Below, piece by piece: positions 1 to 64,000 of a stretch of 64,000 nt of DNA. How positions within the stretch are numbered: position 1 is the first letter of the stretch; each line of letters begins with the position of its first letter. The DNA is from Candidatus Brockarchaeota archaeon (GTDB taxonomy: Archaea > Thermoproteota > EX4484-205 > JAAOZP01). The position numbers were made by a program, and so were the translations under genes. The stretch covers positions 68,507 to 132,506 of the forward strand of contig JAFNIX010000004.1 in NCBI GenBank assembly GCA_017601225.1, in the 5' to 3' direction. A model generated the notes under the pieces. The model searched no databases. It saw nothing but the letters and a program-made list of their open reading frames with translations, and was not told where the DNA came from.

Positions 1-69
1 CTCTCTTTTATAAGACTTTTGCTGTTTAAGATTGTTTCAGCTTGAGAAGAGAAAAGATTAAAGGAAGGC

Positions 70-372
70 TTGAACGAGATACTGTCCGTGAAAAACGTCA
101 AGATACTATTAGACGAGATGTACTCCGGTTTAAAGCCGTTTCTTAAAATACTTGGGTGGGAGGCTCAGACGGTTGACGATGTAGGTTTAAAGGGGGCGGA
201 TGACGAGGCAATAGTTGAACACGCTGCTAGAAACAGCCTCTTAATCATAACGCAGGACCAGATGACAGCCGACTTGGCTAGGCTTAAAGGAGTACCTTGC
301 ATACTGATTGGGCTGGTCGAGATAGCTAGGATAGTCGATAAAGCACTTAGAGACATGAGCCCAGACCCTTAG
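70..372 (+). CDS. PIN-like / Mut7-C-type small domain protein (DUF5615/DUF82-like, possible toxin nuclease)
   Basis: 100-aa ORF with a TTG start. The pattern VKILLDE..GW..Q.V.D.GL.GA.D..I...A.....IIT.D resembles small PIN-like proteins that usually pair with an upstream antitoxin. Any partner would lie off the window edge. Confidence 0.4.
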   Translation: MNEILSVKNVKILLDEMYSGLKPFLKILGWEAQTVDDVGLKGADDEAIVEHAARNSLLIITQDQMTADLARLKGVPCILIGLVEIARIVDKALRDMSPDP

Positions 373-389
373 AGCTTTCCCTGAAATTA

Positions 390-1955
390 TTACCTCCAAC
401 CTGAAACATTTAAAATATGTTTCAGAACCCGGGGGCCGTGCAGCCACCTGTAGTAAGCCAGATAGGCCAGTAATCCTCCTATTCTAATCAATTTTTGAAA
501 ACCCTTACCCCTCCATGTTTTAACATTGTGCCTCCAGCACGTTGAGAAAACGTCCCAGTGGAGCTCTGATAAGCCATGCAGATCGGCATGTTTCTCACTG
601 TTTAGGACACAATCCTCCTCAGACGTAAAGAGCAGGGGTACGAAGAAGACCTTATTGTTCTTCAACCTGTCGAGAAGCTCAAGGGTTGCCACAACATCCT
701 GCTCGTTTTCAGTCGGGAGGCCCACTACGAGTGTTGCTAAAGGATATATCTGATTGTCGTTAAGTATTCCAAGGGCTTGAACCACAATATCTGGCCATTG
801 TTCAGGCGTATATGGCAGCGCCTTCCCCTTCATGTATTTTTCTATCAATCTGACGCTCCCCGTTTCAATACCTATTTCGAAGGTTGCATACTTCTGACCG
901 TTCAAGTAAGTCCATCTGGACTTCTCAACTAGCGTGGCCGCTATTTTTTCAACAAGCCCACGATCATAGACTACGGGTGGAAGAGCCGCGTGCGCCACCT
1001 GAATATACTGGACTCCTTTAACTTTAGCCACTGAGTCAACCAGTTCAAAAACCGCTTCCCCGTTCGGCGTGAAACCAGAATCAGTCTCATAGAGAAAGAT
1101 GTCATCCGTCTGAAGAGTTATCATCTTGGTTCCGCTTCTCGCATTCACGTCAACCTCTTTCAACACGTGTTCCAGTGGAAATGAGTATTTCTGCCTAAGC
1201 GTCGGAGAGCAGAATTGACAACCTCTTCCACATCCCCGCGTGACTTCAACAACACCAAACAGGGATGCTTTCTTAATGCATGGAACTTTTTCAAGCCCAG
1301 GCTTTCTACATACCAGCTGCCTCGGAAGCTCTTCACCGTTCAAGGCTTTTCTGAAGAGTTTTACAGCATCCTCCTCAGCCTCGCCCATCACCACGCTGTC
1401 TATTCCAAGCTCCCTCTGAATCCCTGCCTTGACAACTTGCCAAGCACCGCTTCCACCCAATATTACTCTGGGCCTATACTTCTTGAAAACAGGGTTAGAA
1501 AGAAGGTTTTCAAACTCCACTCTTGTGACAGGCTTACCAGTTAAACCGGTGAGGCTCGTATAGGTTCTGCTTACAAACCCTATCCCCAACGGATCCATTG
1601 AAGAAATACCTATAACCCTTGTTTCCTCTCCAACGAACATTTCAAGCATGGTTGGGTAAACCGTTGCAACATTCTCCTCGCCAAATTCATCTATAAGGAG
1701 GGACTCTATTTTTCTCAAGCCGTAGGGCGCTTGCTTAACAGTTCCATCATCGTTAAACGGTGGTGGAGGATAAAGCCTTTTCCTAAGAAGCTTCTTAGAA
1801 AAAGGCAGTGGGAACCCTGCTGAAAAGGCTAGGAATGGGTTTAGGTTAAAATCACTCATTTCCACTACAGACGCGGTTAACACTATTTTCTTTCCACCAT
1901 CCCGCCTTTTCGAAGATGTTTCTCTTAGCAATTTTCCTTTTCCGTTGGCTTCCAT
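390..1955 (-). CDS. B12-binding-domain-type radical SAM protein
   Basis: 521 aa. The CGRGCQFC (CxxxCxxC) motif sits mid-protein after a Rossmann-like segment (RVILGGSGAWQV). Size and motif position do not fit MoaA. Confidence 0.7.
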   Translation of the reverse strand: MEANGKGKLLRETSSKRRDGGKKIVLTASVVEMSDFNLNPFLAFSAGFPLPFSKKLLRKRLYPPPPFNDDGTVKQAPYGLRKIESLLIDEFGEENVATVYPTMLEMFVGEETRVIGISSMDPLGIGFVSRTYTSLTGLTGKPVTRVEFENLLSNPVFKKYRPRVILGGSGAWQVVKAGIQRELGIDSVVMGEAEEDAVKLFRKALNGEELPRQLVCRKPGLEKVPCIKKASLFGVVEVTRGCGRGCQFCSPTLRQKYSFPLEHVLKEVDVNARSGTKMITLQTDDIFLYETDSGFTPNGEAVFELVDSVAKVKGVQYIQVAHAALPPVVYDRGLVEKIAATLVEKSRWTYLNGQKYATFEIGIETGSVRLIEKYMKGKALPYTPEQWPDIVVQALGILNDNQIYPLATLVVGLPTENEQDVVATLELLDRLKNNKVFFVPLLFTSEEDCVLNSEKHADLHGLSELHWDVFSTCWRHNVKTWRGKGFQKLIRIGGLLAYLAYYRWLHGPRVLKHILNVSGWR

Positions 1956-2066
1956 GCCTCACGGTTAACGGTATATATGCTTTTTTCTCAGCGCTTAACG
2001 TTAAGAAGGACTCGATAAGAGACTTGCAAACCTATTTATTTGAAGCCTTAAATAAAAAGCGTAAAG

Positions 2067-2076
2067 TTTTATATTT
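2067..2076 (+). promoter_or_regulatory. TATA-like box upstream of the GH2 gene
   Basis: TTTTATATTT lies about 27 nt upstream of ATG 2098, the spacing expected for an archaeal leaderless transcript. ATG 2083 is too close to it. Confidence 0.35.
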
Positions 2077-2097
2077 GCGGTAATGTTTAGTACATGC

Positions 2098-4557
2098 ATG
2101 GAAACCATAAGTCTTAACGGGGAATGGTTTTTCAAAGAATGCGGAAAGGAGGAGAAGACACCGCCGAGCTCAGGCCCATGGTTAAAGGCAACGGTGCCGG
2201 GTGTTGTCCATCTTGACCTTTTGAGGAACAGAAAGATTCCTGACCCGTTCTTCAGAATGAACGAGCTTGAGGTGGCTTGGGTGGAGGATAGGGACTGGTG
2301 GTATATGAAAGAGTTTCATTTAGACAAAGAGTTTCTCAACCATGACCGCGTGGAGCTCAAGTTTCACGGCCTAGATACTTTTGCGACGATCTGGGTTAAT
2401 GGTACAGAGATCGGCAGGACGGCGAACATGTTCCATGAGCATGAGTTCAATGTTAAAGGCTTTTTAAAAGAAGGTAAAAACATATTGATGGTTAGGTTTG
2501 ATTCGCCTAAAAGGGTTCTTGAGGAAATGTATAGCAAGGGCAGCGTTAAGCTTGGGGGAGCATTTTACCCCCCGCTTGTCTACGGTAGGAAAGCGCAATA
2601 CTCCTTCGGCTGGGATTGGGGACCTAGGCTTGGAACCTCTGGGATTTGGAGGAGCGTGGAGCTTAAAGCCTACGATGTGTGTAAGATTGAAAGCTTCTAT
2701 TTTTCCAGCGAACTTAGCAGTGACCTTAAAAGCTCGAAGATAAGCGTAAGCGTCTCCATAGAGGCCTTCAAGATGGGGCGTGTGAAGCTGAGGACTCGGG
2801 TGAGCGGTTTCGGCGAACACCAGGTTAAAGAAGAATATGAGGATGTTTCACCAGGATTAAACGTTTTCAAAACAGAGTTTAATATTGAGAACCCTAAGCT
2901 ATGGTGGCCAAACGGTTATGGAGAGCAGAACCTTTACGATTTGGAGATAGTTGTCGAGGGTTCAAACGGTATTTTAGACATGGTTAAAAAGAAGGTTGGA
3001 ATAAGGAAGATTGAGGTAGTGCAGGAGAGGGATGAGGAAGGAAAAACCTTCTTCTTCAGAGTTAACAATGTTCCTGTTTTCTGCAAAGGGGTCAACTGGG
3101 TTCCCGCAGACTCCTTCCTACCCAGGGTCAGCAGACAGGTTTACGATTATCTTCTAAGCAGAGCGAAGGAGGCGCATATGAACATGGTAAGGGTCTGGGG
3201 CGGCGGGGTTTATGAGGATGAGGCTTTCTACGAGCTTTGCGACGAGAAGGGGATACTTGTCTGGCAGGACTTCATGTTCGCATGCGCCGAGTATCCTGAG
3301 GAAGAATGGTTCTTTGAACTAGTTAGAAAGGAAGCGGAGAAAGTGGTGAAGAGGCTCAGGAATCATGCTTGCCTAGCAATATGGTGCGGTAACAACGAGA
3401 ATCACTGGGGGTTCAAGGCGCATTGGTTCGGCATGAAGGACAGGTTCTATGGTGAGACGATCTATCATAAGATACTTCCTGAGGTTTGCTCTGAACTCGA
3501 CCCTCTAACCTTCTACTGGCCGAGTAGCCCCTATGGGGGTGATGATCCTAATTCTCAAAGCGAGGGTGATCGGCATAACTGGGAGGTCTGGTCTATGCTA
3601 AGGGATTACACGGAGTATCTGAATGATAAAGGCAGGTTCATAAGCGAATTCGGCTTTCAGTCGGCGCCCTCAATGGAAACTATTAGAAGGTTTACTATTC
3701 CCGAGGACAGGGATCCGCAGAGCAGGGTCATTGAATTCCATAATAAGCAGACTTTTGGACCTGAGAGACTCTGGTTTTTCATCCTGCTGCATTTCAAGCT
3801 GCCTGTAAACCTTAGCAGGTTTGTCTACCTGACTCAAATAAACCAGGGGGAAGCTATGAAGACCGGTATAGAGCATTGGAGGAGGCGGAAGTTTAAGACG
3901 GGGGGAGCTTTGATATGGCAGCTCAACGACTGTTGGCCGGTGCTCAGCTGGAGCCTTATCGACTACTACGGTGGCCTCAAGGCTTCATACTATTATGTTA
4001 AGAGAGCGTTCGACCCGGTTAACGTTAGTCTGCTTGTCAAGCAGGATAGGGCGGAGGCCTGGGTTTGCAACGATCTTCTTAAGCCGGTGAAGGGCAGGCT
4101 TAGGATCATGTCTTTCGATTTGAAAGGGAAAAGGAAGGGGTTAAGAGAGAAGGATGTTTTTATAGAGGCGAATTCTTCAAAGCCCTGTATGGCGCTAAGC
4201 CTAAGCGAGCTGAACGTGAAAGACAGGTTCAGCAATTTTCTAGTATGCGTTTTTGAACCTGAAGATGCTGAGCCAAAGTATGACGTGTTTTTCCTTGAAA
4301 AAGTAAAGCATATTACGCTTCCTAAGCCTAGAATTAGAATGAAGCTTAGCAGAAAGGACGGTGCAACCTATGAGCTCAGCCTGGTTTCGAACAAAGTTGC
4401 AAAAGCATGTGGAGTAAGTATTAGAGGGGTGAAAGCAGAGTTTAGCGATAATTTCTTCGACCTTCCCCCAGGTGTTGAGAAAAAGATTCTTTTAAAGCTG
4501 GATAAACCGCTTTCAAAACAGGATCTCAGGAAGAGAATAACACTATCGTACTACTAG
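2098..4557 (+). CDS. GH2 family glycosidase, beta-mannosidase-like (exo-beta-D-glucosaminidase not excluded)
   Basis: The ORF opens at 2083, but ATG 2098 (METISLNGEWFFK) is favoured by the TATA spacing. GH2-type segments present: WQDFMFACAEYP, CGNNENHWGF, SEFGFQS. About 820 aa, typical of beta-mannosidases. Confidence 0.75.
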   Translation: METISLNGEWFFKECGKEEKTPPSSGPWLKATVPGVVHLDLLRNRKIPDPFFRMNELEVAWVEDRDWWYMKEFHLDKEFLNHDRVELKFHGLDTFATIWVNGTEIGRTANMFHEHEFNVKGFLKEGKNILMVRFDSPKRVLEEMYSKGSVKLGGAFYPPLVYGRKAQYSFGWDWGPRLGTSGIWRSVELKAYDVCKIESFYFSSELSSDLKSSKISVSVSIEAFKMGRVKLRTRVSGFGEHQVKEEYEDVSPGLNVFKTEFNIENPKLWWPNGYGEQNLYDLEIVVEGSNGILDMVKKKVGIRKIEVVQERDEEGKTFFFRVNNVPVFCKGVNWVPADSFLPRVSRQVYDYLLSRAKEAHMNMVRVWGGGVYEDEAFYELCDEKGILVWQDFMFACAEYPEEEWFFELVRKEAEKVVKRLRNHACLAIWCGNNENHWGFKAHWFGMKDRFYGETIYHKILPEVCSELDPLTFYWPSSPYGGDDPNSQSEGDRHNWEVWSMLRDYTEYLNDKGRFISEFGFQSAPSMETIRRFTIPEDRDPQSRVIEFHNKQTFGPERLWFFILLHFKLPVNLSRFVYLTQINQGEAMKTGIEHWRRRKFKTGGALIWQLNDCWPVLSWSLIDYYGGLKASYYYVKRAFDPVNVSLLVKQDRAEAWVCNDLLKPVKGRLRIMSFDLKGKRKGLREKDVFIEANSSKPCMALSLSELNVKDRFSNFLVCVFEPEDAEPKYDVFFLEKVKHITLPKPRIRMKLSRKDGATYELSLVSNKVAKACGVSIRGVKAEFSDNFFDLPPGVEKKILLKLDKPLSKQDLRKRITLSYY

Positions 4558-4634
4558 TGTAAGCTTAAAAGTTTCAACTAGAAACCTTTTATAACCGGCT
4601 AAATAAATCATATTCGATCGCCGGAGGAAAAATT

Positions 4635-4871
4635 ATGAAGGTTGAAGTAAAATATTATGCTTGGATTAGGGAGGAGATTGGCGAGAAGGAGACGCTGGAG
4701 TTTAACGAGGGAGCAACCGTTAGGGAAATTGTTAAAAAACTCGTGGAGAAGCATACCCATCTAGCGGGGGAGAATTTCCTTATCGCGGTAAACGGGAGGA
4801 CAGTAGACATGGACACCTGTTTAAACGAGGGGGACGTGGTATCAGTGTTCCCTCCAGCAGGAGGCGGTTAG
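4635..4871 (+). CDS. moaD: MoaD/ThiS-family sulfur carrier (molybdopterin synthase small subunit)
   Basis: 78 aa ending in GGG. GGAGG lies 8-9 nt upstream of the ATG. It immediately precedes moaE. Confidence 0.8.
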   Translation: MKVEVKYYAWIREEIGEKETLEFNEGATVREIVKKLVEKHTHLAGENFLIAVNGRTVDMDTCLNEGDVVSVFPPAGGG

Positions 4872-4872
4872 A

Positions 4873-5289
4873 ATGATCCGCGTTACTGAGGATGATTTCT
4901 CGATAGAGGAGGCTGCTTCAATCCTTAGGAGAGTGGAAGTAGGAGCGATAGTGTTTTTCTTAGGTGTTGTCAAAGGATTTAGAGAGGGGGAGGCTGTTAA
5001 CGAAATGATCGTTGAAGCATACAAGGAGGCTGCAGAAGCGGAGCTTGAAAAAATAAGGAGGGAAGCCTTAGAAAGATTCGGAATAATCGACGCGCTCATA
5101 ATCCACAGGGTTGGAAGACTCAAGCCGGCTGAAAACATAGTTCTAGTAGCCGCTTCAGCCGGAAGCCGAGCGGAGGCTTTCAAAGCCTGCAGCTGGATGA
5201 TAGACGAGGTTAAGAAGCGTGCACCCATATGGAAGAAGGAGATTACAGCCAAGGGTGGAAGATGGGTTAAGGAGACGGTTAAACCTTGA
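4873..5289 (+). CDS. moaE: Molybdopterin synthase catalytic subunit MoaE
   Basis: 138 aa with the APIWKKE motif and MoaE-like length. Starts 1 nt after the moaD stop. Confidence 0.8.
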   Translation: MIRVTEDDFSIEEAASILRRVEVGAIVFFLGVVKGFREGEAVNEMIVEAYKEAAEAELEKIRREALERFGIIDALIIHRVGRLKPAENIVLVAASAGSRAEAFKACSWMIDEVKKRAPIWKKEITAKGGRWVKETVKP

Positions 5290-5747
5290 ACGGGAAAGAT
5301 AAGGGGCTGGAGATGGTTGACATAAGTGGGAAGAAGGTTTCCCGGAGGAGGGCTGTGGCGAAAGGTTGGATAAGACTTAGGCGTGAAACCGTGGATGCGA
5401 TAAAAACAGGTAAAGTTGCGAAGGGCGATGTCCTAACAGTTGCAAGGGTTTCAGCGATTCTCGGGGTTAAGAAGACCCCTGAGCTCATACCTGGCTGCCA
5501 TCCTATTCCGCTAACCCATATAGCTGTCGAGTTTCAAATAGGAGATGATGGGGTCTCGGTGGCCTGTAGTGTTGTTTCAGAGTCTAAGACGGGTGTGGAG
5601 ATGGAGGCTTTAACCGGGGTGGCTGCAGCATTGTTGACCATCTGGGACATGGTTAAGGAGATTGAAAAGGATGAGAAGGGCCAGTACCCGTTCACAGCGA
5701 TAGAGAGCATAGTTGTTGAGGAGAAGGTTAAGGATTGGACTATTTAG
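5286..5747 (+). CDS. moaC: Cyclic pyranopterin monophosphate synthase MoaC
   Basis: Typical MoaC segments: MVDISGKKVSRRRAVAKG, GVKKTPELIPGCHPIPL, TGVEMEALTGV. The TTG start overlaps the moaE stop; ATG 5313 is an alternative start. Confidence 0.85.
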   Translation: MNGKDKGLEMVDISGKKVSRRRAVAKGWIRLRRETVDAIKTGKVAKGDVLTVARVSAILGVKKTPELIPGCHPIPLTHIAVEFQIGDDGVSVACSVVSESKTGVEMEALTGVAAALLTIWDMVKEIEKDEKGQYPFTAIESIVVEEKVKDWTI

Positions 5748-6238
5748 AACATAGAAAGGCTTCTCCCAGAAGCCTCCTGTTCGCGTTAGTTACGGTGAGT
5801 GACTCTAGGACTTTTGAAACAGACGAATCCGGTGGGATTGCAGAGGATATTTTGAGAAAGGAGGGTCACGTGGTTTGTAGGAGGCTGATAGTCCGGAACG
5901 ACGAGGGCGAGATAGGGAGGATCATTGGAGAGCTGCTTAACAATGGAGAAATCGACGTCATACTGACTATTGGAGGAACCGGGTTGAGCAAGAGGGACGT
6001 TACGGTTGAGACAGTTTCTAAAACGGTTGAGAAGAGGGTTGAGGGGTTCGGGGAGCTTTTCAGGCTCCTTAGCTATAATGATATAGGTACGGCGGCGATG
6101 CTTACAAGAGCTTTCGCAGGCGTTGCAAGGGGGAAGATACTGATATGTCTACCGGGGTCGAAGAACGCGGTGGAACTAGCTATTAGGAAGCTGATAATTC
6201 CTGAAATCGGCCACATGGTTAGAGAAGCAAGAAGGTGA
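5735..6238 (+). CDS. moaB: MoaB/Mog-type molybdopterin adenylyltransferase-like protein
   Basis: VTVSDSR and TIGGTGLSKRD motifs. 167 aa. Overlaps the moaC end. Confidence 0.8.
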   Translation: MDYLEHRKASPRSLLFALVTVSDSRTFETDESGGIAEDILRKEGHVVCRRLIVRNDEGEIGRIIGELLNNGEIDVILTIGGTGLSKRDVTVETVSKTVEKRVEGFGELFRLLSYNDIGTAAMLTRAFAGVARGKILICLPGSKNAVELAIRKLIIPEIGHMVREARR

Positions 6239-6613
6239 AGACGCTTACTACGCCGGAATACTTAAGCGATATTGAGAGGACGCGTATACGACGTGTCTTA
6301 AGGGGAGCAACACTTCTCAGGAAAAGGAACTCCAGTTATATTGCAATTTAGGAACAGTTTCTCACCCTATTAGCGTGCTACACTCTCGACTTTATTGAAA
6401 CGAATCAAGCAATACGCCGAGTCAATAACTTTATATGTCTTAGAAAACCAAATATTTAGCCATCTTAGGCTAAACGCTTTGCAAGTAGAACTGTTTCTAG
6501 ACGATTGGTAGCAAGATTGGTAACTCGAAAGGATTATTCAACCCTCTTAGGATGAATAGTAAGCACGAGTTTTCTCCATGCACTACGAGAAACTGCTTTT
6601 TGTATTTTAAAAA

Positions 6614-6623
6614 TTTATATTTT
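6614..6623 (+). promoter_or_regulatory. TATA-like box upstream of the YdjC-family gene
   Basis: TTTATATTTT is centred about 26 nt upstream of ATG 6644. Confidence 0.35.
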
Positions 6624-6643
6624 AGCATTTCTAACCCAAAAGT

Positions 6644-7519
6644 ATGCCGTTGACTGGCGGCTTCGACAGAAATGACAAGTTGCTGATTATCCATGCAGAT
6701 GATGTTGGCATGTGTCACACGGAGAATAAGGCAACCTTCCTAGGATTTCAAAATGGCGTAGTTTCAAGCTGCAGCCTTATGATGCCGTGCCCATGGATTC
6801 TTGAGGCAGTAGAGTTTTTCAAGGAGAATCCGGATTACGATCACGGGATACATTCGACGCTGACTAGCGAGTGGAGGCTCTACAGATGGGGCCCGGTTAG
6901 TTCCAAAAGCGAGGTGCCGACGCTCTTGGATGAGCAGGGATACCTGCATAAGGAGGCTAAGGATGCGGCGAAAGCCTCTTGGCAAGAGGTCGATGTCGAG
7001 CTGAGGTCGCAGGTCAAAAAGGCGTTCGACCTTAGCCTACGGCCCTCCCACCTCGATACTCACATGGGTATAGTCTTCTTCAGGCCGGATCTATTAGAGA
7101 CCTATGTGAAGGTTGCTCTTGACAACGGTCTTATCCCGATGTTGATTAAGCCTAGTGACAGTGCCTTTGAGATCGCTAAGCAGATGGGCATAGTAATCTC
7201 CGAGGATCTTGTGAGCAGGATTCTGAAATCCGAAACGCCTATGCTGGATAATTTCATCGGCATTACATTTGGCTCTGACCTGCAGGAAAGAATAAAGTGG
7301 TTTAGAAATGTTTTGAAGAATATAAAGCCGGGAACCCTGACTCTAATGATAGTTCATCTTGGCCTCCCAGATGAGGAGATGAAGGCGATAATACCTGGTC
7401 AGGGTGTGACGAGCCATGTGGACAGGTATCTGGATTACCAGCTGGTGACCTCTAATGAGGCTCGGCAAATAATAGATGAACTGGGCTTTACCCTAGTCGG
7501 CTGGAAGGATCTTAAGTAG
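6644..7519 (+). CDS. YdjC/ChbG-family carbohydrate (chitooligosaccharide-type) deacetylase
   Basis: N-terminal LIIHADDVGMCH motif and a later SHLDTHMG segment, both typical of the YdjC family. 291 aa. Confidence 0.75.
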   Translation: MPLTGGFDRNDKLLIIHADDVGMCHTENKATFLGFQNGVVSSCSLMMPCPWILEAVEFFKENPDYDHGIHSTLTSEWRLYRWGPVSSKSEVPTLLDEQGYLHKEAKDAAKASWQEVDVELRSQVKKAFDLSLRPSHLDTHMGIVFFRPDLLETYVKVALDNGLIPMLIKPSDSAFEIAKQMGIVISEDLVSRILKSETPMLDNFIGITFGSDLQERIKWFRNVLKNIKPGTLTLMIVHLGLPDEEMKAIIPGQGVTSHVDRYLDYQLVTSNEARQIIDELGFTLVGWKDLK

Positions 7520-7530
7520 GGGGATGCAGA

Positions 7531-8832
7531 ATGGCCGGGACCAAAACCTACAGAGTGTCAAGAGGAGCTTGGTACGCTGTATTCGTATTCTTTCTGTTCA
7601 TGGTATTACATAATTCTGACAAGTTCCTAATCTCACCGCTCTTGGCCTCAATAAGAGACGAGTTTAACCTGACTTTTACTCAGCTCGGTGCTATTCAAAC
7701 AGGTGCTTCAATAGTCGCCGTCATATTCATGCCTGTCTGGGGATATCTTTTCGACAAGTATGCTAGGCCTCTTTTAGCAGCCCTTGCAAGCGCGATCTGG
7801 GGCTGTACAACGGTTCTCTCAACATTTTCAAGAAATTTTGTTGAGCTGGCTTTTACAAGGGCGCTGACTGGAATCGATAATGAGGCAACGAGCGGAATAG
7901 TCTCTTTTATCGGCGACAATTTCCCTCCTGAGAAAAGATCCACGGCAATAGGCGTGTTGAACACTTCAGGCGCCCTTGGAGCCTTAATAGGCACCCTTAT
8001 AGGAACCCTCATGGGGACTGCTTTCGGATGGCGCAGCGCCTTCATAGTGACTGGAGTACCCGGCTTGCTTTTAGCAATTCTAATCCTAACCACATTGAAG
8101 GATAAGCCTAGAGGATCAACCGAGCCCGAGTTAATGGCCGTGAAGGATAGGTTGAAAGACACGTTTAGAAAAGATTCCTTGATAAGAGTGCTCAGGAGAA
8201 AATCAATGGTTTTCCTTTTTGTCCAAGGCTTCTTTGGAGTCTTCCCATGGCAGATAATCACATACTGGTTTTTCCTGTACATGACTGAAATCAGAGGTCT
8301 TGATAGCGAGACCCAGCTGCTCGTCATGCTTGTTGCACTCTTGACGATGGTTGTAGGCAACGTGGTTTCAGGCGTTATCAGTGACTGGGCCTTCAGGAAG
8401 ACTTTGAAAGGAAGGGCTGTTTTCGCAGGGATCTCCGTCGCCATAGGACTAGTCTTCTTCGACCTAACAATTTTAACTAGAGAAGGGGTAGAACTATTCC
8501 TCCTTCTTGCAGCCTTAACTGCCTTCTTCATCCCTATGGCCGGCCCTGCGGTTTCAGCATCGATTCAAGATATTGCCCTTCCCGAGGTCAGAAGCACAAC
8601 GCTTTCGGTACAAGTTTTCGTTGAAAACTCTGGCTCAGCTTTCGCACCACTGATCACCGGCTACTTGGCGGACATAATAGGTTTAGAGTTGGGCATGGTG
8701 ATCATAATAACCATAACTTGGGCTATTTGTGCCGTTGTTCTTACAGCCGCCTCACTAACCCTTCCGAAAGATATAGAGTGGAAGCGCGGGGAACTAGCTG
8801 AAAGAGCAAAGAAACTGGCTTCACAAGGATGA
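7531..8832 (+). CDS. MFS transporter
   Basis: 433 aa with about 12 predicted hydrophobic helices and a central charged loop (KDKPRGSTEPE...RRKS). The antisense ORF 7695..8531 is judged spurious. Confidence 0.8.
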   Translation: MAGTKTYRVSRGAWYAVFVFFLFMVLHNSDKFLISPLLASIRDEFNLTFTQLGAIQTGASIVAVIFMPVWGYLFDKYARPLLAALASAIWGCTTVLSTFSRNFVELAFTRALTGIDNEATSGIVSFIGDNFPPEKRSTAIGVLNTSGALGALIGTLIGTLMGTAFGWRSAFIVTGVPGLLLAILILTTLKDKPRGSTEPELMAVKDRLKDTFRKDSLIRVLRRKSMVFLFVQGFFGVFPWQIITYWFFLYMTEIRGLDSETQLLVMLVALLTMVVGNVVSGVISDWAFRKTLKGRAVFAGISVAIGLVFFDLTILTREGVELFLLLAALTAFFIPMAGPAVSASIQDIALPEVRSTTLSVQVFVENSGSAFAPLITGYLADIIGLELGMVIIITITWAICAVVLTAASLTLPKDIEWKRGELAERAKKLASQG

Positions 8833-8897
8833 TTTAAGCGGTTAATTAACCGATTTCAAAAAACCTAAATATTTGAACCCTCGTATATCTAACTGAC

Positions 8898-9974
8898 ATG
8901 CGTCGATTCGAATCAACCAAAGAGGAAATCGTTAAAGACCTAGTGAAAATGGGTGTTGAAAGGGGAGACGTACTTCTTGTCCACAGTTCTTTAAGCAGCA
9001 TCGGATACGTTCCGGGTGGTGCAGAAACATTGATAGATGCTCTTCTTGAAAGCGTTGGGGAAGATGGCACGATAGTTGTCCCGACAATAACCGGCCAGAT
9101 TTTTGATTCTCCAGAGAACCCTCCGAGTTATTCTAAGGATAAACCTTGCTGGACCGGGGTGGTTCCTGAAACCTTGAGAAAAAGAGGGGAAGCATGTAGG
9201 AGTAGGCATCCAACTCATTCTGTTGCTGCCATAGGCAAAATGGCTAGAAGAATAATTGAGGGGCATGAGGATGCTGAGACTCCATGTGGAAGGGGTACTC
9301 CATACTTGAAGATAGCTGAGATCGGCGGTAAGATACTGTTTATCGGCGCCTCGTTGGAAAGCAACACTAGCTTCCACACCGTTGAGGAGCTGGCTAAGAT
9401 TTATTACCATTTGCAGCCTGAGCCCACGTGCTGCAGGATCGAGATAAATGGGGATGTTATTGAAAAAAGATGTTTTCTACACGCCTACGGTACTCCGAGA
9501 GCATTTGAAGAAAAAGAGAAGGAGCTTGTAGAACAGGGAGTAGCTAGAATCGGATACATCGGCAGGGCGAGAAGCATCCTTATGGGCGCTAAGAAAATGA
9601 TTGAGTTCACACTGGGTAGAATCGAGAATGACCGACTTTATTTGGTGCGTAAAGACCATGTTGATCATTGGTGTGTTTCTTCAAGCATCAGCTTAATACG
9701 GGAGAATAAGTTTGACTCTGTAAAAATAAGCCTGTACGTTCCTAAAAACGCTAGCATAAAGTTTTTCGAAAATTACATGGTTGTGAGAGGCGTGAGGATG
9801 AAAATGTCCGGCTTAAACCTTACGGAAGGAGTTTTAGAAACCCCGTTGAAAACAGTTAGGAAACTGGAGCTTCAAGGAGGTTACAATTACTGGCTGAGCT
9901 TTAAAAAAGCAGGGAATGAGATTGGAATAGAAGTGCTCGATTTTAAAGAGTCTGATTCCTTCTTCAACCTTTAA
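8898..9974 (+). CDS. AAC(3)-family N-acetyltransferase-like protein with a C-terminal extension of about 100 aa
   Basis: GDVLLVHSSLSSIGYVPGGAETLIDALLESVGEDGTIVVPT and HPTHSVAA are characteristic of the aminoglycoside 3-N-acetyltransferase fold. I did not recognise the extra C-terminal domain. Confidence 0.6.
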   Translation: MRRFESTKEEIVKDLVKMGVERGDVLLVHSSLSSIGYVPGGAETLIDALLESVGEDGTIVVPTITGQIFDSPENPPSYSKDKPCWTGVVPETLRKRGEACRSRHPTHSVAAIGKMARRIIEGHEDAETPCGRGTPYLKIAEIGGKILFIGASLESNTSFHTVEELAKIYYHLQPEPTCCRIEINGDVIEKRCFLHAYGTPRAFEEKEKELVEQGVARIGYIGRARSILMGAKKMIEFTLGRIENDRLYLVRKDHVDHWCVSSSISLIRENKFDSVKISLYVPKNASIKFFENYMVVRGVRMKMSGLNLTEGVLETPLKTVRKLELQGGYNYWLSFKKAGNEIGIEVLDFKESDSFFNL

Positions 9975-10033
9975 AGACCTGCTGGGTTCACGTAAAGCAA
10001 GGTTTAATAGTCCAATGGTTCAGAACAGATCGA

Positions 10034-11173
10034 ATGCTGATTAAAAACGCTAGGATAGTTAACCCTTGGGGGGAAACGTTTGGAGATGTTTTAATCGACC
10101 GTGGGAGGATAAGGAAGATCGGTAAACCAATCTACGGTTATATGGAGGGCGAGAGTATTGATCTGGAGGGAGACTTTTTGTTCCCCGGCTTTATAGATGT
10201 TCACATTCAGGGTGCGGGAGGAGCCGACATTCTTGACGAAGAGGAGGAAGCGATTAAAGTTATATCGGAAACATGTGCTAAGTGCGGGGTCACCAGTTTT
10301 CTTGCAACCACCGTTTATAAGCCGGGTTTGGAAAACAAGCATTTAGAGGCTGCGTTGAACGGGGTCTCGAGGGGCTTAAACGGCGCTAGGTTTCTAGGAT
10401 TCCATTTGGAGGGCCCGTTCATCTCCAAGGAGAAAAGAGGGATGATTCAAGAATCCTCGGTCTGCGAGCCTTCGGTTAAAGTCTTGTCTGAAATAATGGA
10501 TAAGTGTAAGGGCTGGCTCAAGATGATGACTCTGGCTCCGGAGCTTGATGGTGCGGAGAAGATTATAAGGCTCCTTATTAAAAACAGGGTGATAGTGTCC
10601 TTCGGCCATTCTTCAGCAGACTATGAGCAGACCCTGAAAGCCATAAGAATTGGCGTTAAACATGTCACTCATTTTTTCAACACTATGCAGCCTATTCACC
10701 ATAGGGCTCCGGGACCAGCGATAGCCGTATTCGAGTCTAAGGATGTGACTGTTCAGATAATATCCGATGGGGTTCATATTCACCCATCCATTGTCAGGTT
10801 CGCAACAAGGGTTTTGGGCGACGACCGAATCGTGCTGATAACGGATGGGGTTAGGTCAACCGGTTTACCTGATGGCAAGTATGTCTACGACGGTGTCGAA
10901 TTCATTTCTTCAAACGGTACCGCGAAATATCCGAACGGCACACTAATTGGAACATCCGCAGGCATGAACGAACTGGCTAAGCGTTTTATAAGGTTCACTG
11001 ACATGCCTTTAACCACCGTGGCCAAGGTGGCATCCTATAACCCGGCTAAACTCCTAGGCATTGAAGAATGTAAAGGAAGCATAGAGGAGGGAAAGGATGC
11101 AGACATGGTGGTGATGAAGAATGATTTCAGTGTACGAATGTCTTTCATAGGAGGAAGCCTCTTTGAAAGATAG
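10034..11173 (+). CDS. nagA: N-acetylglucosamine-6-phosphate deacetylase
   Basis: NagA hallmarks: GFIDVHIQG, HLEGPFISKEKRG, THFFNTM, ISDGVH, GKDADMVV. Confidence 0.85.
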   Translation: MLIKNARIVNPWGETFGDVLIDRGRIRKIGKPIYGYMEGESIDLEGDFLFPGFIDVHIQGAGGADILDEEEEAIKVISETCAKCGVTSFLATTVYKPGLENKHLEAALNGVSRGLNGARFLGFHLEGPFISKEKRGMIQESSVCEPSVKVLSEIMDKCKGWLKMMTLAPELDGAEKIIRLLIKNRVIVSFGHSSADYEQTLKAIRIGVKHVTHFFNTMQPIHHRAPGPAIAVFESKDVTVQIISDGVHIHPSIVRFATRVLGDDRIVLITDGVRSTGLPDGKYVYDGVEFISSNGTAKYPNGTLIGTSAGMNELAKRFIRFTDMPLTTVAKVASYNPAKLLGIEECKGSIEEGKDADMVVMKNDFSVRMSFIGGSLFER

Positions 11174-11180
11174 CGCCATC

Positions 11181-12548
11181 CTAAATCTCTAGCACCGTGG
11201 AAGGATTTAGAATATTATTTGGGTCGAAAAGCCTTTTAACCCCTTTCATAAGCTCAATTTTCTTCGGATGCGTAAAGCGGTAAAGCTCTTTCACCCGTAT
11301 TTTTCCAACACCATGTTCACCAGTAATTGTTCCTCCAAGGCTTATCGTAGTCTCATATATTTCTCTTTTAATCGCTTCGTATTTCTCAGCATCCCTCTTC
11401 ATAATGTGGGAGTGAACATTTCCGTCTGCAGCATGACCGTAAACAGGAATGTATGCGCCATGTTTCTCAGCAATAGTGTCGATAGCGTCCGCTAACCTTC
11501 CGATCGCAGATGGAGGAACCGTCGTGTCGAGAATATCCATGGAGTCACGTTTAAGAGCAGTGTAAATATTGCTTCTTATTCGCAGAATGGATTCCTGCTC
11601 GTCCCTCCTCTCCGCAACCGATGGCTCAAGCCCGTTGTTCTCAACACATATCTGGGAAAGCTTTTCAGCCTCAGAGTAGACTACGTTCTCCTCCCCAGCC
11701 AGTATTGCTATGAGAAAGACTTCCCCCTCGAAAACCCATTTCTCACCCAAGTGTTCAGCAGACAGCTCCATCAGCTCTTTCTCGACGTACTCCAAGGCGA
11801 GGGGAGTAACCCCGGAGCGCAGTATTCTTGGAACCGTATTAAGCGCGTCATGCCTCGAATTGAAGGGAAGCAACAGGGTGAGGGAGTATGGTGTCTTAGG
11901 ATTAAGCCTTAAAACAACTTTGGTTATTATCCCGAGCGTGCCCTCACTGCCTATGATCAGATGCATCAAGTTATAACCCATGTTGTCTTTCAGAAGCTTG
12001 CCTCCGAAAGTTAAGATTTCTCCGGTTGGCAGAACAACCTCCAAACCTCTAACGAAGCTTCTCATGACACCATGCTTAACCGCCCTAGCCCCGCCAGCGT
12101 TGCAGGCCACTAAGCCGCCTATCTGAGCACCCTCGTCACCGGGGTGCGGTGGGAAGGAGAAGCCTGCCTCCTCAACAGCCTTAAGAAGACCTCCTAGAGT
12201 CGCCCCAGCTTCAGCGACAGCCATCAGGTTTTCCCCGTCTATCTCAATCCGATTCATCTTCTCTAAAGAAACGATGATTCCGCTTCTAGCTGGCACAGCC
12301 CCTCCGACAAGGCCTGTCCCACCTCCCCTCGGGTATACGGGAATCTTATTTTCATTAGCCAGCCTAAGGATTCTCGAGACCTCCATGCTGTTCGCAGGCT
12401 TAACCAGCACGCAGTCTGGGACGGCAGAAGGTCTAACCGGGATGCATGTTTCGTCAAACAGGTAGCTCTCCATCTTATCTTTACCACGCACCACCGACTC
12501 CCTGCCGACGATACCCTCAAGCTGCTCCACTAAACCCTCCATCAGCAT
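11181..12548 (-). CDS. FAD-linked oxidase (GlcD / D-lactate dehydrogenase family)
   Basis: YPRGGGTGLVGGAVP FAD-binding motif and a C-terminal GEHGVGK...FDPNNILNP. 455 aa. Overlaps the etfA stop. Confidence 0.8.
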   Translation of the reverse strand: MLMEGLVEQLEGIVGRESVVRGKDKMESYLFDETCIPVRPSAVPDCVLVKPANSMEVSRILRLANENKIPVYPRGGGTGLVGGAVPARSGIIVSLEKMNRIEIDGENLMAVAEAGATLGGLLKAVEEAGFSFPPHPGDEGAQIGGLVACNAGGARAVKHGVMRSFVRGLEVVLPTGEILTFGGKLLKDNMGYNLMHLIIGSEGTLGIITKVVLRLNPKTPYSLTLLLPFNSRHDALNTVPRILRSGVTPLALEYVEKELMELSAEHLGEKWVFEGEVFLIAILAGEENVVYSEAEKLSQICVENNGLEPSVAERRDEQESILRIRSNIYTALKRDSMDILDTTVPPSAIGRLADAIDTIAEKHGAYIPVYGHAADGNVHSHIMKRDAEKYEAIKREIYETTISLGGTITGEHGVGKIRVKELYRFTHPKKIELMKGVKRLFDPNNILNPSTVLEI

Positions 12549-13546
12549 TTTATACCCCTCCTAGCTTTTATCTCTTTTATCAAAAGAGGTATGACTTGAT
12601 AAAGATCCCCGACAATACCGTAGTCCGCAACCCTGAATATGGGTGCTGAAGGGTCGCTGTTAATAGCGACAATGGTTTCAGCATCCTTCATGCCGAACAA
12701 GTGTTGCGGCGAGCCGGAGATTCCGCACGCAAAATACAGCCTTGGCTTAACGATGCTCCCGCTGTAGCCGACTTGATGCTCCTTCCTTATCCAGCCATCA
12801 TCCACAGGCGGCCTGCTTGAGCCAACCACTCCCCCAAGCAGACTGGCAAGCTCCTCCAGCAGCCTGAATCCTTCTGGCGACCCGAGACCCCTGCCGCCTG
12901 AAACTATGATTTCAGCATCAGCTATGTTAAGCTTCTTAGGAATTGCCCCCCCAACAAGCCTAATGCTCCCGTAAGGTGGAGCCTCAGCATTTTTTTCAAC
13001 GATCAGCCCGCTTCTACCCTTATCCCTATCCCTCGCCCTCATAACCTTGTACCGGACAGTAGACATCACAGGTTTAGTCCTAGTCTTAATATGCGCAAGA
13101 ATGTTGCCTACGAATGCCGGCCGAATCTGTATTAGCTCACCTTTCTCGTCCATCCTTAAATCTATGCAGTCTGCGGTTAAACCTGTTTTAAGCGCCGCTG
13201 CAACCCTTGGACCAAGAGACCTTCCGAAGCAGGTTGCACCCAGCAGGACGATGTCCGGCTTCTCCTCTTTACAAAGCTTTACAAGGTTGTGTGCATAAAC
13301 CATCGTGTTTAAACCGGAAAACACTGGATCGTTGAACAGGAAAACCTTGTCTGCGCCATACTCTATGAGTTCTGAAGCCTTAGTCTTATTTACGTTGCAT
13401 CCGAAAACCACACTGCAAACCTCACCGCCAATATGCTCCACTATCTCCCTTCCTTTTCCGAGAAGCTCTAAAGTAACAGGGTGTATCGCATCCCCCTTGA
13501 GTTCTGCGACCACAAGTATTTTTCTAAACGAGCCTCCATCCCCCAT
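12542..13546 (-). CDS. etfA: Electron transfer flavoprotein alpha subunit
   Basis: C-terminal FAD domain: SGGRGLG, RPPVDDGW, QVGYSGSIVKP, AINSDPSAPIF. There is no N-terminal ferredoxin domain. Confidence 0.85.
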   Translation of the reverse strand: MGDGGSFRKILVVAELKGDAIHPVTLELLGKGREIVEHIGGEVCSVVFGCNVNKTKASELIEYGADKVFLFNDPVFSGLNTMVYAHNLVKLCKEEKPDIVLLGATCFGRSLGPRVAAALKTGLTADCIDLRMDEKGELIQIRPAFVGNILAHIKTRTKPVMSTVRYKVMRARDRDKGRSGLIVEKNAEAPPYGSIRLVGGAIPKKLNIADAEIIVSGGRGLGSPEGFRLLEELASLLGGVVGSSRPPVDDGWIRKEHQVGYSGSIVKPRLYFACGISGSPQHLFGMKDAETIVAINSDPSAPIFRVADYGIVGDLYQVIPLLIKEIKARRGIKC

Positions 13547-13547
13547 T

Positions 13548-14342
13548 TTAAATCAACCCTTTAGACTCGAAGAGGCGTATCAATTCCGCAAGCCCCTCTT
13601 CAACCTGCCTGTAAACTCTTCCCTGCCTAGTCTTCTCCCCCTGGACAACAACCTTCTGAACGGATGTGGGAGAACCGGCGTAACCAGTCTTATCCGGCTC
13701 GAGAAACCCGCTCAAGTCCTCAGCATGCCATATTTTAACCTGGCTCTTCATCGCTTTCATCTTGCTCTTCAATGTTGGCAGCCTCGGCTTGTTAACATCC
13801 CTGGTGACACTGACCAGAACCGGGAAATCCGATTCCAAAACGTAGGAAGCATCCTCCGTCTCGGAGACAACGGTAATAGATTTTTCAGAAACGTTAACAA
13901 TCCTTGAAACATAATAGATATGGGGGATTTCGAGAAGCTCAGCAACCTCTGCGCCAACCTGCCCAGTGTCGCCGTCGACGGTCTTCTCTCCGCAGAGAAT
14001 AATATCGTATGACCCTATCTTTCTAATAGCTGCGGCGAGAGTGTGGGAAGTAGCCAAGGTATCGGCTCCGGCGAACCTCCTGTCCTCGAGAAGGATTGCG
14101 TCGTCAGCACCCCTAGCCATAGCGTCCCTGAGAGAATTTACAGCCTGCATTGGACCCATGCTTAAAGCAGTTATGAAACCTCCAAGCTTCTCCTTAATCT
14201 GTAAAGCCGCCTCTAGAGCGTTCAGGTCAAACGGGTTTATCTCTGCCGGCGCTGAACTCCTATCTATTCTCCCTGTTTCCATGTCGAACCTTACTTTTTC
14301 AATATCCGGAACCTGTTTTACGAGAACAATTATGTTCAGCAA
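13548..14342 (-). CDS. etfB: Electron transfer flavoprotein beta subunit (bifurcating-type motif)
   Basis: VKQVPD start. LCGEKTVDGDTGQVG (13953-13976 encodes DGDTGQVG) matches the CG.Q.IDGDTAQVGP signature of Acidaminococcus-type bifurcating Etf. Confidence 0.85.
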   Translation of the reverse strand: MLNIIVLVKQVPDIEKVRFDMETGRIDRSSAPAEINPFDLNALEAALQIKEKLGGFITALSMGPMQAVNSLRDAMARGADDAILLEDRRFAGADTLATSHTLAAAIRKIGSYDIILCGEKTVDGDTGQVGAEVAELLEIPHIYYVSRIVNVSEKSITVVSETEDASYVLESDFPVLVSVTRDVNKPRLPTLKSKMKAMKSQVKIWHAEDLSGFLEPDKTGYAGSPTSVQKVVVQGEKTRQGRVYRQVEEGLAELIRLFESKGLI

Positions 14343-14452
14343 CCGTTTTTACCGAACGGAGGCTTTTAAAGAGGCTTTTAAACCTTCCATTTGAATCACC
14401 TTTAAAAGCGGCAGAGAATTGACAGAAGATAAAAAACGGGGAAGACGTTTCG

Positions 14453-17440
14453 CTAAAGGTTTTTCTCGTAAATAACTATTTCCGCCTTCTCCAGTCCAAA
14501 CGGTTTTAAAACGTACTCGTCAGTCCAGTGTCTCTCATCCTCGAAAGTCTCCGGCCCTATGTAGAGAGGATCTCCCCCAGCATAGTGCAACGGCCCGAAA
14601 GCATTTCTCAGCGTCCCAATAATCCTCACTTTAAGCTCGTTAACCCCCTTTCTCACCAGTCTTGTCACGTCAAGAGTGAAAGGATGCATGAAGACCCTGC
14701 CGGCCTCCTGACCGTTTATATAGACTAAGGCGAGCGAAGCCTTTAAGCCATCCAGCCTTAGGACAACTGTCTTACTGCCAGGGTCTTCACCGTATTGAAA
14801 CTCGTTTCTCAGCTCGAAAGAGCCGACGTAAAACGGGTAGCCCTGTTTAGTCAGATCACCAGTTTCAACCCGAGTAGGTTCCTCAACGATCACTGGGTTT
14901 TTCCCGGAGGAGAGCTCAACCCCAAACTCCCCGATGAGAAAAATGTTCTCCATTTCAGGCTCGATTCCGACGATCCCTTCAAGCTCAATCTCGTTCCTAC
15001 CCTCCTTCAAATATTCGGTCACGCTCATCACCCTGAGGCAGTCGTCAACCCAGTGTCCTTCATCCCTCCAGAGAGCGTCTTTCCCGTTTATCCTAATCTT
15101 GAACAGGCGGGGTGTCTCCATGACCAGCTTAATCCTCTTCCCTAGAGGAGTGGTTTTCAACTCGAAATCGAATTTTAAAGTAAACCTTGTTCTAACACCT
15201 TCTGCAACTATCTGTTTTCTCGCCCTGCAAAGAGGCATTTTTTCACTCCACTCGCCACCCGTCCTATATCTACAATAGTCTAAAACCAGCACGTTAGGAT
15301 CGACCCGTTTAACATTCCAGTCTGAAGAAAGAGGTATTAGCGTGCATGCTCTTTCCCTAGGCTTGACGAGCATGCTCCTCGGCTTTCCCGGTGAGAAAGC
15401 AAGCAGGAGAGAGGAAACAGGCTCAAAAACATGCTCGAGATACGTCCAGCCGTTTTCAACATATCCTTCAAACTCAGATGCTGAGCCGCTTAGAGTATCC
15501 AGCAGTTTAATGCTGAAAGAGCCGGGAAGCCCGATTCTAGCGTTCACAGCCTTATCCCTGCTCGCGTTGAAAACGAATAGAAACATGTCGCCAGAATCGC
15601 CTCTCCTCAAATGGTATAGGAGATTACCCTCTTCATCGCCGTCTATTTTCAAAGTTTTACAGCGATCTGGCAAAACATCGCTCAAGGATTTCGTGCTGTA
15701 ATCCTCTTTAACTGTACACCTGTTGATGAGCTCAGCTAGCTCTACGCTCGGCTTTCCATCAATCAAGCTGGGAAGCGGTTTAACGAACACTAACTCGCCA
15801 CCTGAATCTTTAAACTTCTTTAAAAGCTTAACCGTGCTTCCAGCTAGCGTTAAGCAAGGCGGCACTACTACGATATCATAGAAAGCGTTCCCCACCCTAA
15901 GCCTAGAGCCTTCCACACTGGCGTGTTTCTCCATAAGCATCTCGTCGCCAAGATCGAAGTCAATGTGCAGCTTCAGTAGTGACATTAACAACCCTTTAAG
16001 CTGACTGTCCAGAATCTTTACAGTGGAATCGTTCAGAGGAGAGTAGCTTGCCCAAGCGCTTCCAATCGAATGGATAACAAGCACGTTTACGACCCTCCTC
16101 CCGCTGGAAAGCACGTAGCAAAGTCTTGAGAAGTGGTCCTCTATGTACTCGTTGTAATCCCACCATGGTTGACCCCAGTGGAAGTTCAACCCGTAGTCCC
16201 TTTTCCTCCTACCCCTCATCGAGTAGGGAACCAGATGGTGGCACATCAAGTTCACGCCCATTGTTATAAGCCAGTCGCCAATCCACTTCCTGTCCTCGAA
16301 AGTCGGGTAGTTACCGGTGCAACCGTAGACTTCGCAGAGAACCCTTTCCTTCCCAAGCTGGTTCGCCGCAGAGGAAACCTGTTTAGCAGTTAGCAGGCTC
16401 CTCCAGACATGCATGCCCAAGTGGTCTATTCCAGGAACATGCTGATACTCGTAATGAGGCATCGCTGCGCCTATGCGGATTGTTTGACCTAGAAGATCGT
16501 CCTCGCTCAAATAGTGGCCGGTAAACTTCAAATTGTTCTTATCACACCACTCGTATATCTGTTTTGAGAAAGACTCTAGGAAGAGAATGGTAACAGTCCT
16601 CCAGAAGTCATACCGCACTTTCATATAGTCGTCAAGATCGAAGAAAAGCTTCGGAAGATGATCTGTCAAATCATACCCGTTTAACTGCTTGAACTTCTCC
16701 GGAAGCCCATCTGTCCATGGGACTGAGAACGGGGGGATTCTCGGCCCTCTGGGGGGCATAGCTTGCCTAGGGGGCGGTCTGCTTGACGAGAAGTTAGGCT
16801 CATCCGTGAAAACCCCTGGGACAGTTCTTCCAATATCATTCTTAAAAAGGTCGACGTAAGGCTTGTAGGCAAGGTTTAAGAATTGTCTGACTGTTTCGTA
16901 ATCAAGAAGGTCAACGTAGCACGAGCTGTTGTACCAGGCCTCGCCGACTGGTGCCACGTATTTCATGAAGGTTAGATAGAGCTTCTCCGAATCCGCCTCC
17001 TCTCCAGTAACCCTCTTAAATCCCCTTGGAATACCGTTTTCATCTGTAACGCATTCGAAGCTTGCTATGACGTCTTCACCCTTGTAGTTTCTCGTATCAA
17101 CCATCATGACAAGTGCTTTAGCCCTATTTTTTGAGCTTGAAAAAGGGACAAGACCTCCTGCGAAGCCTGAGGGCCACCAGAGCTCATCGTAAATCCAGAT
17201 GAACATGTCGTTTTTCCCAGCTTCTTCAACTGCAGCTCTGAAAGCGTCGAACCACTCCTTGCTGAGGAAAGGGGTTACGAGGCCTTCTCTAGCGTGGAAA
17301 AATGCGCCGCCGTATCCAGCCCTGTTCAGGCATTGAACCTCCTTCCTAACCTTATCCTCAGTTAACAGATCGTTTATCGACCAGAACGGAGCGCCTTTAA
17401 AGATTGAAACAGGTTTTCTAAATTTATTTTCTTCTATCAT
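14453..17440 (-). CDS. Large uncharacterised glycoside-hydrolase-like protein
   Basis: 995 aa with no signal peptide. The N-terminal FWSINDLLTEDKVRKEVQCLNRAGYGGAFFHAREGL resembles a family usually annotated only as glycosyl hydrolase. The C-terminus looks like beta-sandwich, galactose-binding-type domains. The family assignment is uncertain. Confidence 0.45.
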   Translation of the reverse strand: MIEENKFRKPVSIFKGAPFWSINDLLTEDKVRKEVQCLNRAGYGGAFFHAREGLVTPFLSKEWFDAFRAAVEEAGKNDMFIWIYDELWWPSGFAGGLVPFSSSKNRAKALVMMVDTRNYKGEDVIASFECVTDENGIPRGFKRVTGEEADSEKLYLTFMKYVAPVGEAWYNSSCYVDLLDYETVRQFLNLAYKPYVDLFKNDIGRTVPGVFTDEPNFSSSRPPPRQAMPPRGPRIPPFSVPWTDGLPEKFKQLNGYDLTDHLPKLFFDLDDYMKVRYDFWRTVTILFLESFSKQIYEWCDKNNLKFTGHYLSEDDLLGQTIRIGAAMPHYEYQHVPGIDHLGMHVWRSLLTAKQVSSAANQLGKERVLCEVYGCTGNYPTFEDRKWIGDWLITMGVNLMCHHLVPYSMRGRRKRDYGLNFHWGQPWWDYNEYIEDHFSRLCYVLSSGRRVVNVLVIHSIGSAWASYSPLNDSTVKILDSQLKGLLMSLLKLHIDFDLGDEMLMEKHASVEGSRLRVGNAFYDIVVVPPCLTLAGSTVKLLKKFKDSGGELVFVKPLPSLIDGKPSVELAELINRCTVKEDYSTKSLSDVLPDRCKTLKIDGDEEGNLLYHLRRGDSGDMFLFVFNASRDKAVNARIGLPGSFSIKLLDTLSGSASEFEGYVENGWTYLEHVFEPVSSLLLAFSPGKPRSMLVKPRERACTLIPLSSDWNVKRVDPNVLVLDYCRYRTGGEWSEKMPLCRARKQIVAEGVRTRFTLKFDFELKTTPLGKRIKLVMETPRLFKIRINGKDALWRDEGHWVDDCLRVMSVTEYLKEGRNEIELEGIVGIEPEMENIFLIGEFGVELSSGKNPVIVEEPTRVETGDLTKQGYPFYVGSFELRNEFQYGEDPGSKTVVLRLDGLKASLALVYINGQEAGRVFMHPFTLDVTRLVRKGVNELKVRIIGTLRNAFGPLHYAGGDPLYIGPETFEDERHWTDEYVLKPFGLEKAEIVIYEKNL

Positions 17441-17591
17441 TTTAGCTGGATGAGTTGTTGAAGGAGTTATTTAACTTTTTCAAGACATAGAAGCAGATGC
17501 AGCAAGAAGGGGTTTAGAGAGTAGATGAACCTATCGTCTTTTAAGATGGAAACGTTTATATCTTGGGAAATAGTTTTTAGGGCGAAAAGGT

Positions 17592-20189
17592 TTGAATAGA
17601 ACAAGTATAACATTGGGCTTTTTAACAATCTTAATAATATGCTCGGCGACACCATGTGTCGTTACGAGGATAGCCGGTGACGACGTACCTCTGTACACCA
17701 GACAGTTTTCCCCGACAGGCGACGCTTTAGTTGCAGGAGGAACTTATAGTGGTAATAATTATGGTTCGCTTACTCGCATAGGAGTCAGCGCTGGTTCAAG
17801 CGAGTCTCAAGTTTGGCGCTCCTTCATAAAGTTTGATCTGAACACGATTCCTCCTGGCTCAGTAATCGTTTCAGCTAACCTAATGCTATTCATGTACCAG
17901 GCTCCTGTTTCAATCAGAACGCTAGTATGTAATCTTGTTAATGCAGATGGTTGGGACGAGGGAACAATCACTTGGAACAATCAACCACCCGCCACAGTTT
18001 CAGTATCATCCGCAACAGTCGGCACTACTTCAAACGTTTGGCTTAGCGTAGATGTGAAAAGTTCGGTTGAAAAGTTTGCATCAAAGGATGTTGCTGGCGC
18101 GATGCCGAACTTCGGCTGGAGGCTGAAGGACAGCACGGAATCAGCTGCCATTCAAACCTATTGCTATATGTATTCTAAGGAACATAGCGATTCGAGTAAG
18201 CGTCCATACCTCGAGGTCAAGTATTATCCTCCCCACCTTGAGCTTAGCCTCGCAAACAGCTCTATTCAGGCGGGAAACTGGGTTAAAATGACTGTTACCA
18301 GGAAAACCTATAACGGTGAGCCAGTAACCCGTGGAGATTTAAAGGTTAAGCTCAGCTCAACCTCAACCTCAGTCAACAGGAAATTCTCTCTAACAAAGGG
18401 CGGGTCAGCTATAACTGAGCTGACAATATCCGAATCCGATGGCAACTCTAAAGAGTTCTGGTATTATGATGATAAGGTGGGAACATGGGATATTCATATC
18501 TGGACAGACGATTACATGTATATTACTTGGAGCGGTGGCTTCATAATTTTCGCGCCTAATTACGGTGACGATATTAAACAGTTGACCGTCAAGCCTGGGC
18601 CGCTTGACCGTTTCACTTTCGACACCATATCTTCGCCAAAACAGGTTGCAGTACCATTCTCAATAACTATTACTGCTTACGATGAATATGGCAACGTTAA
18701 GACCGACTACACGGGGACAAACTCCCTCTCAGACACTACTGGAACCATAGAGCCCAAGTTAACCGGCGCCTTCGTAAATGGTAGGTGGACAGGCATGGTG
18801 ACTATAAGCAGAATAGGGGACAATGTTAAGATTACTACAAGCGGCGCGGGTAAGAGTGGCGAGAGCAACCCCTTCAACGTTAAGGCAGGGCCTCCAGAAA
18901 AGCTTGCATTAACGCCTCCAAGCTTCACTATGGCAGCTGGAGTAACATATTCACATCTTAACATCTCTATCAAGGATGCTAACGGCTATGAAACCGTCAG
19001 TTCCACGCCCATAATCGTAAGCCTTTCAACGACATCGCCTGAGGGAGAGTTCAGACAATCCGGTACCGCGAGCAGGATAACCAGCATAATCATTCCAGCG
19101 GGCTCAAGCATGGTTAAGGTGGACTATTATGACGTGAAAGGGGGAACATGGATCTTAACAGCATCAGCCGCAGGCCTAACACTCAGCACAGCAACAGTCA
19201 CGGTAATTCCTGACACAAAGCCTCCAGTAACAACCATAAACTATGATCCTAAGCATTCGAGTGATGCAACAACTTATGTTTCAGGCTCCACCTTGTTCAA
19301 GCTTTCAGCGACAGACGATGCGAGCGGGGTCAAACAGACCAAGTATAGGATTGACGGTGGCTCTTGGAACACTTACACAGCAGGCTTTACCCTCTCCACT
19401 CTTTCAGACGGCCCCCATACGATAGGATACTACAGCACTGACAAGGCTGATAATAATGAGGCTGAAAAAACGTTGACCGTCGTGTTGGATAAGACTCCTC
19501 CAGCGATAAGTGGTGCGTCACCCACCGGAAGCATAGTCATGGGCTCAACGTCTATAAAGTTCACAGTCAGAGTTGAGGATTCAGGCTCAGGTGTTAAAGA
19601 GGTTAGGCTTACTGTCGACGGAATCCCGCAGGGAACCATGACCGGTGGCAGCGACTATTCTAAAACAATAACCCTTACGGAGGGAAGCCACAATTGGAGC
19701 GTTGAAGCGATTGACAACCTTGATAATGCAGCATCCTGGAATGGGGTTTTCACGCTTACAGTCGACACTGCTCCCCCCACGGTCTCGGGCTTAACGGCAC
19801 CGTCCAACCCCGTCTTCGGAGAACATACCGTAATAACATGCCAGGTTTCAGACCTGCTTTCAGGAGTCAAGGATGTCAGCCTATACTACTCGATAGACGG
19901 AGGCTCGTCTTGGACAAGGGTAACCATGGTTCTTCAGGAGGGTGGCTACACGGGCTCCATACCCTCCCAAATGTTCTTCAAAGAGGTCCAGTACTATGTT
20001 GAAGCAGTGGACAACGTTGGCAATGAGACCAGGACACCCGTGTCGAAATACACTGTAGGCATACCTATTTGGCTATACGCAACCCTCTTAGCTCTAATTC
20101 TCGTCATAATCGCCATACTCCTGCTGAGGAGAAGGAAGCCTTCCTACGTCCAACCACTCCCTCCGCCGCCTCCACCCCCTCCATGTTAG
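17592..20189 (+). CDS. Secreted, C-terminally membrane-anchored surface protein with a DNRLRE-like domain and Ig-like repeats
   Basis: TTG start followed by a signal-like N-terminus. GNNYGSLTRIGV...WRSFIKFDLNTIPPGSVIVSANLMLF is a DNRLRE-type pattern. Three tandem modules of about 90 aa begin D(T/K)xPP and contain SGVK. The C-terminus is a TM helix, then RRRK, then a poly-Pro tail ending in Cys. Confidence 0.6.
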   Translation: MNRTSITLGFLTILIICSATPCVVTRIAGDDVPLYTRQFSPTGDALVAGGTYSGNNYGSLTRIGVSAGSSESQVWRSFIKFDLNTIPPGSVIVSANLMLFMYQAPVSIRTLVCNLVNADGWDEGTITWNNQPPATVSVSSATVGTTSNVWLSVDVKSSVEKFASKDVAGAMPNFGWRLKDSTESAAIQTYCYMYSKEHSDSSKRPYLEVKYYPPHLELSLANSSIQAGNWVKMTVTRKTYNGEPVTRGDLKVKLSSTSTSVNRKFSLTKGGSAITELTISESDGNSKEFWYYDDKVGTWDIHIWTDDYMYITWSGGFIIFAPNYGDDIKQLTVKPGPLDRFTFDTISSPKQVAVPFSITITAYDEYGNVKTDYTGTNSLSDTTGTIEPKLTGAFVNGRWTGMVTISRIGDNVKITTSGAGKSGESNPFNVKAGPPEKLALTPPSFTMAAGVTYSHLNISIKDANGYETVSSTPIIVSLSTTSPEGEFRQSGTASRITSIIIPAGSSMVKVDYYDVKGGTWILTASAAGLTLSTATVTVIPDTKPPVTTINYDPKHSSDATTYVSGSTLFKLSATDDASGVKQTKYRIDGGSWNTYTAGFTLSTLSDGPHTIGYYSTDKADNNEAEKTLTVVLDKTPPAISGASPTGSIVMGSTSIKFTVRVEDSGSGVKEVRLTVDGIPQGTMTGGSDYSKTITLTEGSHNWSVEAIDNLDNAASWNGVFTLTVDTAPPTVSGLTAPSNPVFGEHTVITCQVSDLLSGVKDVSLYYSIDGGSSWTRVTMVLQEGGYTGSIPSQMFFKEVQYYVEAVDNVGNETRTPVSKYTVGIPIWLYATLLALILVIIAILLLRRRKPSYVQPLPPPPPPPPC

Positions 20190-20298
20190 TGGCAAAACAA
20201 GCATTTAGGGCGAAAGGCAGCGTTCCCTCAGGGTTAACCCTAATAATACTGAAAAAGGAAGCTTAATATATGTTTTAACAAGACAAAATAATGTAAAG

Positions 20299-21102
20299 AT
20301 GGATGTGGATAGGATTGGCGGAATAGCACTAGGCTTGGTGATGATTCTAGCAATATTCCTACTGCCTTTCGGCTCCTTTCTGCTTCCCTCAGGCAAGACT
20401 GGAGAAACAACCTTATTTAGCATTATAGTCCAATTCATTGAAAACATAGTCAGCGGCACGCAGCAGCCAATGAACCTTCTAATATACGGGATCATAATTC
20501 TAGCATCATTCATAATTCTGATCGCCGCTGGAGCACTAGGTCTATACCCATTGCGCTCCGGTGCCATAGGTATTCTTGGAATGATACTTATAACCACAGT
20601 AACAGTCTTCAACCCTGTACTCGGCTTCAACATACCGAGCTACGGGGCCGGCTATTTCATTGTCTGGGGAGCCTCCGTGGCAGCAATCGTGATAGGCAAG
20701 TTTAGACCCAATGCCAGGAGGAAGGTTGTCTCAGCGGTTTCACAACCTCCTGTGGAGGAAGTTGTGGAAACATCCAGCCCACCTATGGATCTCTTTAAAC
20801 CGTTATCAGGCACGGAAGAGCAGGCTCAAACCTCTTCGGCTGAGCCCTCTTCAATATCCGAGTCAGCAGAACCAGCATCTTCCCTATCCATCGGTCTTAA
20901 TGTTATAGAAGAGGAGATTACGAGAATCAGGGCTTTTCTAGTTGTTCTGGAGGATGAGAAGAAGGATAACATAATATCTGGCGAAGCGTACAATAGGCTG
21001 AGCGCAAGACTTCGAAAAATGCTGGACGAGCTGGAGGCTGAAAGGAAAACCGTATTGAACAGGTTGACAGAGAAAGATCTTTCCAAACAGAGTTCACTCT
21101 AA
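20299..21102 (+). CDS. Membrane protein with a Ser/Pro-rich linker and a C-terminal helical (SHOCT-like?) tail
   Basis: 267 aa. There are 4-5 hydrophobic helices, then an acidic Ser/Pro linker, then IISGEAYNRLSARLRKMLDELE. No confident family. Confidence 0.4.
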   Translation: MDVDRIGGIALGLVMILAIFLLPFGSFLLPSGKTGETTLFSIIVQFIENIVSGTQQPMNLLIYGIIILASFIILIAAGALGLYPLRSGAIGILGMILITTVTVFNPVLGFNIPSYGAGYFIVWGASVAAIVIGKFRPNARRKVVSAVSQPPVEEVVETSSPPMDLFKPLSGTEEQAQTSSAEPSSISESAEPASSLSIGLNVIEEEITRIRAFLVVLEDEKKDNIISGEAYNRLSARLRKMLDELEAERKTVLNRLTEKDLSKQSSL

Positions 21103-21265
21103 ACTGTAAAAAAGGAGCCTTACAGCAGCCCAGTTAGGTGGACATGGAAAACGGTTGTTGGAGCAGGTAAGAATCTTACCTGCCCATTTGTTAGCGACCT
21201 TGCCCGGCGGCAGCCAGTAATCATTAAACCATTAATAATCCTTTCATAGTATAAGCGACAGGGAT

Positions 21266-22267
21266 ATGGGACACAGGCAAGCCACAAGGAAGATTTGTTT
21301 AGTGACCGGGCAGTTAGCATTAGGTGTACTTATTCTGGTAATCCTGATTCAGCAGGCAGATGTTGAAGACACGTTTAAAACCCTGCTTAAAGCGGACGCC
21401 AAATACGTTTTATTCGGTTCCCTCCTGATAGTGGCTGCTTCAACAATGATCGCGTTATCCTTCTACTCTATCCTTTCAACATTAAGATACAAGGTTGGAC
21501 TATCAAGCTGTATTCAGGCCAACTTTGCAGGCCAGTTGGCTAGTGACCTTACACCCGGGCGTGCAGGATACTTCATAACTCCATTCGTAATGGAGGCGCT
21601 GAGTGAAACACCTTTCGAAGCATGCTTGGTGGCAACAGTCCTATCAGGCATGGTTGACTTCCTTATAAGGGCTTTACTGACAATAGTTTCAGCAGCCTAT
21701 TTAATTGGTCCCGTTGAATCAATTTCAGGAGCCCAATGGATTGTTGTTTTAAGCGCCTTTATTCTGGCAACCAGCGCCCTATTTTTCGCAGCAATCCTTT
21801 GGACCGATAAGCCCAAGAAACTCGTGGTGAGGCTAAGCTCGTTCAGGAGGATAGGCAAAGTTTTAAACCCTTTCTTGGAGAGAATCGAAAACTTTCAGAG
21901 GGAGGGTGTTAAAGCCAAGAGGGCTCTGGGCCCGGTTGTTCTATCAATGTTGTCAACATCCATCCTAGACTCGATAGCCCTCTACTTTTTCGCCCTCTCC
22001 GTCGGGGTTGAGTTGAACCCTGTGTTATTCGTATTCATATACTCGCTTGTTTCAAGCTTCACTTACCTACCTTTAACCCTAGCGGGACTAGGCGTGCAGG
22101 AAGGTGTTTTAGCAGCATTGCTACAGATGTTTGGCACACCTCTCCCGTATGGTGTGGCCGTATCGCTTCTCTTCCGGTTCTTCTACACGGTGACTGATAT
22201 AATAGGGCTGCCGGCCCTTATGAAGACAGGCTTTACTAAGGTTTTCAACAAGAGTAAGAAACCGTAA
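21266..22267 (+). CDS. Flippase-like / lysylphosphatidylglycerol-synthase-TM-region family (UPF0104) membrane protein
   Basis: 333 aa, polytopic. The LTPGRAGYF segment is typical of the family. Confidence 0.5.
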   Translation: MGHRQATRKICLVTGQLALGVLILVILIQQADVEDTFKTLLKADAKYVLFGSLLIVAASTMIALSFYSILSTLRYKVGLSSCIQANFAGQLASDLTPGRAGYFITPFVMEALSETPFEACLVATVLSGMVDFLIRALLTIVSAAYLIGPVESISGAQWIVVLSAFILATSALFFAAILWTDKPKKLVVRLSSFRRIGKVLNPFLERIENFQREGVKAKRALGPVVLSMLSTSILDSIALYFFALSVGVELNPVLFVFIYSLVSSFTYLPLTLAGLGVQEGVLAALLQMFGTPLPYGVAVSLLFRFFYTVTDIIGLPALMKTGFTKVFNKSKKP

Positions 22268-22354
22268 AACTACTTATTAAAAATATTTTTAGTGCATCAT
22301 TAAGAAGTAAAACTCGAAAAAACTTAAATCGAACCATCGTAAGGTCAAGGCAGC

Positions 22355-23299
22355 ATGTTACAGTTCAACCCGCGAGAATTCATCGATGAAAAAATAAGTC
22401 TTTTAAAAAGGGAGATCGGTGGAGAGACGGCTATTGTTGCTCTGTCTGGGGGAGTAGACAGCTCCGTAACGGCTGTACTTGGTTTCAAGGCGATCGGCAA
22501 AAAACTGAGGGCAGTTTTCCTCGAAGACGGCTTTATGAGAATAGGAGAGGCGGAGAAGATTAGCAGGGTTTTCGAAAAACTGGGAATCAGCGTGAATGTG
22601 TATAATGTTCAAAGAGAGTTTTTAACAGCTTTAAAGGGCATTAGGGACGCTGAGGAGAAGAGGAGAGCCTTCAGAGAAACATTCTACGAAACGTTTTCAA
22701 GGATTGCAAAAGAGGCGGGTGCTAAGATAGTTCTGCAGGGGACGATAGCGGCGGACATTGTTGAGACTGCTGGAGGAGTGAAGACGCAACATAATGTGCT
22801 GGAGCAGATAGGCATAAACCCGCTTGAAAAGTACGGGTTTAAGATAGTTGAACCGTTGAAAGAGCTTTATAAGAAACAGGTTAGGATGGTTGCAAGGGAG
22901 CTTGGGCTTCCCGATGAGATAGTTAATCGAAGACCCTTCCCCGGGCCGGGGCTGGCAATAAGGATACTTGGTGAAGTTACTGAAGAGAAGCTTTCAATAA
23001 TAAAGAAGGCAACAGCCATAGTTGAAGAGGAACTTGCAGACGTAGAGTGTTTTCAGGCCTTTCCAGTCCTTCTAGAGGGCAGGGCTACAGGAGTAGACAG
23101 GGAGTCCAATAGGAAATATGGATACATGGTTGCCCTGAGAATCGTTGAATCTGAAGACGCTATTACTGCAAGGTACGTTAGGCTCGATTGGGCTAAGCTT
23201 GATAGGGTAAGGGACATGATAATAATGAATATTCCTGAAGTATGCAGGGTGCTTTACGATGTTTCTGACAAGCCTCCTGCAACAATAGAGTTCGAGTGA
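22355..23299 (+). CDS. guaA: GMP synthase (glutamine-hydrolysing) subunit B, ATP-pyrophosphatase subunit
   Basis: ALSGGVDSSV PP-loop, RRPFPGPGLAIR, and C-terminal KPPATIEFE. The 314-aa stand-alone subunit is the typical archaeal split form. Confidence 0.85.
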   Translation: MLQFNPREFIDEKISLLKREIGGETAIVALSGGVDSSVTAVLGFKAIGKKLRAVFLEDGFMRIGEAEKISRVFEKLGISVNVYNVQREFLTALKGIRDAEEKRRAFRETFYETFSRIAKEAGAKIVLQGTIAADIVETAGGVKTQHNVLEQIGINPLEKYGFKIVEPLKELYKKQVRMVARELGLPDEIVNRRPFPGPGLAIRILGEVTEEKLSIIKKATAIVEEELADVECFQAFPVLLEGRATGVDRESNRKYGYMVALRIVESEDAITARYVRLDWAKLDRVRDMIIMNIPEVCRVLYDVSDKPPATIEFE

Positions 23300-23384
23300 A
23301 CCCGCAGGGGTAGGCTTTCTTAAAACATGTGTATTTTATAAAATTTATAAATTATGAACAGTGTTAAAACCAGATTCCAGGAAA

Positions 23385-24155
23385 ATGGAGGAGGCACCAG
23401 TATTTGTAAACGTCTCGGGGGAGAGAATACATGGAGTCATACATATTCCCGAAGAAACGCCTGCGCCAACGGTAGTATTCTGCCACGGTTTCACTGGAAA
23501 CAGGATTGAAGCCCATAGGCTGTTTGTGCGTGCCGCTAGGAAAATGAGCATGAAGGGGTTCGTTGCCGTCAGGTTTGACTTCAGAGGATCCGGCGAGAGC
23601 GAGGGCGAGTTTGAAAACATGACTGTCTCCTCAGAGATAATTGACCTTAACACTGTTCTAAGCTTCCTATGCGAAAGGAGCGAGGTTGATTGTGATAAAA
23701 TCGGTTTGGTTGGGTTAAGCCTAGGGGGTGCGGTCTCTATTTTAACTGCTGCAAGAAACCATAAAGTAAAGGCGGTATGCACATGGTCCTCTCCCGCTGA
23801 ATTCAGAATAATTTCGGACGGTGTGAAAGCTTTCGGAATGGATTTGAAAAAAATTCTGGAAAAAGGCTACCTAGATCTGCCGAGCGGCTACAGGGTGGGC
23901 AGAGATTTCTTCACAGACATTTTAAAACACGATATACTGGATAGTTGTTCAAAGATTTCTCCAAGGCCACTGCTTATTATACATGGCTTGGAAGACTCTG
24001 TCATCCCAGTTGAACACGCGCATATGCTATACGAGAGGGCCGGGGAGCCTAAGAAGCTAATAATAATAGATGGAGCGGATCATACTTTCAGTCGGAGGGA
24101 CTGGGAGGACAGAGTCATAGAGATCACAACGGAATGGTTCAAGAAAAGCCTTTAA
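23385..24155 (+). CDS. Alpha/beta hydrolase
   Basis: GLSLGG nucleophile elbow and IIHGLEDSVIP...DH late motifs. The ORF opens at 23361 (TTG); ATG 23385 is preferred. Confidence 0.65.
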   Translation: MEEAPVFVNVSGERIHGVIHIPEETPAPTVVFCHGFTGNRIEAHRLFVRAARKMSMKGFVAVRFDFRGSGESEGEFENMTVSSEIIDLNTVLSFLCERSEVDCDKIGLVGLSLGGAVSILTAARNHKVKAVCTWSSPAEFRIISDGVKAFGMDLKKILEKGYLDLPSGYRVGRDFFTDILKHDILDSCSKISPRPLLIIHGLEDSVIPVEHAHMLYERAGEPKKLIIIDGADHTFSRRDWEDRVIEITTEWFKKSL

Positions 24156-24883
24156 ACAGTGAAGGTTGACAGTAAGGATACTGCTATCGGCAGAAGCAAA
24201 TTATCCTCAATAGTATAGGCTTCAACAATCGCCGCTGTGATAGAGAGTATGAATGAACCCAATGGGGAAACACCTATTAAAAGCAAAGCGGTGAAAAAAC
24301 TTACGAAGCCTGAAACGCTACCTTCAAAAGTCTTACTGGATAACGGGAGCCTGTGAACACCCGCTAGACCACCCACTAGGGTTGCTACAGCATCAGTCGT
24401 CGCCAGCGAAACGACACCGTAGAACGCGTAACCCTCAAACAGGAAGTATGAAATTGTTACTCCAAGTATCCCATAGGTTAAACCTATATAACCACCCCTC
24501 TTCTCATAGTCCCTCTCAACAGTTGACAACTGGTAGTCTATAAGGTCCTCTATACCCCGGATCCTCTCCTCAACCCTGTCTATAACTTGAGCCGTAACCC
24601 TGCCTCTCAAAGGCAAGTAGTTTCTAATATCGGTGAAAAATTTCTCCCTCTTCTCTCTCATGAAGCTCTTAACCTCATTCCTTAAGAGAGGCCTCTTAAT
24701 CTGGATTGCGTTCAGCGTTAGGGCCACGATGCTTAAAACGGAGTAGAAAACCTTGGCATCTAAAACTATTTCGAAGCGGTTTAACAAGAAGGGTAAAAGA
24801 AGTATTAGTGAGAGGAAGAAGTGTAAACTCTTTCTCACGAGCTCGCTGTAATTCAAGGCTTCACACGTATTGCCAGGCTTCAT
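24152..24883 (-). CDS. Polyprenol/dolichol kinase-like or cytidylyltransferase-family membrane protein
   Basis: Polytopic. TTDAVATLVGGLAGVHRLPLSSKTFEGSVSGF resembles the D..A..vG...G....KT.EGS motif of the CTP-transferase-1 / dolichol kinase superfamily. Confidence 0.45.
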   Translation of the reverse strand: MKPGNTCEALNYSELVRKSLHFFLSLILLLPFLLNRFEIVLDAKVFYSVLSIVALTLNAIQIKRPLLRNEVKSFMREKREKFFTDIRNYLPLRGRVTAQVIDRVEERIRGIEDLIDYQLSTVERDYEKRGGYIGLTYGILGVTISYFLFEGYAFYGVVSLATTDAVATLVGGLAGVHRLPLSSKTFEGSVSGFVSFFTALLLIGVSPLGSFILSITAAIVEAYTIEDNLLLPIAVSLLSTFTV

Positions 24884-24894
24884 GGTTAAAAGCT

Positions 24895-25875
24895 TTAAGC
24901 CGCCGTCTCAGAGTCGCCGAGCACCTTAAAGGCCTTCTCACCCTTCTTGTAAGAATATATGAATGGAATGGCGAAGTCTACTTTCCCATTCTTCTGGAAC
25001 TCTTCAAATATTTTCTTGTTTATTTCATGCGCTATCCTAGGGCGGTCAACAGCCAGAGTCATATACCTGAGCCTAAGGTATACACCGTAATCGTAGAAAT
25101 CAGACCTAACATAGGGCTCAACACCAGTCTCCTTTATTATATCCATAGTCACCTCCGTTGCAACCTTCTTCATTATTCTCTCCGCCTCCTCCCAGTCTGA
25201 ATCGTAAGTTATCCTAACGACGACCTCATCCAGTATGTATGGTTGAGTAGTCTTAATCTCGCTCGTATAGTTTATTATAACGTTTGAGAATAGTATTGCG
25301 TTAGGGATCAGAATCCTCCTCCCGGAGGGCTCCTCGCTTCCTATTGTGCCGCCAACTTGGTTCAGTGTCGTATACATCATGCCGACGTCTAAGACGTCGC
25401 CTATCAGCCCCCACGCGGGCAGGAAAATACGGTCGCCAACTTTAAACGGACGCCTTATGTTTATCAGGAACCATGCTGCAAGCCCGGTGACCGGTTGCTG
25501 CAGCGACCATCCTAGAAACATTCCTCCAAAGGCGCCTAGGGCAGTGGCAAATGTTAACCCACCTCCGGTGAATATGCTTATGATCAACAAGACTCCGACG
25601 AAAAAAATGATTGAACGCAGAAAGTTGGTCAGCATCTTCACGTCCCCACGCTTCCCACCAGCGCGTACTACTGTGGTTGAAATCATATAGGATATTATCA
25701 CATACATTATGTAGAGGCCTGCTGCAACCAGCATGGCCTGAATAAGATTTGCTGGCTCAATTTCAATAGTGAAAATCGGGGGTAGGAAAGGTATTACTGT
25801 CCTGCCGTAGACCATGAACAATAATAGAATAACAAGTATGGCAACGATTAGCCCAACCGTTTTAAGGCTTCTCAT
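24895..25875 (-). CDS. Small-conductance mechanosensitive channel (MscS family)
   Basis: N-terminal TM helices followed by RPFKVGDRI and a beta-domain pattern. 326 aa. Confidence 0.75.
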   Translation of the reverse strand: MRSLKTVGLIVAILVILLLFMVYGRTVIPFLPPIFTIEIEPANLIQAMLVAAGLYIMYVIISYMISTTVVRAGGKRGDVKMLTNFLRSIIFFVGVLLIISIFTGGGLTFATALGAFGGMFLGWSLQQPVTGLAAWFLINIRRPFKVGDRIFLPAWGLIGDVLDVGMMYTTLNQVGGTIGSEEPSGRRILIPNAILFSNVIINYTSEIKTTQPYILDEVVVRITYDSDWEEAERIMKKVATEVTMDIIKETGVEPYVRSDFYDYGVYLRLRYMTLAVDRPRIAHEINKKIFEEFQKNGKVDFAIPFIYSYKKGEKAFKVLGDSETAA

Positions 25876-26000
25876 ACAGGTAGTACTTTCCCCCGCGTTA
25901 TTTAAGTATTCGCAAGAAACCGCATGCGGCGGATAGGGTTTTACATTGTTAAATCAAAAATCCTTAAATACAGAGTCGCGTCCAACGGTCACTTTTAAAA

Positions 26001-28175
26001 ATGGAGATCGATGAAACAAGCAGAGCCATTCTTGAGAAACTGGGGGAAGACGAAAAGAAGTTGGTAGAGAAGGAGTTGAAGCCCGGAGAATTAATTTTGT
26101 CGATCGCAACGGGTGATTTGAGCGAGGACGGCAATTACTCTAAATACTTATTCATAGTTACAAATACAAGGGTGTTGAAGATCAGTGGGGAAGGAGTCAA
26201 GCATTTTGAATTAGAAATCGAGAAGGCTACACAAGCAATTTTCAACGATTATCTTGGAAACAGTGAGCTCATCCTAGTTGTCGGAGGCAAAGAAATACCT
26301 GTAGCAAGGTTTTCAAGAGACAAAATAAGCGAGTTCAGGCATGCGACAGGCGTGATAAACGCGCTTCTCCAGTATAAAGACCCTAAGGAGATAGAGTTCA
26401 AGCTATACCTTGAAAACAATGGGAAAAGCAGGAAGAGCGCAATAATTTGGCTAATATCCTATCTTAAGCCTCACTGGTACTTGGTCTTATCTGGCTTAAC
26501 CCTGTCAGTCGTGATAACTGGCCTAAACCTAGTGCCCCCCTCCCTGCTTAGGACGCTCATAGACCAGATAGCAACTCAGAAACAGGAGGCCACGTTGCTA
26601 AACCTGACTATCCTTCTAATAACCATTTACGCATTGAACACTCTGCTCGGAATACTTCAAAACTATTCGCTTTCACTGCTAAGCCAGAAACTGGTTTACA
26701 GCATGAGGAGAGACCTGTACAGCCACGTGCAGGAGCTCTCGATGTCATTCTACGATAAGATGAGCACTGGCAGGGTTATTTCAAGGATTACTGACGATAT
26801 TGGGAGAGTCCAATGGTTTCTAGTATGGGGTATACCAAGCTTAATCATCAACATTCTCTCAATAATTGGGATAGGCATAATAATATTCACGATGGACTAT
26901 AGGTTGTCTCTTTTCGCACTACTGCCTTTCCCGCTCATAATTCTTGGACTACCACGATTCAGGTCTAAAGCCAGGCTTGTCTACCATAAGGCTTGGAGGA
27001 AATGGGCTGACGTTAGCTCTCTACTAGTGGACACGATACCCGGAATATCTGTTGTGAAGTCTTTCGCCAGGGAAAAAGGCGAGGTTAACAGGTTTACTGA
27101 AAGGATGAATGAAGTGGTGAAGGCAAACCTCGACATAACTAGGTTACATCTCGGCTTTTTTCCAATCCTCGGCTTTGTAAGCTCCGCTGGAGCTGCGATA
27201 GTGTGGTACGTCGGTGGATTACACGTCATCAGTGGAGACATATCTCCAGGCACTCTGGTAGCATTCGTCAGCTACATGTGGATGTTCTACGGTCCAATTC
27301 AAACAGTGACAAACCTTGCTGAGCCACTGCAGCAGGCAATAACCTCGGGAGAACGGATTCTCGAAATACTCAGGATTGATCCGGCGGTTAAAGACGCCCC
27401 TGACGCTAAGGATTTCGAGATAATGGGGGACATAAAGTTTGAAAACGTTACATTCGGGTATGAGCCCTTCATCCCTGTTTTGAAAAACATAAATCTTGAA
27501 ATCAGAAAAGGAGAGATGGTTGGAATAGTTGGGCAAAGCGGCTCGGGTAAGACGACTTTGACAAAACTGCTGTTAAGGTTTTACGATGTGAATGAGGGCA
27601 GGATTCTGATAGATGGTGTCGACATAAGGAAAATCAAGTTGGAAAGGTTAAGGAAGAGCATAGGGATAGTTGCTCAAGACCCGTTCCTCTTCGACAACTC
27701 CGTGTTGTTCAACATAACATACGGTCTTGATAAAGTAGATTTGAAGAAGGTGATAGCTGCAGCCAAGGCTGCGAATATTCATGAGACAATAATGAACCTC
27801 CCCCTAGCGTACGATTCGCCTGTTGGAGAGAGGGGCTCAAGGCTATCAGGAGGAGAGAGGCAGAGGGTTGCGATAGCTAGGGCGATAATCCTTGAGCCCA
27901 AGATCCTAATAATGGATGAGGCAACGTCTTCGGTGGATACGCTGGCGGAGAGGCAGATACAACAGGCCTTAGACAATATCTCTAAAGAGAGAACCACGAT
28001 AGTGATTGCGCACAGGCTCTCAACCCTTCAAAGATCGAACAAGATAGTGGTGATGGATAAGGGCAAGATTGTTGAAATCGGAACTCACGACGAGCTTTTG
28101 AGGCTTAACGGGTTATATGCTAAAATATATAAAGCACAGTTTGCGGAGGCTGAGAAACAAGTTGCCGTTGCTTGA
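26001..28175 (+). CDS. ABC exporter (fused TMD-NBD) with an extra N-terminal PH-like domain of about 140 aa
   Basis: Walker A GQSGSGKTT, signature LSGGERQRV, Walker B ILIMDEATS. Six TM helices. The N-terminal GELILSIATGDL...LFIVTNTRVLKI looks like a bacterial-PH-type domain. Confidence 0.8.
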   Translation: MEIDETSRAILEKLGEDEKKLVEKELKPGELILSIATGDLSEDGNYSKYLFIVTNTRVLKISGEGVKHFELEIEKATQAIFNDYLGNSELILVVGGKEIPVARFSRDKISEFRHATGVINALLQYKDPKEIEFKLYLENNGKSRKSAIIWLISYLKPHWYLVLSGLTLSVVITGLNLVPPSLLRTLIDQIATQKQEATLLNLTILLITIYALNTLLGILQNYSLSLLSQKLVYSMRRDLYSHVQELSMSFYDKMSTGRVISRITDDIGRVQWFLVWGIPSLIINILSIIGIGIIIFTMDYRLSLFALLPFPLIILGLPRFRSKARLVYHKAWRKWADVSSLLVDTIPGISVVKSFAREKGEVNRFTERMNEVVKANLDITRLHLGFFPILGFVSSAGAAIVWYVGGLHVISGDISPGTLVAFVSYMWMFYGPIQTVTNLAEPLQQAITSGERILEILRIDPAVKDAPDAKDFEIMGDIKFENVTFGYEPFIPVLKNINLEIRKGEMVGIVGQSGSGKTTLTKLLLRFYDVNEGRILIDGVDIRKIKLERLRKSIGIVAQDPFLFDNSVLFNITYGLDKVDLKKVIAAAKAANIHETIMNLPLAYDSPVGERGSRLSGGERQRVAIARAIILEPKILIMDEATSSVDTLAERQIQQALDNISKERTTIVIAHRLSTLQRSNKIVVMDKGKIVEIGTHDELLRLNGLYAKIYKAQFAEAEKQVAVA

Positions 28176-28665
28176 AGACTTCCTGAGCAAGACATGGATT
28201 GTAGATCCAAGTAAGATAAGGATACTTAAGGGCGAGAAGCCCAGTACAGTGAAGATTGTGGGAAGTAATGGGGAAATTCTTGAGGTCATTCCTAAGAAGC
28301 CCTTCCCCATAAGCAATCCTTATTTCCTGATATTTACGGATTTTCATGGAAACGAAGTATGCATAATTGAAGACTACAGGAAGACGGATGACGAGTCGAG
28401 GAAAAACCTTGAAGAAACCCTAGGAAAACTCTATTTTATGCCAAGAATTAGAAGCGTGAGAAAGCTGGAGACTAGTGGAGACGAGTTCATATGGCATGTG
28501 GAGACGGATAGAGGGTTGAAGGAGTTCAGAACAAGGGGGAGGAGGAGTGTTAGTAGATCAGGGGAGAAGATCGTGATCATCGATACTAATGATAATGTTT
28601 ACATAGTTGAGGATATTAGTAGAGTTGATGAACGGAGCAGGGTGCTTCTTGAGGCAGTGACTTAA
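28117..28665 (+). CDS. DUF1854-like protein (ABC-exporter-associated)
   Basis: PKKPFPISNPYFLIFTDFHGNEVCIIEDYRKTDDESRKNLEETL..YFMPRIRSVRKL......WHVETDRGLKEFRTRG matches my memory of the DUF1854 pattern. The ORF overlaps the upstream ABC gene by 59 nt; the true start is probably TTG 28162 or 28168. Confidence 0.55.
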   Translation: MLKYIKHSLRRLRNKLPLLEDFLSKTWIVDPSKIRILKGEKPSTVKIVGSNGEILEVIPKKPFPISNPYFLIFTDFHGNEVCIIEDYRKTDDESRKNLEETLGKLYFMPRIRSVRKLETSGDEFIWHVETDRGLKEFRTRGRRSVSRSGEKIVIIDTNDNVYIVEDISRVDERSRVLLEAVT

Positions 28666-28783
28666 ACCCTTTAAAACCCTCGTCCAATGGCTCACATTCT
28701 AATCAAAACATATTAAGTTTAGAGTGAATACAAAATATATCTTCAGCAACTTTTAAATAGTGTTGCGGGAAGTGGTTTCAAAA

Positions 28784-30532
28784 ATGCCAAGCAGTAATAA
28801 ACACCCCTTCCTGAGGATTCTAGGATACGTTAAGCAGGAAAAAACCCTGCTACCATTAACATTAATCATGATCATTCTGGGAGCCTTGGTGAACATAGTT
28901 AGTCCAATCATCGCGGGGAGAGTTATCGACATAACAATCGTGAAAGCATTGTCAGAACTATGGTTTTATGCGGCGGCAATAATGATCCTAACGCTTTTAG
29001 CAGGAGGGATATCGTTTCTAAATGAGTATTTAAGCGAATCCTTGGCACAGAAAATAGTCTACAGGATTAGAATAAGCATTTACCGCCATCTTCAGGATTT
29101 ATCGTACAGCTTCTACGACAGGGTTGACTCCGGCCAGATTATAACGAGGGTGACTAGGGACACGGAGAACATAGGTAGACTACTCGGTTTCGCGCTTCCA
29201 AACATTATAGGCTCTGTAGCAATTCTGATAATAGTTGTTGCAATCCTTTTAACAACCAACTTTAGCCTAGCCTTAATAGCACTGGCAATAACACCTTTCA
29301 TAGGTATTGTTTCCCTATCTTTCAACCGCTTTGTAAGACCCCTGTTCGAAAGGATTTGGATGGAGACAAGCGGGATGAGCGCGATGATTCAGGAGACCGT
29401 TTCAGGCTTTAAGGTTTTGAAGACTCTTGGCGCCGAAGAAGAGATGTTTAAAAGGTTTGAGGCGAAAAACAGGGAGATATACAGCATAGGCATGAGAAGC
29501 GTCTTCCTTAGCTCGTTAACATGGCCTTCGCTCGGGTTAATAATCGGAGTCGGCTCGGCAATCGTATACTGGTATGGCGGCTTCCAGGCTATTAGGGGAG
29601 AGATCAGCCTGGGGCAACTCGTCACCTTCACGATGTACCTTGGCATGCTCATCTGGCCGATAATGTCGATAGGGTTCGTATTGTCAAGATATGCGGAGGC
29701 AATGGTGTCAGCGCGAAGAATATTCGAAGTCCTAGATACTGAGCCCGAGGTTAAGGAGAAGCCTGGTGCCATAGAGCTGAAAAACGTTAGGGGAGAAGTA
29801 TGTTTTAAGGATGTGGTGTTCGGCTACGATATGGATAAGCCGATACTTAAAGGGATGAGTTTTACGGTGAAGCCTGGGGAGAAAGTGGCTTTAGTGGGAG
29901 CAACCGGCTCTGGGAAAAGCACTGTGATCAAGCTAATACCGAGGTTTTATGACCCTCAGGAGGGCTGCATCCTGATAGATGGCGTGGATATTAGAGACGT
30001 AAAGATAAGCTCGCTTAGGAGAAACATAGGCATAGTTCATCAAGACGTTTTTCTATTCCCCACAACTATAAGGGAGAATATTGCTTACGGTAAGCCTAAC
30101 GCTACGCAGGAGGAAATAGAGAGGGCAGCTAAGGCGGCGAGAATACATGACTTCATAACTAGTCTTCCGAAAGGGTATGATACAGTTATAGGCGAGAGAG
30201 GGGTTACTCTTTCAGGTGGACAGAGACAGAGGCTGGCTATTGCCCGAGCCCTCCTCGTAAACCCCGCAATACTGATTCTGGACGATTCGACTTCAAGCGT
30301 GGATGCTGAAACAGAGAAGGAAATATATGAATCCTTGAGGGAACTTGTTAAGAACAAGACTGTCTTTATAGTCACACAGAGGCTTTCAACGCTTAAACTT
30401 AGTGAAAGAATAATTGTTATTGAAGACGGCAAGGTGGTTGAGGATGGGACGCATGAGGAACTCATGAGTAGAGGAGGAGTCTATGCTAAATTGTATGTTT
30501 CACAGTATGCTTTTCAGGAGGTGAAGCCGTAG
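28784..30532 (+). CDS. ABC exporter half-transporter (TMD-NBD)
   Basis: GATGSGKST, LSGGQRQRLA, ILILDDSTS. The ORF opens at GTG 28760; ATG 28784 is preferred. Confidence 0.85.
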   Translation: MPSSNKHPFLRILGYVKQEKTLLPLTLIMIILGALVNIVSPIIAGRVIDITIVKALSELWFYAAAIMILTLLAGGISFLNEYLSESLAQKIVYRIRISIYRHLQDLSYSFYDRVDSGQIITRVTRDTENIGRLLGFALPNIIGSVAILIIVVAILLTTNFSLALIALAITPFIGIVSLSFNRFVRPLFERIWMETSGMSAMIQETVSGFKVLKTLGAEEEMFKRFEAKNREIYSIGMRSVFLSSLTWPSLGLIIGVGSAIVYWYGGFQAIRGEISLGQLVTFTMYLGMLIWPIMSIGFVLSRYAEAMVSARRIFEVLDTEPEVKEKPGAIELKNVRGEVCFKDVVFGYDMDKPILKGMSFTVKPGEKVALVGATGSGKSTVIKLIPRFYDPQEGCILIDGVDIRDVKISSLRRNIGIVHQDVFLFPTTIRENIAYGKPNATQEEIERAAKAARIHDFITSLPKGYDTVIGERGVTLSGGQRQRLAIARALLVNPAILILDDSTSSVDAETEKEIYESLRELVKNKTVFIVTQRLSTLKLSERIIVIEDGKVVEDGTHEELMSRGGVYAKLYVSQYAFQEVKP

Positions 30533-30533
30533 G

Positions 30534-32336
30534 ATGGGGTGGCATTTCCGCCAGGCTGCTGAGGCCGAGGGGAAGCCTAGGGAAGTAGCGTCAAGAACTC
30601 TAATCGCGTGGCTCCTACGATGGTTAACCCCTATGAGGCTCCATGTAATCATTCTTGTGTTCGTAGCGCTGGCCTCAATAGGGGTCAACGTAGTAAGCCC
30701 ATACGTTACCAGGCTTCTGATAGACGAGGGCATTATGCAGGGTAATCCAGATGCCTTGGTGAAATATGTCCTAGTTCTATTGGTAATTGCTGCAGGAGGA
30801 TGGTTTTTAGGTTTCGCCAGAGGCAACTTGACTGGCAGGATAAACCAGAGGCTTCTTTACAGCATGAGAAGCACCGTTTTTAAACATATGGAGGAAATGG
30901 ATATCGCGCATGTTAACGTTGAGAGAACCGGTAAAATCATTTCGCTGATAATAAACGATATAAGTTCTATTGGAGAAGTAACAACCTCCGGAACGATAGA
31001 GGCAATGATAGGCTCGGCAACACTCCTCGGCTCACTGTACGTCATGTTCACCCTACACGTGGGGCTAAGCCTAGCAACACTCACCGTAGTACCTTTAATG
31101 CTTTTTCTCTCAAGGTATTTCGCAATTAAAACAAGACAGGCATACAGGCAAAGCAGGGAAAAGCTTAGCGAGTTGACGAGCAGTGTTGAGCAAAGCGTCT
31201 CTGGTTCAAGGGTTTCCCAATCATTCGCAGAGAGGAGAAACGTCGACATTGCTTCCTTCGACAGGCTTAGTGCTGAAACGATGAGGACAAACCTTAGGGC
31301 GAGGATAGTTTTCGCGATGATTAGGCCTTCGCTCGACGCTGTTAGAACGCTTTCCTACGTGATACTGATACTTTACGGGGGCAGCCTAGTGGTCTCGGGA
31401 GAAATCAGCATCGGCATTCTAATCGCATTCTACGGGTATGCTGAAATGTTCTACAGGCCCATAATCACTTTAACCACCTTCTACAGCACGTTGCAGGCTG
31501 CCTTGGCGGCGGCAGAAAGAGTCTATCTTTTCCTACAGGTGAAGCCCAGTGTTGTAGAGTCTAAAGAAGCGAGATGGATCGAGATAAAAACCGGTAAAAT
31601 AGAGTTGAAGAATGTTCATTTCGACTACGATGGGAACACTGTTTTCCAAGGGTTGAGCTTACAAGTTAAACCGGGCGAGATAGTTGCTATAGTTGGCCCG
31701 ACAGGAGCAGGTAAAACAACTCTAACTAACCTCATACTGAGGCTTTACGACCCCAAGGCAGGCGAGGTTCTGATAGACGACCATAATGTTAAGGAATTCT
31801 CCTTTAAATCGCTCAGGAAACAGGTGGCTTTGGTGCCTCAGGAACCAGTCCTGTTTAACGGCACGATTCTGGAGAACATAAGGCTGGGCAACATGGAGGC
31901 TGCTGATGAAGACGTTAAGAGAGTGGCTTCAGAACTTGGCTTAGACGAATTGATAAGCAGGATGCCGCAGAAATATGAGACAATAGTGTCCCCCGGAGGT
32001 GGAAACCTTTCGCTTGGAGAAAGACAGCTCATAAGCTTTGCAAGAGCCATGCTTAAGGATCCGAAGATCCTCATACTGGATGAGGCGACAAGCAGCTTGG
32101 ACTCTTACACCGAGGCGCTTCTCCAGAAGGCAATGGTGAAGCTTATGAAGGGAAGAACATGCATAATAATTGCCCACAGGCTTTCCACAGTGAAGCTTGC
32201 AAATAGGATATTGTTCTTAGAGAATGGGAGGGTAATTGAGGAAGGGACTCATGAGGAACTTTTGAAGAAGGGTGGTGCGTATGCTAAGCTATACGAGCTT
32301 CAGTTCGGTGCAGCTCCTGAAATAAAAGCGAAATAA
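30534..32336 (+). CDS. ABC exporter half-transporter (TMD-NBD), probable heterodimer partner
   Basis: GPTGAGKTT, LSLGERQLIS (a degenerate-looking signature), ILILDEATS. Starts 1 nt after the upstream stop. Confidence 0.85.
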   Translation: MGWHFRQAAEAEGKPREVASRTLIAWLLRWLTPMRLHVIILVFVALASIGVNVVSPYVTRLLIDEGIMQGNPDALVKYVLVLLVIAAGGWFLGFARGNLTGRINQRLLYSMRSTVFKHMEEMDIAHVNVERTGKIISLIINDISSIGEVTTSGTIEAMIGSATLLGSLYVMFTLHVGLSLATLTVVPLMLFLSRYFAIKTRQAYRQSREKLSELTSSVEQSVSGSRVSQSFAERRNVDIASFDRLSAETMRTNLRARIVFAMIRPSLDAVRTLSYVILILYGGSLVVSGEISIGILIAFYGYAEMFYRPIITLTTFYSTLQAALAAAERVYLFLQVKPSVVESKEARWIEIKTGKIELKNVHFDYDGNTVFQGLSLQVKPGEIVAIVGPTGAGKTTLTNLILRLYDPKAGEVLIDDHNVKEFSFKSLRKQVALVPQEPVLFNGTILENIRLGNMEAADEDVKRVASELGLDELISRMPQKYETIVSPGGGNLSLGERQLISFARAMLKDPKILILDEATSSLDSYTEALLQKAMVKLMKGRTCIIIAHRLSTVKLANRILFLENGRVIEEGTHEELLKKGGAYAKLYELQFGAAPEIKAK

Positions 32337-32424
32337 CCAAGCTCTCCTTTAAGCTTTTAAAAATCTTTAAAAACTGAAGAAGAATTTACCGTATGAAGCA
32401 TTTTTCACACCGCTCCGTTTACGC

Positions 32425-33540
32425 TCACAGCAAGTTTTCCGCCTCAACCACCAGCTTTTTAGCTTCTGCTTCGCTAATACAGAAAGTCTGGATTAATACT
32501 TTCTTAGAGCCAAGCATCTTAAGCATCGGAATCACCTTTTCCCTAGGCATGTATAACACAAGAAGTTTCCCGGCTTCCAAGATCTTGTTGTAAAGAGGTA
32601 TCCATTTTGGCGATCCACAGTCGTTTCCCTGCAGCTCTTCTCCAGCACCCGGTACCCACTGGATGCCGTCCAGCCTCTCAACCTTAAGCAGCGAGTTTAA
32701 ATGCGGTATTTCCCCCGGCCCGTCGAGATGATATATTGTCCGGTCAAGCCTTTCACACTGCTCTTTAACGTGAGGCAACACAAACTCGTCGAAAAGCTTC
32801 GGAGAAAGCATGAAGGCGAAATCGCACTGAATGGGATACCATCTTTCAGGACACCATATGCCCATCCAGGCGGAAGTACCCTCTATTCTCCTTCTTATAA
32901 TCTTATCCAACTCGTCATAGCACATATGCCAGTAGTCCATGATTTTTGAAGACAAGTATTTAACGTCCTGAGGATTCCTAGCAAGGTCGACAACCAAGTT
33001 TTTAGGGCCTCGCAACGATGCTGCGACGTCTAGTATTCCGCCCAGATCAGTCATGCCGACAATGCCGTATCCCGCCAAGGTTTCAGAAGCAGCTTCAGTT
33101 ATTCTTTTCGTAAACATCCACCATTCATTACTGGGGTCAAACTCTAAGCGCCGCAACTCCTCCCAGCTTTTCCCAAGCGCATTATTTCTTTGCGCTCCAA
33201 ACCATACTGTTTCACTCTCCAGAACTGGTTCTGCACCCAAGTATGCTCCGAGGACACCGGCACCCAAGTTTACCCAAAGGTTCGGATAGGCTTCTCCACC
33301 ATAATATGTTTCCGCGCACTGCCTCCGAAAACCCTTTATGTTTCTATCTATAGCGGCAGGATTCTTAATTGCTCTTGGAAAACCCCAGTGATCATAGTTG
33401 AACTTCAAATCCTCTTCTGAAACATACTTTGGGCTGCTTCGAGGCGCGTAAACTTGTATAAGTGGTCTGTCTAATGCATCTTTCTCCCACCAGGCTGATA
33501 GCCGCTCCTTAGCCTCGGCCCAATCCTCTTTAAAGAACAT
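32425..33540 (-). CDS. URO-D / MtaA-like family protein (tentative methylcorrinoid methyltransferase)
   Basis: QCDFAFMLSPKLFDEFVLPHVKE and IYHLDGPG..HL......LDGIQW resemble the uroporphyrinogen-decarboxylase fold. The ORF opens at 33612; ATG 33540 (MFFKEDW) lies about 27 nt after a TTTTATTTG box. Confidence 0.45.
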   Translation of the reverse strand: MFFKEDWAEAKERLSAWWEKDALDRPLIQVYAPRSSPKYVSEEDLKFNYDHWGFPRAIKNPAAIDRNIKGFRRQCAETYYGGEAYPNLWVNLGAGVLGAYLGAEPVLESETVWFGAQRNNALGKSWEELRRLEFDPSNEWWMFTKRITEAASETLAGYGIVGMTDLGGILDVAASLRGPKNLVVDLARNPQDVKYLSSKIMDYWHMCYDELDKIIRRRIEGTSAWMGIWCPERWYPIQCDFAFMLSPKLFDEFVLPHVKEQCERLDRTIYHLDGPGEIPHLNSLLKVERLDGIQWVPGAGEELQGNDCGSPKWIPLYNKILEAGKLLVLYMPREKVIPMLKMLGSKKVLIQTFCISEAEAKKLVVEAENLL

Positions 33541-33650
33541 GAAGGCTGGTTTAAAGTAATCAAATAAAAGTTTTTCGCTGAACAAGATAGTCGCACTATT
33601 AAGGCTAAACATTTTTTAAAGTTTATTTACTATTTATTGGAGCTGCACAC

Positions 33651-35498
33651 ATGCCCCTGGTAACTGTTCAACCCGAAGGTGTTAGAGTTCAGGCTCCCTA
33701 TGGGGCAAATCTATTAGCTGTGCTTAAAGAAGCAGGTGTTAACATTGAAAGCGTTTGCGGAGGGCGTGGAGTTTGTAAAAAATGCGTCGTCGAAGTTGTC
33801 AGCGGCGGGTTGACTGAGCCAACCTCGATGGAAGCAGAGGTAAGAAGCCTTTCGGAATCGTTCAGACTAGCCTGCCAGGCGCGAATCATTGGTGATATCA
33901 CTCTCAAGGTTCCTCAAACCTCTAGACAAACCAGGGGGAAGATACTGGAATGGGGGCGTGTTAAAGATTTCGGGTTTTACCCTGCAACAAGAAGCGTGAA
34001 CATTAAGATAGATGCCCCATCGCTCACCGACCAGAGGTCCGATGCTGAACGCCTCCTGCAAGCATTGAATGCGAAATCTATTGACAGGCTGCTCCTTAAG
34101 AAGCTGCCCGGTAAACTGCGTGAATTAAAATGGTACTTGGAGGCGATTCTGCATGAGGATGAAATCCTGGATGTTAGACCGCAGCGTGACCAGGACCTTT
34201 ACGGTGTTGCTGTAGACGTGGGCACCACCACGGTTGTCGCCTACCTGGTCAGCCTGAAAACCGGGCGAATCGTCTCCGTAAAATCGGATTACAATGGTCA
34301 GATAGCTTATGGTGACGACGTGATATCTAGGATAACCTACGCTGTGAAAGGAGGCAAGAACCTAGAGGAGCTTCAAAGCAAAATAGTGGCGACGATAAAC
34401 AAATTGATTCAGGATGCGGCTGATGAAGCTAAATGCTCTCCCTTCGACGTTTACGAATTATCCTTCGCTGGAAACACAGTTATGACTAGTCTCCTATATG
34501 GAGCGGAGGTTTCGGCGATAGCAGCAGCCCCCTATGTGCCACCTTTCAGGTCCAGCCTATGCTTCAAGGCTAGAGAAATAGGTCTTAGAGTTAATGATTC
34601 TGCGATTGGTTACACTTTTCCGTTAATCAGCGGCTATGTTGGGGGAGACGTGGTTGCGGACATACTTGTTTCAGGAATGCACGAGCAGGATGAGAAATCC
34701 CTCCTCATAGACCTTGGAACCAACGGTGAAGTCGTCTTGAAAGCGGGGGATCTGATGCTCGCGTCCTCCACAGCTGCGGGACCAGCTATTGAAGGAGCCG
34801 GGCTTTCAAACGGAATGAGAGGGATGGATGGTGCGATAGAATCGGTTTCGATTAACGTGGAGAACTTCGACGTTTACTATAAGACGATAGGCGACACGGA
34901 TCCGAGAGGAATATGTGGCTCCGGAGTTGTTGACGCAGTAGCATGGATGCTTATAGCCGGAGTTTTAGACCAGAAGGGAAGGATTGTTGACTTAAATATT
35001 CCGAGGATTGTGAATACGGGTGGAGATAAGGCCTTCGTGTTAGCGGTTAATAAGGAGGGTCGAAGAATCTGCATAACGCAGACAGACATCAGGAGTTTTC
35101 AACTTGCTAAGGCAGCCATATTTACTGCATGCCTACTACTTCTAAGGATTGGAGGGGTAAGTTTGAGCGAGATATCTAAAGTATACATTGCAGGAGCCTT
35201 TGGAAACTATATTGATCCAAGGTCTGCAATGATAGTTGGCATGATCCCTGAGCTTCCTTTAAGCAAAATTGTACAGATAGGAAATGGTTCAGGCCAAGGT
35301 GCAGTAATGAGCCTTCTTTCCAGAAAAGCGAGGGAAGAGGCTGAAATCGTGGCTAGGAAAGTGAGGGCTATCGATTTAAATACGCTCCGCGAGTTTCAAA
35401 GCGAATTCATTGATGCAACACTATTCCCCCATAAGAAAACGGGCATGTTTCCGAGAGTGATGAAGGCTATAAGTATGAAGACTCCTTTGCTGGATTAA
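33651..35498 (+). CDS. Corrinoid reductive activase (RACo/AcsV-like: 2Fe-2S ferredoxin plus ASKHA ATPase)
   Basis: N-terminal CGGRGVCKKC...LACQ plant-type ferredoxin motif. The rest is actin-like ATPase (VAVDVGTTT, LIDLGTNGE, GICGSG). 615 aa. Confidence 0.75.
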   Translation: MPLVTVQPEGVRVQAPYGANLLAVLKEAGVNIESVCGGRGVCKKCVVEVVSGGLTEPTSMEAEVRSLSESFRLACQARIIGDITLKVPQTSRQTRGKILEWGRVKDFGFYPATRSVNIKIDAPSLTDQRSDAERLLQALNAKSIDRLLLKKLPGKLRELKWYLEAILHEDEILDVRPQRDQDLYGVAVDVGTTTVVAYLVSLKTGRIVSVKSDYNGQIAYGDDVISRITYAVKGGKNLEELQSKIVATINKLIQDAADEAKCSPFDVYELSFAGNTVMTSLLYGAEVSAIAAAPYVPPFRSSLCFKAREIGLRVNDSAIGYTFPLISGYVGGDVVADILVSGMHEQDEKSLLIDLGTNGEVVLKAGDLMLASSTAAGPAIEGAGLSNGMRGMDGAIESVSINVENFDVYYKTIGDTDPRGICGSGVVDAVAWMLIAGVLDQKGRIVDLNIPRIVNTGGDKAFVLAVNKEGRRICITQTDIRSFQLAKAAIFTACLLLLRIGGVSLSEISKVYIAGAFGNYIDPRSAMIVGMIPELPLSKIVQIGNGSGQGAVMSLLSRKAREEAEIVARKVRAIDLNTLREFQSEFIDATLFPHKKTGMFPRVMKAISMKTPLLD

Positions 35499-36862
35499 GG
35501 CCAATAATCCTTTTCTCTGAAGGTTGGCACCTTCTCAGTAAAAGTCCTACACATCTGTTCTCTGAACGTTTCCATTTCATCCGGAAGAGAATTAATAATC
35601 CTCTTAACGCGAGATAGGAAACGGGCCTCGGGAGGGTTTATTTTTAGGAATGACGAAGCCTCAAGAAGCTCAACCGTTTTTCTGCATGCAGAAACGACTC
35701 TTCTATAGTAATCACCATGCTCGGAGACTATAGCGTTTGCAATCTCGATAGCTACATCTGGAGAGAGAACCAGCGCTTGAGGGTCGCCAAACTTATCCGA
35801 TAGGACAAACATATCTCTGAGCTCCAAAGCTTTACCAAGCATTATTGCTTCATTCATCAGCTTGCAATCGTAATATAGTATTTCTAGGAAAACCTGTGGC
35901 GCTGATCCTCCGAAAAGCCTTATGTTTTCAACCTGCTCGTTTGACCATAGATCGCAGCATGCGGAAGCAATATTCCCTACCAGACTGGAATGCGCGCAAG
36001 CACTGCTTTTTCCCTCCATCGACATTGGGACCCCAGTTACTGCTTTCAGAATCACGTTTTCATAGCCGCAGTCCTTCCCCGGGCCTGTTGCCCCTTGTTC
36101 ATAGGCAACTAGAGATCTGGCTGCCGACATGGCTCTCACTATTGCGGCAAGTGTGTGAGGCAGAGACATTGATTTAACACCGCCTGCAAGCTTCATCGCT
36201 GTGTTTGCGATAGCGCAAGCAGTATCCCCGCCCGCTATACAACCGTTTCTCCTTGCAACCTTAACGATATCATTCCAAAGAAAGCCCATGTCTAAAGATG
36301 CTAATAGGATTGAAAAGACTATTCCTTCAATATCCTGTCTAATTATGCTGTGGTTAAAAATGTCTTTACCTCCTTCTGATTCTATCGACAGAACGTCTGC
36401 ACCATTGGAAGAAACAGCGTCAAAAGTGTCCATCATGAGATTATAGTTTGCGGTTGTTCTTAAGCCTTCTCGGAAATCCCTTATGTCGGCAACCGTAACC
36501 CTGAACCCCAGTTTTATACCATGTTCGTCGAAATATTTTTCCATCAACGCTTTTTGAAGACTTGCTATTTCAGCAGCAAGCATAGGGTTCTTAGTTTCCA
36601 TGAATGTCAGCTCAGTCTCTATTTGAAGAGATGGAATGCCGAGTTCAACAGCCCTTTCAAGTATCTCTCTCGTTATAGTTTGAACCTCAGTTTTAAACCC
36701 GATGGGATTATTACCTGAAAAAACCCTTGGGAAAAATTTCACTTCTGGAATTACCTCTCCTTTTCCAACATTAAGCCCGAGACCATAATTCAAAGGATGT
36801 TTAGCCGACCCGAATATTAATTCGGAAGGCTTTTCTATCTCTAATTTACTGAATAAAACCAT
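35495..36862 (-). CDS. mtaB: MtaB-family methanol(-like substrate):corrinoid methyltransferase
   Basis: 455 aa. The N-terminal third (FGSAKHPLNYGLGLNVGKGEVIPEVKF...LQIETELTF...EKYFDEHGIKLGFRVTVADIRDF) parallels methanogen MtaB as I remember it. It lies directly upstream of a corrinoid protein gene. Confidence 0.6.
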   Translation of the reverse strand: MVLFSKLEIEKPSELIFGSAKHPLNYGLGLNVGKGEVIPEVKFFPRVFSGNNPIGFKTEVQTITREILERAVELGIPSLQIETELTFMETKNPMLAAEIASLQKALMEKYFDEHGIKLGFRVTVADIRDFREGLRTTANYNLMMDTFDAVSSNGADVLSIESEGGKDIFNHSIIRQDIEGIVFSILLASLDMGFLWNDIVKVARRNGCIAGGDTACAIANTAMKLAGGVKSMSLPHTLAAIVRAMSAARSLVAYEQGATGPGKDCGYENVILKAVTGVPMSMEGKSSACAHSSLVGNIASACCDLWSNEQVENIRLFGGSAPQVFLEILYYDCKLMNEAIMLGKALELRDMFVLSDKFGDPQALVLSPDVAIEIANAIVSEHGDYYRRVVSACRKTVELLEASSFLKINPPEARFLSRVKRIINSLPDEMETFREQMCRTFTEKVPTFREKDYWP

Positions 36863-36896
36863 TACGCTTGCCCTCTGATTTAACAGCCCTTATTTT

Positions 36897-37544
36897 TTAC
36901 TTCTTGCCTACCCAAGCCTTGCAAATATCTACCCCGACTACAGCATCCTTACCATAACCGTCGGCACCTATCCTCTTAGCATACTCCTCTGTTATCGGAG
37001 CCCCGCCTATTATTACTTTAACCTTTTCCCGTACGCCAGCTTTCTCAAGCTCTTTTATCACGTTCTCCATTTCGACCATCGTAACAGTGAGGAGTGCCGA
37101 CATACCCACAATGTCAGGCTTATGGTTCTTCACAGCCTCTACAAAAGCTTCAGCCGGAACATCGTTACCAAGATCTATGACTTCAAACCCGGCTGCTTCA
37201 AGCATCATTCCGAAAATATTCTTACCGATATCGTGAAGATCACCCTTAACGGTTCCTATTACAACCTTGCCTATCTTCTTAATTTCCGAGCCCTTCATGT
37301 AGGGCTGCAACATTTGGGATATTTCCTTGCCTATTTCACCCGCAACAATCAGCTCTGACAGAAAGTATTCCGATGCCTCGAACTTTCTCCCAACCTCCTC
37401 CATGGCGGAGCTTATTGCTTTAGTAATGATCTCGTTAGGCGGTATCCCTTTCGCAACAGCCTCCTGTGCTAGACGCTTAGAGCCGTCGAAATCCAGGTTA
37501 ACTATAGCATCTTTAAGTCTCGTAAGTAGACCTACCTCGGACAT
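36897..37544 (-). CDS. mtaC: Cobalamin-binding corrinoid protein (MtaC-like)
   Basis: GDLHDIGKNI (DxHxxG), MSALLTVTM (SxL) and VIIGGAPI (GG) B12-binding motifs after a helical cap domain. 215 aa. Confidence 0.85.
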   Translation of the reverse strand: MSEVGLLTRLKDAIVNLDFDGSKRLAQEAVAKGIPPNEIITKAISSAMEEVGRKFEASEYFLSELIVAGEIGKEISQMLQPYMKGSEIKKIGKVVIGTVKGDLHDIGKNIFGMMLEAAGFEVIDLGNDVPAEAFVEAVKNHKPDIVGMSALLTVTMVEMENVIKELEKAGVREKVKVIIGGAPITEEYAKRIGADGYGKDAVVGVDICKAWVGKK

Positions 37545-37734
37545 GTTTCTTCAAGGCTGGCATAGGCTTCTTCTTGATAAATCTTTCGCTTAGAGAACCT
37601 AACGTTTCCAAGCTCGCCGAGAAGCTGGCTCAAGCCCTATGAGGTTTCAGATGGAGGGTTAACGGAAAGTTTTGCAATCTTTGAAAATGTAAGATTTTTA
37701 TACTTGTTTTAAGCCCCCTCAACGGTGCGGTAGA

Positions 37735-38877
37735 TTGGAGAAAATTAACATTTCCTTAATTGGTTGTGGAGGCATGATGGGGGCACACGTAAACGGGCTT
37801 AGGCAGTTGTATTCAAGAGGACTAAGGGTTTTTGAAGTGAAGGCTGTTTGCGACGTGAAGGAGTCTCTTGCAAGGGAGAAGGCTAAGCTGGTTGCAGAGT
37901 TCCAAGACTCAGAGCCAAAGGTTTACACGAATGTTGAAGAGATGCTAAGGCACGAAAGCCTCGACGCTGTAGACATAGCTCTGCCTCACAACGTGCACCA
38001 CACGGTTGCAAATACTTGTCTGGAACAAGGGCTGGATGTGATCATAGAAAAGCCATTGGGAATAACAATGAGGGCTGCGAGGAGTATCTTGGAGAAAGCG
38101 AGGAAGAATAATAGGGTACTTGCTGTTGCCGAGAACTATAGGCGGACCCCTGAGAACAGAGCAATTTACTGGGCTCTGGAGCAGGGTTTGATAGGTGAGC
38201 CGAGGATGATTGTCTGGATCTCTGCAGGATGGAACCCTGGAGCCTGGGGCTGGAGGGAGGATAAGTATGCTGCAGGAGGAAGCTGGGTTTTCGACGGCGG
38301 AGTCCACCTGGCGGATTTGGACAGGTACCACCTTAGAAAGGAAGCAGTAGAAGTATACGCTGTCCAAAAGACCTTTGAACCTGTTAGAGACGGGGTTAAA
38401 GTTACTGTTGACGACATGACGATGGCAATAATCATCTACGATGGAGAAGTTTATGCACAGTGGCTATGGACAAGAGCCGCTCCAGGAAAAGCTATAAACC
38501 TAAGGACGATATACGGTTCTAAAGGCGCCGTAGGAAACGATGGCCTTTTCATTCAGAGGGAAAACTTTATTGAAACCCAGAGCATGAACACGCTTGTAAG
38601 TAGAATGTTTGAAAGACTCCAGCCTGAAGAAAAAGCAAAATGGTTCCCGAAGGATATAACTGACACTATTGCCACGGAGCTCTATGATTTTTACGATTCT
38701 GTCATGAACCATCGGCCCCCGGAGGTTGATGGCGTCGAGGCTTACAGGGATATGGCAATACCCTTAGGATTTTACGAATCAGCCCTTCTTAAAAAACCAG
38801 TGAGCGTCAGAGACGTGGAGGAACTCCGGATTGAAGAATATCAGAAAGAAATAAACGAGAAGCTTGGAATCTCTTAA
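37735..38877 (+). CDS. Gfo/Idh/MocA-family oxidoreductase
   Basis: ISLIGCGGMMGAHV Rossmann N-terminus and the EKPLG motif. TTG start. Confidence 0.8.
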   Translation: MEKINISLIGCGGMMGAHVNGLRQLYSRGLRVFEVKAVCDVKESLAREKAKLVAEFQDSEPKVYTNVEEMLRHESLDAVDIALPHNVHHTVANTCLEQGLDVIIEKPLGITMRAARSILEKARKNNRVLAVAENYRRTPENRAIYWALEQGLIGEPRMIVWISAGWNPGAWGWREDKYAAGGSWVFDGGVHLADLDRYHLRKEAVEVYAVQKTFEPVRDGVKVTVDDMTMAIIIYDGEVYAQWLWTRAAPGKAINLRTIYGSKGAVGNDGLFIQRENFIETQSMNTLVSRMFERLQPEEKAKWFPKDITDTIATELYDFYDSVMNHRPPEVDGVEAYRDMAIPLGFYESALLKKPVSVRDVEELRIEEYQKEINEKLGIS

Positions 38878-38973
38878 ACAATACGCTAGGAACCAGTGAC
38901 ACAGTTTAGTAGGTTGCGTAAAAATGCTTGCTATTAGAAAATGTTTAATACTGCTTGCCACCCGTCCCTCGTC

Positions 38974-39909
38974 ATGACCAGGATGCAGGCCCAGAACCCT
39001 TTGAGAAGCTATTGTCTAATCCCGGCGACTCTAACACCTATGACGAAGGATTTCGAGGTTGATTATGATCAGCTTGAGGATTACGTGAGGTGGCTGGTGA
39101 AACACGGTATTGGAGGGGTTGCTGTCAACGTTGACACTGGAGAGGGACCTCATCTTTACCCTGAGGAACGTGTAAATATTCTGAAAGCCTTCTCCAAGAT
39201 TGTAGCGGGAAGAATACCTGTAATCGCCGGGCTACATGCTCGAAACACCATGGAAGCGGTTAGACTAGGATTGGAAGCCAAGGAGGCCGGTGCAGACGGA
39301 TTGCTCGTCTTCCCGCATCCAGCTTTTGCAGGCGAGCCTAATGACATCGTAATCTACAACTATCACTTGGAAATATCTGAGAAAGTCGGTTTACCAATGA
39401 TCCTTTTCCAACTGCAACAGGCTTTAGGCGGCGTAGACTTCACGCCTGAAACACTGTTAAAACTCGCAAGTATTAAGAATGTGATAGCGATTAAGGAGGC
39501 TTCTTTCGACGCCAGGAAGTTCGTCAACGTTGTTCACACTTTGAAGAAAGCAGACAGGAAGATAATGATCCTCACGGGTAATGATAACTTCATATACGAG
39601 TCTCTGGTGCTTGGTGCGGAAGGCGGCCTACTGGGCTTCGGGACAATAGCTGTAGAGCAGCAGGTTGAAATGTTCAACCTTTTCGCTAAAGGCAGGCTAA
39701 CTGAGGCTAGAGAAATATGGGAGGAGCTAATACCCTTGGAAGAAGTCATTTTCGCTCAGCCAGTTAGAGACTATAGGGCGCGCCTCAAGGAGGCTCTTGT
39801 AATGATGGGAGTATTGAAAACATCTTACGTTAGGCCACCTTTGCAGCCAGTGTCCGAGAAGGATAAGGAAGCCATAAAACAGGCTTTGAAAAGCCTGAAG
39901 CTACTCTAG
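38974..39909 (+). CDS. DapA / N-acetylneuraminate-lyase-family class I aldolase
   Basis: LIPATLTPMTKDFEVDYDQL, GIGGVAVNV.TGEG, IAIKEAS (Schiff-base Lys context). The ORF opens at 38941; ATG 38974 or 38983 is more likely. Confidence 0.7.
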   Translation: MTRMQAQNPLRSYCLIPATLTPMTKDFEVDYDQLEDYVRWLVKHGIGGVAVNVDTGEGPHLYPEERVNILKAFSKIVAGRIPVIAGLHARNTMEAVRLGLEAKEAGADGLLVFPHPAFAGEPNDIVIYNYHLEISEKVGLPMILFQLQQALGGVDFTPETLLKLASIKNVIAIKEASFDARKFVNVVHTLKKADRKIMILTGNDNFIYESLVLGAEGGLLGFGTIAVEQQVEMFNLFAKGRLTEAREIWEELIPLEEVIFAQPVRDYRARLKEALVMMGVLKTSYVRPPLQPVSEKDKEAIKQALKSLKLL

Positions 39910-39913
39910 GGAA

Positions 39914-41113
39914 ATGGCCGGAATAGACCTGTCCGTAAACATATCTGGGGTTGAGTTTACGAACCCTCTGATCGTGGCCTCCGGGCCTCCCACGCTTTCC
40001 CCACAACAAGTTTTAAAATGTATAAGAGCGGGCGCCGCGGGAGCTGTTACTAAAACCATAACTTACGATGTGAAGCAGCAGGTTCAGCCTAAGCCGAGGA
40101 TGCTCGTAGTAAACCCGGAGGATGCTTTGAGAAACAGGTTTTACTCTTTCTACTCTATAGACTTGATGTCAGAGCATAAGCCTGAACTCTGGCTCAGGCA
40201 ACTCAGGGAAGTCAAAAAAGAGGCCAAGGCCTACGGGGGCGTGATAATAGCAAGTATTGCTGGCAGAACGTTCGAGGAATGGGAGAAACTGGCCAGGCTT
40301 GTTGAGGAAGCCGGTGTAGACATGGTTGAGCTTAACCTTTCATGTCCACATTTAGAAAAGGGCGAATTAATGGGGAGAGCCATAACCTCCAGTCCCGAGA
40401 AGGTTTCGGAAGTAGTTAAGACGGTTAGGCGAGCCACGTCACTACCTGTAATAGGCAAGTTGACCCCCCAGGGCGCGAACCCTGTTGAACTAGCGAAGAC
40501 CATGGTTTCCTCAGGAGTGAATGCTCTTGTTTCAACAGCCAGGTTTCAAGGCCTGATCGTCGACCTGGAGACCATGCAGCCTGTCTCATGGGGTGGGTTT
40601 GGAGGATATGGGGGGCCTTGGCAAATACCCATTAGCGTCGGCTGGACTGCACACATAGCCATGGAGAAGCTGGGCGTGCCAATAATAGGCTCCGGCGGAG
40701 TTTCAAAGTGGGAGGATGCGGCACAGCTTATTCTCGTAGGCGCGTCAGCGGTTCAGATCTGCACGGCGATCATGATAAACGGGTTAAAGATTATTCAGGA
40801 GATACTGGGCGGCATTGAGAAATGGATGGTCAGCAAAGGCTTTCAGAGCATTGCTGACTTCTCCGGAATCACTTTAGGCAAAATCGTGCCCCTAGAGAAG
40901 CTTGAGAGAAGAAAACGGTTCCAGCTTCACATCGATTCTGAGAAATGCGTAAAATGCGGCCTCTGCATAAGGGTCTGCCCCTACAATGCTTTAAACGCTG
41001 AAAACGCTTCAAGCATCCCAGAACCGGATCAGGAGAGATGTGACAACTGCGGCCTCTGCCTATCCATATGTCCGAGAAGAGCGATCCGCTTCGAAGAGGG
41101 CAGTGGGGAATGA
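39914..41113 (+). CDS. Dihydroorotate/dihydropyrimidine dehydrogenase-like flavoprotein with C-terminal 2x[4Fe-4S] ferredoxin (PreA-like)
   Basis: FTNPLIVASGP and ELNLSCPH motifs, plus CVKCGLCIRVCP and CDNCGLCLSICP. Confidence 0.7.
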   Translation: MAGIDLSVNISGVEFTNPLIVASGPPTLSPQQVLKCIRAGAAGAVTKTITYDVKQQVQPKPRMLVVNPEDALRNRFYSFYSIDLMSEHKPELWLRQLREVKKEAKAYGGVIIASIAGRTFEEWEKLARLVEEAGVDMVELNLSCPHLEKGELMGRAITSSPEKVSEVVKTVRRATSLPVIGKLTPQGANPVELAKTMVSSGVNALVSTARFQGLIVDLETMQPVSWGGFGGYGGPWQIPISVGWTAHIAMEKLGVPIIGSGGVSKWEDAAQLILVGASAVQICTAIMINGLKIIQEILGGIEKWMVSKGFQSIADFSGITLGKIVPLEKLERRKRFQLHIDSEKCVKCGLCIRVCPYNALNAENASSIPEPDQERCDNCGLCLSICPRRAIRFEEGSGE

Positions 41114-42183
41114 ACGATTCCTCTGGAAACGGCCGTTGGATTCATCCGCTTTGCCACCCGCTTGAGGCAAGCAAGAACGGACCCTTTATCACCCTCGACG
41201 ACGACACTTTAATGACTATAGATAGTGAAGGATTAAAGATAAGCAGTGATGAGGGGAGAACATGGTCTCCACCATTATCTACTCTTCCGGGGATAAAGAG
41301 CGAAGAACCCGGTTCACACTATATTCTGCAGACTAGGAACAAGACTATCGTAACTATCTACTTGGATTTCACAACCTACAGGTTTAGCTGGAACGATGAA
41401 AAAAGTGAACCTGGCGACGACTGTAAGCTTGAACTTTGGGCAGCCCGCAGCCTAGACGGTGGCAAGACTTGGATTGATAAGCAAAAGCTTTTAGAGGGTT
41501 TTAATGCCAATTTCTTCGGATTCATCCAGACTAGGAGCGGGAGGATCGTAGCCACGGTTGAACACTTAGCTAGAAACCCTGGGCGCCTAGTAGCCTGCTC
41601 CCTGATTTCAGATGACGAAGGAAAAACGTGGAGAAGAAGTAACTTCATCGATCTCGGCGGGCGAGGCCACCATGATGGGGCTATGGAGCCTACTGTAGCA
41701 GAGTTGAGCGATGGACGTTTACTCATGCTCATAAGAACAACCCTGGACCGCTTCTGGGAGGCTATTTCAGAGGACGGAGGAGAATATTGGCGTATCATCA
41801 AGCCCAGCCGGATAGATGCGAGTAACTCTCCGGGATACTTGCTGAGGCTTAAGAGTAACCGTCTGGTTCTCGTTTGGAACCGTCTAAACCCTGAGGGAAG
41901 AGTATGGGAGAAGGCTAAACCTGGACCGGCTTCAGAGAGACCAGTGTCCTGGCACAGGGAGGAGCTCTCAATAGCTTTCTCTGAGGATGATGGTGAAAAG
42001 TGGACTAAACCAGTGGTTATAGCAAGGCAGAAGGATGGACAGTTAAGCTATCCCTTCGTGTTTGAGCGTCGCCCCGGTGAGCTCTGGATTACTGCAGGCT
42101 TTGCCTTTAAAAAAGGATGGTGGGAGCCGCTGCCACTTAGGCTTAAGCTGTTCGAGGATGAATTTTTAAGGGGAGCATTGTAA
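41110..42183 (+). CDS. BNR-repeat beta-propeller (sialidase/GH33-like fold; catalytic identity unproven)
   Basis: Five SxDxGxTW-type repeats: SSDEGRTWS, SLDGGKTWI, SDDEGKTWR, SEDGGEYWR, SEDDGEKWT. ATG 41110 overlaps the upstream TGA (ATGA). No signal peptide, and I saw no RIP motif. Confidence 0.6.
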   Translation: MNDSSGNGRWIHPLCHPLEASKNGPFITLDDDTLMTIDSEGLKISSDEGRTWSPPLSTLPGIKSEEPGSHYILQTRNKTIVTIYLDFTTYRFSWNDEKSEPGDDCKLELWAARSLDGGKTWIDKQKLLEGFNANFFGFIQTRSGRIVATVEHLARNPGRLVACSLISDDEGKTWRRSNFIDLGGRGHHDGAMEPTVAELSDGRLLMLIRTTLDRFWEAISEDGGEYWRIIKPSRIDASNSPGYLLRLKSNRLVLVWNRLNPEGRVWEKAKPGPASERPVSWHREELSIAFSEDDGEKWTKPVVIARQKDGQLSYPFVFERRPGELWITAGFAFKKGWWEPLPLRLKLFEDEFLRGAL

Positions 42184-42285
42184 AACATACCCTATAATCA
42201 ACCCACTGGCAGTCATTCCACCTTGTGCCTTTGGTCAAGCAGAAAAAGTTAATAGAAGCAGAAACATGAATCTGTTCGATGGGAA

Positions 42286-43773
42286 ATGAAGAGCACTAAA
42301 ATAGGTTTGACAATGCTTCTAGACGAGAGGAAACACGTTTACCCAAATTACTATGAGAAATGCTACAGGGTTGTTGAAAACTGGGCGAGGTTCATCAGAG
42401 ACTCGATAAAGTTTTCAGACGGCGGCTCCCCGGAGACAGTGGTTTCATCAGAACTCGTAAACTCGATAAATTCCGCAAGGAGGGTTGGAGAGGAATTTCT
42501 AAGCAAGGGGGTTAGACAGGTCATCCTAGTATTTAACGTTTGGGATTTTCCATACCTGGTTTGGCCTTTCGTCAACACTTTGGGGAAGGATAAGCCAATA
42601 CTCAGCCTATCGAACAATGAGGGCAAGTACCCTGGCAACGTTGGCCTTCTCGCCACAGACGGTGCGCTTAGGCAGGCTGGTTTCAGAACGCACAGGATTG
42701 TTGGGGATCCTGAAGACCCTGCAGTGAAGGAGAAGGTGAAGAGGTGGGTTATGGCAGCAATAGCTGCAACAAACATTAGGAACGAGGTTTACGGCATGTA
42801 CGGCGGGCATTCAATGGGGATGGAGACAGGCTACTTCCACCTAGTCCCAATACAGAGGTATTTCGGAACCACTGTGAGCCAGGTGGACCAGTTACTCCTC
42901 GTTGAGAAAATGAGGGAGATAGAGGAGCAGGAGGTGGAGAAAGGCTTGAGATGGATGGAGGATATGATTGGAGAAATAAAGTATGACGGTAAAATGCTTA
43001 CGAGGGAAACGCTTGGGAAACAGATAAGAATGTATCTTGCCGTAAGGAGGATAAACGAGGAGATGGGGTTCGACTTCTGCGGTATAAAGGGGCAGAGAGA
43101 GCTTTCAGAACACGTGGTGATTCCCGACGTCGCCGAGATGCTGCTTAACGACCCTTATGACTGGAACGGATTGAAGGAGCCAACGGTATGTGCCACTGAA
43201 GCCGATTCTTTCGCCGCGTTAACCATGCAGATACTGAAATATGTTAGCGGTGGGCTGCCTGTCCTCTTTATGGATGTTCGGCTCTACCATCCTGAGTTAA
43301 ACGTGTGGGATTTCTGTAACTCGGGGAACCATGCGAGCTGGTATGCTTCAAGAAGCTTCAACCCGAAGGATAATCTGAGAAAAGTTACGCTCTACCCCGC
43401 ACTAGAACTCTACTTTAAGGCTGGAGGTGCCTCCGTCTCGTTCGACGCTGGCCCGGGTGAGCTGACTTTCGCTAGGCTGGGTTTATTTAACGATAAGATT
43501 TACATGATAATAGTTAAGGGCGAGAGCATAGAGCTTGACGAGGAAACAAGACGGAGGATAAACTCGGAAACCGATCCCACATGGCCCCATGTACATGCTA
43601 GGCTGAAATGTTCGTATGAAGAGTTCATAGAAATGTTCCCAGCTAACCATATTCACGCCGTGGCAGGGGATCGTGTTCAAGAATTAAAGTACTTCTGCGA
43701 AATAACTGGCGTAACACCAATAATCCTAGGGGAGGAAAAAATTTCAAGACCTATATGGGACATCCTTAAGTAG
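42286..43773 (+). CDS. L-fucose/L-arabinose isomerase-family protein
   Basis: 495 aa. The overall pattern, including FMDVRLYHPELNVWDFCNSGNH, resembles FucI-like sugar isomerases. Confidence 0.55.
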   Translation: MKSTKIGLTMLLDERKHVYPNYYEKCYRVVENWARFIRDSIKFSDGGSPETVVSSELVNSINSARRVGEEFLSKGVRQVILVFNVWDFPYLVWPFVNTLGKDKPILSLSNNEGKYPGNVGLLATDGALRQAGFRTHRIVGDPEDPAVKEKVKRWVMAAIAATNIRNEVYGMYGGHSMGMETGYFHLVPIQRYFGTTVSQVDQLLLVEKMREIEEQEVEKGLRWMEDMIGEIKYDGKMLTRETLGKQIRMYLAVRRINEEMGFDFCGIKGQRELSEHVVIPDVAEMLLNDPYDWNGLKEPTVCATEADSFAALTMQILKYVSGGLPVLFMDVRLYHPELNVWDFCNSGNHASWYASRSFNPKDNLRKVTLYPALELYFKAGGASVSFDAGPGELTFARLGLFNDKIYMIIVKGESIELDEETRRRINSETDPTWPHVHARLKCSYEEFIEMFPANHIHAVAGDRVQELKYFCEITGVTPIILGEEKISRPIWDILK

Positions 43774-44882
43774 TGAATAAGTCTTCTTTCTCCAGTTATT
43801 TTTATAAACAGGCAGGGATATCTACAATTATGAAGGCCGAGTACGACCCTTTAAAAATATTTTTAGAAAAGTATGAGAAAGAGAATAGGATTTTCTCCTT
43901 TGATGCCAAAGATCTTTCAGATTGGAAGTCTTGGCGCCTAGGCTTCAGAAGGAAGCTTACTGAGCTTATCGGGCTTGACTTCTTCGAACACGCAGAGATT
44001 TCGCCCAAAACAGTATACAGAAAGCATTATAACGGCTATGTTAGGGAAAAAGTAATCTTGAGAAGCGACCCCTACACCCTAATACCGGCATACGTGCTGT
44101 TTCCAGAGAATTGTGAAGAACCCCTTTCCGCGGTAGTGGCTATGCATGGACATGGTTACGGCAAGGATGACCTAGTCGGCATTTGGGAGGATGGAACCGA
44201 TCGTTTAAACCCATCATCCAGAGGATACCAGAAGGATTTCGCGCTGGAACTGGTTAAACGCGGGCTGCTTGTAGTAGTCCCAGAGCAAAGCGGTTTTGGA
44301 GAGCGCAGAAATAAGGAAGACATTGCAAGGGGGAGTGATCAGAGCTCATGTAAACTGCTTTCCCTATGGGCGTTAATGATGGGGACGACAACCATAGGTC
44401 GAAGAGTATGGGACGCTATTAGAGTGGTGGACTATCTTTTCACCAGGGGTGATGTTGACCATTCAAAGATAGGCATGATGGGAATATCTGGAGGAGGGGC
44501 TACGACGCTTTTCACAGCAGCGCTGGACGATAGGGTTAAAGTCGTGGTGATAAGCGGTTACGTGAACACCTTCAGGAGCAGCATACTGGCAGTTGACCAT
44601 TGCATAGACAACTATGTGCCGGGAATACTTCGGTATGGAGAGATGTATGATGTGGCAGCTCTAATCGCACCAAGACCCTTGCTAGTGGAAAGTGGTTCTA
44701 AAGACCCGATATTCCCGGTGGAAGCTGCTAAATATGCTTACGAGCAAATACGCAGAGCCTACGCCTTGCTTAAGGCAGAGGACAGGCTTGAAGCAGACTT
44801 CTTCGAGGGAAGGCATGAGATAAGTGGAAGAAAATCGTACGAATTCATGGTTAAATGGCTGAATGAAACCCTGATTACATAA
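43773..44882 (+). CDS. Alpha/beta hydrolase (acetyl-esterase / dienelactone-hydrolase-like)
   Basis: GISGGG nucleophile elbow, an AMHGHG segment and a C-terminal SGSKDPIFP. The GTG start overlaps the upstream stop by 1 nt; ATG 43830 is an alternative. Confidence 0.55.
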   Translation: MNKSSFSSYFYKQAGISTIMKAEYDPLKIFLEKYEKENRIFSFDAKDLSDWKSWRLGFRRKLTELIGLDFFEHAEISPKTVYRKHYNGYVREKVILRSDPYTLIPAYVLFPENCEEPLSAVVAMHGHGYGKDDLVGIWEDGTDRLNPSSRGYQKDFALELVKRGLLVVVPEQSGFGERRNKEDIARGSDQSSCKLLSLWALMMGTTTIGRRVWDAIRVVDYLFTRGDVDHSKIGMMGISGGGATTLFTAALDDRVKVVVISGYVNTFRSSILAVDHCIDNYVPGILRYGEMYDVAALIAPRPLLVESGSKDPIFPVEAAKYAYEQIRRAYALLKAEDRLEADFFEGRHEISGRKSYEFMVKWLNETLIT

Positions 44883-44986
44883 TGCTAAGCTGCTGGTTTC
44901 AACGAGTAGCATACCCTCTGGCCTCATTGTTTCCAGCAAAAAATTAATTACTTCATTCAGCTATTTACCAAAGGGTGAAGAATAGT

Positions 44987-45781
44987 ATGAAGGTATGGAT
45001 TATGACGGATCTTGAAGGAGTTGCAGGGGTTTTCAGCTTCGACGAGCACGCGAGTCCCAAGGGCAGATGGTACGATCTCTCCAGAAAACTCTTGACTCAA
45101 GAGGTAAATGCTGCTGTCGAGGGTGCATTGGAACAGGGGGCTAAAGAGGTGCTGGTGGTCGACGGCCACGGTTGGGGTGGGGTGAACATAGAGGAGTTAA
45201 ACCCGGAGGTGAGGCTTCTTTCAGGCAGACCCCTATTACTACCATGGGGCTTGGATAAGGGTTTTGACGCAGCCTTCATGATTGGGCAACACGCCATGGC
45301 GGGCGTGGAGAATGCGCATTTGAGCCACACGGAGAGCCATACTGCTATTCAAAACGTTTGGATAAATGGGGTTAAGGCTGGCGAGATAGCGATAGTTGCC
45401 GCGGTAGCAGGGTATTTCGATGTTCCACTGGTTTTAGTCACTGGGGATAAAGCTGCATGCCTGGAGGCGGAGTCGCTGGTACCCGGGTTGGAAACAGTGG
45501 CTGTGAAAGAAGGGTTGAGCCACGGGGCGGCGGTAAGCGTCACACCGGTTAAAGCGAGGATAATGATCAAGAAGGGGGCTATGAATGCTCTGGCTAGGGC
45601 TAGCAGCATACCACCATACAAGGTGAAAAAGCCTGTCGAGTTAGTTGTCGAGTTTACGGAGGAAAGTAAGAGCTCTGCTGAAATGCTGTCTAGAAGAAAG
45701 GGCGTAAAAAGAATCGACACTAGGACAATAAAAATTGAGGAGAACGATCTGCTTGAAGCCCTTAAAAAATGGTGGATGTGA
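44987..45781 (+). CDS. M55-family (DppA-like) D-aminopeptidase
   Basis: MKVWIMTDLEGVAGV start, VVDGHG, and GQHAMAG....LSHT. The ORF opens at GTG 44975. Confidence 0.7.
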   Translation: MKVWIMTDLEGVAGVFSFDEHASPKGRWYDLSRKLLTQEVNAAVEGALEQGAKEVLVVDGHGWGGVNIEELNPEVRLLSGRPLLLPWGLDKGFDAAFMIGQHAMAGVENAHLSHTESHTAIQNVWINGVKAGEIAIVAAVAGYFDVPLVLVTGDKAACLEAESLVPGLETVAVKEGLSHGAAVSVTPVKARIMIKKGAMNALARASSIPPYKVKKPVELVVEFTEESKSSAEMLSRRKGVKRIDTRTIKIEENDLLEALKKWWM

Positions 45782-45822
45782 ACATTGCAGCGAGTAAAAA
45801 AGCCATCATCAAAAGCCTTAAT

Positions 45823-46467
45823 TCAAAGATCCTGACGCATTGCTGTTAGAAACGGATTTGTTTTCTTCTCCCTCGCGATCGTTGACGATGGGCCGTGACC
45901 CGGGTATATCTTTGTATCATCAGGAAGAACCATGAGTCTTCTCCGGATGGAGCCCATGAGTTTCTCGAACGAGCCGCCAGGCAAGTCGGTCCTTCCAACT
46001 GAACCCGCGAAAAGAGTATCTCCCGTAAAGACGGCAAGCTGGTCGATCAGCGATATGCTTCCCTCCGTATGACCGGGCGTATGCATAACCTTAAGACGAA
46101 TCTTCCCGAAAACTATCGTGTACCCATCTGTTAAAGTTACGTCAGGGGTAATGGGTTTAAGTTGAAAGTCGAATAGTGCCCCGAGTCCCCGCGGGTTCAT
46201 TAGCATGTGAGCATCATCCTTATGAATTAAGACTAACGCGCCGGTCTCCCTCTTAAGCCATTCATTCCCCGAAGTATGGTCCGGATGCCAATGCGTGTTT
46301 ACAATATACTTGATTTTTGCACCATGCTTATCTGCTTCACTCATAATCGTCTGAAGCTCCTTTTCGGAAGCAAACCCGGGATCTATTACAAGGGCTTGCC
46401 GTGTTTCCCGGCAAATGAGAAGGTAACAGTTGGTTTGCAACCGTCCGACTACAAATCTCTTAATCAT
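45823..46467 (-). CDS. MBL-fold metallo-hydrolase (glyoxalase II-like)
   Basis: NTHWHPDH motif, HTPGHTEG, and GDTLFAGSVGRTD. Confidence 0.8.
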   Translation of the reverse strand: MIKRFVVGRLQTNCYLLICRETRQALVIDPGFASEKELQTIMSEADKHGAKIKYIVNTHWHPDHTSGNEWLKRETGALVLIHKDDAHMLMNPRGLGALFDFQLKPITPDVTLTDGYTIVFGKIRLKVMHTPGHTEGSISLIDQLAVFTGDTLFAGSVGRTDLPGGSFEKLMGSIRRRLMVLPDDTKIYPGHGPSSTIAREKKTNPFLTAMRQDL

Positions 46468-46588
46468 GTTGTAGAGAGAAGAATTCTTTGTTTTAAAACA
46501 TATTGTGATACACCATCCGTGAAGGAACAGGTAGACTAAAATGAGGGTTTAAAGCAATGCCGCCCTTCAGAAACTGGAATCCGCGATT

Positions 46589-47551
46589 CTAATAAACGTT
46601 TTTAACCTCTTTTTTCCTACCTATTTTCATAAGATGCTCGACCTCTGAAAGGCATTCTGGAACACTCATCGGACCCATTCTAGTTACTTTGAGAGCACCA
46701 GCAGCATTAGCGAATTCGAGAAGCTCCCTCAGCCTCCAATTCTTCAAGTAGCCGTATATTGCTGCAGCATCGAAAGCGTCTCCAGCTCCCGTGGGGTCAA
46801 CCTCTGGAACAATATATGCAGGCTCAAAAACAGTCTCCTGTCTACTTATACCTATAGAACCTATCTCACCGGTTTTCACTATCAAAAGTTTAACCCCGTA
46901 CTTGAATATTTCTTTTGAAGCCTCATCCAGATTCCTCTTACCGGTTAAGTCAAACAGTTCAGCCTTAGAAGGCATAACGATCTCAGCAGCCTCCAAAACT
47001 TTCTTAGATATTTTACTTATCATCGAAGGCTCTATCAGCTCAGCTCTAAGATTCGGATCGTAAGTAATTATAATGCCCGCCTTATTCGCTATCTCAACAG
47101 CCTTATAGCAGGATTCCCTTATTTCCTCCCCCATGGAGAGTGTGGAACCCATGATGTGTAGAACCTTAAACATTTTCACAAAATCCTCGTCTACATCCTC
47201 CGGCTTTATTCTAGCGGCTGCAGAATGCTTTAGATTGAACACGAACCTCCTACTACCGTCGGAAAAGTATGTTACAAAGGCTATTCCAGTAGTGTATTCA
47301 TCACGGGTAAACACGTGCGTAATGTCAACATTATCGGTAACCAGCCTTTTCCTTAAAAGACTCCCGAAATCATCGTTTCCAACAGCACCTATTATGGCTG
47401 ATTTCAAGCCGAACCTGGAGGCAGCATCCACGAAGATCGCGGGAGCACCGCTTGGATACGGACCAGCATATTCACCGGTCTCATAGTGAGGCATATCTCT
47501 TCCCTTCCTTACGAATTCGACAAGCATCTCGCCGATAGTCAGAACATCCAT
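46589..47551 (-). CDS. PfkB-family sugar kinase (2-keto-3-deoxygluconate-kinase-like)
   Basis: DPTGAGDAF motif and an N-terminal GE.LVEF pattern. 320 aa. Confidence 0.8.
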   Translation of the reverse strand: MDVLTIGEMLVEFVRKGRDMPHYETGEYAGPYPSGAPAIFVDAASRFGLKSAIIGAVGNDDFGSLLRKRLVTDNVDITHVFTRDEYTTGIAFVTYFSDGSRRFVFNLKHSAAARIKPEDVDEDFVKMFKVLHIMGSTLSMGEEIRESCYKAVEIANKAGIIITYDPNLRAELIEPSMISKISKKVLEAAEIVMPSKAELFDLTGKRNLDEASKEIFKYGVKLLIVKTGEIGSIGISRQETVFEPAYIVPEVDPTGAGDAFDAAAIYGYLKNWRLRELLEFANAAGALKVTRMGPMSVPECLSEVEHLMKIGRKKEVKNVY

Positions 47552-47656
47552 CTCAGATTGTTCTTGTTTAATGAGAAGCTATAATATTTTTCCTTCAAGG
47601 GTTAAGGCATAGAATTACAGTTTGGTCCTTGAAAAAAAGGATTTGTAAAGGCTTAA

Positions 47657-48901
47657 ATGATAGCATTAAGCAACAGTATTAAAATGTCCGGCTCGATTCA
47701 AGAGGAGAAGGATACTGTTGAAAAGCGAATGTCATGGTGGGTTGAAGCGAGATTCGGCATGTTCATCCACTGGGGGCTCTACGCTATCCCCGCCCGTGGA
47801 GAATGGGTCATGTACTGTGAACGCATACCTAAGAACGAGTATGCTCATCTAGCTCAAAAGTTTAACCCTAAAAGGTTTGACGCAGACAAATGGGTTGCAC
47901 TAGCTAAACAGGCTGGAGCCAAGTATATGGTTTTAACAACGAGGCATCACGACGGCTTCTGCCTGTGGGACAGCAGTGTATCCGACTTCACGTCTGTTAA
48001 GACTGCTGCGAGAAGGGATTTCGTAGCGGAGTATGTTGAGGCCTGTCGGAAAGCAGGCATGCGCATCGGCTTCTACTATTCCTTGCTGGACTGGCGTTGG
48101 CCAGCCTATTGGGATGGGCCTGAGAAAAATCCGGAGGCCTGGAAAGAGTTTCGGAACTATGTTCACGCCCAAGTGAGAGAGCTTATGACTAACTACGGGA
48201 AGATAGACATACTGTGGTACGACGGCGGATGGCCTCACAGCCCGGATGCATGGGGATCCGAACAGCTTAACGCGATGGTTCGCAGTCTCCAACCGGAAAT
48301 CATAATAAACAACAGGTCGGGATTACCGGGGGATTTCGACACTCCGGAACAACGCATAGAAGGCTCCCACAGGCCTTGGGAAGCCTGCATGACCATAGAC
48401 GACCTTTGGTGGGGGTATCATCCAGGCGATCCGAATCTAAAATCGCCGATGCAGCTTGTGAGGAACCTGGTTAAATGCGTTTCGGGAAACGGGAATTTTC
48501 TGCTCAACGTTGGGCCTAAGGCAGATGGCACTATTCCGCCGGAGCAGGCGGTTAGAATGAGAGCCGTTGGAAGATGGTTGCGGCGAAACGGGGAGTCCAT
48601 ATATGGTGCTGGAGCTGCCCCCTTCCCCCAGCCTCATCTGGGTCAGGTAACTATGAAGGGTAGCAAGGTGTATGTCCACATCATGTTCTGGCCTGGAAGA
48701 GAAACGTGCATAGCTGGGATTAAGAACAGGGTTTTGAAGGCTTACATGCTGGTGAGCGGAAGAAAGCTTCCGTTTGAGCAGAAGGAAGACCGCCTGTTCA
48801 TTCGTGGACTACCTTTACGTGCACCAGACCCGATAGACACCGTGGTCGTCTTAGAAATAGAAGGGAAGCCGGAGGCCGTTCCCCCATCCTTCTGGAAGTA
48901 G
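47657..48901 (+). CDS. GH29 alpha-L-fucosidase
   Basis: WWVEARFGMFIHWGLYA, TRHHDGFCLWDS, and ILWYDGGW. Confidence 0.85.
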   Translation: MIALSNSIKMSGSIQEEKDTVEKRMSWWVEARFGMFIHWGLYAIPARGEWVMYCERIPKNEYAHLAQKFNPKRFDADKWVALAKQAGAKYMVLTTRHHDGFCLWDSSVSDFTSVKTAARRDFVAEYVEACRKAGMRIGFYYSLLDWRWPAYWDGPEKNPEAWKEFRNYVHAQVRELMTNYGKIDILWYDGGWPHSPDAWGSEQLNAMVRSLQPEIIINNRSGLPGDFDTPEQRIEGSHRPWEACMTIDDLWWGYHPGDPNLKSPMQLVRNLVKCVSGNGNFLLNVGPKADGTIPPEQAVRMRAVGRWLRRNGESIYGAGAAPFPQPHLGQVTMKGSKVYVHIMFWPGRETCIAGIKNRVLKAYMLVSGRKLPFEQKEDRLFIRGLPLRAPDPIDTVVVLEIEGKPEAVPPSFWK

Positions 48902-48912
48902 AGAACAATAGT

Positions 48913-49665
48913 TTAGAAAACTAGTTCCAGCCTTTTTCTTTCACCAATTATGTGCCCAGCCACCTCCACTACGGGAGCAACCCATATCTCGCCACGATGC
49001 TTATCCAAGAATTTTAAAAAACCCGAGAGGTCTTCGCTGGAAACAGGCAGGTGCCCCTCGTTAATACCGTGAAAAGTGAATATGGCCCACCTACCCTCGT
49101 AAACAGTCTTAATTGTTAAGCCTATCATCTCTTCACACCTCATCCGGTCGGCAGACCATGACCATAACTCGTGCAGGTCGCAGGCAAGCGGCGAGTTGGA
49201 ATAGCCCTTTTCGCCAGAAGCCCTAGCGGCCAAGAAGAGTTCAGCCACGATCGGCACGTAGCTCCTCTTATTCAAGCCTCTGCCGACACTGGTTTGGTAA
49301 CACGGGTATGCGAATGTCCGGCTACCATCCGGTATGAACCGCCTAATCCTTTCGTGAGCCTCAACTATGTCTAGGCGAATATCCTCCAGAGTCATGTTCT
49401 CCAACCCTCTGCAACAAGGGTCTCCTGAAAAATTGCATGAACAGGGATGTGTAACACTGTGGTTACCGATTTCATGGCCACGCTCAGCAACCTTCCTCCA
49501 TTTTTTCAAAATATTTTCATAGTTATCACCAGGATTTACATAAAATGTGGCCTTAAAGCCGAATTCCTCGAGAAGTGGTAAACCCAGATCCAGTTGCGAA
49601 GGCAAACCATCGTCGAAAGTCAGTGAAACAGCGCCTTTAAAGCCATTCGGCCAATTAAACCTCAT
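48913..49665 (-). CDS. Polysaccharide deacetylase (CE4-like)
   Basis: AVSLTFDDG and GHEIGNHSVTH motifs. Confidence 0.7.
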   Translation of the reverse strand: MRFNWPNGFKGAVSLTFDDGLPSQLDLGLPLLEEFGFKATFYVNPGDNYENILKKWRKVAERGHEIGNHSVTHPCSCNFSGDPCCRGLENMTLEDIRLDIVEAHERIRRFIPDGSRTFAYPCYQTSVGRGLNKRSYVPIVAELFLAARASGEKGYSNSPLACDLHELWSWSADRMRCEEMIGLTIKTVYEGRWAIFTFHGINEGHLPVSSEDLSGFLKFLDKHRGEIWVAPVVEVAGHIIGERKRLELVF

Positions 49666-49888
49666 CGCTAAAAATTTTCAAACATGCTTTAAAAACCTAT
49701 CTCAAAAGCTTTCAGAATATTTCCAAGACCTTAAAAACACCTTTGGTTTCACAAGTCCCAACCGCTTCTTATCGAAAAAACTACCGTAGCTATGAACAGG
49801 CCTCGGAATAGTTATGGTTTGAAATGATTGGGCGTCGTAAATTAGCCCTAATAGCCTGCAACGTTTAGGCACCTACAGGATACCATAG

Positions 49889-49911
49889 TTTTTGCGTAAA
49901 GTATGCAAAAA
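49889..49911. promoter_or_regulatory. Near-perfect palindrome TTTTTGCGTA-AAG-TATGCAAAAA
   Basis: Read directly from the sequence: 10-nt arms with one mismatch and a 3-nt spacer. It sits in the 370-bp intergenic region upstream of the FtsX-domain gene. Confidence 0.3.
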
Positions 49912-49949
49912 CAAGCCCTAATAGTGCTTTTCACTTGCCCTCAGAGGGT

Positions 49950-49972
49950 TTGACAGGCGTCTCTTGACAGGC
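49950..49972 (+). promoter_or_regulatory. Tandem TTGACAGGC x2 (14-nt period)
   Basis: TTGACAGGC occurs at 49950-49958 and 49964-49972. A separate 11-nt repeat, AGCCCTAATAG, occurs at 49844-49854 and 49914-49924. A TTTATAA box lies at 50001-50007. Confidence 0.3.
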
Positions 49973-50035
49973 ACTTAGATGCTTGATGTTTTCAACAACA
50001 TTTATAACAAGGTTTTTCCATTAACCGTCAGCATT

Positions 50036-53000
50036 ATGAGGCATCGGGGAAACCGTGAAAAGATTTTAGTTATCCTATTATGGGCGCTAGCTTTCCTAAT
50101 ACTTCCTCTTGAAACCAGTTTCACGGAGCCGCATAATCTGAACGCTGGCCATGCATCGTTTCTAACAGGTTCGGTTATTAATGCTGCGGCTTCCCCAACG
50201 GTTTCAATGCATATAAAAGTTTTGAATGCTTTAACTGGTGAAGCGATTCCGAACGCTACTTTAATAATTCTAGACTTAAGGGAACCCAGAAAACCCGAGG
50301 TGGGGCGTGGCGTCTACTTTACTAATGAGGAAGGAGAGTATAATGTTTCTGAGGAAATGTTAAAACCCGGTAGAATCTATTGGATTTACGCATACAAGGG
50401 AAACCTTAAAGAAAAGAGGATGGATTTCGCCCCCGTCAAAAAAGAGATACGCGTTGGAGAAACAGGGAGTTTTAATGTGAACCTCTCACTTGTCCCGGGT
50501 GCACTAGTTGAATTAGAAAGCATTCCGTATATCGTTCAAGCGTCAAGCCTTCAGGAGGGCAACATGATAATCAGGGTTATATTGAAACAGAAGGATTTTA
50601 ATTTCCCATTAATCACAGAGTACGGTGATGCAATAGACGTTTTCTATCTAGGACTAGACAGGAAAACGATTCCGGTTCCATCCGAGACTCCTTTCGACTT
50701 GGAGGTTAGTGTTTCGCTCGTATTAAGAGAGCGTGAGCGAGTATCAGAGGTATTCTACATTATGAATGGTACTAGACCCTTCATAATGCCTCAGGGAGGT
50801 TACGCGTCTGTTAAAATTTCAGAGTACAGCCTCAGGAGGGGTTTGGAATATGTGAAATCAGCACTTGTAGGAGTTTCCTCGATAGTTGACGAGGCCCAAG
50901 AAATCGGGTTCACAGTTTTCGAAGAGAGGCGTATACTGCAGCGTGCCAACCAGAAGCTGATTGAAGCCAATGTTCTACTGTCAAATGCGCAAACAGAAGA
51001 AGACTTTGAAAAAACATGGTTCACGCTTCGCGAAATACTTGGGGAAATAAATTTTGTAGCTATGACGATAGAAAATAAGTATTTGGTTGGAAAGACCAAC
51101 GCAATTTACCTTTCAGCAGTTATTGTAGTATTCAGCACTGTGCTCGCGTTCTTCTTCTTCGAAAAACCCGGGAAAAAGGTTCTTTCATTACCCATCATCT
51201 ACGTAGCATTATTGGGAATCATGTATTTCATAAACCCAGGCACTCACATAGTAATCAATGAAAACCTTCCTCTTTTCTCGTTGACGGCTGCTGTTTCCTT
51301 CATTATAACCTCGGTTATCGTCTTCGGCATTCCACGCATCTGGAAGGAAAGAAATATTGAGGGGGAGGTTCAATGGAGAAGTGCGATCTCAGTGATATTC
51401 TCAATGAGCAAACGTCAAATAAAACGCAAGAAGATACGCGGCTTTTTCACAATATTTTCAATATGTATGCTTATATTAGCATTCACCGCGCTCACCACCT
51501 TTGGAACAGCCTTCGGAATAATTTCAAGAAGAATAGACGGAACCCCCTCTTCAGACGGGTTACTCATAAAACGAATGGTCAACGGCTCATCCTTCGTCTT
51601 CTCCCCCCTAGGACCAGGGGATGCGGAAGTCCTCTTAAAGATAGTCCCCGCGATTAACGTTGCGTCAAGGATGAAAAATGTTCCACGGTATGACCCTGTT
51701 GCCAGACTCGTAAACCCCGCCACCGGCGGCAGCCATCCCATTTACGGTGTGCTAGCCATATCGCCTAGAAACGAATCCATCTACACGTTGCTCGACGAGG
51801 TGGTTGAAGGCAGTTACTTAAGCGACAAAGCATATGGTGAAGCAATCCTAGGGTTCGGAACGTTGAGCAGACTAGGCTTGAAGATAGGAAGCAACATTAC
51901 GTTAGAAATACCGGGTACAACGATAACAGAAACAATTATGGTCAAGGGTTTCATTAGGGACGAAGAATACGCGAGTCTCACGGATGTTGACGGCAGTCCT
52001 CTTGGTCCTGCACGCCTGCTTCAAGACGGTTCAGTAAGAAGGTGTAACGGTTCCGAGATAATAGTTATTAATATTGAGACCGCGAAGAGGATTCAGGAGA
52101 AGATTAACAGCCTTTACGGTATAAATGCTCCACAGCTCGTCGTCCCCTCCGAGATCCTTTTCAGCCTGAGGGATTTAGAAGACATTGAAGCCGTTGTTAG
52201 AAGCATAATTTTCTTTTTCAACTACGATGTCTTCGCATCTTCTAAAGGCGTTGTAAACTACTACTATATTGGTTCATACATAGAGTTCGGAGGAGCTGCG
52301 GAGCTTCTGATTCCACTGGTGATTGTCGTCTTAAGCATAGGCATGGTTATGGTTAACAGTGTCTATGAGCGTGAGAGAGAAATAAAGATTCTTTCAACAC
52401 TGGGGTTAAACCCGACACATATAGGGTTAATGTTCGTAGCTGAAGCAATCATAATGGGAATGGTTGGTGGAAGCATCGGATACTTAACAGGTCTGGGCTT
52501 CTACAGAACCATGGTTTTCATTGGGCAGAATCTTTTAGAAAACCTCATGGTTAGGGAAAAGCTGGAATGGTGGTGGAGCGCACTCGGATTCCTCTTCGCA
52601 ATAGCGGTCTCAGTATTCTCAGCCGCTAGGCCCGCGGCGCTAGCTATCCAAACGTACACACCCTCCATGGTAAAGAGGGTTAGAAGAACCGAGGAGCAGC
52701 GGAAGGAGCGGAAGGAGAAAATATTCAAGGTTTACCAGGCTAGAAGCATCAGCATGCCCGTGAAAATACTTGCTAACGAGAAGGATTTCTTCATGGGTTT
52801 CCTTATCGACCATTTAAACCAGTTGAGAACAGGCTATAAGGAGAGGATTGAAAACGTTGAGGATGTTCCAGAAACGGTTGATTCTAAAGGCATTATAACG
52901 AAAACAGTAAAGTTCAATTATTATTTTGGGCCGATTGGGAGCAAGAATGGAACGAAGAACAGCCTAGTTTTAACCAAGACTCCCAGCGAAGACTACTACA

Positions 53001-53131
53001 GGGTTACACTTATCAGTGAGCCAACCGCCCCTGGGATTCCGGAGAACATGATAGACAGGACTGTGGACTATGTGCACTGGATTCTTATGCTCTGGGTTAA
53101 GGAAAAGAAGCGGATAATGGGTATGGTTTAA
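50036..53131 (+). CDS. Giant membrane protein with a FtsX/MacB-type permease domain and large extracytoplasmic regions
   Basis: The ORF opens at 49979, but ATG 50036 (MRHRGNREK plus a TM helix) follows a TATA-like box. Domain order: a carboxypeptidase-regulatory-like beta-sandwich segment (KVLNALTGEAIPNATLIILD), multiple TM helices, a FtsX-type segment (VNSVYEREREIKILSTLGLNP), then an unassigned cytosolic tail of about 165 aa. Confidence 0.55.
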   Translation: MRHRGNREKILVILLWALAFLILPLETSFTEPHNLNAGHASFLTGSVINAAASPTVSMHIKVLNALTGEAIPNATLIILDLREPRKPEVGRGVYFTNEEGEYNVSEEMLKPGRIYWIYAYKGNLKEKRMDFAPVKKEIRVGETGSFNVNLSLVPGALVELESIPYIVQASSLQEGNMIIRVILKQKDFNFPLITEYGDAIDVFYLGLDRKTIPVPSETPFDLEVSVSLVLRERERVSEVFYIMNGTRPFIMPQGGYASVKISEYSLRRGLEYVKSALVGVSSIVDEAQEIGFTVFEERRILQRANQKLIEANVLLSNAQTEEDFEKTWFTLREILGEINFVAMTIENKYLVGKTNAIYLSAVIVVFSTVLAFFFFEKPGKKVLSLPIIYVALLGIMYFINPGTHIVINENLPLFSLTAAVSFIITSVIVFGIPRIWKERNIEGEVQWRSAISVIFSMSKRQIKRKKIRGFFTIFSICMLILAFTALTTFGTAFGIISRRIDGTPSSDGLLIKRMVNGSSFVFSPLGPGDAEVLLKIVPAINVASRMKNVPRYDPVARLVNPATGGSHPIYGVLAISPRNESIYTLLDEVVEGSYLSDKAYGEAILGFGTLSRLGLKIGSNITLEIPGTTITETIMVKGFIRDEEYASLTDVDGSPLGPARLLQDGSVRRCNGSEIIVINIETAKRIQEKINSLYGINAPQLVVPSEILFSLRDLEDIEAVVRSIIFFFNYDVFASSKGVVNYYYIGSYIEFGGAAELLIPLVIVVLSIGMVMVNSVYEREREIKILSTLGLNPTHIGLMFVAEAIIMGMVGGSIGYLTGLGFYRTMVFIGQNLLENLMVREKLEWWWSALGFLFAIAVSVFSAARPAALAIQTYTPSMVKRVRRTEEQRKERKEKIFKVYQARSISMPVKILANEKDFFMGFLIDHLNQLRTGYKERIENVEDVPETVDSKGIITKTVKFNYYFGPIGSKNGTKNSLVLTKTPSEDYYRVTLISEPTAPGIPENMIDRTVDYVHWILMLWVKEKKRIMGMV

Positions 53132-53247
53132 GCCCTGAGGATAAAAAAGCACGATAGGTGCCCCTTAACCAGCTTCGCGGTTCCACGACCAAACTGCTAG
53201 ACAACGGAGGAATTAAGACATAAATTTGAGCAGGAGAGTAGACTCGT

Positions 53248-54774
53248 GTGGAAGCTGGAGCCACATTCATTCTTGGCGTAGACCTTGGAACCTCAGCCTG
53301 TAAGACGGTCGTCTTCACTTTAGACGGAAGAAGGGTTGCTTCAGCCTCTAGGGAATACCCGGTTATTCAGCCCCAGCCAAGGTGGGCGGAGCAGAATCCA
53401 CTTGAATGGTGGAGGGCAGCCGTCGAAACCATAAGGGAGAGTCTCGCTAAAAGACGGATAGAGGGCAGCCGGATAGTCGGATTAGCCGTAGACTCTCAGC
53501 GGGAGGCGGTGGTGCCGGTTGGAGCCAACGGTGAAGTACTCTATAATAGCATAATATGGCTTGACAGGAGGACTGAGGAGCAGACTGAGAGGATGAGGAG
53601 CCTGCTGGATGAGAGCATGGTTCTCCGCACAACGGGTGTTGGAATAAACCCTGTCTTCTCAGCGTCGAAAATCCTCTGGCTTAAGGAGAACTTTCCAAAT
53701 ATATTTTCTAAGACTAAAGTCTTCCTTTTCGCGAAGGATTTCATTATTTACAAGCTAACTGGGGAGAAGATAACCGATTACTCCATGGCGTCGAGAACAA
53801 TGCTTTTCGACATAAGAAGGAGAAAATGGGCTGAAGAAATATGCTCCACACTCGGCATACCTGTTGACAAACTCCCGCCACCCTGTGAATCAAGCATCAT
53901 TGTTGGAGAAGTATCCTCTAATGCTTCTGTTGAAACATCTTTACCTAGGGGCCTACCGGTTGTAAACGGGGGAGGAGACAGGCCATGCGAGTGCCTGGGA
54001 GCAGGAGTGATTAAGGAGGGGGCAGTCAACATAGGAACTGGGACAGGATCCACTTTCGAAGCCCCATTGAGCAGGCCGAACCCTGATTTAAGAGGAAGGG
54101 TTAACTGTTGTTGCCACGTGATTCCGGGTGCATGGGAGTATGAAGCATCAATCTCGACAACAGGCGGAGCCCTACGCTGGTTCAAGAATGTTTTCGGGGA
54201 AAGAGAGTCTAAGGAGGCGGAGGAAACCGGCGGAGACCCGTATGATTTAATAATCCGAGGCGCTCTCGAGACAAATCTTGGCGCAGACGGTCTTTTGTTC
54301 TATCCTTATTTAGCCGGAGCTTTCCCACCTAGGGTGGATGGGAAGGCACGCGCCGTATTCTTCGGAATCAACCTATCCCACTCTAAGGGCCATTTTGTCA
54401 GAGCAATACTGGAGGGGGTTGCTTTCCACTATCTCACGGTGCTTGAACTCCTGAGGGAGCTTGGCTTAGAGATAGCTGAAGTAAGCATGGTTGGCGGCGA
54501 GACGAGGAGCGATTTCTGGAACCAGCTTAAGGCAGACGTAACCGGTAGAAGAATAAGGATCCCGGAGGTTGAGGATGCAGCCGCTATGGGGGCAGCCATT
54601 CTAGCGGGAATCGGCACAGGCCAGTATACGAGCGTGCAGAAGGCTGTTGAATCAACGGTTAGAACAAGAAGGGTATACGTGCCTAATGCTGAGAACCACT
54701 CGGCTTACTTAAAGCTGTATGAAAAATATGAAGCAATATACGCGTTAATCTCAAAGGCGTATGATGTTTACTAA
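53248..54774 (+). CDS. FGGY-family carbohydrate kinase (xylulokinase-like)
   Basis: ILGVDLGTSACK start (GTG), NIGTGTGS, MVGGETRS, and AAAMGAAILAG. Confidence 0.85.
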   Translation: MEAGATFILGVDLGTSACKTVVFTLDGRRVASASREYPVIQPQPRWAEQNPLEWWRAAVETIRESLAKRRIEGSRIVGLAVDSQREAVVPVGANGEVLYNSIIWLDRRTEEQTERMRSLLDESMVLRTTGVGINPVFSASKILWLKENFPNIFSKTKVFLFAKDFIIYKLTGEKITDYSMASRTMLFDIRRRKWAEEICSTLGIPVDKLPPPCESSIIVGEVSSNASVETSLPRGLPVVNGGGDRPCECLGAGVIKEGAVNIGTGTGSTFEAPLSRPNPDLRGRVNCCCHVIPGAWEYEASISTTGGALRWFKNVFGERESKEAEETGGDPYDLIIRGALETNLGADGLLFYPYLAGAFPPRVDGKARAVFFGINLSHSKGHFVRAILEGVAFHYLTVLELLRELGLEIAEVSMVGGETRSDFWNQLKADVTGRRIRIPEVEDAAAMGAAILAGIGTGQYTSVQKAVESTVRTRRVYVPNAENHSAYLKLYEKYEAIYALISKAYDVY

Positions 54775-54791
54775 CAACCACGCTTCCAAGA

Positions 54792-55982
54792 CTACTGTGA
54801 TGGCTGAAAATAGTTTGCGAGCTCAACCCATGCTCGTGAAGAGTCCAAACAGACATCGGCGAAGACGAGTACCCCTGAAGCCCCCGCTCTCATTGCCCCT
54901 TTGACGGAGTCAACCCACTCCCAGCCAGGCATGTTCCCAGTTGTTGACAACGAGCCGCCGACGCAAGGCATAACCAGCACACTACTATTACTCTTCTCAA
55001 CCTGCTCAACTATACTCCTAGCAGTATCCTCAACCCATTTAACAGGCATACTGTTATCCCTATGGTAAAGCATTGGGCAAACAACGTCGACGAGACCCTG
55101 CCGCACCCACTCGCTCCAATCAACACCCATAGCCTGCCTATTCCAATTCGAATCGTAGGAAACATCTGCTGATAAAACTATGTCCGGGTTAATCTGTTTC
55201 ACAGCACTCCTAATTTCCCTCAGGAAATCCGTTACGATCTGCGCCCTCCAGCCTATCCACTCGCTCCTTAGGCTTCCCCCAGCCAGCACGTCTTGAGGCC
55301 AGTTCTGCACCTTCCTACCGAGGAACGATTCGAAAGACCTTCTCGCGTTCTCGCTGAAGTCAGCCTCAATGCCTGGCGGAAAGCCGAAATCATCCTCTAT
55401 GTTTATACCGTCAACACCATACTCCTGCACCAGCTCAACGATGTAGGACTTTATATAGTTCCTAGCACCCTCACTTGCCGGGGACAAGTAGTACCAGCCC
55501 CATTGATGGAAGGACCCGTGTGAAAGCTGGTCCTCACCCTTCTCGTTAACTATCCCCCAGTCAGGATGTTGAAGAAGCACCGACCTGCTCGTCCTGAATC
55601 CCACAACCCACGCCCATACCTTCAGGCCGTTTCTATGGCTTTCCTCAACAACTATTTTCAAAGGATCCTCGTCGCTTTTAAAATTACCGAGGTAATCCAT
55701 GTCAACTGGAACTATTTTACTCCTGTAGTCAGGCAAACCCCCCGCGTGGACTACGAAGGGCAGCACAATGTTGAACCCGCTGCTCTTGATTTTACCTATA
55801 TAGAACGTGAAATTCCTCGAAACAGACCTGTCGGGAAACTCATACATGTATAGGAAAACTCCTCTTAACTCCGGCTTCGGAGGCTCTTCAATCCTCATTA
55901 TCCTGTTCAACAAGAAGTATGAAGCCACTATCAGAAGCAATACCAGAACTGGAAAAACAAGCATTGTGCTTCTCTTAGACAC
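54792..55982 (-). CDS. GHL10-like (glycosyl-hydrolase-like family 10 / YngK-like) membrane-anchored protein
   Basis: N-terminal TM anchor with TIM-barrel-like segments (VDGINIEDDFGFP, GLVDVVCPMLY). Paralogous to 56271..57494. Confidence 0.5.
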   Translation of the reverse strand: MSKRSTMLVFPVLVLLLIVASYFLLNRIMRIEEPPKPELRGVFLYMYEFPDRSVSRNFTFYIGKIKSSGFNIVLPFVVHAGGLPDYRSKIVPVDMDYLGNFKSDEDPLKIVVEESHRNGLKVWAWVVGFRTSRSVLLQHPDWGIVNEKGEDQLSHGSFHQWGWYYLSPASEGARNYIKSYIVELVQEYGVDGINIEDDFGFPPGIEADFSENARRSFESFLGRKVQNWPQDVLAGGSLRSEWIGWRAQIVTDFLREIRSAVKQINPDIVLSADVSYDSNWNRQAMGVDWSEWVRQGLVDVVCPMLYHRDNSMPVKWVEDTARSIVEQVEKSNSSVLVMPCVGGSLSTTGNMPGWEWVDSVKGAMRAGASGVLVFADVCLDSSRAWVELANYFQPSQ

Positions 55983-56270
55983 GTAATCTTAGTAGGAAAA
56001 GCGTTTAAAAAGCTTAACAGTTGGCCAACGTGAAAAAACACCTATAACTCTGAGGACAATGTCAGACACCTACCAAGGTGAATCACAGCCACTGGGCTTG
56101 GGATAGCCCGGGGCTCGAGGATCTTCAGAGTCTTGCTTTAGAAGAAAACAATTGAGAAGCAGAGGAACGAATGTTAACAGCATGAGAGGCCGCTCCCCGT
56201 TTGGAACAATGCTTTTTCACACCATATTTGACCACGGTTTTGAAACTCAATTTTAAATAGGACTGTTGGT

Positions 56271-57494
56271 ATGTGCTTCCCGAGGAAAGTGTCGAGGATC
56301 AGCATTTTTATACTCTTGCCGATGCTCCTGACTTCAACGATGCGGATTACGCCGAATGCTTCAACCTCTTCTGTGAAAAAGGATTTCTTCGTAGGAGTCT
56401 GGCTGGGAATGTATAGCGACTATTGGCCCAGTGAGAAAACAGAATGGTTGAGAAAGGTCGACGAATCCTTCATGTCCCTCAGGGAGGCAGGAGTCGACGC
56501 CATCTACTTTCTAGCTAAAGACCCTTGGGGATATGTTTACTATGAATCCAAGTATGCTCCATTATCCGAGAAATACAGTTGGGATCCTTTGAGAGAGGTT
56601 GTGGCGAAAGCTAGGGAACACGGGCTTCAAATATATCCGTATGTAAACGCACTGGCTGAAGGAGAAAGTCAGCCGAACTTCTATCTGAAAGAGCATCCTG
56701 AGTTAGCGGTTTCGCCAGCAAACGGTGAAAACGGTTGGGTCGACCCGTCTAGCGAAGAATATGTTGATAGACTGCTATCCATCATTGAAGAAATCGTTTC
56801 AAACTATGATGTTGACGGAGTACAGTTGGACAGGATAAGAATGCCAAGCCCAGTAATCAGGGCGAAAGCCAGTGAAAAACTCTATATGGAGACAACCGGC
56901 CTCTCACCAGGCAGCGACGAAAAAAAGTGGCAGGAATTCGTTAAAAGCCAGGTTTCTAAAGTTGTGCAGAAAGTATGCGAAAAAGTTAAGTCGATAGACA
57001 GGGGCCTGAAGTTTTCTGCCGCGGTTTTCCCCTCTCCTTCGAACGCGGCTGTAAACCAGCTTCAAGACTGGAGGAAGTGGGTTGAAGAAGGATGGGTTGA
57101 CTACGTGTGCACCATGGCTTACGCACAAGGGTTCTACGTCTTCAAGTCTTACGTTGATGAGGAGAAGATGGCTTGCGAGCCTGAAAAACTATACGTGGGG
57201 ATAGGTGCATGGCAATTGTCACCCTCTGAACTGAAAAAACAGATAAAGTATGTTGCAGTGGACTCAGGGCTGCCCGGGGTGCTCTTGTTCAACGCGGATT
57301 CTCTACTCAGCAACAGGGAGCTTCTTAACGCTGTAAGGGAAGCAAAAGACGGAAAGTTTGAAGAAGACTCATCATTCTTCACAAATCTGTTTAGCACAGC
57401 CTCGGTAATAATATTGTTCTGTGCAACACTGTCCTTGTTCTACCAGCTTAGGAAGAAGCCTGGGAAAAACGTTTCTCAGAAGAAAGCTTATTAG
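56271..57494 (+). CDS. GHL10-like protein with a signal/anchor and a C-terminal TM helix
   Basis: VDGVQLDRIRMPSP and GWVDYVCTMAY parallel the divergent neighbour. The C-terminus carries a hydrophobic helix followed by a basic tail. Confidence 0.5.
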   Translation: MCFPRKVSRISIFILLPMLLTSTMRITPNASTSSVKKDFFVGVWLGMYSDYWPSEKTEWLRKVDESFMSLREAGVDAIYFLAKDPWGYVYYESKYAPLSEKYSWDPLREVVAKAREHGLQIYPYVNALAEGESQPNFYLKEHPELAVSPANGENGWVDPSSEEYVDRLLSIIEEIVSNYDVDGVQLDRIRMPSPVIRAKASEKLYMETTGLSPGSDEKKWQEFVKSQVSKVVQKVCEKVKSIDRGLKFSAAVFPSPSNAAVNQLQDWRKWVEEGWVDYVCTMAYAQGFYVFKSYVDEEKMACEPEKLYVGIGAWQLSPSELKKQIKYVAVDSGLPGVLLFNADSLLSNRELLNAVREAKDGKFEEDSSFFTNLFSTASVIILFCATLSLFYQLRKKPGKNVSQKKAY

Positions 57495-57516
57495 ACTAAT
57501 AGGCTTTCAAAGAGTA

Positions 57517-59472
57517 ATGCTCAGGATAAAGGTGAACTCTAAGCTTCTAGAGGCCGGCGACAAGATTAAACTGACGATTAGACCAGGAAGGAAGGCTCCG
57601 GGAAAGATAAGGCTTTTGAAACCCGGCGGTGAACCCTTAGAGGTTGAAACAAGACTAGGGGGAAACGTTGCTACAGTCACCTACTCAGACACAGATAGGA
57701 AGGGTCTTTACGTGTTCAACATTAAGACGAATAGCAAGACGTACAAGAAATGGGTGATGGTTGGGAGCATGATGCTGGACTGGTATAGTGTTTCTGAGGA
57801 AAATGGCCGAGAAGACGTTATAAAATATCTCGATTCCTTCTCACACATCGGGAACGTGATTGTACTACACAACATAACTGGGCCTATGAAAACACTATAC
57901 CCTAGTAGAAGGTTTCCAGTCGCCAGTAAGCAGGATCCAGATTTCTTCGACTTTTTCTTGAAGGAGACCGCTAGAAGAGGCTGCGCAGTCCTTTTCTCAT
58001 ACCATTGGGTTCCAGAGACCCATGTTGACATGTGGAGGTTTCCATCCAGAGAGCAGACCTCTCAGGCCAAGATGGTGATAAGAGAACTGTATCAGCTCTA
58101 TTCCAACTATGACTCTATGGCTGGGTTCTACTCATACTGGGAGCCGGGAGACACTGCCGAACTTCCTTACTACAAAGAAACCCTAGACTATGTTAAGAAG
58201 CTGGACGACGGGCTTTTCACTGCAGCAGCACCATACTTGTTCTCAACCGAGAAATACCATGGAGGCTCATTACCATTAATGTTTTCAGCTTTATCAACTG
58301 TTGGAAGCCTGGATTGCTTAATACCTCAGTCCAGTGTGGCAGTATACCCTTATCCTTTGAACAAGACTAAGGATCATGCCGCTCTAGCCGTAGGCTCCTC
58401 AACCCCCCTAGGGAAAATCGTGCTTGGCCATGTTGAAACGTTCGCAAGGGTTTTCGTGGAAAACGAGAGGGCTCCTCCTGTAGAATTCATCAAGGGCCAG
58501 GTTTTAAGCGCATCGTTCACGAGAGGTGCTCACGGAGCTTCAACATTCATCTACTCGTTATTGTTCAAAAGGGATGAGAATACTGTTCGCTCTTTCGAAG
58601 AGGCTGTCAGGTGGCTTAAGGAAATCAGCATGTTTCGAAGAAAGCTGAGCCCAGTTGGGATCTACGCACCCTTAGACCCTGATCATTGGCCAACTGTTCT
58701 GAGTCCATTCCTGAGGAAGCTCCGGACGCTCGGTTTGGACGCTAGTGTATTGCAGCCGCCGCTCTGCAAGAATGAAAAATGGGAGAGGTTTGTTGAAGAC
58801 AATATTAGGGTAATAGTATTGCCAGATCCTCCAGAGTTAAACGAGTCTGAAACGAGGTTTTTGGGAAATTATTTGAAGAAAGGAGGGTCGATCATTGTCC
58901 TAGGCTACCCGCCTAAGGGTCTTAGACGCCTCCTAGGGGTGGAGAGCAGGAACATTGGTAAATATGGGGGTTTGAAACTGTTGGAAAAGATGGCTGACAG
59001 GGTTCCCGCAGGCACCCTCAAAAGGTTTGGTTTTGAACTCGTGTACTGCGTGACTCCGACAGAGGCAAAGCCCATAGGGGTCTATGAGTCAATACCCTCC
59101 GGGTTCCAGCCTGGCGCATACGGGATCACGAGGATGGAGAGCAGGGGAGGATGCAGGGTATTCATAGGAATACCCTCTGCAGTGGTTCTGGAAAAAGTAC
59201 CGGAACTGCTTTTAGACGCGGTTGATTCAGTGCTTTCCAGATCTGGCCTAAGGATCCCGTGGGAGATTCATGGATTGACTGAGGATTGCGACTCACTCGT
59301 TGGAGAAGACTTCATCCTGGTGGTGAACCTTTCCGAAGGAGAAATAAAGGTGACAGCCAAGCACAGGGGTGAGAACCCGCCAGCCTCCTTCGAGCTAATG
59401 GGCAGCCACCAAGGACACGTGAAGCTCGACAGGGACCGTTTAAAATTACCCTTAAGCCGTTCGAACCCATAG
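57517..59472 (+). CDS. DUF4434-like glycoside-hydrolase-type TIM-barrel protein with a C-terminal GATase1-like domain (tentative)
   Basis: The ORF opens at 57421 inside the upstream gene; ATG 57517 removes the overlap. The SMAGFYSYWEPGD segment and a later VIVLPDPPELNESE...GGSIIVLG segment are suggestive only. Confidence 0.4.
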   Translation: MLRIKVNSKLLEAGDKIKLTIRPGRKAPGKIRLLKPGGEPLEVETRLGGNVATVTYSDTDRKGLYVFNIKTNSKTYKKWVMVGSMMLDWYSVSEENGREDVIKYLDSFSHIGNVIVLHNITGPMKTLYPSRRFPVASKQDPDFFDFFLKETARRGCAVLFSYHWVPETHVDMWRFPSREQTSQAKMVIRELYQLYSNYDSMAGFYSYWEPGDTAELPYYKETLDYVKKLDDGLFTAAAPYLFSTEKYHGGSLPLMFSALSTVGSLDCLIPQSSVAVYPYPLNKTKDHAALAVGSSTPLGKIVLGHVETFARVFVENERAPPVEFIKGQVLSASFTRGAHGASTFIYSLLFKRDENTVRSFEEAVRWLKEISMFRRKLSPVGIYAPLDPDHWPTVLSPFLRKLRTLGLDASVLQPPLCKNEKWERFVEDNIRVIVLPDPPELNESETRFLGNYLKKGGSIIVLGYPPKGLRRLLGVESRNIGKYGGLKLLEKMADRVPAGTLKRFGFELVYCVTPTEAKPIGVYESIPSGFQPGAYGITRMESRGGCRVFIGIPSAVVLEKVPELLLDAVDSVLSRSGLRIPWEIHGLTEDCDSLVGEDFILVVNLSEGEIKVTAKHRGENPPASFELMGSHQGHVKLDRDRLKLPLSRSNP

Positions 59473-59527
59473 GTGTGAAGCTGGTTTTTTAACAGTTTCT
59501 TCCTAAAAATAAGTCTTATAGAAAGAA

Positions 59528-59675
59528 CTAGCGCATGCTTCACGTTTCTTATCCTTATTTTCGGCACGATCCGACCCGCCCCATTCCTAGTCCTCTTGCT
59601 GACAGCGTCTACGGATCGAAGCATCTTAAGGACCATGCTTCCAGCACGATGTTTTTTCCCAGAATCTCTCCCCGC
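59528..59675 (-). pseudogene. Relic 3' end of a TldD/PmbA-family gene (left direct repeat)
   Basis: The minus-strand translation VLKMLRSVDAVSKRTRNGAGRIVPKIRIRNVK aligns ungapped, 22/32 identical, with the C-terminus of the intact gene at 63634+. There is no upstream gene body. A 1-nt indel removes the stop, producing the read-through ORF 59268..59636. Confidence 0.6.
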
Positions 59676-59774
59676 TCAGCTACTAGCTTTTCGACTCCTA
59701 GTGTATACTGATAAGCTGACAAGAATCCTTTAATTTTTTATAATAATATATTTTATATATGCCTAAAAATTAAG

Positions 59775-59782
59775 TTTAAATA
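59775..59782 (+). promoter_or_regulatory. TATA-like box TTTAAATA (a second, TTTTATATAT, lies at 59751-59760)
   Basis: It lies within an extremely AT-rich stretch (59730-59790), with its 3' end 23 nt upstream of ATG 59805. Confidence 0.4.
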
Positions 59783-59804
59783 TTGCCATACGAAGACCTA
59801 TTGG

Positions 59805-59963
59805 ATGCTCAGCATACGTGCTATAGAGAAAGCACCCCAAGAAAGTTATGAGGCTCCTAAAGTGTTTTCACCCCTGCCAGGAGAACCAGTAGAACCATGT
59901 GGACACGCGCATGCCCATCTCAAGTATGTTGCAGATGCAGACTACGATACCTCCCCAACATAA
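59805..59963 (+). CDS. Candidate RiPP precursor peptide (52 aa, not in the ORF track)
   Basis: My own translation: MLSIRAIEKAPQESYEAPKVFSPLPGEPVEPCGHAHAHLKYVADADYDTSPT. It uses the first ATG after the in-frame stop at 59712-59714 and ends 9-12 nt before the maturase start on the same strand. Confidence 0.4.
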   Translation: MLSIRAIEKAPQESYEAPKVFSPLPGEPVEPCGHAHAHLKYVADADYDTSPT

Positions 59964-59975
59964 GATTGTATATTG

Positions 59976-61343
59976 ATGACAGGAATTTCAACAGATGATG
60001 TTTTTTCTCCAAGCCTTGGAACAAAATTACTCCAAAAAAGAGGAATTAAATATTTCTTGCTAATCAATCCAAACCTATTTTCTTGTGCAAGAATTAACCA
60101 GACCGCACGCGAGATATTTGAACTTTGTAATGGAACAAATAGCTTAGAAGACATTTCGAAAATTCTCTCCAATAAATACGGTATTGATCTTGAAAGATTG
60201 AGAAAAGATGTGGTTCAAACTACTGAGTTGCTCTATTCCTATGGTTTGCTAGTACGTCCTAATGATCCTAATCCGATTCCTCAAGACATGTTTCGAGTAG
60301 GTAACTTGGAAGAAGTCTGGATAAATGTAACCAATAAATGTAACCTGCATTGCCTGACATGTTTCAAAAATGCTGGAACCAAGTATCCAAGAGAATTAAC
60401 GGTTGAAGAAATCGAAAGTCTTGTTAAAGAAATTTCATCGAATTTTCATCATCTGACTGTAATAATTAGCGGAGGCGAGCCTACTCTAAGAGAAGACCTG
60501 ATTCATATTTTAAAAGTGATAAAGGATAACATGTTAAAGGTACATTTAATTACCAATGGCACACTGTTGACCAGGAGCATGATAAGTGAATGGAAAAGTA
60601 TTGGGGTTGATTTCGTGCAAGTTAGTTTGGACGGAAGTAAACCCGAAGTTAACGATGTCATAAGGGGGGAAGGCATTTTTCAACAAGTAGTAAACAACGT
60701 AAAGTTATTAAAGGAATTTGATCTTCGGTTCAGTTTATATCCAACAATTTGCAAACTCAATTTGGAGGACGTGCCAAACATGATAAAACTTTTTAGCGAA
60801 ATAACTGGTAGATCGCGGTTTAGCGCAGCGTTTTTTGCTCCTGTTGGAAGAGGTTCAATTAACGAAGGAGATCTCGCAGTGAGTTCAGATGATTATATCG
60901 AGTTGTTTAAGAGAATAATTAAAGACAAAAGATTAAGCCCCATGATGAGAAATTTAGAAGGTTTTGAGTCCCAAATAGATAGAGTCCCACCTAATTTGAC
61001 GAGAAAATTGAATTGTGGTCTTGGAACAGCTACCATAAGCATAGATGCAGATGGCTCAGTTTATCCCTGCCATTGGTTACATTTACCTCAATATAAGGCA
61101 GGAAACATAAGAGAAAGACGGTTCTCCGAGCTCTATTTTAAATCTGAAGTCTTACAAAGACTTCGAGGAATACGTGTGGATAAACTTGAAAATTGTGCAG
61201 AGTGTGAGATACGCTATCTCTGCGGAGGTGGTTGCAGAGCTCTTGCACTCATTAAGAATGGTTCCCTAGAAGCCAGATTTCCTTATTGTGATTTCTTTAA
61301 ATTCTATTTTGACCATGCATTATGGGGAGTGTGGGACCTGTAA
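59976..61343 (+). CDS. Radical SAM / SPASM peptide maturase with an N-terminal PqqD-like RRE domain
   Basis: The N-terminal ~95 aa (INQTAREIFELCNGTNSLEDISKILSNKYGIDLERLRKDVVQTTELLYSYGLLV) are PqqD-like. CNLHCLTC is the CxxxCxxC motif, with SGGEPTL nearby. C-terminal SPASM: CGLGTATISIDADGSVYPCH...CAECEIRYLCGGGCRA. TTG 59973 is an alternative start. Confidence 0.85.
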   Translation: MTGISTDDVFSPSLGTKLLQKRGIKYFLLINPNLFSCARINQTAREIFELCNGTNSLEDISKILSNKYGIDLERLRKDVVQTTELLYSYGLLVRPNDPNPIPQDMFRVGNLEEVWINVTNKCNLHCLTCFKNAGTKYPRELTVEEIESLVKEISSNFHHLTVIISGGEPTLREDLIHILKVIKDNMLKVHLITNGTLLTRSMISEWKSIGVDFVQVSLDGSKPEVNDVIRGEGIFQQVVNNVKLLKEFDLRFSLYPTICKLNLEDVPNMIKLFSEITGRSRFSAAFFAPVGRGSINEGDLAVSSDDYIELFKRIIKDKRLSPMMRNLEGFESQIDRVPPNLTRKLNCGLGTATISIDADGSVYPCHWLHLPQYKAGNIRERRFSELYFKSEVLQRLRGIRVDKLENCAECEIRYLCGGGCRALALIKNGSLEARFPYCDFFKFYFDHALWGVWDL

Positions 61344-61344
61344 A

Positions 61345-62427
61345 ATGAATGCTATAGAAACCCAAAACCTCACAAGAGTGTTTGAAAGATATAACTATAC
61401 TGACACGCAGGTAAGTATGGATAGAGAGGATAATCCGGGCGGCCTATTTTTGTCGCTTTATAACAGATACTTCAATAAAAATGTCAAAAAAGAGACGATC
61501 TATGCGGTTAATGAAGTAAGTATCAAAGTGAAAAAAGGTCAGTTAGTTTGCATTCTAGGGCCAAATGGATGTGGAAAAACAACCTTGTTAAGAGTCCTTG
61601 CGACCCTATTGAAGCCAACTCAAGGAACTGCCTACATCATGGGTCATGATGTCGTTAAAGAAGAAAAAGTGATCTGGAGATATGTAACCTATGTGGCCGG
61701 ATTGCTTACCGGGGGGGCTTGGATGGATTTCCGCCTTACGCCAAAGGATATTCTCACGATTCAAGCGAGGCTGTATGGTTTTCCGGAAGAAAGGATCAGA
61801 GACGCGCTTGAACTTTCAAGACTTATAGATGTCGCAAATGTTAGGGTCTCCACATTTTCCACAGGCATGCTTGCTAGGCTCTCCGTCGCAATAGGTTTGC
61901 TGAGGGACTCGCCGGTCTACCTTTTAGATGAACCTATGGTTGGAATTTCAAAGGATGTTACTGAAGAGTTATATTCTTACGTGAAAAATAATATTCAAAA
62001 AAGGGCAGGAGCCACATTCTTATATGCGACAAATAACGTACTTGAAGCTCAACGTCTAGCTGATGAGATCATAATGATGTATAGGGGTAAGGTTATTGCC
62101 CAAGGAAAGGTAGATGAACTCATTACAAAGTTCTTTAAAGAACAAGCGATCGATATCGAAATTTCCAATTGTTCGTCCGATATCTTAAAGTCGATAGATA
62201 GTCTACCGAAAGTCTCAAAGATAATAAATCTTACAAGCAAAAACGAATCTGATATTACTTTAGTGATATACACTGCATCCCCCAGAGAGATTTTACCAAT
62301 CCTAATTCGAGAGATTTTAGAAAAGAATGGAGAGATCAGATACATAAAAGTTCGCGAGCCCACTTTAGAAGATGTCTTTATCAAAGTTATGAAAGAAAAA
62401 TCGAAGGAGGGTGAAGTTGCAAGTTGA
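61345..62427 (+). CDS. ABC transporter ATP-binding protein (ABC-2 type) with a C-terminal accessory domain
   Basis: GPNGCGKTT Walker A, FSTGMLARLS signature variant, VYLLDEP Walker B. ATG 61345 starts 1 nt after the maturase stop. The track ORF opens at 61288 inside the maturase gene. Confidence 0.8.
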   Translation: MNAIETQNLTRVFERYNYTDTQVSMDREDNPGGLFLSLYNRYFNKNVKKETIYAVNEVSIKVKKGQLVCILGPNGCGKTTLLRVLATLLKPTQGTAYIMGHDVVKEEKVIWRYVTYVAGLLTGGAWMDFRLTPKDILTIQARLYGFPEERIRDALELSRLIDVANVRVSTFSTGMLARLSVAIGLLRDSPVYLLDEPMVGISKDVTEELYSYVKNNIQKRAGATFLYATNNVLEAQRLADEIIMMYRGKVIAQGKVDELITKFFKEQAIDIEISNCSSDILKSIDSLPKVSKIINLTSKNESDITLVIYTASPREILPILIREILEKNGEIRYIKVREPTLEDVFIKVMKEKSKEGEVAS

Positions 62428-63293
62428 GATTTCAGCAACTATGTACAAAGATCCGATTTTACATGCATCACTTCTTCAGATTCTTTATCTTTAATCTATT
62501 AATGCGGTATTATTGGATGGAGTGGATGTTGCCTTTCCACATCGTTAATCTGATTATCGGAGTATCCACATGGATATTCTTCGCCAACACCTTTGGAAGT
62601 TCCAGTCCATTTCTTCAAAATTATGGTAATGATTTCATCTCGTTTTTAATTTTGGGTTTAATGTTTAATAGCCTGTTTGCCTATACTCTAGATGGCTTTC
62701 GCATTTCGACACTTCTTTTCTTGAGGGGAAGGATTGGGAGCATGGGACAGCATTTAAGCATGTACGATTATGTAAAACTTTGTGGAATACCGGTCTCCGT
62801 GCCAATTCTCGCATGGTTAATTGACGGCTATATAGAGACATCTATAACTTTACTTGTTTACCTTATCGCCGGCATTATCTTCGGTCTAAATATTGGTTCT
62901 GGTAATTATCTTGTAGCGCTTGTCGGCATATTGATTGGATTGTTTGCAGTGGCAGGAATTGGACTACTTTCAGCAAGCATGATAACGATTGCTGGAGCTT
63001 GGAAAGGAATCGAACCTATAAGTTGGCTCGTCAAATTGTTAGTTGGCTTACTGGCAGGCGTGTATTTTCCGACAGAAGCACTTCCAGATAGTCTGCAACT
63101 TATTTCTCTACTATTACCACATACCTATGCACTTAAGATAGCACGAATGGCCCTCTTGACGGGTTTCGGTTTTGAAAGCTTGATCTCAGAGTTTCTAGCA
63201 GTTTCATTAATGAGTTTGATTCTTTTTCCACTTGGGATAATAGTATACAGGTACTCGATCGCTCTGATAAAGATAAAGACGCTCGTTGAATAG
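62424..63293 (+). CDS. ABC-2-type transporter permease
   Basis: 289 aa with about 6 hydrophobic helices. The TTG start overlaps the ATPase TGA (TTGA); ATG 62463 is an alternative. Confidence 0.65.
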   Translation: MRFQQLCTKIRFYMHHFFRFFIFNLLMRYYWMEWMLPFHIVNLIIGVSTWIFFANTFGSSSPFLQNYGNDFISFLILGLMFNSLFAYTLDGFRISTLLFLRGRIGSMGQHLSMYDYVKLCGIPVSVPILAWLIDGYIETSITLLVYLIAGIIFGLNIGSGNYLVALVGILIGLFAVAGIGLLSASMITIAGAWKGIEPISWLVKLLVGLLAGVYFPTEALPDSLQLISLLLPHTYALKIARMALLTGFGFESLISEFLAVSLMSLILFPLGIIVYRYSIALIKIKTLVE

Positions 63294-63310
63294 TTCACTT
63301 CAAGAAACGC

Positions 63311-63326
63311 TTTTTGGCGTTCAAAA
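63311..63326 (+). terminator. Small hairpin with a T-run just after the permease stop
   Basis: AACGC-TTTTTG-GCGTT starts 18 nt after TAG 63291-63293. The stem is weak (5 bp). Confidence 0.25.
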
Positions 63327-63633
63327 CGGACAATATCCTTCTGAAGTAGCAGTTGCGCCATTCGGTTAAGGCCTGTCTCTTAAGGGCGATGAGAGCCAGC
63401 GGGGGCATTCCAATACTGATATGCGAGGGAAGACGACATAGGCTTGGCGCGTTTGTTGACTCCGGGATAGATGCGGCAAAAGTTTAAATTGTTCCAACTG
63501 GAGTATAGCGCGCGCTAGTGTTTTCTAGCGATTGAGGCGTGTGAACAAACTGGCATAGGGTGCTCGGAATCCGGTTTGCGGAGAGGCACTGGGGACTTCG
63601 ATGAGCGCGCGCCATTCAACCATTTTTCGTATC

Positions 63634-63790
63634 CTAACCGCTTACCTTCACTTTTCCTATCCTTATTTTCGGCGCGACCCGCCCCGCCTCGTTCCTAGTC
63701 CTCCTGCCAACAGCGTCCACAGATTGAAGCATTTCAAAAACGGTGCTTCCAACCATAGCGTTCTTCACAGGATGCTTCACCTCCCCGTTT
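63634..63790 (-). repeat. Right direct repeat (3' end of the intact TldD/PmbA gene)
   Basis: It shares the identical 16-mer tatccttattttcggc (63658-63673 versus 59550-59565, 4108 bp apart). By eye, identity is about three quarters over roughly 110-150 nt. Confidence 0.6.
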
Positions 63791-64000
63791 TCAACAAGGA
63801 ACCCGTGGTCGATGAGGCTTGAGATATTAGTTGACCCCCCGACTGGTCCTAATGAACTGTCGTAAACATATATTCCCCGCTTCACGTCTTTAAAGAGCTC
63901 ATCGTCTCCATAATCCCCCGAAGCTATCTGGAGATTAGTTAGGCTGGGCACAGGCTTCTCGGCTAAACTGGGCCTAGCTGCATGCCCATTGTTCTCAATA
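63634..64000 (-). CDS. TldD/PmbA-family metalloprotease, C-terminal part (gene continues beyond the window)
   Basis: LTNLQIASGDYGDDELFKDVKRGIYVYDS..G......NISSLIDHGFLVENGEVKHPVKNAMVGSTVFEMLQSVDAVG......GRVAPKIRIGKVKVSG is a typical TldD/PmbA C-terminus. The frame stays open to position 64000; the M at 63951 in the track is an internal GTG. Confidence 0.75.
   Translation of the reverse strand, partial: IENNGHAARPSLAEKPVPSLTNLQIASGDYGDDELFKDVKRGIYVYDSSLGPVGGSTNISSLIDHGFLVENGEVKHPVKNAMVGSTVFEMLQSVDAVGRRTRNEAGRVAPKIRIGKVKVSG

Follow-up and report, generated by a model that had tools for sequence, protein, structure and literature searches.

A published methanol methyltransferase module in Brockarchaeota and the divergent UroD-fold gene beside it

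Results

The locus and its source

We analysed a stretch of 64,000 nucleotides from a Candidatus Brockarchaeota archaeon (assembly GCA_017601225.1, contig JAFNIX010000004.1, positions 68,507 to 132,506), hereafter the window. The open reading frames confirm four genes at positions 32425-37544, exactly as claimed by an earlier reading of the sequence alone (the sequence-only reading). These are a divergent member of the UroD superfamily, hereafter X, a RACo-type activase, MtaB and a corrinoid protein (table 1). The left flank encodes three ABC exporters. The right flank encodes a Gfo/Idh/MocA oxidoreductase, a DHDPS-family lyase, a BNR protein, a fucose-isomerase-like protein, an esterase, a PfkB kinase and a GH29 fucosidase, which bears out the description of the surroundings as exporters and sugar enzymes.

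Table 1. Coding sequences and promoter-like blocks of the locus (window positions).
Feature	Position	Strand	Description
X, divergent UroD-superfamily protein	32425..33540	-	371 aa; homologues and AF2 fold
BRE/TATA-like block GCGAAAAACTTTTATTT	33562..33578	-	conserved; 22-38 nt upstream of X start codon 33540
A/T-rich block TTTTTTAAAGTTTATTTAC (+ strand letters)	33612..33630	+	conserved; 21-39 nt upstream of RACo start 33651
RACo	33651..35498	+	615 aa; RACo-type reductive activase of corrinoid proteins
MtaB, methanol:corrinoid methyltransferase (MT1)	35495..36862	-	455 aa; PF12176 and 2i2x_A matches
MtaC-type corrinoid protein	36897..37544	-	215 aa; short MtbC/MtgC-like form

The locus is the methanol methyltransferase module already published for the Brockarchaeota MAG DRTY-6.80, from a non-methanogenic archaeon of hot springs (De Anda et al. 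2021, Nat Commun 12:2404, PMC8065059), in which gene 78 of contig NODE_4_length_137945 is the MtaB of 455 aa. Supplementary Data 9 of that study places COG0407 at 100931-102118(-), COG3894 at 102157-104004(+), MtaB at 104001-105368(-) and COG5012 at 105403-106050(-), which correspond to 32425-37544 in the window. The locus is thus itself one of the metagenomic cases of MtaBC-type genes in non-methanogenic archaea to which the sequence-only reading had referred in general terms. The published interpretation concerns only MtaB and the corrinoid protein, including their co-localisation, and leaves the activase and the COG0407 neighbour undiscussed. De Anda et al. further claim the methanol system as exclusive to Brockarchaeota among TACK archaea, which is outdated since we found MtaB in 35 of 301 sampled Thermoproteota genomes. 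The sole undescribed part of the locus is X, the UroD-fold neighbour, whose large family has no curated model.

Three genes of a corrinoid methyl transfer system

MtaB is present in a single copy in the genome and matches PF12176 from position 4 to 459 of the 460 of the model (571 bits), as well as the Methanosarcina barkeri structure 2i2x_A (E 5.1e-124). The MtaB-like assignment therefore holds. Its Glu164, Cys220 and Cys269 align with the Glu/Cys/Cys zinc ligands of that structure, which are all kept. The gene for the corrinoid protein precedes mtaB in the same orientation, with 34 nt between the two. Its product matches the Pfam families B12-binding (2e-31) and B12-binding_2 (3e-16), and its translation contains all the motifs noticed earlier (DxHxxG, SxL and GG, as DLHDIG, SALL and IIGGAP). 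The genome-wide PF02310 matches are this gene and one domain in an ORF of 493 aa, and tblastn found no paralogue in the genome. Hence, the 215-aa protein is the only stand-alone corrinoid protein of this genome.

The activase, also in single copy, has an N-terminal 2Fe-2S ferredoxin, a linker, a middle domain and an ASKHA ATPase domain. All four RACo domains are matched in Pfam (Fer2 9e-12, RACo_linker 2e-15, Raco_middle 1e-57, RACo_C_ter 1e-86), in agreement with its initial identification. The stop codons of RACo and MtaB do overlap within TTAA (35495-35498).

Compared with the MtaABC and RamA proteins of Methanosarcina (2i2x, 4ay7), the locus shares full-length homology of MtaB with identical zinc ligands, a corrinoid gene immediately upstream, an ATP-dependent reductive activase and a UroD-fold protein nearby. 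Yet MtaB scores 549 against the NCBIfam model, below the methanogen equivalog cut-off of 720, and the corrinoid protein is of a short type, nearer to the MtgC and MtbC models than to MtaC. The activase is of the 2Fe-2S RACo type: it is closest to AcsV (484 bits, under the equivalog cut-off of 800) and matches RamA only partially (136 bits for a cut-off of 500). Finally, the genome lacks methyl-CoM reductase. The absence of methanogenesis genes, initially noticed in the window, extends to the whole genome, where we found no McrA (the genome is 89.7% complete).

X is a divergent protein with a predicted MtaA-like fold

The longest ORF of X spans 32425-33612 (-) and encodes 395 aa. We rejected this extent as an upstream in-frame extension. 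The close homologues are all around 371 aa, covering 94% of the query, and a BRE/TATA-like block precedes Met25, which places the real gene as in table 1. Contrary to the sequence-only reading, X is not unusually long: the family ranges from 350 to 390 aa and the other URO-D paralogues of the genome are similar.

Searches of Pfam, NCBIfam and PDB sequences with phmmer and hmmsearch gave no match to X, which makes it far more divergent than the known MT1 enzymes of O-demethylase systems. The label of URO-D/MtaA-like, without support from these sequence libraries, is upheld by the fold and by profiles. The AF2 model is confident (pLDDT 95.8, pTM 0.92) and predicts a protein that folds like MtaA and UroD: the best Foldseek match is MtaA (4ay7, E 2.7e-8, TM 0.60-0.65), followed by UroD structures. 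In hhalign, the profile of X matched those of the URO-D paralogues in this genome at 97.2%. The identity with MtaA is nevertheless around 13% in the structural alignment, and X has H271-x-D273 where MtaA has the zinc-binding H-x-C, and thus lacks the H-x-C...C zinc motif by which MtaA-type enzymes are defined. An alignment of 29 sequences revealed invariant residues (Q238-C239-D240, H280, Q294-W295 and K325) and many invariant tryptophans.

The alignment of the X-RACo intergenic region in 10 Brockarchaeota loci revealed two conserved blocks. Given the archaeal BRE/TATA consensus, GCGAAAAACTTTTATTT is likely the promoter of X, while TTTTTTAAAGTTTATTTAC is likely that of RACo from its position in this alignment. 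Since X has a promoter-like element of its own and RACo lies antisense between X and mtaCB, co-transcription of X with mtaCB is unlikely.

Candidates for the second methyl transfer

De Anda et al., who did not detect an MtaA, proposed that a protein yet to be described transfers the methyl group to tetrahydrofolate (THF). Two proteins encoded elsewhere in the genome are better acceptor-side candidates than X. The first is encoded by an MtrH-family gene (C55:12896-13810, 294 bits) in a tetrahydrofolate cluster with FTHFS (758 bits), PurN, FolD, 5-formyl-THF cyclo-ligase and a FolC-like ligase. Its product matches PDB 6sj8, deposited as 'Methylcorrinoid:tetrahydrofolate methyltransferase', over its full length (E 1e-67), and the genome has no member of the Pterin_bind family. 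The published KO table has mtrH for this MAG without discussing its role (PMC8065059). Judging from these matches, the 'missing' second methyltransferase is most likely the MtrH/MtgA-type protein. It is not a universal outlet, since several MtaB-bearing relatives, whose genomes are incomplete, lack a detected MtrH. The other candidate is an MtaA-like protein encoded at 30914-31891 of the contig, 70 kb upstream of the module and also left undiscussed in PMC8065059. It matches 4ay7 (E 1e-42), and its LHICG...PAC motif aligns with that structure. In three bacterial genomes, MtaB adjoins a fusion of an MtaA-like protein with MtaC.

Distribution and neighbourhood of X

Among the 301 Thermoproteota genomes, 18 of the 35 encoding MtaB lack X and 21 of the 38 encoding X lack MtaB. 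X is therefore not an obligate partner of MtaB, and outside the order their association is not significant (3/21, p 0.17). Without accounting for kinship, X is associated with B12-binding_2 corrinoid proteins (37 of 38 X-bearing against 128 of 263 X-less genomes, Fisher 6e-10) and with MtrH (30/38 against 85/263, 5e-8). The background rate of corrinoid proteins in the phylum is 49-55%. Across many phyla, 47 of 50 genomes with X also encode a small B12-binding_2 corrinoid protein. The lineages with X degrade glycans anaerobically, and their corrinoid proteins may be there for reasons unrelated to X; in the genomes with X but not MtaB, the orphan corrinoid proteins show no conserved methyltransferase neighbour.

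The synteny X-RACo-MtaB(-MtaC) is kept in 10 of 11 close relatives, with changed flanks. The variants include loci that lost MtaB while X, RACo and MtaC remained intact (L017, L022), one without MtaC (L010) and one without RACo, where MtaC, MtaB and X are contiguous and co-directional (L023). Two congeneric species (G129, G185) lack X but retain RACo-MtaB-MtaC. Adjacency of X and MtaB is limited to this one genus, the two being on different contigs in relatives of the same order, and outside it X is near a corrinoid gene in 1 of 72 loci. A bacterial locus surrounded by GH13/GH2 glycosidases combines X, MtaB and MtaC, all in the same orientation. In distant genomes, the immediate neighbours of X are a Gfo/Idh/MocA oxidoreductase (L030, L031), a DHDPS-family lyase (L051, L086), a GH4 glycosidase (L068, L070, L077) or other UroD paralogues.

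Discussion

The sequence-only reading described a complete-looking module in which X was the MtaA-like partner. The parts list stands for MtaB, the corrinoid protein and the activase, but completeness was overstated for X. That X demethylates CH3-MtaC and passes the methyl group on to the physiological acceptor is suggested by its best structural match, its place beside the module in most close relatives, the arrangement in L023, the lack of MtaA in the published account and some genomes of the same order that have X and MtaB with no detectable MtrH. We nonetheless consider this role improbable, because X lacks the zinc site by which MtaA activates its thiol acceptor, MtaB persists without X even within the genus and X without MtaB in close relatives, the two are not significantly associated outside the order, MtaA-like and MtgA-like genes are available in the same genome, and the bacterial fusions pair MtaC with the MtaA-like type and not with X. 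Alternatively, X could be a sugar-catabolism enzyme with a UroD fold and no corrinoid role, mtaC-mtaB-RACo having been inserted into an older Gfo/DHDPS/X locus in one genus. The order in the window is DHDPS-Gfo-(MtaC-MtaB-RACo)-X, and removing the part in parentheses gives the arrangements of distant genomes. Together with the restricted adjacency to MtaB, the separate promoter-like element and the invariant tryptophans, this makes the alternative a serious one, if on balance doubtful. Against it stand the near-universal presence of a small corrinoid protein, and of MtrH, in genomes with X, a linkage that survives four rearrangements, and the independent union of X, MtaB and MtaC in a bacterium. 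To our knowledge, every characterised UroD-superfamily member that is not a decarboxylase is an alkyl or methyl transferase, and the donor-side enzymes of O-demethylases are UroD-superfamily proteins. The list of members in Kountz and Balskus (2023, PMC10418091) agrees on both points. It is very improbable that X has a function of neither kind.

A different question is what the module is for. It may serve small-scale methyl salvage or biosynthesis rather than energy-yielding methylotrophy, e.g. by directing methanol from pectin or xylan to methionine or folate pools. This fits a glycan-degrading genome with MtaB, corrinoid protein and activase in a single copy each, the fucose and sugar genes and esterase around the module, the parallel bacterial locus amid glycosidases and the repeated loss of MtaB in close relatives, as expected of an accessory trait. 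However, a THF cluster with formate-THF ligase fits equally the published model of oxidation to formate with ATP gain, and we regard salvage as rather unlikely.

Our preferred explanation, with a probability of roughly 0.6, is that of the published module with an outlet to THF and X as an additional methyltransferase. Family membership and the conserved ligands suggest that the zinc-dependent MtaB would move the methyl group from methanol onto the Co(I) of MtaC, while the domains of the activase suggest that it would use its 2Fe-2S cluster and ATP to reduce Co(II) to Co(I). The methyl group would most likely leave MtaC through the MtrH/MtgA-family methylcorrinoid:tetrahydrofolate methyltransferase, encoded within the formate-THF ligase/FolD/PurN/FolC cluster, and enter the tetrahydrofolate C1 pathway; the canonical MtaA-like zinc enzyme is a second possible outlet. 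This is the logic of bacterial systems delivering methyl groups to THF (the methanol and O-demethylase systems of acetogens, or the glycine-betaine system of Desulfitobacterium hafniense with its MtrH-family MtgA, 6sj8): a substrate-specific MT1, a corrinoid protein, a RACo-type activase and an MT2 acting on tetrahydrofolate. Here, in contrast, the host is an archaeon, the components are spread over three loci instead of one operon, and the CODH/ACS branch is reported absent (PMC8065059 supplement). The type 1 mlp clusters (PMC10418091) also combine UroD-superfamily methyltransferases, a corrinoid protein and a Ram/RACE activase in non-methanogens. Yet Mlps are thiol/selenol methyltransferases defined by an identity above 25% with characterised CoM methyltransferases, so that the separate MtaA-like protein of this genome, and not X, is the one resembling them.

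For X itself, we lean slightly towards a corrinoid-dependent enzyme that would use the common corrinoid hub protein and its activase. More tentatively, it would be a putative donor-side methyltransferase of the MT1 type, acting on a substrate, perhaps a sugar, that bears a methyl or methoxy group. The genome encodes around 25 UroD-superfamily genes and one corrinoid protein, which fits many donor-side enzymes with a common carrier.

The four genes of the module and their published counterpart

The module was retrieved in the open reading frame listing exactly where the sequence-only reading had placed it (table). The 455-aa protein called MtaB-like in that reading (MtaB, methanol:corrinoid methyltransferase) falls inside the MtaB family. 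It covers positions 4-459 of the 460 in the PF12176 profile and aligns with the solved structure of M. barkeri MtaB (2i2x_A) at E 5e-124. Since both matches are full-length, membership in the family is settled. The zinc ligands, which the earlier reading proposed to check, are all kept: Glu164, Cys220 and Cys269 of M. barkeri correspond to Glu, Cys and Cys in the segments SIESEGGK, ACAIAN and GKDCGYEN (phmmer alignment to 2i2x_A). MtvB, MtoB and MttB belong to folds or Pfam families other than that of MtaB. The protein scores 549 bits against the methanogen MtaB equivalog NF040651 (NCBIfam; cut-off 720), and by these comparisons we assign it to the MtaB family outside the curated methanogen clade.

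A cognate corrinoid protein (MtaC) is encoded 34 nt upstream of mtaB on the same strand. It contains the B12-binding_2 cap (PF02607, 3e-16) and the B12-binding Rossmann domain (PF02310, 2e-31), and the DxHxxG, SxL and GG motifs read from the DNA are present in the translation as DLHDIG, SALL and IIGGAP. Among NCBIfam models, it is closer to MtgC/MtbC than to MtaC. The activase was rightly taken to be of the RACo type (reductive activase): 2Fe-2S ferredoxin, linker, middle and ASKHA ATPase domains follow in one chain, all four above the Pfam cut-offs, and the N-terminal 80 residues show a C-x4-C-x2-C...C pattern. Positions 35495-35498 read TTAA, so the stop codons of the convergent RACo and mtaB genes overlap, as had been noticed. 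The flanks are also as described, with ABC exporters on one side and sugar enzymes on the other. On the latter side, the BNR protein precedes a fucose-isomerase-like protein, an alpha/beta hydrolase whose matches to glucuronyl-esterase and acetyl-xylan-esterase are weak, an M55 peptidase, a PfkB kinase and a GH29 alpha-L-fucosidase.

Features of the window and of the rest of the source genome. Positions without a contig prefix are those of the window; C6, C12, C42 and C55 are contigs of the genome, C42 being that of the window.
Feature	Position	Strand	Remarks
ABC exporter genes (three)	26001-32336		co-directional; a DUF1854 gene overlaps the end of the first
X	32425-33540	-	371 aa; longest ORF 32425-33612
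RACo	33651-35498	+	615 aa; Fer2, RACo_linker, Raco_middle, RACo_C_ter (Pfam)
MtaB	35495-36862	-	455 aa; Pfam MtaB PF12176, 571 bits, full length
Corrinoid protein	36897-37544	-	215 aa; B12-binding and B12-binding_2 (Pfam)
Sugar genes	37735-48901		tightly packed; first Gfo/Idh/MocA oxidoreductase, DHDPS-family lyase, DHOdh-like Fe-S flavoprotein, BNR protein
MtaA-like protein	C42:30914-31891		37.6 kb upstream of the window start; canonical, intact H-x-C...C zinc motif
Tetrahydrofolate gene cluster	C55:9884-18363		outside the window; holds the MtrH-like gene
MtrH/MtgA-like protein	C55:12896-13810		MtrH family PF02007, 294 bits, full-length
UroD-superfamily genes (examples)	C6:11079; C55:45802-49176; C12:26670; C42:13989, 36526, 53880

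The loci closest to the window come from Brockarchaeota MAGs, and the methyltransferase module is already known. In the supplement of De Anda et al. (2021; PMC8065059), MtaB is gene 78 of contig NODE_4_length_137945 of MAG DRTY-6.80. Its operon table gives COG0407 at 100931-102118 (-), COG3894 at 102157-104004 (+), MtaB at 104001-105368 (-) and COG5012 at 105403-106050 (-). Since the window starts at position 68,507 of C42 and ends at 132,506, these are X (the divergent fourth gene), RACo, MtaB and the corrinoid protein. Hence, the window holds the published instance, and for the module itself we add nothing to the 2021 account of Brockarchaeota methylotrophy. MtaB and the corrinoid protein co-localised with it are described in that text, which reports MtaA as lacking and postulates that tetrahydrofolate receives the methyl group through a protein not yet described. 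For the other two genes, the activase and the COG0407 neighbour, the supplement has table entries and the text no discussion. Likewise, mtrH is included for DRTY-6.80 in the KO table and is never mentioned in the main text, while the MtaA-like gene of C42 is counted only as COG0407. The paper also shows an MtaB tree and claims that, within TACK, only Brockarchaeota have the methanol system. This statement is now outdated, since MtaB is present in 35 of the 301 Thermoproteota genomes that we sampled, from 12 genera; database names of the carriers include Thermofilaceae, Bathyarchaeia and Nitrososphaeria.

X is a predicted UroD-type barrel

Homologues of X are approximately 371 aa long and a BRE/TATA-like block is conserved 5' of Met25, so we take the shorter frame as the gene. 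The protein matched no family in Pfam or NCBIfam at E <= 0.01, including URO-D (PF01208) and the MtaA/CmuA models, and it is not among the 26 genome-wide PF01208 matches in the source genome. Searches of the PDB gave no match either, whether by phmmer or with a 29-sequence profile. An AlphaFold2 model built from the 29-sequence alignment (pLDDT 95.8, pTM 0.92) has M. mazei MtaA as its best Foldseek match (4ay7, E 2.7e-8, TM 0.60-0.65), followed by seven UroD chains (E <= 2.4e-4). Profile-profile comparison with the URO-D paralogues of the same genome gives an hhalign probability of 97.2%. By model and profile, X is a UroD-type (beta/alpha)8 barrel. The label URO-D/MtaA-like given to X from the DNA is thus right for the fold, but both sequence features that define MtaA-type enzymes are missing. 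In particular, the H-x-C...C zinc-binding motif of MtaA/MT2-A (TIGR01463, NF040654) is absent from X; instead, hhalign aligns an invariant H271-L-D273 with the zinc motif LHICG found in the MtaA-like protein of this genome. The X family is large, with at least 824 database clusters and members in the genomes of at least 581 species, among Thermoproteota and glycan-degrading bacteria. We found no curated model for it, and no discussion in the literature searched.

X and MtaB are not obligate partners

The arrangement X-RACo-MtaB(-MtaC) is kept in 10 of 11 loci of close relatives (X at least 77% identical), with several variations. One locus lacks MtaC and has different flanks (L010), another lacks RACo and presents the one-strand order MtaC-MtaB-X-UroD-UroD (L023). 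In two related Brockarchaeota species, mtaB is fragmentary or nearly deleted (L017:7172-8044, L022:6129-6586) and X, RACo and MtaC are full-length. Conversely, two species of the same genus (G129 and G185) have kept RACo-MtaB-MtaC without X. We analysed the co-occurrence of both genes in an even sample of the phylum (301 genomes), where X is present in 38 genomes and MtaB in 35. Both are found in 17 genomes (two of which have only MtaB pseudogene fragments), X alone in 21 and MtaB alone in 18. Outside the order the overlap is 3/21 (p = 0.17), and in the sister family the two genes lie on separate contigs. Hence, X and MtaB are not obligate partners, and X does not behave as the MtaA-type counterpart of MtaBC that its place in the module had suggested.

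Acceptor-side candidates in the genome

The source genome has 2.32 Mb and is 89.7% complete; like all genomes concerned here, it is a MAG. The absence of methanogenesis, noted for the window, holds genome-wide: there is no McrA (PF02249, 0 matches), and the control methanogens were detected. The genome encodes one MtaB, one RACo and one MtaC-type protein, and no Pterin_bind protein. It has approximately 25 UroD-superfamily genes (from the PF01208 matches) versus this single stand-alone corrinoid protein, and most of these paralogues have H-[ST]-D-G (H-x-D) in place of the H-x-C of MtaA. Three of them lie side by side on C55. There are also two MttB-superfamily genes (C23:12124-14882 and C12:76470-77876), with a corrinoid protein adjacent to neither; the former follows a gene whose 406-aa product matches URO-D weakly.

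For the second methyltransferase that the published model lacks, this genome offers two ordinary candidates, an MtgA-like MtrH gene and a canonical MtaA-like zinc enzyme. PDB relatives of the MtrH-like protein include 6sj8, deposited as a methylcorrinoid:tetrahydrofolate methyltransferase (E 1e-67). Its gene lies between those of formate-THF ligase (FTHFS, 758 bits) and PurN, which are followed by FolD, 5-formyl-THF cyclo-ligase and a FolC-like ligase. The cyclo-ligase is fused to an ECF-S-like membrane domain. Judged from its sequence, the candidate combines the family match, the relative with demonstrated tetrahydrofolate activity and the pathway context of an MtrH/MtgA-type acceptor-side methyltransferase (MT2), and is most likely the undescribed protein of the published model. 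Upstream of FTHFS, a 262-aa ORF (C55:9884-10672) considered as methylene-THF reductase has no Pfam or PDB match and therefore cannot be called as such. The MtaA-like protein matches NF004889 (239 bits), MtaA_Meth (217 bits) and 4ay7 (E 1e-42), the latter with LHICG and the downstream Cys aligned. Neighbours of its gene are an ABC transporter and an aldehyde:ferredoxin oxidoreductase. Both candidates make the published pathway directly testable.

Corrinoid enzyme or sugar enzyme

The main alternative to a corrinoid function is that X is a sugar enzyme independent of corrinoids, which we regard as possible, if on balance doubtful. The window has the order DHDPS-GFO-[MtaC-MtaB-RACo]-X, and the adjacency of X could equally well come from an older sugar locus into which the corrinoid trio was inserted. 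Its recurrent neighbours, i.e. other UroD paralogues, Gfo/Idh/MocA oxidoreductases, DHDPS-family lyases and GH4 glycosidases, point in the same direction. So do the 72 X loci outside Brockarchaeota, only two of which (L085 and L059) have a corrinoid-system gene nearby (tblastn with MtaB, MtaC, RACo, MtrH-like, MtaA-like and MttB queries). One of these two nevertheless argues for a corrinoid function. In a Neomarinimicrobiota MAG (L085:4-12592), genes for a GH13 alpha-amylase with a T9SS tail, X, an epimerase, GH2, MtaB and MtaC are co-directional, followed by cupin, sugar-binding protein, aldo-keto reductase and flavodoxin genes. The X homologue is possibly frameshifted there. This locus pairs MtaBC and X with glycan genes independently.

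The distribution of X across genomes weighs against a sugar enzyme. In the phylum sample, a B12-binding_2 protein is found in 37/38 genomes with X and 128/263 without it (Fisher 6e-10), and MtrH in 30/38 versus 85/263 (5e-8), although both tests ignore kinship. The former association is seen more widely: among 50 genomes with X, drawn from many phyla of archaea and bacteria, 47 encode such a corrinoid protein, which is mostly stand-alone (approx. 220 aa). Six genomes with X and no MtaB encode a small corrinoid protein 55-65% identical to the MtaC of the window. Yet no methyltransferase or activase is conserved alongside these orphan proteins, whose neighbours are radical SAM, ADH, phosphoglucomutase, GMP synthase and Gfo oxidoreductase genes, and this counts against a corrinoid function. 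The same applies to the lack of fusions between X and a B12 domain among the long PF02607 ORFs of X-bearing bacteria. These ORFs proved to be MtaA-like::MtaC fusions or proteins of approximately 900 aa with an unidentified N-terminal part. At three loci (L104:30-3717, L105:2326-5471 and L106:2547-5601), MtaB precedes an MtaA-like::MtaC-like corrinoid fusion of approximately 585 aa; the hosts are an Ignavibacteriota and two unclassified bacteria.

A proposed hub corrinoid protein

The boldest reading, to which we give a probability of about 0.3, is that the members of the X clade are methyltransferases that act on the donor side, depend on corrinoid and have an H-x-D metal site. With the UroD paralogues of the genome, they would all load one hub corrinoid protein, unloaded to tetrahydrofolate by the MtrH/MtgA-type enzyme. 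Our mechanism for the module is less bold. By homology, the methanol-activating pair is MtaB with MtaC, and RACo is the reductive activase. The methyl group would leave MtaC via the MtrH/MtgA-like enzyme to tetrahydrofolate, with perhaps a second outlet to a thiol via the MtaA-like enzyme. The Brockarchaeota system would work like the MtaABC/RamA system of methanogens and the bacterial systems of donor-side methyltransferase (MT1), corrinoid protein, MT2 and activase that deliver to tetrahydrofolate. We have moderate confidence that X is a further methyltransferase using the same single corrinoid protein. The donor side is more likely than the acceptor side, because substrate diversity in corrinoid methyltransferase systems resides in the MT1 enzymes, because the genome has so many UroD paralogues for one carrier, and because X, like MtaC and RACo, is kept where MtaB has been lost.

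In archaea and bacteria alike, genomes with X tend to have a small corrinoid protein and MtrH, yet the gene itself sits among sugar genes. If the boldest reading is true, X would be the founding member of a large clade of the UroD superfamily that lacks a model, and these enzymes would make up an anaerobic route by which methyl groups are removed from methylated sugars or other methoxylated compounds as polysaccharides are broken down. Were X a corrinoid-dependent demethylase, it would tie the degradation of polysaccharides to the C1 metabolism of many anaerobes that are still uncultured.

Follow-up and report, generated by a model that had tools for sequence, protein, structure and literature searches.

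A strain-variable, horizontally acquired gene cassette between two versions of a pmbA 3' region in a Brockarchaeota-type archaeon

The region downstream of the pmbA-like gene in the 64,000-nucleotide stretch analysed here (the window) is a small, strain-variable, horizontally acquired gene cassette on the chromosome of an uncultured Brockarchaeota-type hot-spring archaeon. An orphaned pmbA 3' fragment abuts ancestral-type downstream DNA on one side of the cassette, and the DNA beside the intact gene on the other side is native to the clade. The window therefore holds the pmbA 3' region in two versions side by side, with the cassette in between. The cassette product is predicted to be a modified peptide that is made and exported. 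A preliminary description had taken the region for the footprint of a site-specific integration; the inserted foreign-looking cargo, the empty site, and the displaced gene end of that reading stand, while the integrating element with its own replacement end is not supported. The case is probably a fairly ordinary gene gain via recombination and not a self-integrating mobile element.

Gene content and base composition

The cassette is, as predicted from its genes, a complete and self-contained RiPP-type operon with a promoter, a precursor, a maturase, and an ABC ATPase and permease (Table 1). It has no protease gene of its own.

Table 1. Coordinates of the cassette and neighbouring features in the window
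Feature	Position	Strand	Basis and remarks
Left neighbour, hypothetical 683-aa ORF	57421..59472	+	ORF list; 658 aa from 57496 in relatives
Flank 2	59473..59527	.	Ancestral-type DNA downstream of a pmbA stop; contiguous with orphan
Orphan pmbA 3' fragment (copy A)	59528..59695	-	Pseudogene; TAG at 59528-59530, net 2-nt deletion, frameshift, indels
Putative cassette promoter region, AT-rich	59696..59804	+	TATA-like boxes 59752-59759 (TTTATATA) and 59775-59782 (TTTAAATA); sequence read, GC drop
Precursor peptide gene, 52 aa, MLSIRAIEKAPQESYEAPKVFSPLPGEPVEPCGHAHAHLKYVADADYDTSPT	59805..59963	+	Conserved small ORF
Peptide maturase, 455 aa	59976..61343	+	Pfam PqqD 40-93, Radical_SAM 117-273, SPASM 348-412
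ABC transporter ATP-binding subunit, DrrA type	61345..62427	+	Pfam ABC_tran, DrrA1-3_C
ABC-2-type membrane permease, 289-aa ORF	62424..63293	+	Weak NCBIfam drrB and RbbA permease matches
Junction stretch, 110 nt	63294..63403	.	Permease stop to native flank; L011 homology stops at 63404
Flank 1	63404..63633	.	pmbA-downstream DNA native to sister species; ~230 nt
pmbA-like gene, 3' part	63634..64000	-	Pfam PmbA_TldD_3rd, 4e-26; copy B = 63634 to ~63800

The precursor ORF is conserved at six loci from archaea and one WOR-3 bacterium, lying directly upstream of the homologous radical SAM (rSAM) gene at L007, L008, L009/L010, and L019 and, more weakly, at L018. Gene callers also predict it in two other assemblies with an intact cassette (L005 and L028). 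The peptide has a conserved leader (YE.PKVF.PLP) and a His/Tyr/Asp-rich core (GH.HAHLKYVADADYDTSP), a motif for which no paper was found. The maturase carries a CX3CX2C motif at residue 122 and a CX2CX5CX3C motif at 407. It falls below every NCBIfam cut-off (best WgkB, 169 bits against a cut-off of 650 bits), and its nearest non-self homologue, at L007, shares 60% amino acid identity. Presumably, it cross-links or otherwise modifies the precursor core. Since the sole cysteine of the precursor is not conserved at the other loci, thioether chemistry of the sacti- or ranthipeptide type is unlikely. The ATPase reaches 193 bits against the NCBIfam drrA subfamily, under the cut-off, and gene callers give it 360 aa in both L005 and L028. 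The permease is called as 255-258 aa in relatives, and a gene occupies the same position at L008, L009, L010, and L019. The two subunits would form a DrrAB-type ABC exporter for product secretion or producer protection.

The AT-richness noted earlier between the repeats is borne out by windowed statistics. The GC content of 59700-63293 is 38.5%, against 46.8±1.3% (minimum 43.6%) in same-sized windows elsewhere, and the GC3 of the cassette genes (0.32-0.40) is below that of the neighbouring genes (0.48-0.57). The GC-rich last 340 bp before the pmbA stop, which had been raised as a caveat, are explained as mostly native flank.

The direct repeat and its flanks

Local alignment matches 59538-59643 with 63646-63751 over 106 ungapped nucleotides at ~80% identity. 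The score of 117 is far above that of 300 shuffled controls (18.4±2.2, maximum 26), as the preliminary description of a direct repeat implied, and a repeat search lengthens the match to 128 nt, with 77% identity. Overall, the copies are 80-86% identical. The 16-nt identical run at 59550-59565 and 63658-63673 and the 22 of 32 identical residues at the protein level were correctly described. The first three letters of each copy are a stop codon, read as CTA on the plus strand (= TAG; copy B at 63634-63636). Their offset grows from 4106 at the stop codons to 4108 in the core. What shifts the frame near the old stop is a net loss of 2 nt, where a 1-nt indel had been assumed. The preliminary description was right to call ORF 59268-59636 a spurious read-through; it overlaps the convergent 683-aa gene. 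The orphan fragment itself is real, but its extent had been given as 59528-59675; by eye, it reaches ~59695 (LVAERGEI paired with LVENGEV), across indels and an A-run that holds a frameshift. A BLAST comparison with other species ends it at ~59665, also beyond the ungapped core.

The orphan core is 82-86% identical to the alleles of its own species, 78-83% to those of the five closer sister species, and 69-70% to those of the two most distant. Its differences fall on codon positions 1, 2, and 3 in the ratio 5:5:9, and some substitutions (T to M, NEAG to NGAG, RIAPK to RIVPK) affect positions at which the closest relatives vary hardly or not at all. The orphan is a displaced former pmbA end, a pseudogene remnant with its ancestral-type downstream flank still attached. 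Copy B is the true 3' end of an intact gene, as had been proposed; the gene runs off the window, and its full length of 444 aa is seen in L001-L005. The best NCBIfam match of the protein is PmbA, and it has no HExxxH motif. A TldD-like gene of 460 aa with the motif HEAFGH lies nearby.

The 683-aa ORF has no Pfam, NCBIfam, or PADLOC match, and its last ~350 nt form the left edge of a diverged haplotype. In alignments read by eye, flank 2 resembles the DNA right after the pmbA stop in L004, from which it differs at ~12 of 51 positions, and over a shorter stretch that in L014 and L013. Flank 1 is contiguous with pmbA in L015. Blocks homologous to it occur in L011 and L012; one of them, conserved and TATA-like (63471-63507), lies ahead of vapB in both. 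Flank 1 also contains a 12-nt palindrome at 63506-63517 and has no Rfam match. Because flank 1 is native in sister species, the incoming DNA carried a relative's chromosomal flank and not an attP. On the right, the cassette actually ends somewhere in the 110-nt junction stretch, which has no similarity elsewhere within the window.

Alleles among close strains and sister species

Near-identical Brockarchaeota-type MAGs with an identical neighbouring GHL10 protein were compared. Eight assemblies are informative. All sequences used are MAG or metagenome contigs, in which chimerism between strains could create or blur short allelic patches (e.g. 63650-63750). The presence or absence of the foreign-looking cargo is a real polymorphism, with intact, empty, and deleted alleles. 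The intact cassette is found in three copies, namely the window, L005 (Logan, SRR27730047), and L028 (GCA_038827035.1), which differ at only four positions over 59473-63633 (4 SNPs in 4.16 kb). The same structure in two independent assemblies rules out an assembly artefact. The predicted empty site has been found in one assembly, L004 (GCA_038880515.1), in which the pmbA stop is followed directly by the homologue of flank 2. Deletion derivatives are of two independent kinds: L001, L003, and L006 have in common a 4.97-kb deletion (57575-62544) with TTAA.CTGA microhomology, and L002 has two internal deletions, one of them at GCTGACA microhomology.

The window and L004 are identical over 56000-58500 and first differ at 59121. 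Their divergence is ~3% over 59121-59477 and ~20% over 59477-59643; within pmbA, the first 100-300 nt differ by 4-6% and the DNA beyond by ~1%. On the repeat core, the pmbA 3' end of L004 is 96% identical to copy B and 82% to copy A. This B-like end is the opposite of what a simple within-species history, in which an element supplies a new end, would leave. The last ~110 nt of the window pmbA are of the L004-like allele, despite a cassette near-identical to those of L005 and L028. The small distance of ~1% between the pmbA of the cassette strains and that of the empty strain reflects either a homologous crossover very near the 3' end of the gene or later homogenisation by recombination. Since flank 2 and the orphan are 15-20% off the empty-site allele, the formative event probably took place in another lineage, and the within-species history given below is a reconstruction.

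Seven of seven sister species have neither the cassette beside pmbA nor a second pmbA fragment. Their loci also lack the 683-aa gene, and in L014 GHL10b adjoins pmbA directly. The GHL10b-pmbA and pmbA-tldD gaps are hot spots for varied insertions, such as vapBC (L011, L012), a 204-aa gene, and three extra genes (L028). Neither a donor arrangement (cassette, flank 1, and pmbA without the orphan) nor an intact pmbA with an A-like end was found. Elsewhere, the rSAM-ABC-permease module occurs in unrelated contexts (L008, L009, L010, L019). The nearest homologue, at L007, lies on an island of 38.5% GC in a contig that otherwise has 61.6% GC. No convincing flanking repeats were seen at the two homologous loci where both flanks were tested.

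Origin of the arrangement

We consider a displacement of the pmbA 3' end by host recombination, that is, homology-facilitated illegitimate recombination (HFIR), followed by whole-haplotype exchange between strains, the probable history. The cassette would have arrived as a piece of a relative's chromosome, together with ~230 nt of pmbA-downstream DNA and the pmbA 3' region and with no element-encoded integrase. One end of this piece would have been joined by homologous recombination within pmbA, and the other by an illegitimate join ~170 nt ahead of the stop codon of the resident pmbA. In this way, pmbA would keep an intact, new 3' end, and the old one would be pushed 4.1 kb downstream with its own downstream flank, having since decayed to a pseudogene. 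The finished and empty haplotypes would then have been swapped among close strains by homologous recombination in the flanking genes, and the cassette appears to be being lost in several strains via microhomology-mediated deletions.

The reading of the preliminary description, a mobile integrative element with a pmbA-like end in its attP and a site-specific recombinase that is elsewhere or lost, would make copies A and B attL and attR. It accounts for same-orientation repeats on either side of AT-rich cargo, each starting precisely with the stop codon, for the clean empty site, and for a cassette that is clearly mobile between hosts; the 16-nt identical run could act as the core, and at the bacterial locus L018 a Phage_integrase gene lies ~5.7 kb from the rSAM gene. 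We nevertheless regard it as unlikely. As stated earlier, no integrase or transposase is present. Among ORFs with 150 aa or more, Pfam scans of 1-46.5 kb and 54.8-63.3 kb revealed no such domain. For 46.6-54.8 kb and for the 8.5 kb beyond the right end of the window, where the preliminary description had advised looking for an integrase, the L001 counterparts of the genes have none in their precomputed Pfam annotations, and none of the three intact cassettes contains a recombinase. An integrase may conceivably have acted in trans. The repeats are moreover merely 80-86% identical, the right end is native to sister chromosomes and not element DNA, the empty-site allele is B-like and not A-like, and related cassettes sit at unrelated sites with no adjacent integrase and no convincing repeats.

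An ancestral cassette, with the orphan as a relic of an old second pmbA copy and L004 as a secondary, exact excision through recombination of copy A with copy B, appears very unlikely. Deletions do occur here, as the two independent derivatives show, direct repeats of 106-128 nt could mediate a loss, and L004 is the sole empty allele among the eight informative assemblies. However, L004 is B-like up to the stop, whereas a crossover in the identical run leaves A-type bases leftward, and a simple deletion cannot produce the ~12 differences in 51 positions of its flank 2. The contiguity of a pmbA stop with flank 2 recurs, by eye, in the L014 and L013 species, and the sister species lack both the cassette and the second fragment. 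It is likewise unlikely that the orphan is the ragged end of an earlier transfer (683-aa gene, flank 2, and pmbA stub) and that a separate illegitimate join later brought in the cassette beside it. The 683-aa gene is an accessory gene too and the two gaps are insertion hot spots, but two independent events would have to fall within ~100 nt. In addition, the gene is ~100% identical in empty and cassette haplotypes apart from its last ~350 nt, so it pre-dates their difference.

Comparison with known systems

HFIR and orphaned 3' ends have precedents at T6SS and Rhs loci (PMC5361080; PMC3240628). As in the C-terminal displacement of Rhs, CdiA, and T6SS effector genes, an intact conserved gene has a newer 3' end, next to it lies imported DNA, and beyond that an older 3' fragment in the same orientation, which still adjoins the old downstream sequence. 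There is no dedicated recombinase in either case, and one homologous anchor and one illegitimate join are proposed for both. Unlike in those systems, what was displaced is no variable toxin tip with an immunity gene but a conserved gene end, that of a housekeeping-type protease subunit; the cargo is convergent and has no functional link to the 3' end of the gene, and the archaeal host has a single orphan.

Integrase-mediated islands at the 3' ends of tRNA or protein genes are similar in that direct repeats of a gene 3' end bracket compositionally foreign cargo, a sister strain has an empty site, and the target gene stays intact. They differ in that the window has no integrase and no tRNA gene, its 80-86% repeats have no exact core of useful length, the DNA beside the 'new' end is the relatives' native chromosomal flank, and the other cassette copies have no common attachment site.

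The cassette resembles radical SAM/SPASM RiPP clusters (streptide/WgkB-type, sactipeptides, ranthipeptides, PqqE/PqqD, MftC) in combining a PqqD/RRE domain with a radical SAM domain (CX3CX2C) and the full set of SPASM cysteines, in its short precursor gene directly upstream and its export ATPase and permease downstream, and in having no protease in the cluster. It is unlike them in a maturase far under every curated family cut-off and in the His/Tyr/Asp-rich precursor. The TldD/TldE (PmbA) protease pair is known from microcin B17 maturation, and here PmbA-like and TldD-like genes adjoin a RiPP cassette without its own leader peptidase. This adjacency is not conserved, as none of six homologous cassette loci has TldD/PmbA nearby; thus, the linkage is probably accidental.

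Architecture of the locus

The locus is probably a recombination-built genomic islet that combines an orphaned gene end with a predicted rSAM-SPASM RiPP cluster. Downstream of the intact pmbA comes imported DNA, and beyond it an older, orphaned 3′ fragment of the gene in the same orientation. The rest of the window is ordinary chromosome (glycoside hydrolases, MoaC, ETF, GMP synthase and similar). The GC content of 59700-63293 is 38.5%, compared to 46.8±1.3% (minimum 43.6%) in equal-sized windows elsewhere, so the compositional break noted in the preliminary description is a strong one. The cassette genes have a GC3 of 0.32-0.40, against 0.48-0.57 for their neighbours. The preliminary description had attributed the arrangement to site-specific integration into the 3′ end of a TldD/PmbA gene. 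Three parts of that account have been borne out, namely foreign cargo, an empty site and a displaced gene end; the integration of a mobile element at a specific site has not.

Features of the cassette and its surroundings (window coordinates)
Feature	Position	Strand	Basis or remark
683/658-aa hypothetical gene	57421-59472		
Flank 2	59473-59527		beside the orphan
Orphan (copy A)	59528 to ~59695		pmbA 3′ fragment
AT-rich stretch with TATA-like boxes	59696-59804		upstream of the operon
52-aa ORF, predicted precursor	59805-59963	+	conserved small ORF
455-aa PqqD/RRE, Radical_SAM, SPASM protein (putative maturase)	59976-61343	+	Pfam and Cys motifs
DrrA-type ABC ATPase	61345-62427	+	domain search
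ABC-2-like permease	62424-63293	+	weak similarity, position
Flank 1	63404-63633		beside the intact pmbA
TATA-like block	63471-63507		conserved
Copy B	from 63634		3′ end of the intact pmbA
Polymorphism hot spot	63650-63750		two alleles

The repeat pair and the orphaned pmbA end

The two copies of the pmbA 3′ end have been aligned locally at the DNA level, giving 106 nt without gaps (59538-59643 and 63646-63751) at ~80% identity. Repeat finding extends the pair to 128 nt at 77% identity. The alignment score of 117 is far above the 18.4±2.2 (maximum 26) obtained in 300 shuffles, and the 16-nt identical run and the 22 of 32 identical amino acids reported earlier are both correct. The stop triplet, CTA on the + strand (= TAG), opens both copies, at 59528-59530 and 63634-63636. 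The preliminary description requires two corrections here. The orphan runs past the ungapped core, to ~59665 by BLAST against other species and to ~59695 by eye (LVAERGEI versus LVENGEV, interrupted by indels and by a frameshift within an A-run), and the supposed 1-nt indel near the old stop is actually a net deficit of 2 nt.

The pmbA fragment in the window matches PF19289 (4e-26), and all three domains are present in the full gene of the near-identical strains (L001-L005). Its TldD-like partner of 460 aa has the HEAFGH motif, while the 444-aa PmbA-like protein has none, as in a TldD/PmbA pair; both proteins fall below the NCBIfam equivalog cut-offs. Close PmbA relatives are labelled by their sources as Thermoproteota, Nitrososphaerota or "Candidatus Brockarchaeota" archaeon. 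The orphan aligns to the 444-aa paralogue with a score of 125 and to the neighbouring 460-aa gene with a score of 26, which rules out the latter as its source.

Differences between the orphan and the functional alleles are distributed 5:5:9 over the codon positions, and several substitutions fall on residues that the closest relatives keep invariant or nearly so (T to M, NEAG to NGAG, RIAPK to RIVPK). Because the changes affect all three codon positions as well as such residues, the orphan is regarded as a decaying pseudogene; it is itself without function. A protein search with the reconstructed peptide, which at 50 aa is short for the word index, matched only a spurious ORF in strain contig L005, and a related-locus search of metagenome contigs gave no confirmed relative. 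Among the C-termini of the 20 closest PmbA homologues, none is nearer to the orphan than the window's own copy B (at most 26/35), and no donor lineage can be named from them. Self-BLAST of 63294-63640 against the window, together with translated comparison with the neighbouring genes, revealed no second orphan fragment.

States of the locus in the population

Nine contigs of nearly identical genomes have been collected using the GHL10 neighbour protein, which is identical in all of them, and another (L028) has been added through a look-up with the maturase. The source samples of the population include the MAGs GCA_038827035.1, GCA_038880515.1, GCA_038862835.1 and GCA_038850585.1 and the runs SRR27730047 and SRR21619491. 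Three contigs with the GHL10b protein (L025-L027) all stop within the 683-aa gene, so they carry no junction information. Aligned to the window, the contigs show four states. The site is empty in L004 (GCA_038880515.1), where the 658-aa gene is followed by 35 nt and the pmbA stop. The cassette is intact in the window, L005 and L028, with only 4 SNPs over 59473-63633. In the first type of deletion, observed in L001, L003 and L006, 57575-62544 has been lost with TTAA.CTGA microhomology at the junction. The second type is found in L002, which lacks 59605-59714 (GCTGACA microhomology) and also 59804-60546. The second junction of L002 (13413-13424 of that contig) contains a 12-nt palindromic filler, TAGCGCGCGCTA, identical to window 63506-63517. 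The window has a single copy of this sequence, in flank 1 at a distance of 3 kb, and the filler suggests template switching during repair.

The cassette is also absent beside pmbA in the seven sister species (PmbA 70-91% identical). The empty site predicted in the preliminary description therefore exists, with the pmbA stop of L004 lying right against flank 2. Given the empty and decayed alleles, the cassette is dispensable and is decaying in several lineages. One natural archaeal population shows every stage of an accessory cassette: an empty site, intact copies and two independent routes of decay.

The state of the adjacent 683/658-aa gene varies as well. The window, L002 and L004 have it intact. 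In L005 (6251-8033) and L028 (5735-7517) it is broken into pieces of 133 aa and 458 aa, and in L001, L003 and L006 the 4.97-kb deletion has cut it short. The gene has no Pfam, NCBIfam or PADLOC match and is absent from 7/7 sister species.

Origin of the displaced gene end

Alignment of pmbA 3′ ends and downstream DNA across species distinguishes two kinds of DNA downstream of pmbA. Flank 2 resembles by eye the post-stop DNA of L004 and, over a shorter stretch, that of sister species L014 and L013. The orphan and this flank therefore represent a former native-style gene end. On the other side, flank 1 is homologous to the pmbA-downstream DNA of sister species L015 (contiguous over 520 nt, 79%), and homologous blocks are also found in L011 and L012. 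The L011 homology halts at 63404, and the cassette proper ends somewhere in 63294-63403. The GC-rich last 340 bp before the stop, which had left the right boundary uncertain, are thereby explained as mostly native flank. No Rfam match was obtained at gathering thresholds in the whole window or at E<=1 in 59.2-64 kb, the GC-rich 340 bp included, and a tRNA/tmRNA scan of the window found none. The orphan is thus contiguous with an ancestral flank (flank 2 by eye) and the new end with a relative's chromosomal flank. The window is two alternative pmbA 3′ versions side by side with the cassette at the seam.

In the proposed mechanism, a fragment from a relative, carrying the cassette, flank 1 and the pmbA 3′ region, would have recombined homologously within pmbA. 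Its other end would have been joined illegitimately ~170 nt before the resident stop, so that the old 3′ end was pushed downstream. It follows the scheme put forward for Rhs, CdiA and T6SS loci under the names "C-terminal displacement" and homology-facilitated illegitimate recombination (PMC5361080; PMC3240628). For uncultured archaea there is little evidence of illegitimate recombination anchored by homology, and the locus offers a concrete, checkable example, in which the orphaned pmbA end would be the molecular fossil of an integrase-free arrival.

Site-specific integration by a mobile element is not supported. The repeats are only 80-86% identical and their longest exact run is 16 nt, which falls short of an identical att core, and cassette homologues elsewhere occupy unrelated sites. 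As the preliminary description had noted, no integrase or transposase is present: Pfam scans found no such domain in the cassette genes or in window ORFs >=150 aa of 1-46.5 kb and 54.8-63.3 kb, and the precomputed annotations of the equivalent L001 genes show none in 46.6-54.8 kb or in the 8.5 kb past the window, where an integrase had been considered. The 3′ end of the empty allele is B-like (96%) and not A-like (82%), and the new end carries a relative's chromosomal flank. An integrase acting in trans is conceivable, and in one bacterial homologue of the cassette (L018, WOR-3) a Phage_integrase gene does lie ~5.7 kb from the rSAM gene. If the empty site of L004 were instead a precise secondary loss, its agreement with copy B all the way to the stop codon would be hard to explain; its flank 2 also differs from that of the window at ~12/51 positions, and other species show the same contiguity of stop and flank 2 by eye. 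It is possible that the orphan derives from an unrelated earlier fragment end, but this would require two coincident events, and the 683-aa gene is ~100% identical in both haplotypes.

The displacement itself probably did not occur in the immediate ancestor of the strain. The window and L004 are identical over 56.0-58.5 kb; their divergence is then ~3% in 59121-59477, rising to ~20% across flank 2 and the orphan. In pmbA, the divergence is 4-6% in the first 100-300 nt and falls to ~1%. These patterns fit a swapping of empty and cassette-bearing haplotypes between strains by ordinary homologous recombination in the 683-aa gene and pmbA, which makes an origin in another lineage probable. No donor arrangement turned up: the cassette has no homologue closer than 60% identity, and searches with the orphan peptide gave no useful match. 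The last ~110 nt of pmbA in the window are of the L004-type allele, although its cassette hardly differs from those of L005 and L028. This patch is consistent with haplotype swapping, with strain chimerism of the MAG as an alternative.

The same region is a polymorphism hot spot, with two alleles that differ at 8 of ~100 positions in genomes otherwise >99% identical. Here the window shares the derived allele with the empty-site L004. The "A-like" states of the L005-type allele are common to all sister species and are therefore ancestral, which eliminates gene conversion from copy A to copy B as their origin.

The cassette and its predicted product

The 455-aa maturase has the radical SAM core, SPASM and RRE (PqqD-like) regions expected in a RiPP cluster (PF04055, 2e-30; PF13186; PF05402), and the motifs CX3CX2C and CX2CX5CX3C lie at residues 122 and 407, respectively. 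An exact look-up of the window's protein gave no record, and a 99%-identical protein (P0001) served for look-ups instead. Relatives in the PDB by sequence include anSME, CteB (5wgg), PqqE and SkfB. The adjacent precursor is conserved together with the maturase in six loci, its homologue lying directly upstream of the maturase homologue in L007, L008, L009/L010 and L019, and more weakly in L018. The precursors share the motif YE.PKVF.PLP ... H.H.HLKYVADADYD, and the 52-aa ORF is accordingly considered a genuine precursor gene. A TATA-like box at 59775-59782 belongs to its predicted promoter, from which a leaderless transcript may begin near 59805. The one cysteine of the precursor is not kept elsewhere, and its core has many His, Tyr and Asp residues.

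The maturase falls far below every NCBIfam cut-off for the named rSAM RiPP families (WgkB, StsB sactipeptide, PapB ranthipeptide, PqqE, MftC, SCIFF, DynA and others). WgkB comes closest with 169 bits (cut-off 650), compared to 122 bits for PqqE (cut-off 381) and 140 for MftC (cut-off 265). Among 5.8 billion proteins the nearest non-self relative is 60% identical, and a literature search found no paper containing the precursor motif. Because of these three observations, the cassette is taken to be an uncharacterised rSAM-SPASM RiPP-type cluster with its own putative exporter and without a protease. Its product is most likely a radical-SAM-modified peptide that is exported.

TldD/PmbA is the processing protease of microcin B17, and its proximity is tempting as a source of leader peptidase because the cassette has none. 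None of the six homologous cassette loci has TldD/PmbA nearby, so the linkage is probably accidental. A joint reading, which combines an undescribed RiPP class with TldD/PmbA as the leader peptidase and the pmbA 3′ end as a preferred integrase-free landing site, is considered improbable as a whole. In its RiPP part, the class would be the first from Brockarchaeota, and its His/Tyr/Asp-rich core (GH.HAHLKYVADADYDTSP) would be modified by an uncharacterised RRE-rSAM-SPASM clade that hot-spring archaea have in common with a WOR-3 bacterium. The same reading holds that the location beside tldD/pmbA may not be accidental and that landing may follow a recombination-driven route.

Cassette homologues elsewhere

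Homologues of the cassette occupy unrelated sites without an adjacent integrase. Of two loci with both flanks available, L008 has no flanking repeats and L009 only a weak 27-nt pair; with no convincing direct repeats at either, gene-end duplication is rejected as a general signature of the cassette. The closest homologue (L007 6700-8451, maturase 60% identical) is an island of 38.5% GC (31-38% locally) whereas the remainder of its contig has 61.6% GC; the change is abrupt and falls shortly before the precursor gene. A host of very different composition has therefore received the same low-GC module, which evidently moves, but by no visible machinery of its own.

The WOR-3 locus (L018 1-2357, GCA_039801905.1) surrounds the same precursor/maturase pair with other accessory genes. 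Ahead of the pair are an M16 (pitrilysin/PqqF-like) peptidase and a sigma-70 factor, and after it a small DUF4190 membrane protein takes the place of the ABC exporter.

The footprint and the cluster type are both of known kinds, and current understanding is not overturned. The value of the locus rests mainly on an unusually complete population snapshot in uncultured archaea and on an uncharacterised, clearly mobile precursor/maturase family. The conserved pair, which matches no curated rSAM RiPP family, is a natural-product lead, and the cassette hops between hosts of differing GC (38% GC islands in 47% and 62% GC genomes). For these two reasons it is a reasonable candidate for heterologous expression.

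Variation around pmbA and other genes of the chromosome

Past the window come the remainder of pmbA, a 204-aa gene, the TldD-like partner, a malic enzyme, DUF488, a metallo-beta-lactamase-fold protein and a transglutaminase. In sister species L011 (8457-9139) and L012 (8473-9206), a vapBC-like pair (PIN + AbrB/SpoVT) is located immediately downstream of pmbA, and the window has no vapBC. Genes have therefore been gained and lost repeatedly in the space downstream of pmbA. The TATA-like block in flank 1 (AAAAGTTTAAATTG) precedes vapB in the sister species. The 204-aa gene (L001 13850-14464) is found between pmbA and tldD here, as well as in the species that L011, L012 and L014 represent; in L013, L015, L016 and L017 the gene is missing and pmbA and tldD abut. 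Strain contig L028 (13911-16944, GCA_038827035.1) has three further genes between pmbA and tldD, of 305 aa (weak PADLOC 'TGT' match), 294 aa and 411 aa (HTH_3), as another strain-variable insertion.

Elsewhere in the window, at 33651-37544, this Thermoproteota/Brockarchaeota-type chromosome has a cluster of genes for MtaB (methanol:cobalamin methyltransferase B, 2e-171), an MtaC-like B12-binding protein and a RACo corrinoid activase. The three make up a gene set for methylotrophy, in a lineage that is not methanogenic.

Follow-up and report, generated by a model that had tools for sequence, protein, structure and literature searches.

A 52-codon ORF on the plus strand of the window, the 64,000-nt stretch of a Candidatus Brockarchaeota archaeon contig (JAFNIX010000004.1) analyzed here, was found next to a radical SAM maturase gene, and the best explanation for the whole arrangement is probably that this ORF (positions 59805–59963) encodes a RiPP precursor and opens a cassette of four genes. 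The cassette is low in GC and consists of the precursor gene followed by genes for an RRE-radical SAM-SPASM maturase, an ABC ATPase, and an ABC-2 permease. With its core HxHxH...DxDxD, the peptide represents a small family of archaea and bacteria that has not been described before; judging from the loci compared, it is very likely the substrate of the neighboring maturase.

The ORF begins at ATG 59805, ends with the stop codon TAA 59961–59963, and encodes the 52 residues MLSIRAIEKAPQESYEAPKVFSPLPGEPVEPCGHAHAHLKYVADADYDTSPT, the same limits and peptide as given in the first-pass annotation, whose other readings of position also agreed with ours. ATG 59805 is the first ATG, GTG, or TTG past the in-frame stop TAA 59712–59714, and the gap between the ORF stop and the maturase gene is 9 nt when counted to TTG 59973 and 12 nt when counted to ATG 59976. 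An archaeal TATA-box-like element, TTTAAATA, was read from the plus strand at 59775–59782, with its final base 23 nt 5′ of the A in the ATG of the ORF. This spacing suggests a leaderless or nearly leaderless transcript, for which TTTAAATA would be the putative promoter element. A/T-rich boxes were also observed 22–26 nt 5′ of the start codon in three related loci (L002, L004, and L005) and approximately 40 nt 5′ in another (L007).

The ORF had been described as unlisted. It is absent from the ORF track supplied for that reading, but it is present in GenBank as a hypothetical protein (MBO3797876.1, MEM2087109.1, and MEM3389995.1), the exact match to the 52-aa peptide being from a Brockarchaeota/Thermoproteota MAG and annotated in 3 assemblies. 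Comparison of the ORF with 4 diverged relatives showed that synonymous differences were saturated (pS 0.65–1.08), with pN of only 0.09–0.24 in the core and of 0.5–0.6 in the N-terminal 12 codons; for the leader motif, pN was 0.13–0.40 against pS of 0.5–1.0 in comparisons with relatives. DNA identity between the window and L002–L004 collapsed beyond the limits of the ORF. The comparison shows that 59805–59963 codes for a protein and is subject to purifying selection.

When the window peptide and 9 family members were scanned against Pfam and NCBIfam, no match was obtained, and no model in these two collections describes a family with the HxHxH...DxDxD core, in line with the earlier remark that such a core belonged to no described family. 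The family core pattern occurred by chance once in 828,732 codons of six-frame controls. Among 1.84 billion representatives, the peptide profile retrieved 8 real clusters, indicating that the family is small. The strongest non-family match of the profile, P0130 (1138 aa), has ankyrin repeats with the sequence GHxEVVKALIDADADV and was therefore rejected as a false positive. In the cassette region, no feature was detected by Rfam or tRNA scans.

A family ORF adjoins the maturase gene in 19 of 19 loci, the window included, in which the maturase homologue was intact with at least 36% identity and the flanks were readable. Conservation of the short ORF beside orthologous maturases was thereby confirmed at 18 further loci (L002, L004, L005, L007–L018, L020, L025, and L028), where the maturase homologues share 36–60% identity with that of the window. 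The further peptide loci came from homologue searches (11), peptide-first searches (4), and a metagenome scan (4); L003, which has the peptide on a contig that ends before the maturase, was left out of the locus count. At loci with more distant maturase homologues (34% identity or less), a family ORF was detected in 0 of 74, and the peptide was likewise absent from two loci whose maturases are 52% identical but truncated or devoid of the RRE. The reciprocal, peptide-first searches led back to loci with maturases of the same kind. The peptide ORF usually lies upstream of the maturase gene, with a downstream position in L009 and L011 and two tandem copies in L011, and the family spans phyla and domains, including both archaea and bacteria. 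Taken with the leader motif described below, the co-occurrence supports the proposal that the peptide is a RiPP precursor and that the neighboring enzyme recognizes it through its PqqD-like RRE.

Two other collections were searched with the maturase. A scan of species-representative genomes, based on back-translated exact 8-mers and therefore of little weight, gave one unrelated locus (L001, 28% identity). Plasmid and phage collections contained only relatives below 31% identity, and the cassette is therefore not on a known mobile replicon.

The maturase gene (59976–61343, plus strand, alternative start TTG 59973) was assigned on the basis of Pfam, alignment, and an AF2 model with a pLDDT of 92.9. 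Pfam matches were found for PqqD (E 1.7e-9), Radical_SAM (E 2e-30), and SPASM (E 1.8e-9). The N-terminal PqqD-like RRE covers residues ~40–93, the CX3CX2C radical SAM motif reads CNLHCLTC, and the SPASM domain has seven Cys (C347, C365, C407, C410, C416, C420, and C438) that are invariant in an alignment of 16 sequences. In GenBank, the protein is named "PqqD family peptide modification chaperone". Every curated maturase cut-off in NCBIfam was missed by far, with bit scores against cut-offs of 162/625 for StsB, 117/340 for PapB, 93/425 for SCIFF, 122/381 for PqqE, 140/265 for MftC, and 91/450 for DynA; XyeB-, HaaB-, HtkB-, YhhB-, and YxdB-type models were not among the best 25 NCBIfam matches. 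The function is thus not transferable by homology. The best structural matches were CteB (top), SkfB, SuiB, anSME, TigE, and PqqE, with EpeE at rank 31. The structure comparison thus confirmed the fold of a RiPP maturase, but since CteB (thioether), SuiB (C-C), and TigE (cyclopropyl) all match, it could not separate the chemistries.

Two conserved segments were recognized in the peptide by alignment and pN/pS. The first, in the half that had been called Pro/Glu-rich and leader-like, is Y15-E-A-P-K-V20 (YxxPx[V/I/L]; 59847–59864, plus strand), which is proposed to be the docking site for the RRE. Pro18 is invariant in an alignment of 9 peptide sequences, and the aligned archaeal-type members have the motif YE[APRT]P.[VI], with YERPLA in L010. 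In lasso and related RiPPs, leader motifs of the YxxPxL and YxxP/WxxP kinds are known to be bound by PqqD-type RREs (PMC10368454, PMC13381572).

The second segment is the core signature H34-A-H-A-H38 LKYVA D44-A-D-Y-D48 (59904–59948, plus strand), the proposed modification site. Throughout the family, the core is C-terminal and consists of H-x-H(-x-H), a loop of 4–8 residues without any conserved residue, and then D-x-D-x-D/E. H-x-H is invariant in the 9-sequence alignment, as are, among the 9 diverged members, H36, D44, D46, and D48; the peptides of L008 and L011 are among those with only two His in the core. The first-pass annotation had stressed the single Cys and the Lys-Tyr pair, and neither proved to be conserved. 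At the position of Cys32, L002, L004, and L025 have Glu, L005 has Ser, and L014 has Tyr, and the cores of L007, L010, and L011 are free of Cys; Lys-Tyr gives way to Gly-Gly and other pairs in more remote members. By these alignments, constraint in the core falls on the His of HxH(xH) and on the Asp of DxDxD, not on Cys or Lys-Tyr. AlphaFold2, run with 8 sequences, placed strands at residues 34–39 and 43–48 with moderate confidence (pLDDT about 77, with the register read from the strand limits). Both arms show i, i+2, i+4 spacing and are joined by a variable loop, which fits the two strands of a hairpin.

Downstream of the maturase gene, an ABC transporter ATPase gene of the DrrA type (61345–62427, plus strand) was identified by Pfam ABC_tran and DrrA1-3_C, with NCBIfam drrA scoring 192.9 bits against a cut-off of 312. 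The mechanical ORF starts at GTG 61288, but translation more likely begins at ATG 61345, one base past the stop of the maturase gene. It is followed by a gene for an ABC-2-type permease of 289 aa (62424–63293, plus strand; weak NCBIfam drrB match, E 5.4e-5), which is presumed to be the partner for export or immunity. DrrA-like ATPase genes follow the maturase gene in L004, L006, L007, L010, and L025, and permease genes encoding 285–289 aa occupy the equivalent position in L004, L006, L007, and L010. The ABC-2 pair is kept in the archaeal cassettes, and in bacterial loci the maturase gene is followed by one for a fused ABC exporter. The archaeal cassette has no gene for a leader protease.

The cassette is flanked by a 128-nt direct repeat, the two copies of which are 77% identical and 4108 nt apart. 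At the left edge of the low-GC cassette, the left copy (59538–59665) represents what remains of the final ~43 codons of a tldD/pmbA gene, in minus-strand coding sense. The right copy (63646–63773) falls within the 3′ end of the tldD/pmbA gene on the minus strand. The minus-strand translation of the left copy, ...MLRSVDAVSKRTRNGAGRIVPKIRI..., parallels ...MLQSVDAVGRRTRNEAGRVAPKIRI... of the intact gene, which has its stop at 63634–63636 and a frame that is continuous to the window end, where it runs off the window; Pfam PmbA_TldD_3rd was matched with E 1.8e-21. TldD was considered as a dedicated leader protease. This role was set aside because the adjacency stems from the cassette sitting at the duplicated 3′ end of the gene, and tldD/pmbA is near no other family locus.

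From the conservation pattern and by analogy to known enzymes, a His-Asp cross-link chemistry is tentatively preferred to the alternatives as the outcome of maturation. The leader motif would dock on the N-terminal PqqD-like domain of the maturase, and the radical SAM site would then remove hydrogen from the core at an sp3 carbon, for which an Asp beta-carbon is the most plausible candidate. The resulting radical could couple to a His imidazole via C2 or a ring nitrogen, giving a product in which the beta-hairpin is locked by two or three nested His-Asp cross-links, each link lowering the mass by 2 Da. The leader would be cut off by a protease encoded elsewhere, and the ABC-2 transporter may export the product or protect the producer. 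Links from Cys to Asp C-beta are made by PapB and QhpD, and dynobactin has a link from His N to Tyr C-beta. Links from His C2 to C-beta are formed by HaaB, HtkB, and YhhB, and a link from Tyr C3 to Asp C-beta by YxdB (PMC11499958, PMC11002830). A literature search for a His/Asp radical SAM RiPP gave no relevant report. The Asp run could instead serve in recognition, solubility, or metal binding.

Two other accounts of the conserved residues are unlikely but have some evidence in their favor. In the first, the maturase would act in the triceptide manner, forming three-residue cyclophanes from His C2 to the beta-carbon two positions on (HAH, HAH, and HLK), with the Asp run used for recognition or solubility only. 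Radical SAM-SPASM enzymes form His cyclophanes on HAA, HNR, and HTK (PMC11499958, PMC11002830), some known His-cyclophane precursors have 2–3 Hxx motifs, H-x-H, which could count as an aromatic-x-x motif with a beta-carbon on its third residue, is invariant in the present family, and HLK of the window resembles HTK. However, the residue past the last H-x varies among K, G, C, M, and L, and Gly has no beta-carbon to accept the link; moreover, this account does not explain why D-x-D-x-D/E is invariant, and the best 25 NCBIfam matches of the maturase include no triceptide maturase model. In the second, which we consider similarly improbable, the His and Asp residues would stay unmodified as metal ligands of a secreted peptide or as contacts to an auxiliary cluster, and the maturase would carry out epimerization or form a link within the loop. 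HxHxH and DxDxD make up a classic hard/borderline ligand set, the hairpin model would place the ligands on one face, and radical SAM epimerases of related fold exist, as reflected in the EpeE match. However, the loop offers no conserved residue to be modified, and the cassette loci have exporters only, without an uptake system (binding protein or receptor).

The readings that follow have far less to recommend them. An intracellular redox-cofactor precursor in the style of PqqA/PqqE or mycofactocin is very unlikely. The PqqD domain, the partial matches of the PqqE and MftC models, and the presence of PqqE among the structural matches are consistent with such a role, but both models score far under their cut-offs (see above), and the family has neither a conserved Glu-x3-Tyr nor a C-terminal Val-Tyr, Tyr being not conserved at all and the window peptide ending in TSPT. 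In addition, there are no pqqB/C or mft partner genes, and the conserved accessory is an exporter. Slightly less probable still is a sactipeptide or ranthipeptide with a thioether at the single Cys. The thioether-forming CteB is the top structural match, the StsB and PapB models score partially, and besides Cys32 in the window peptide there is HTHTC in the bacterial subtype; nevertheless, this reading is already contradicted at the family level by the lack of a conserved core Cys and by StsB, PapB, and SCIFF scores far under the cut-offs. The earlier judgment that a multi-thioether sactipeptide was unlikely therefore agrees with the family data. Finally, the idea that the ORF arose by chance in an AT-rich promoter region or serves as a regulatory upstream ORF without a product of its own, which the short length, the adjoining AT-rich stretch, and the lack of a curated family match might suggest, has practically no probability left and is already refuted by the comparative data, namely frame-specific purifying selection with saturated synonymous sites, conservation across phyla and domains, and the fact that in L009 and L011 the ORF follows the maturase gene.

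The RiPP precursor reading concerns a compact, well-delimited four-gene archaeal system in which the substrate is clear and the important residues are shown by comparison. Validated archaeal RiPPs are limited to haloarchaeal lanthipeptides, and archaeal radical SAM RiPP clusters are predictions only (PMC12144867). Since the family core does without the Cys, Trp, or Tyr used by most known radical SAM peptide cross-links, there is a fair chance that its product contains a new bond type. Rule-based BGC finders would probably assign the cluster to the sactipeptides/ranthipeptides, because the rules of such finders appear to key on the enzyme; by the family data, this label would be wrong. If the proposed chemistry is true, nested rings between His imidazole and Asp beta-carbon would be a bond type and topology undescribed for any RiPP, and the product would represent a new RiPP class common to hot-spring archaea and bacteria and the first radical SAM-modified peptide characterized from Archaea. 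It might be a hairpin that binds metal or has antimicrobial activity, encoded by a mobile cassette of four genes.

In comparison with known systems, the window locus has four features of a generic RRE-radical SAM-SPASM RiPP system, namely an adjacent short ORF on the same strand, an enzyme with RRE, CX3CX2C, and 7-Cys SPASM, co-occurrence, and a two-part precursor. It shares with lasso leaders the motif Y-x-x-P-x-[L/V/I], with a PqqD-type domain (B1 RRE) as the presumed reader (PMC10368454, PMC13381572). This is different from lasso systems in that the RRE is fused to the radical SAM enzyme, and no lasso cyclase or B2 protease domain was detected by Pfam in the neighboring ORFs (54792–63951).

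HaaA/HaaB, HtkA/HtkB, YhhA/YhhB, and YxdB are similar in that a radical SAM-SPASM enzyme acts on a short precursor; HaaB, HtkB, and YhhB use His imidazole as the aromatic partner, and YxdB uses the Asp beta-carbon as the aliphatic partner in a C-C link (PMC11499958, PMC11002830). Triceptide rings, however, span three residues of an aromatic-x-x motif, whereas the window family has two arms 4–8 residues apart and a variable third residue after the last His. The triceptide systems are bacterial, and they are set apart from the window family here by motif descriptions. In dynobactin, a radical SAM-SPASM bond joins a His ring nitrogen to a beta-carbon (summarized in PMC11002830). Dynobactin and darobactin (DynA and DarE) differ in being Gram-negative systems with Trp/His/Tyr motifs and a 3-residue span, and the window core has no Trp.

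PapB, which has an RRE, and QhpD are SPASM maturases that abstract hydrogen from Asp/Glu side-chain carbons in repeated motifs and link these carbons to a donor residue at another place in the peptide. The donor in the known PapA/PapB and QhpD systems is always Cys, in contrast to the window family, which has no conserved Cys. The window maturase has the same order of RRE, radical SAM, and SPASM as the CteA/CteB (SCIFF) system. Sactipeptides (subtilosin and thurincin) and SCIFF peptides have Cys sulfur linked to an alpha-carbon, whereas a His donor and an Asp side-chain acceptor are proposed for the window peptide. In sactipeptides, the donors on one hairpin arm are linked to acceptors on the other, and this hairpin topology is the one proposed for the window peptide.

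The ORF under study starts at ATG 59805 and stops at TAA 59961-59963 on the forward strand, as the first-pass annotation had placed it, and encodes the 52-residue product MLSIRAIEKAPQESYEAPKVFSPLPGEPVEPCGHAHAHLKYVADADYDTSPT. Reading of the sequence showed an in-frame stop at 59712-59714, with ATG, GTG and TTG absent from there to 59805; TTTAAATA is located at 59775-59782, and the ATG lies 23 nt after its last base. The next gene starts at TTG 59973 or ATG 59976, and PqqD, Radical_SAM and SPASM domains were found in its product, which is named 'PqqD family peptide modification chaperone' in GenBank. The annotation had described the 52-codon ORF as unlisted, which is true of the gene track it was supplied with and not of GenBank, where identical proteins (MBO3797876.1, MEM2087109.1, and MEM3389995.1; source, Thermoproteota/Candidatus Brockarchaeota MAG) are entered as hypothetical protein.

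Searching with the 52-residue protein retrieved two metagenomic relatives, P0002 and P0003, each encoded directly 5′ of a PqqD-radical SAM-SPASM gene. DNA similarity between the window and these two loci was limited to the ORF, from approximately codon 13 to the stop, and most of the nucleotide differences within it were at third codon positions. Nei-Gojobori counts between the window ORF and four diverged archaeal-type relatives (L002, L005, L007, and L014) gave pS 0.65-1.08 (saturated) and pN 0.09-0.24 for the last 20 codons (the core), pS 0.5-1.0 and pN 0.13-0.40 for the leader motif block, and saturated pS with pN 0.5-0.6 for the first 12 codons. This regional pattern marks a translated peptide whose N-terminus is free to vary, whose leader motif is constrained and whose C-terminal core is under strong constraint.

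The first-pass annotation had proposed that the ORF encodes a RiPP precursor and had named conservation beside maturase homologues as a check. These homologues form a graded series; contigs were fetched for the members with 38-60% identity, and their flanks were translated. Every such locus with readable flanks had an adjacent short ORF of the family. The peptide is 5′ of the maturase in L002, L004, L005, L007, L008 (WOR-3 bacterium), L010, and L012/L013, and 3′ of it in the bacterial-type loci L009 (precursor at 2941-3207) and L011, the latter with two tandem copies (3182-3448 and 3494-3667) ending in ...HVHGMGFDADGD and ...HVHGMGFDADGE. Two loci were left out of the linkage test: L006 (Fervidicoccus), whose contig begins 47 nt before the maturase gene, and L003, where the peptide is present and the contig ends before the maturase. 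An IS630-type DDE transposase is directly 5′ of the L009 maturase, and caspase-like peptidase genes are situated farther 3′ of the L011 tandem precursors.

A peptide profile searched against 5.8 billion proteins and 1.84 billion representatives returned just a handful of additional small proteins, two of which (P0131 and P0132) were followed to their loci and found directly 5′ of a radical SAM-SPASM gene. Another match, P0130 (1138 aa, residues ~650-1138), was rejected: the profile had hit seven ankyrin repeats, of the form GHxEVVKALIDADADV, in a large NTPase-like protein, a pitfall for future family searches. A metagenome scan seeded by a 16-sequence maturase alignment yielded 80 loci, and the core pattern H.H.{2,14}D.D.[DE] was sought in their short ORFs. 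It was present only in L018, L020, L025, and L028, the loci with full-length homologues of at least 36% identity, and in 0 of the 74 loci with homologues of 34% identity or lower. The control set (the 74 loci, the window and L001; 828,732 six-frame codons) contained one chance match, in a 391-aa ORF. The family peptide was not found near 52%-identical maturase fragments in L019 (2447-3376, truncated after about residue 275) and L043 (2411-2899, without the RRE domain), and these two are therefore probably decaying clusters. The peptide family spans Thermoproteota, Brockarchaeota, WOR-3, and Acidobacteriota and is rare, with 8 real clusters among the 1.84 billion representatives plus a few uncalled ORFs at the DNA level.

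Alignment of nine diverged members revealed five invariant positions, Pro18, His36, Asp44, Asp46, and Asp48 in the numbering of the window peptide. The core consists of H-x-H-x-H (H-x-H in two subtypes), a loop of 4, 5, 6 or 8 variable residues, and D-x-D-x-D/E, as exemplified by GHAHAHLKYVADADYD, GHLHAHLKYVADLDTD, EHAHIHWKYVADADYD, THGHLHIGGLLDADFD, HSHTHTCSVFGVIDADTD, HSHSHSCGEYSNSDSDSD, HTHKHGSGASVSYDSDSD, LHWHILWTLFDTDAD, GHSHWHFKPFDCDSD, and HVHGMGFDADGD. The Cys and Lys-Tyr stressed by the first-pass annotation are not the constrained residues, since the closest relatives have Glu, Ser or Tyr in place of Cys32, and Lys-Tyr is Gly-Gly in L010 and missing in other members. Scanning of peptide members against Pfam/NCBIfam gave no family match.

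In archaeal-type members the leader motif is Y-E-x-P-x-[V/I]-F; its bacterial-type counterpart is x-x-x-P-x-V-L. YxxPxL-type leader motifs bind PqqD-type RREs, the lasso-peptide motif occupying positions -17 to -12, and WxxP/YxxP motifs are likewise documented in a related family with a PqqD-type RRE (PMC10368454, PMC13381572). Y15-E-A-P-K-V20 of the window peptide matches the YxxPxL type and, by analogy, would dock on the PqqD-type RRE of the maturase; lasso spacing applied to this peptide sets the core start at about residue 32, where conservation picks up again. Leader motifs were also seen in short ORFs preceding more distant maturase homologues: EYEAPKV in L027 (2250-2372; homologue of 27% identity) and WEKPEL in L077 (1937-2104; 34%, RRE region only). 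Their cores, GPAQTCSPTPAGIQN and NGCKAES...AGCHSAT, respectively, contain Cys and are unrelated to the family. Since the same motif stands ahead of such cores, it is, to judge from these loci, a generic docking handle common to different RiPP families.

The maturase (59976-61343, forward strand) contains CNLHCLTC plus seven invariant SPASM cysteines. The structures closest to its AlphaFold2 model (pLDDT 92.9) were CteB and then SkfB, SuiB, anSME, TigE, and PqqE, and the best solved relatives by sequence were anSME, CteB, and PqqE. These comparisons, which do not tell chemistries apart, confirm that the enzyme is a peptide-modifying maturase of the SPASM kind and bears its RRE at the N-terminus. 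No curated NCBIfam maturase model was matched, every score being far under the cut-off: WgkB, 169 bits (cut-off 650); StsB, 162 (625); MftC, 140 (265); PqqE, 122 (381); PapB, 117 (340); SCIFF, 93 (425); and DynA, 91 (450). The ORF is confirmed as observed, and its reading as a precursor is supported by comparative evidence from selection, maturase linkage, two-part conservation and enzyme class.

Both arms, His and Asp, follow an i, i+2, i+4 spacing, and the loop between them varies in length; we infer that they would be the two strands of a beta-hairpin, with the His of one strand and the Asp of the other on a common face. With the 8-sequence peptide alignment as input, AlphaFold2 predicted strands 34-39 and 43-48 (pLDDT about 77); the strand limits, rather than the coordinates, imply the pairs H38-D44, H36-D46, and H34-D48, and symmetric H-D pairing is compatible with every loop length seen. 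PapB and QhpD modify Asp side chains, and dynobactin has a His N to C-beta bond. Radical SAM-SPASM enzymes abstract H at Asp beta-carbons and couple carbon radicals to His; YxdB makes a Tyr C3-Asp C-beta link, and HaaB, HtkB, and YhhB join His C2 to a C-beta (PMC11499958, PMC11002830). Based on these activities and the hairpin arms, the maturase would join His to Asp in nested cross-links, a chemistry that is tentatively favoured. The leading alternatives, each somewhat less probable, are three-residue His cyclophanes of the triceptide type and His and Asp residues that stay unmodified as metal ligands while the maturase makes some other modification. A thioether product, in a family that varies at Cys32, is unlikely, as are a cofactor precursor and, set beside the pS and pN values, a spurious ORF.

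The precursor and maturase genes are followed by genes for a DrrA-like ABC ATPase (61345-62427) and a 289-aa ABC-2-type permease (62424-63293), and this pair is also 3′ of the maturase in L004, L006, L007, L010, and L025. The mechanical ATPase ORF begins at GTG 61288, with a 56-nt overlap with the maturase; ATG 61345 is probably the start, because it is 1 base past the maturase stop and agrees with the gene call in L004. Different from the archaeal cassettes, bacterial loci have a fused ABC exporter, accompanied by a MacAB-like pump in divergent orientation and a sigma-54 regulator. In the high-GC bacterial members L012/L013 and L016/L017, divergently oriented MacA/MacB-like efflux genes and a sigma-54-dependent response regulator adjoin the precursor, maturase and exporter genes (17-5534, reverse strand), an arrangement suggesting regulated export or immunity. 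In the WOR-3 locus (L008, 1-2074), genes for an M16 (PqqF-like) peptidase and a sigma-70-family factor immediately precede the precursor; this peptidase may act as the leader protease, and the archaeal cassettes are without one.

GC content is 39.7% in the window cassette (59666-63645) and 46.8% elsewhere in the window, and 60001-62000 is the lowest-GC bin among 32. A 128-nt direct repeat, 77% identical, brackets the cassette (59538-59665 and 63646-63773); of its two copies, the right one forms the 3′ end of a tldD/pmbA gene (reverse strand), and the left one is a relic of that end. This looks like insertion at the tldD/pmbA 3′ end with the gene restored. The same four genes recur in L004/L025, L007, and L010 with unrelated genes around them, and the L010 cassette (2000-5457) is a compositional island of 47.5% GC between flanks of 60-63%; on these grounds, the cassette appears to be horizontally mobile. 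Neither an integrase nor a tRNA was found near the window cassette, and a search of known plasmids and phages gave no cassette relative. Just left of the cassette, a 683-aa ORF (57421-59472, forward strand) gave no Pfam/NCBIfam match at an E-value of 0.01 or better; it is preceded by two GHL10-type glycosyl-hydrolase-like genes (54792-55982, reverse strand, and 56271-57494, forward strand).

Defining features of sactipeptides, ranthipeptides, PQQ, mycofactocin, lasso peptides and dynobactin were tested and not found, and the peptide was therefore placed outside these six families. The annotation's statement that no described family has this core was borne out, an HxHxH…DxDxD precursor appearing in no literature found and in no curated model. 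Uncharacterised radical SAM RiPP families are numerous. According to a 2025 survey, validated archaeal RiPPs are haloarchaeal lanthipeptides only, archaeal radical SAM RiPP clusters being predictions (PMC12144867). The present peptide family is archaeal, compact, apparently mobile and cleanly defined, and because its core is without the usual reactive residues, two-gene co-expression of precursor and maturase has a real chance of giving a new cross-link. Its architecture is that of an ordinary RRE-dependent radical SAM RiPP system.
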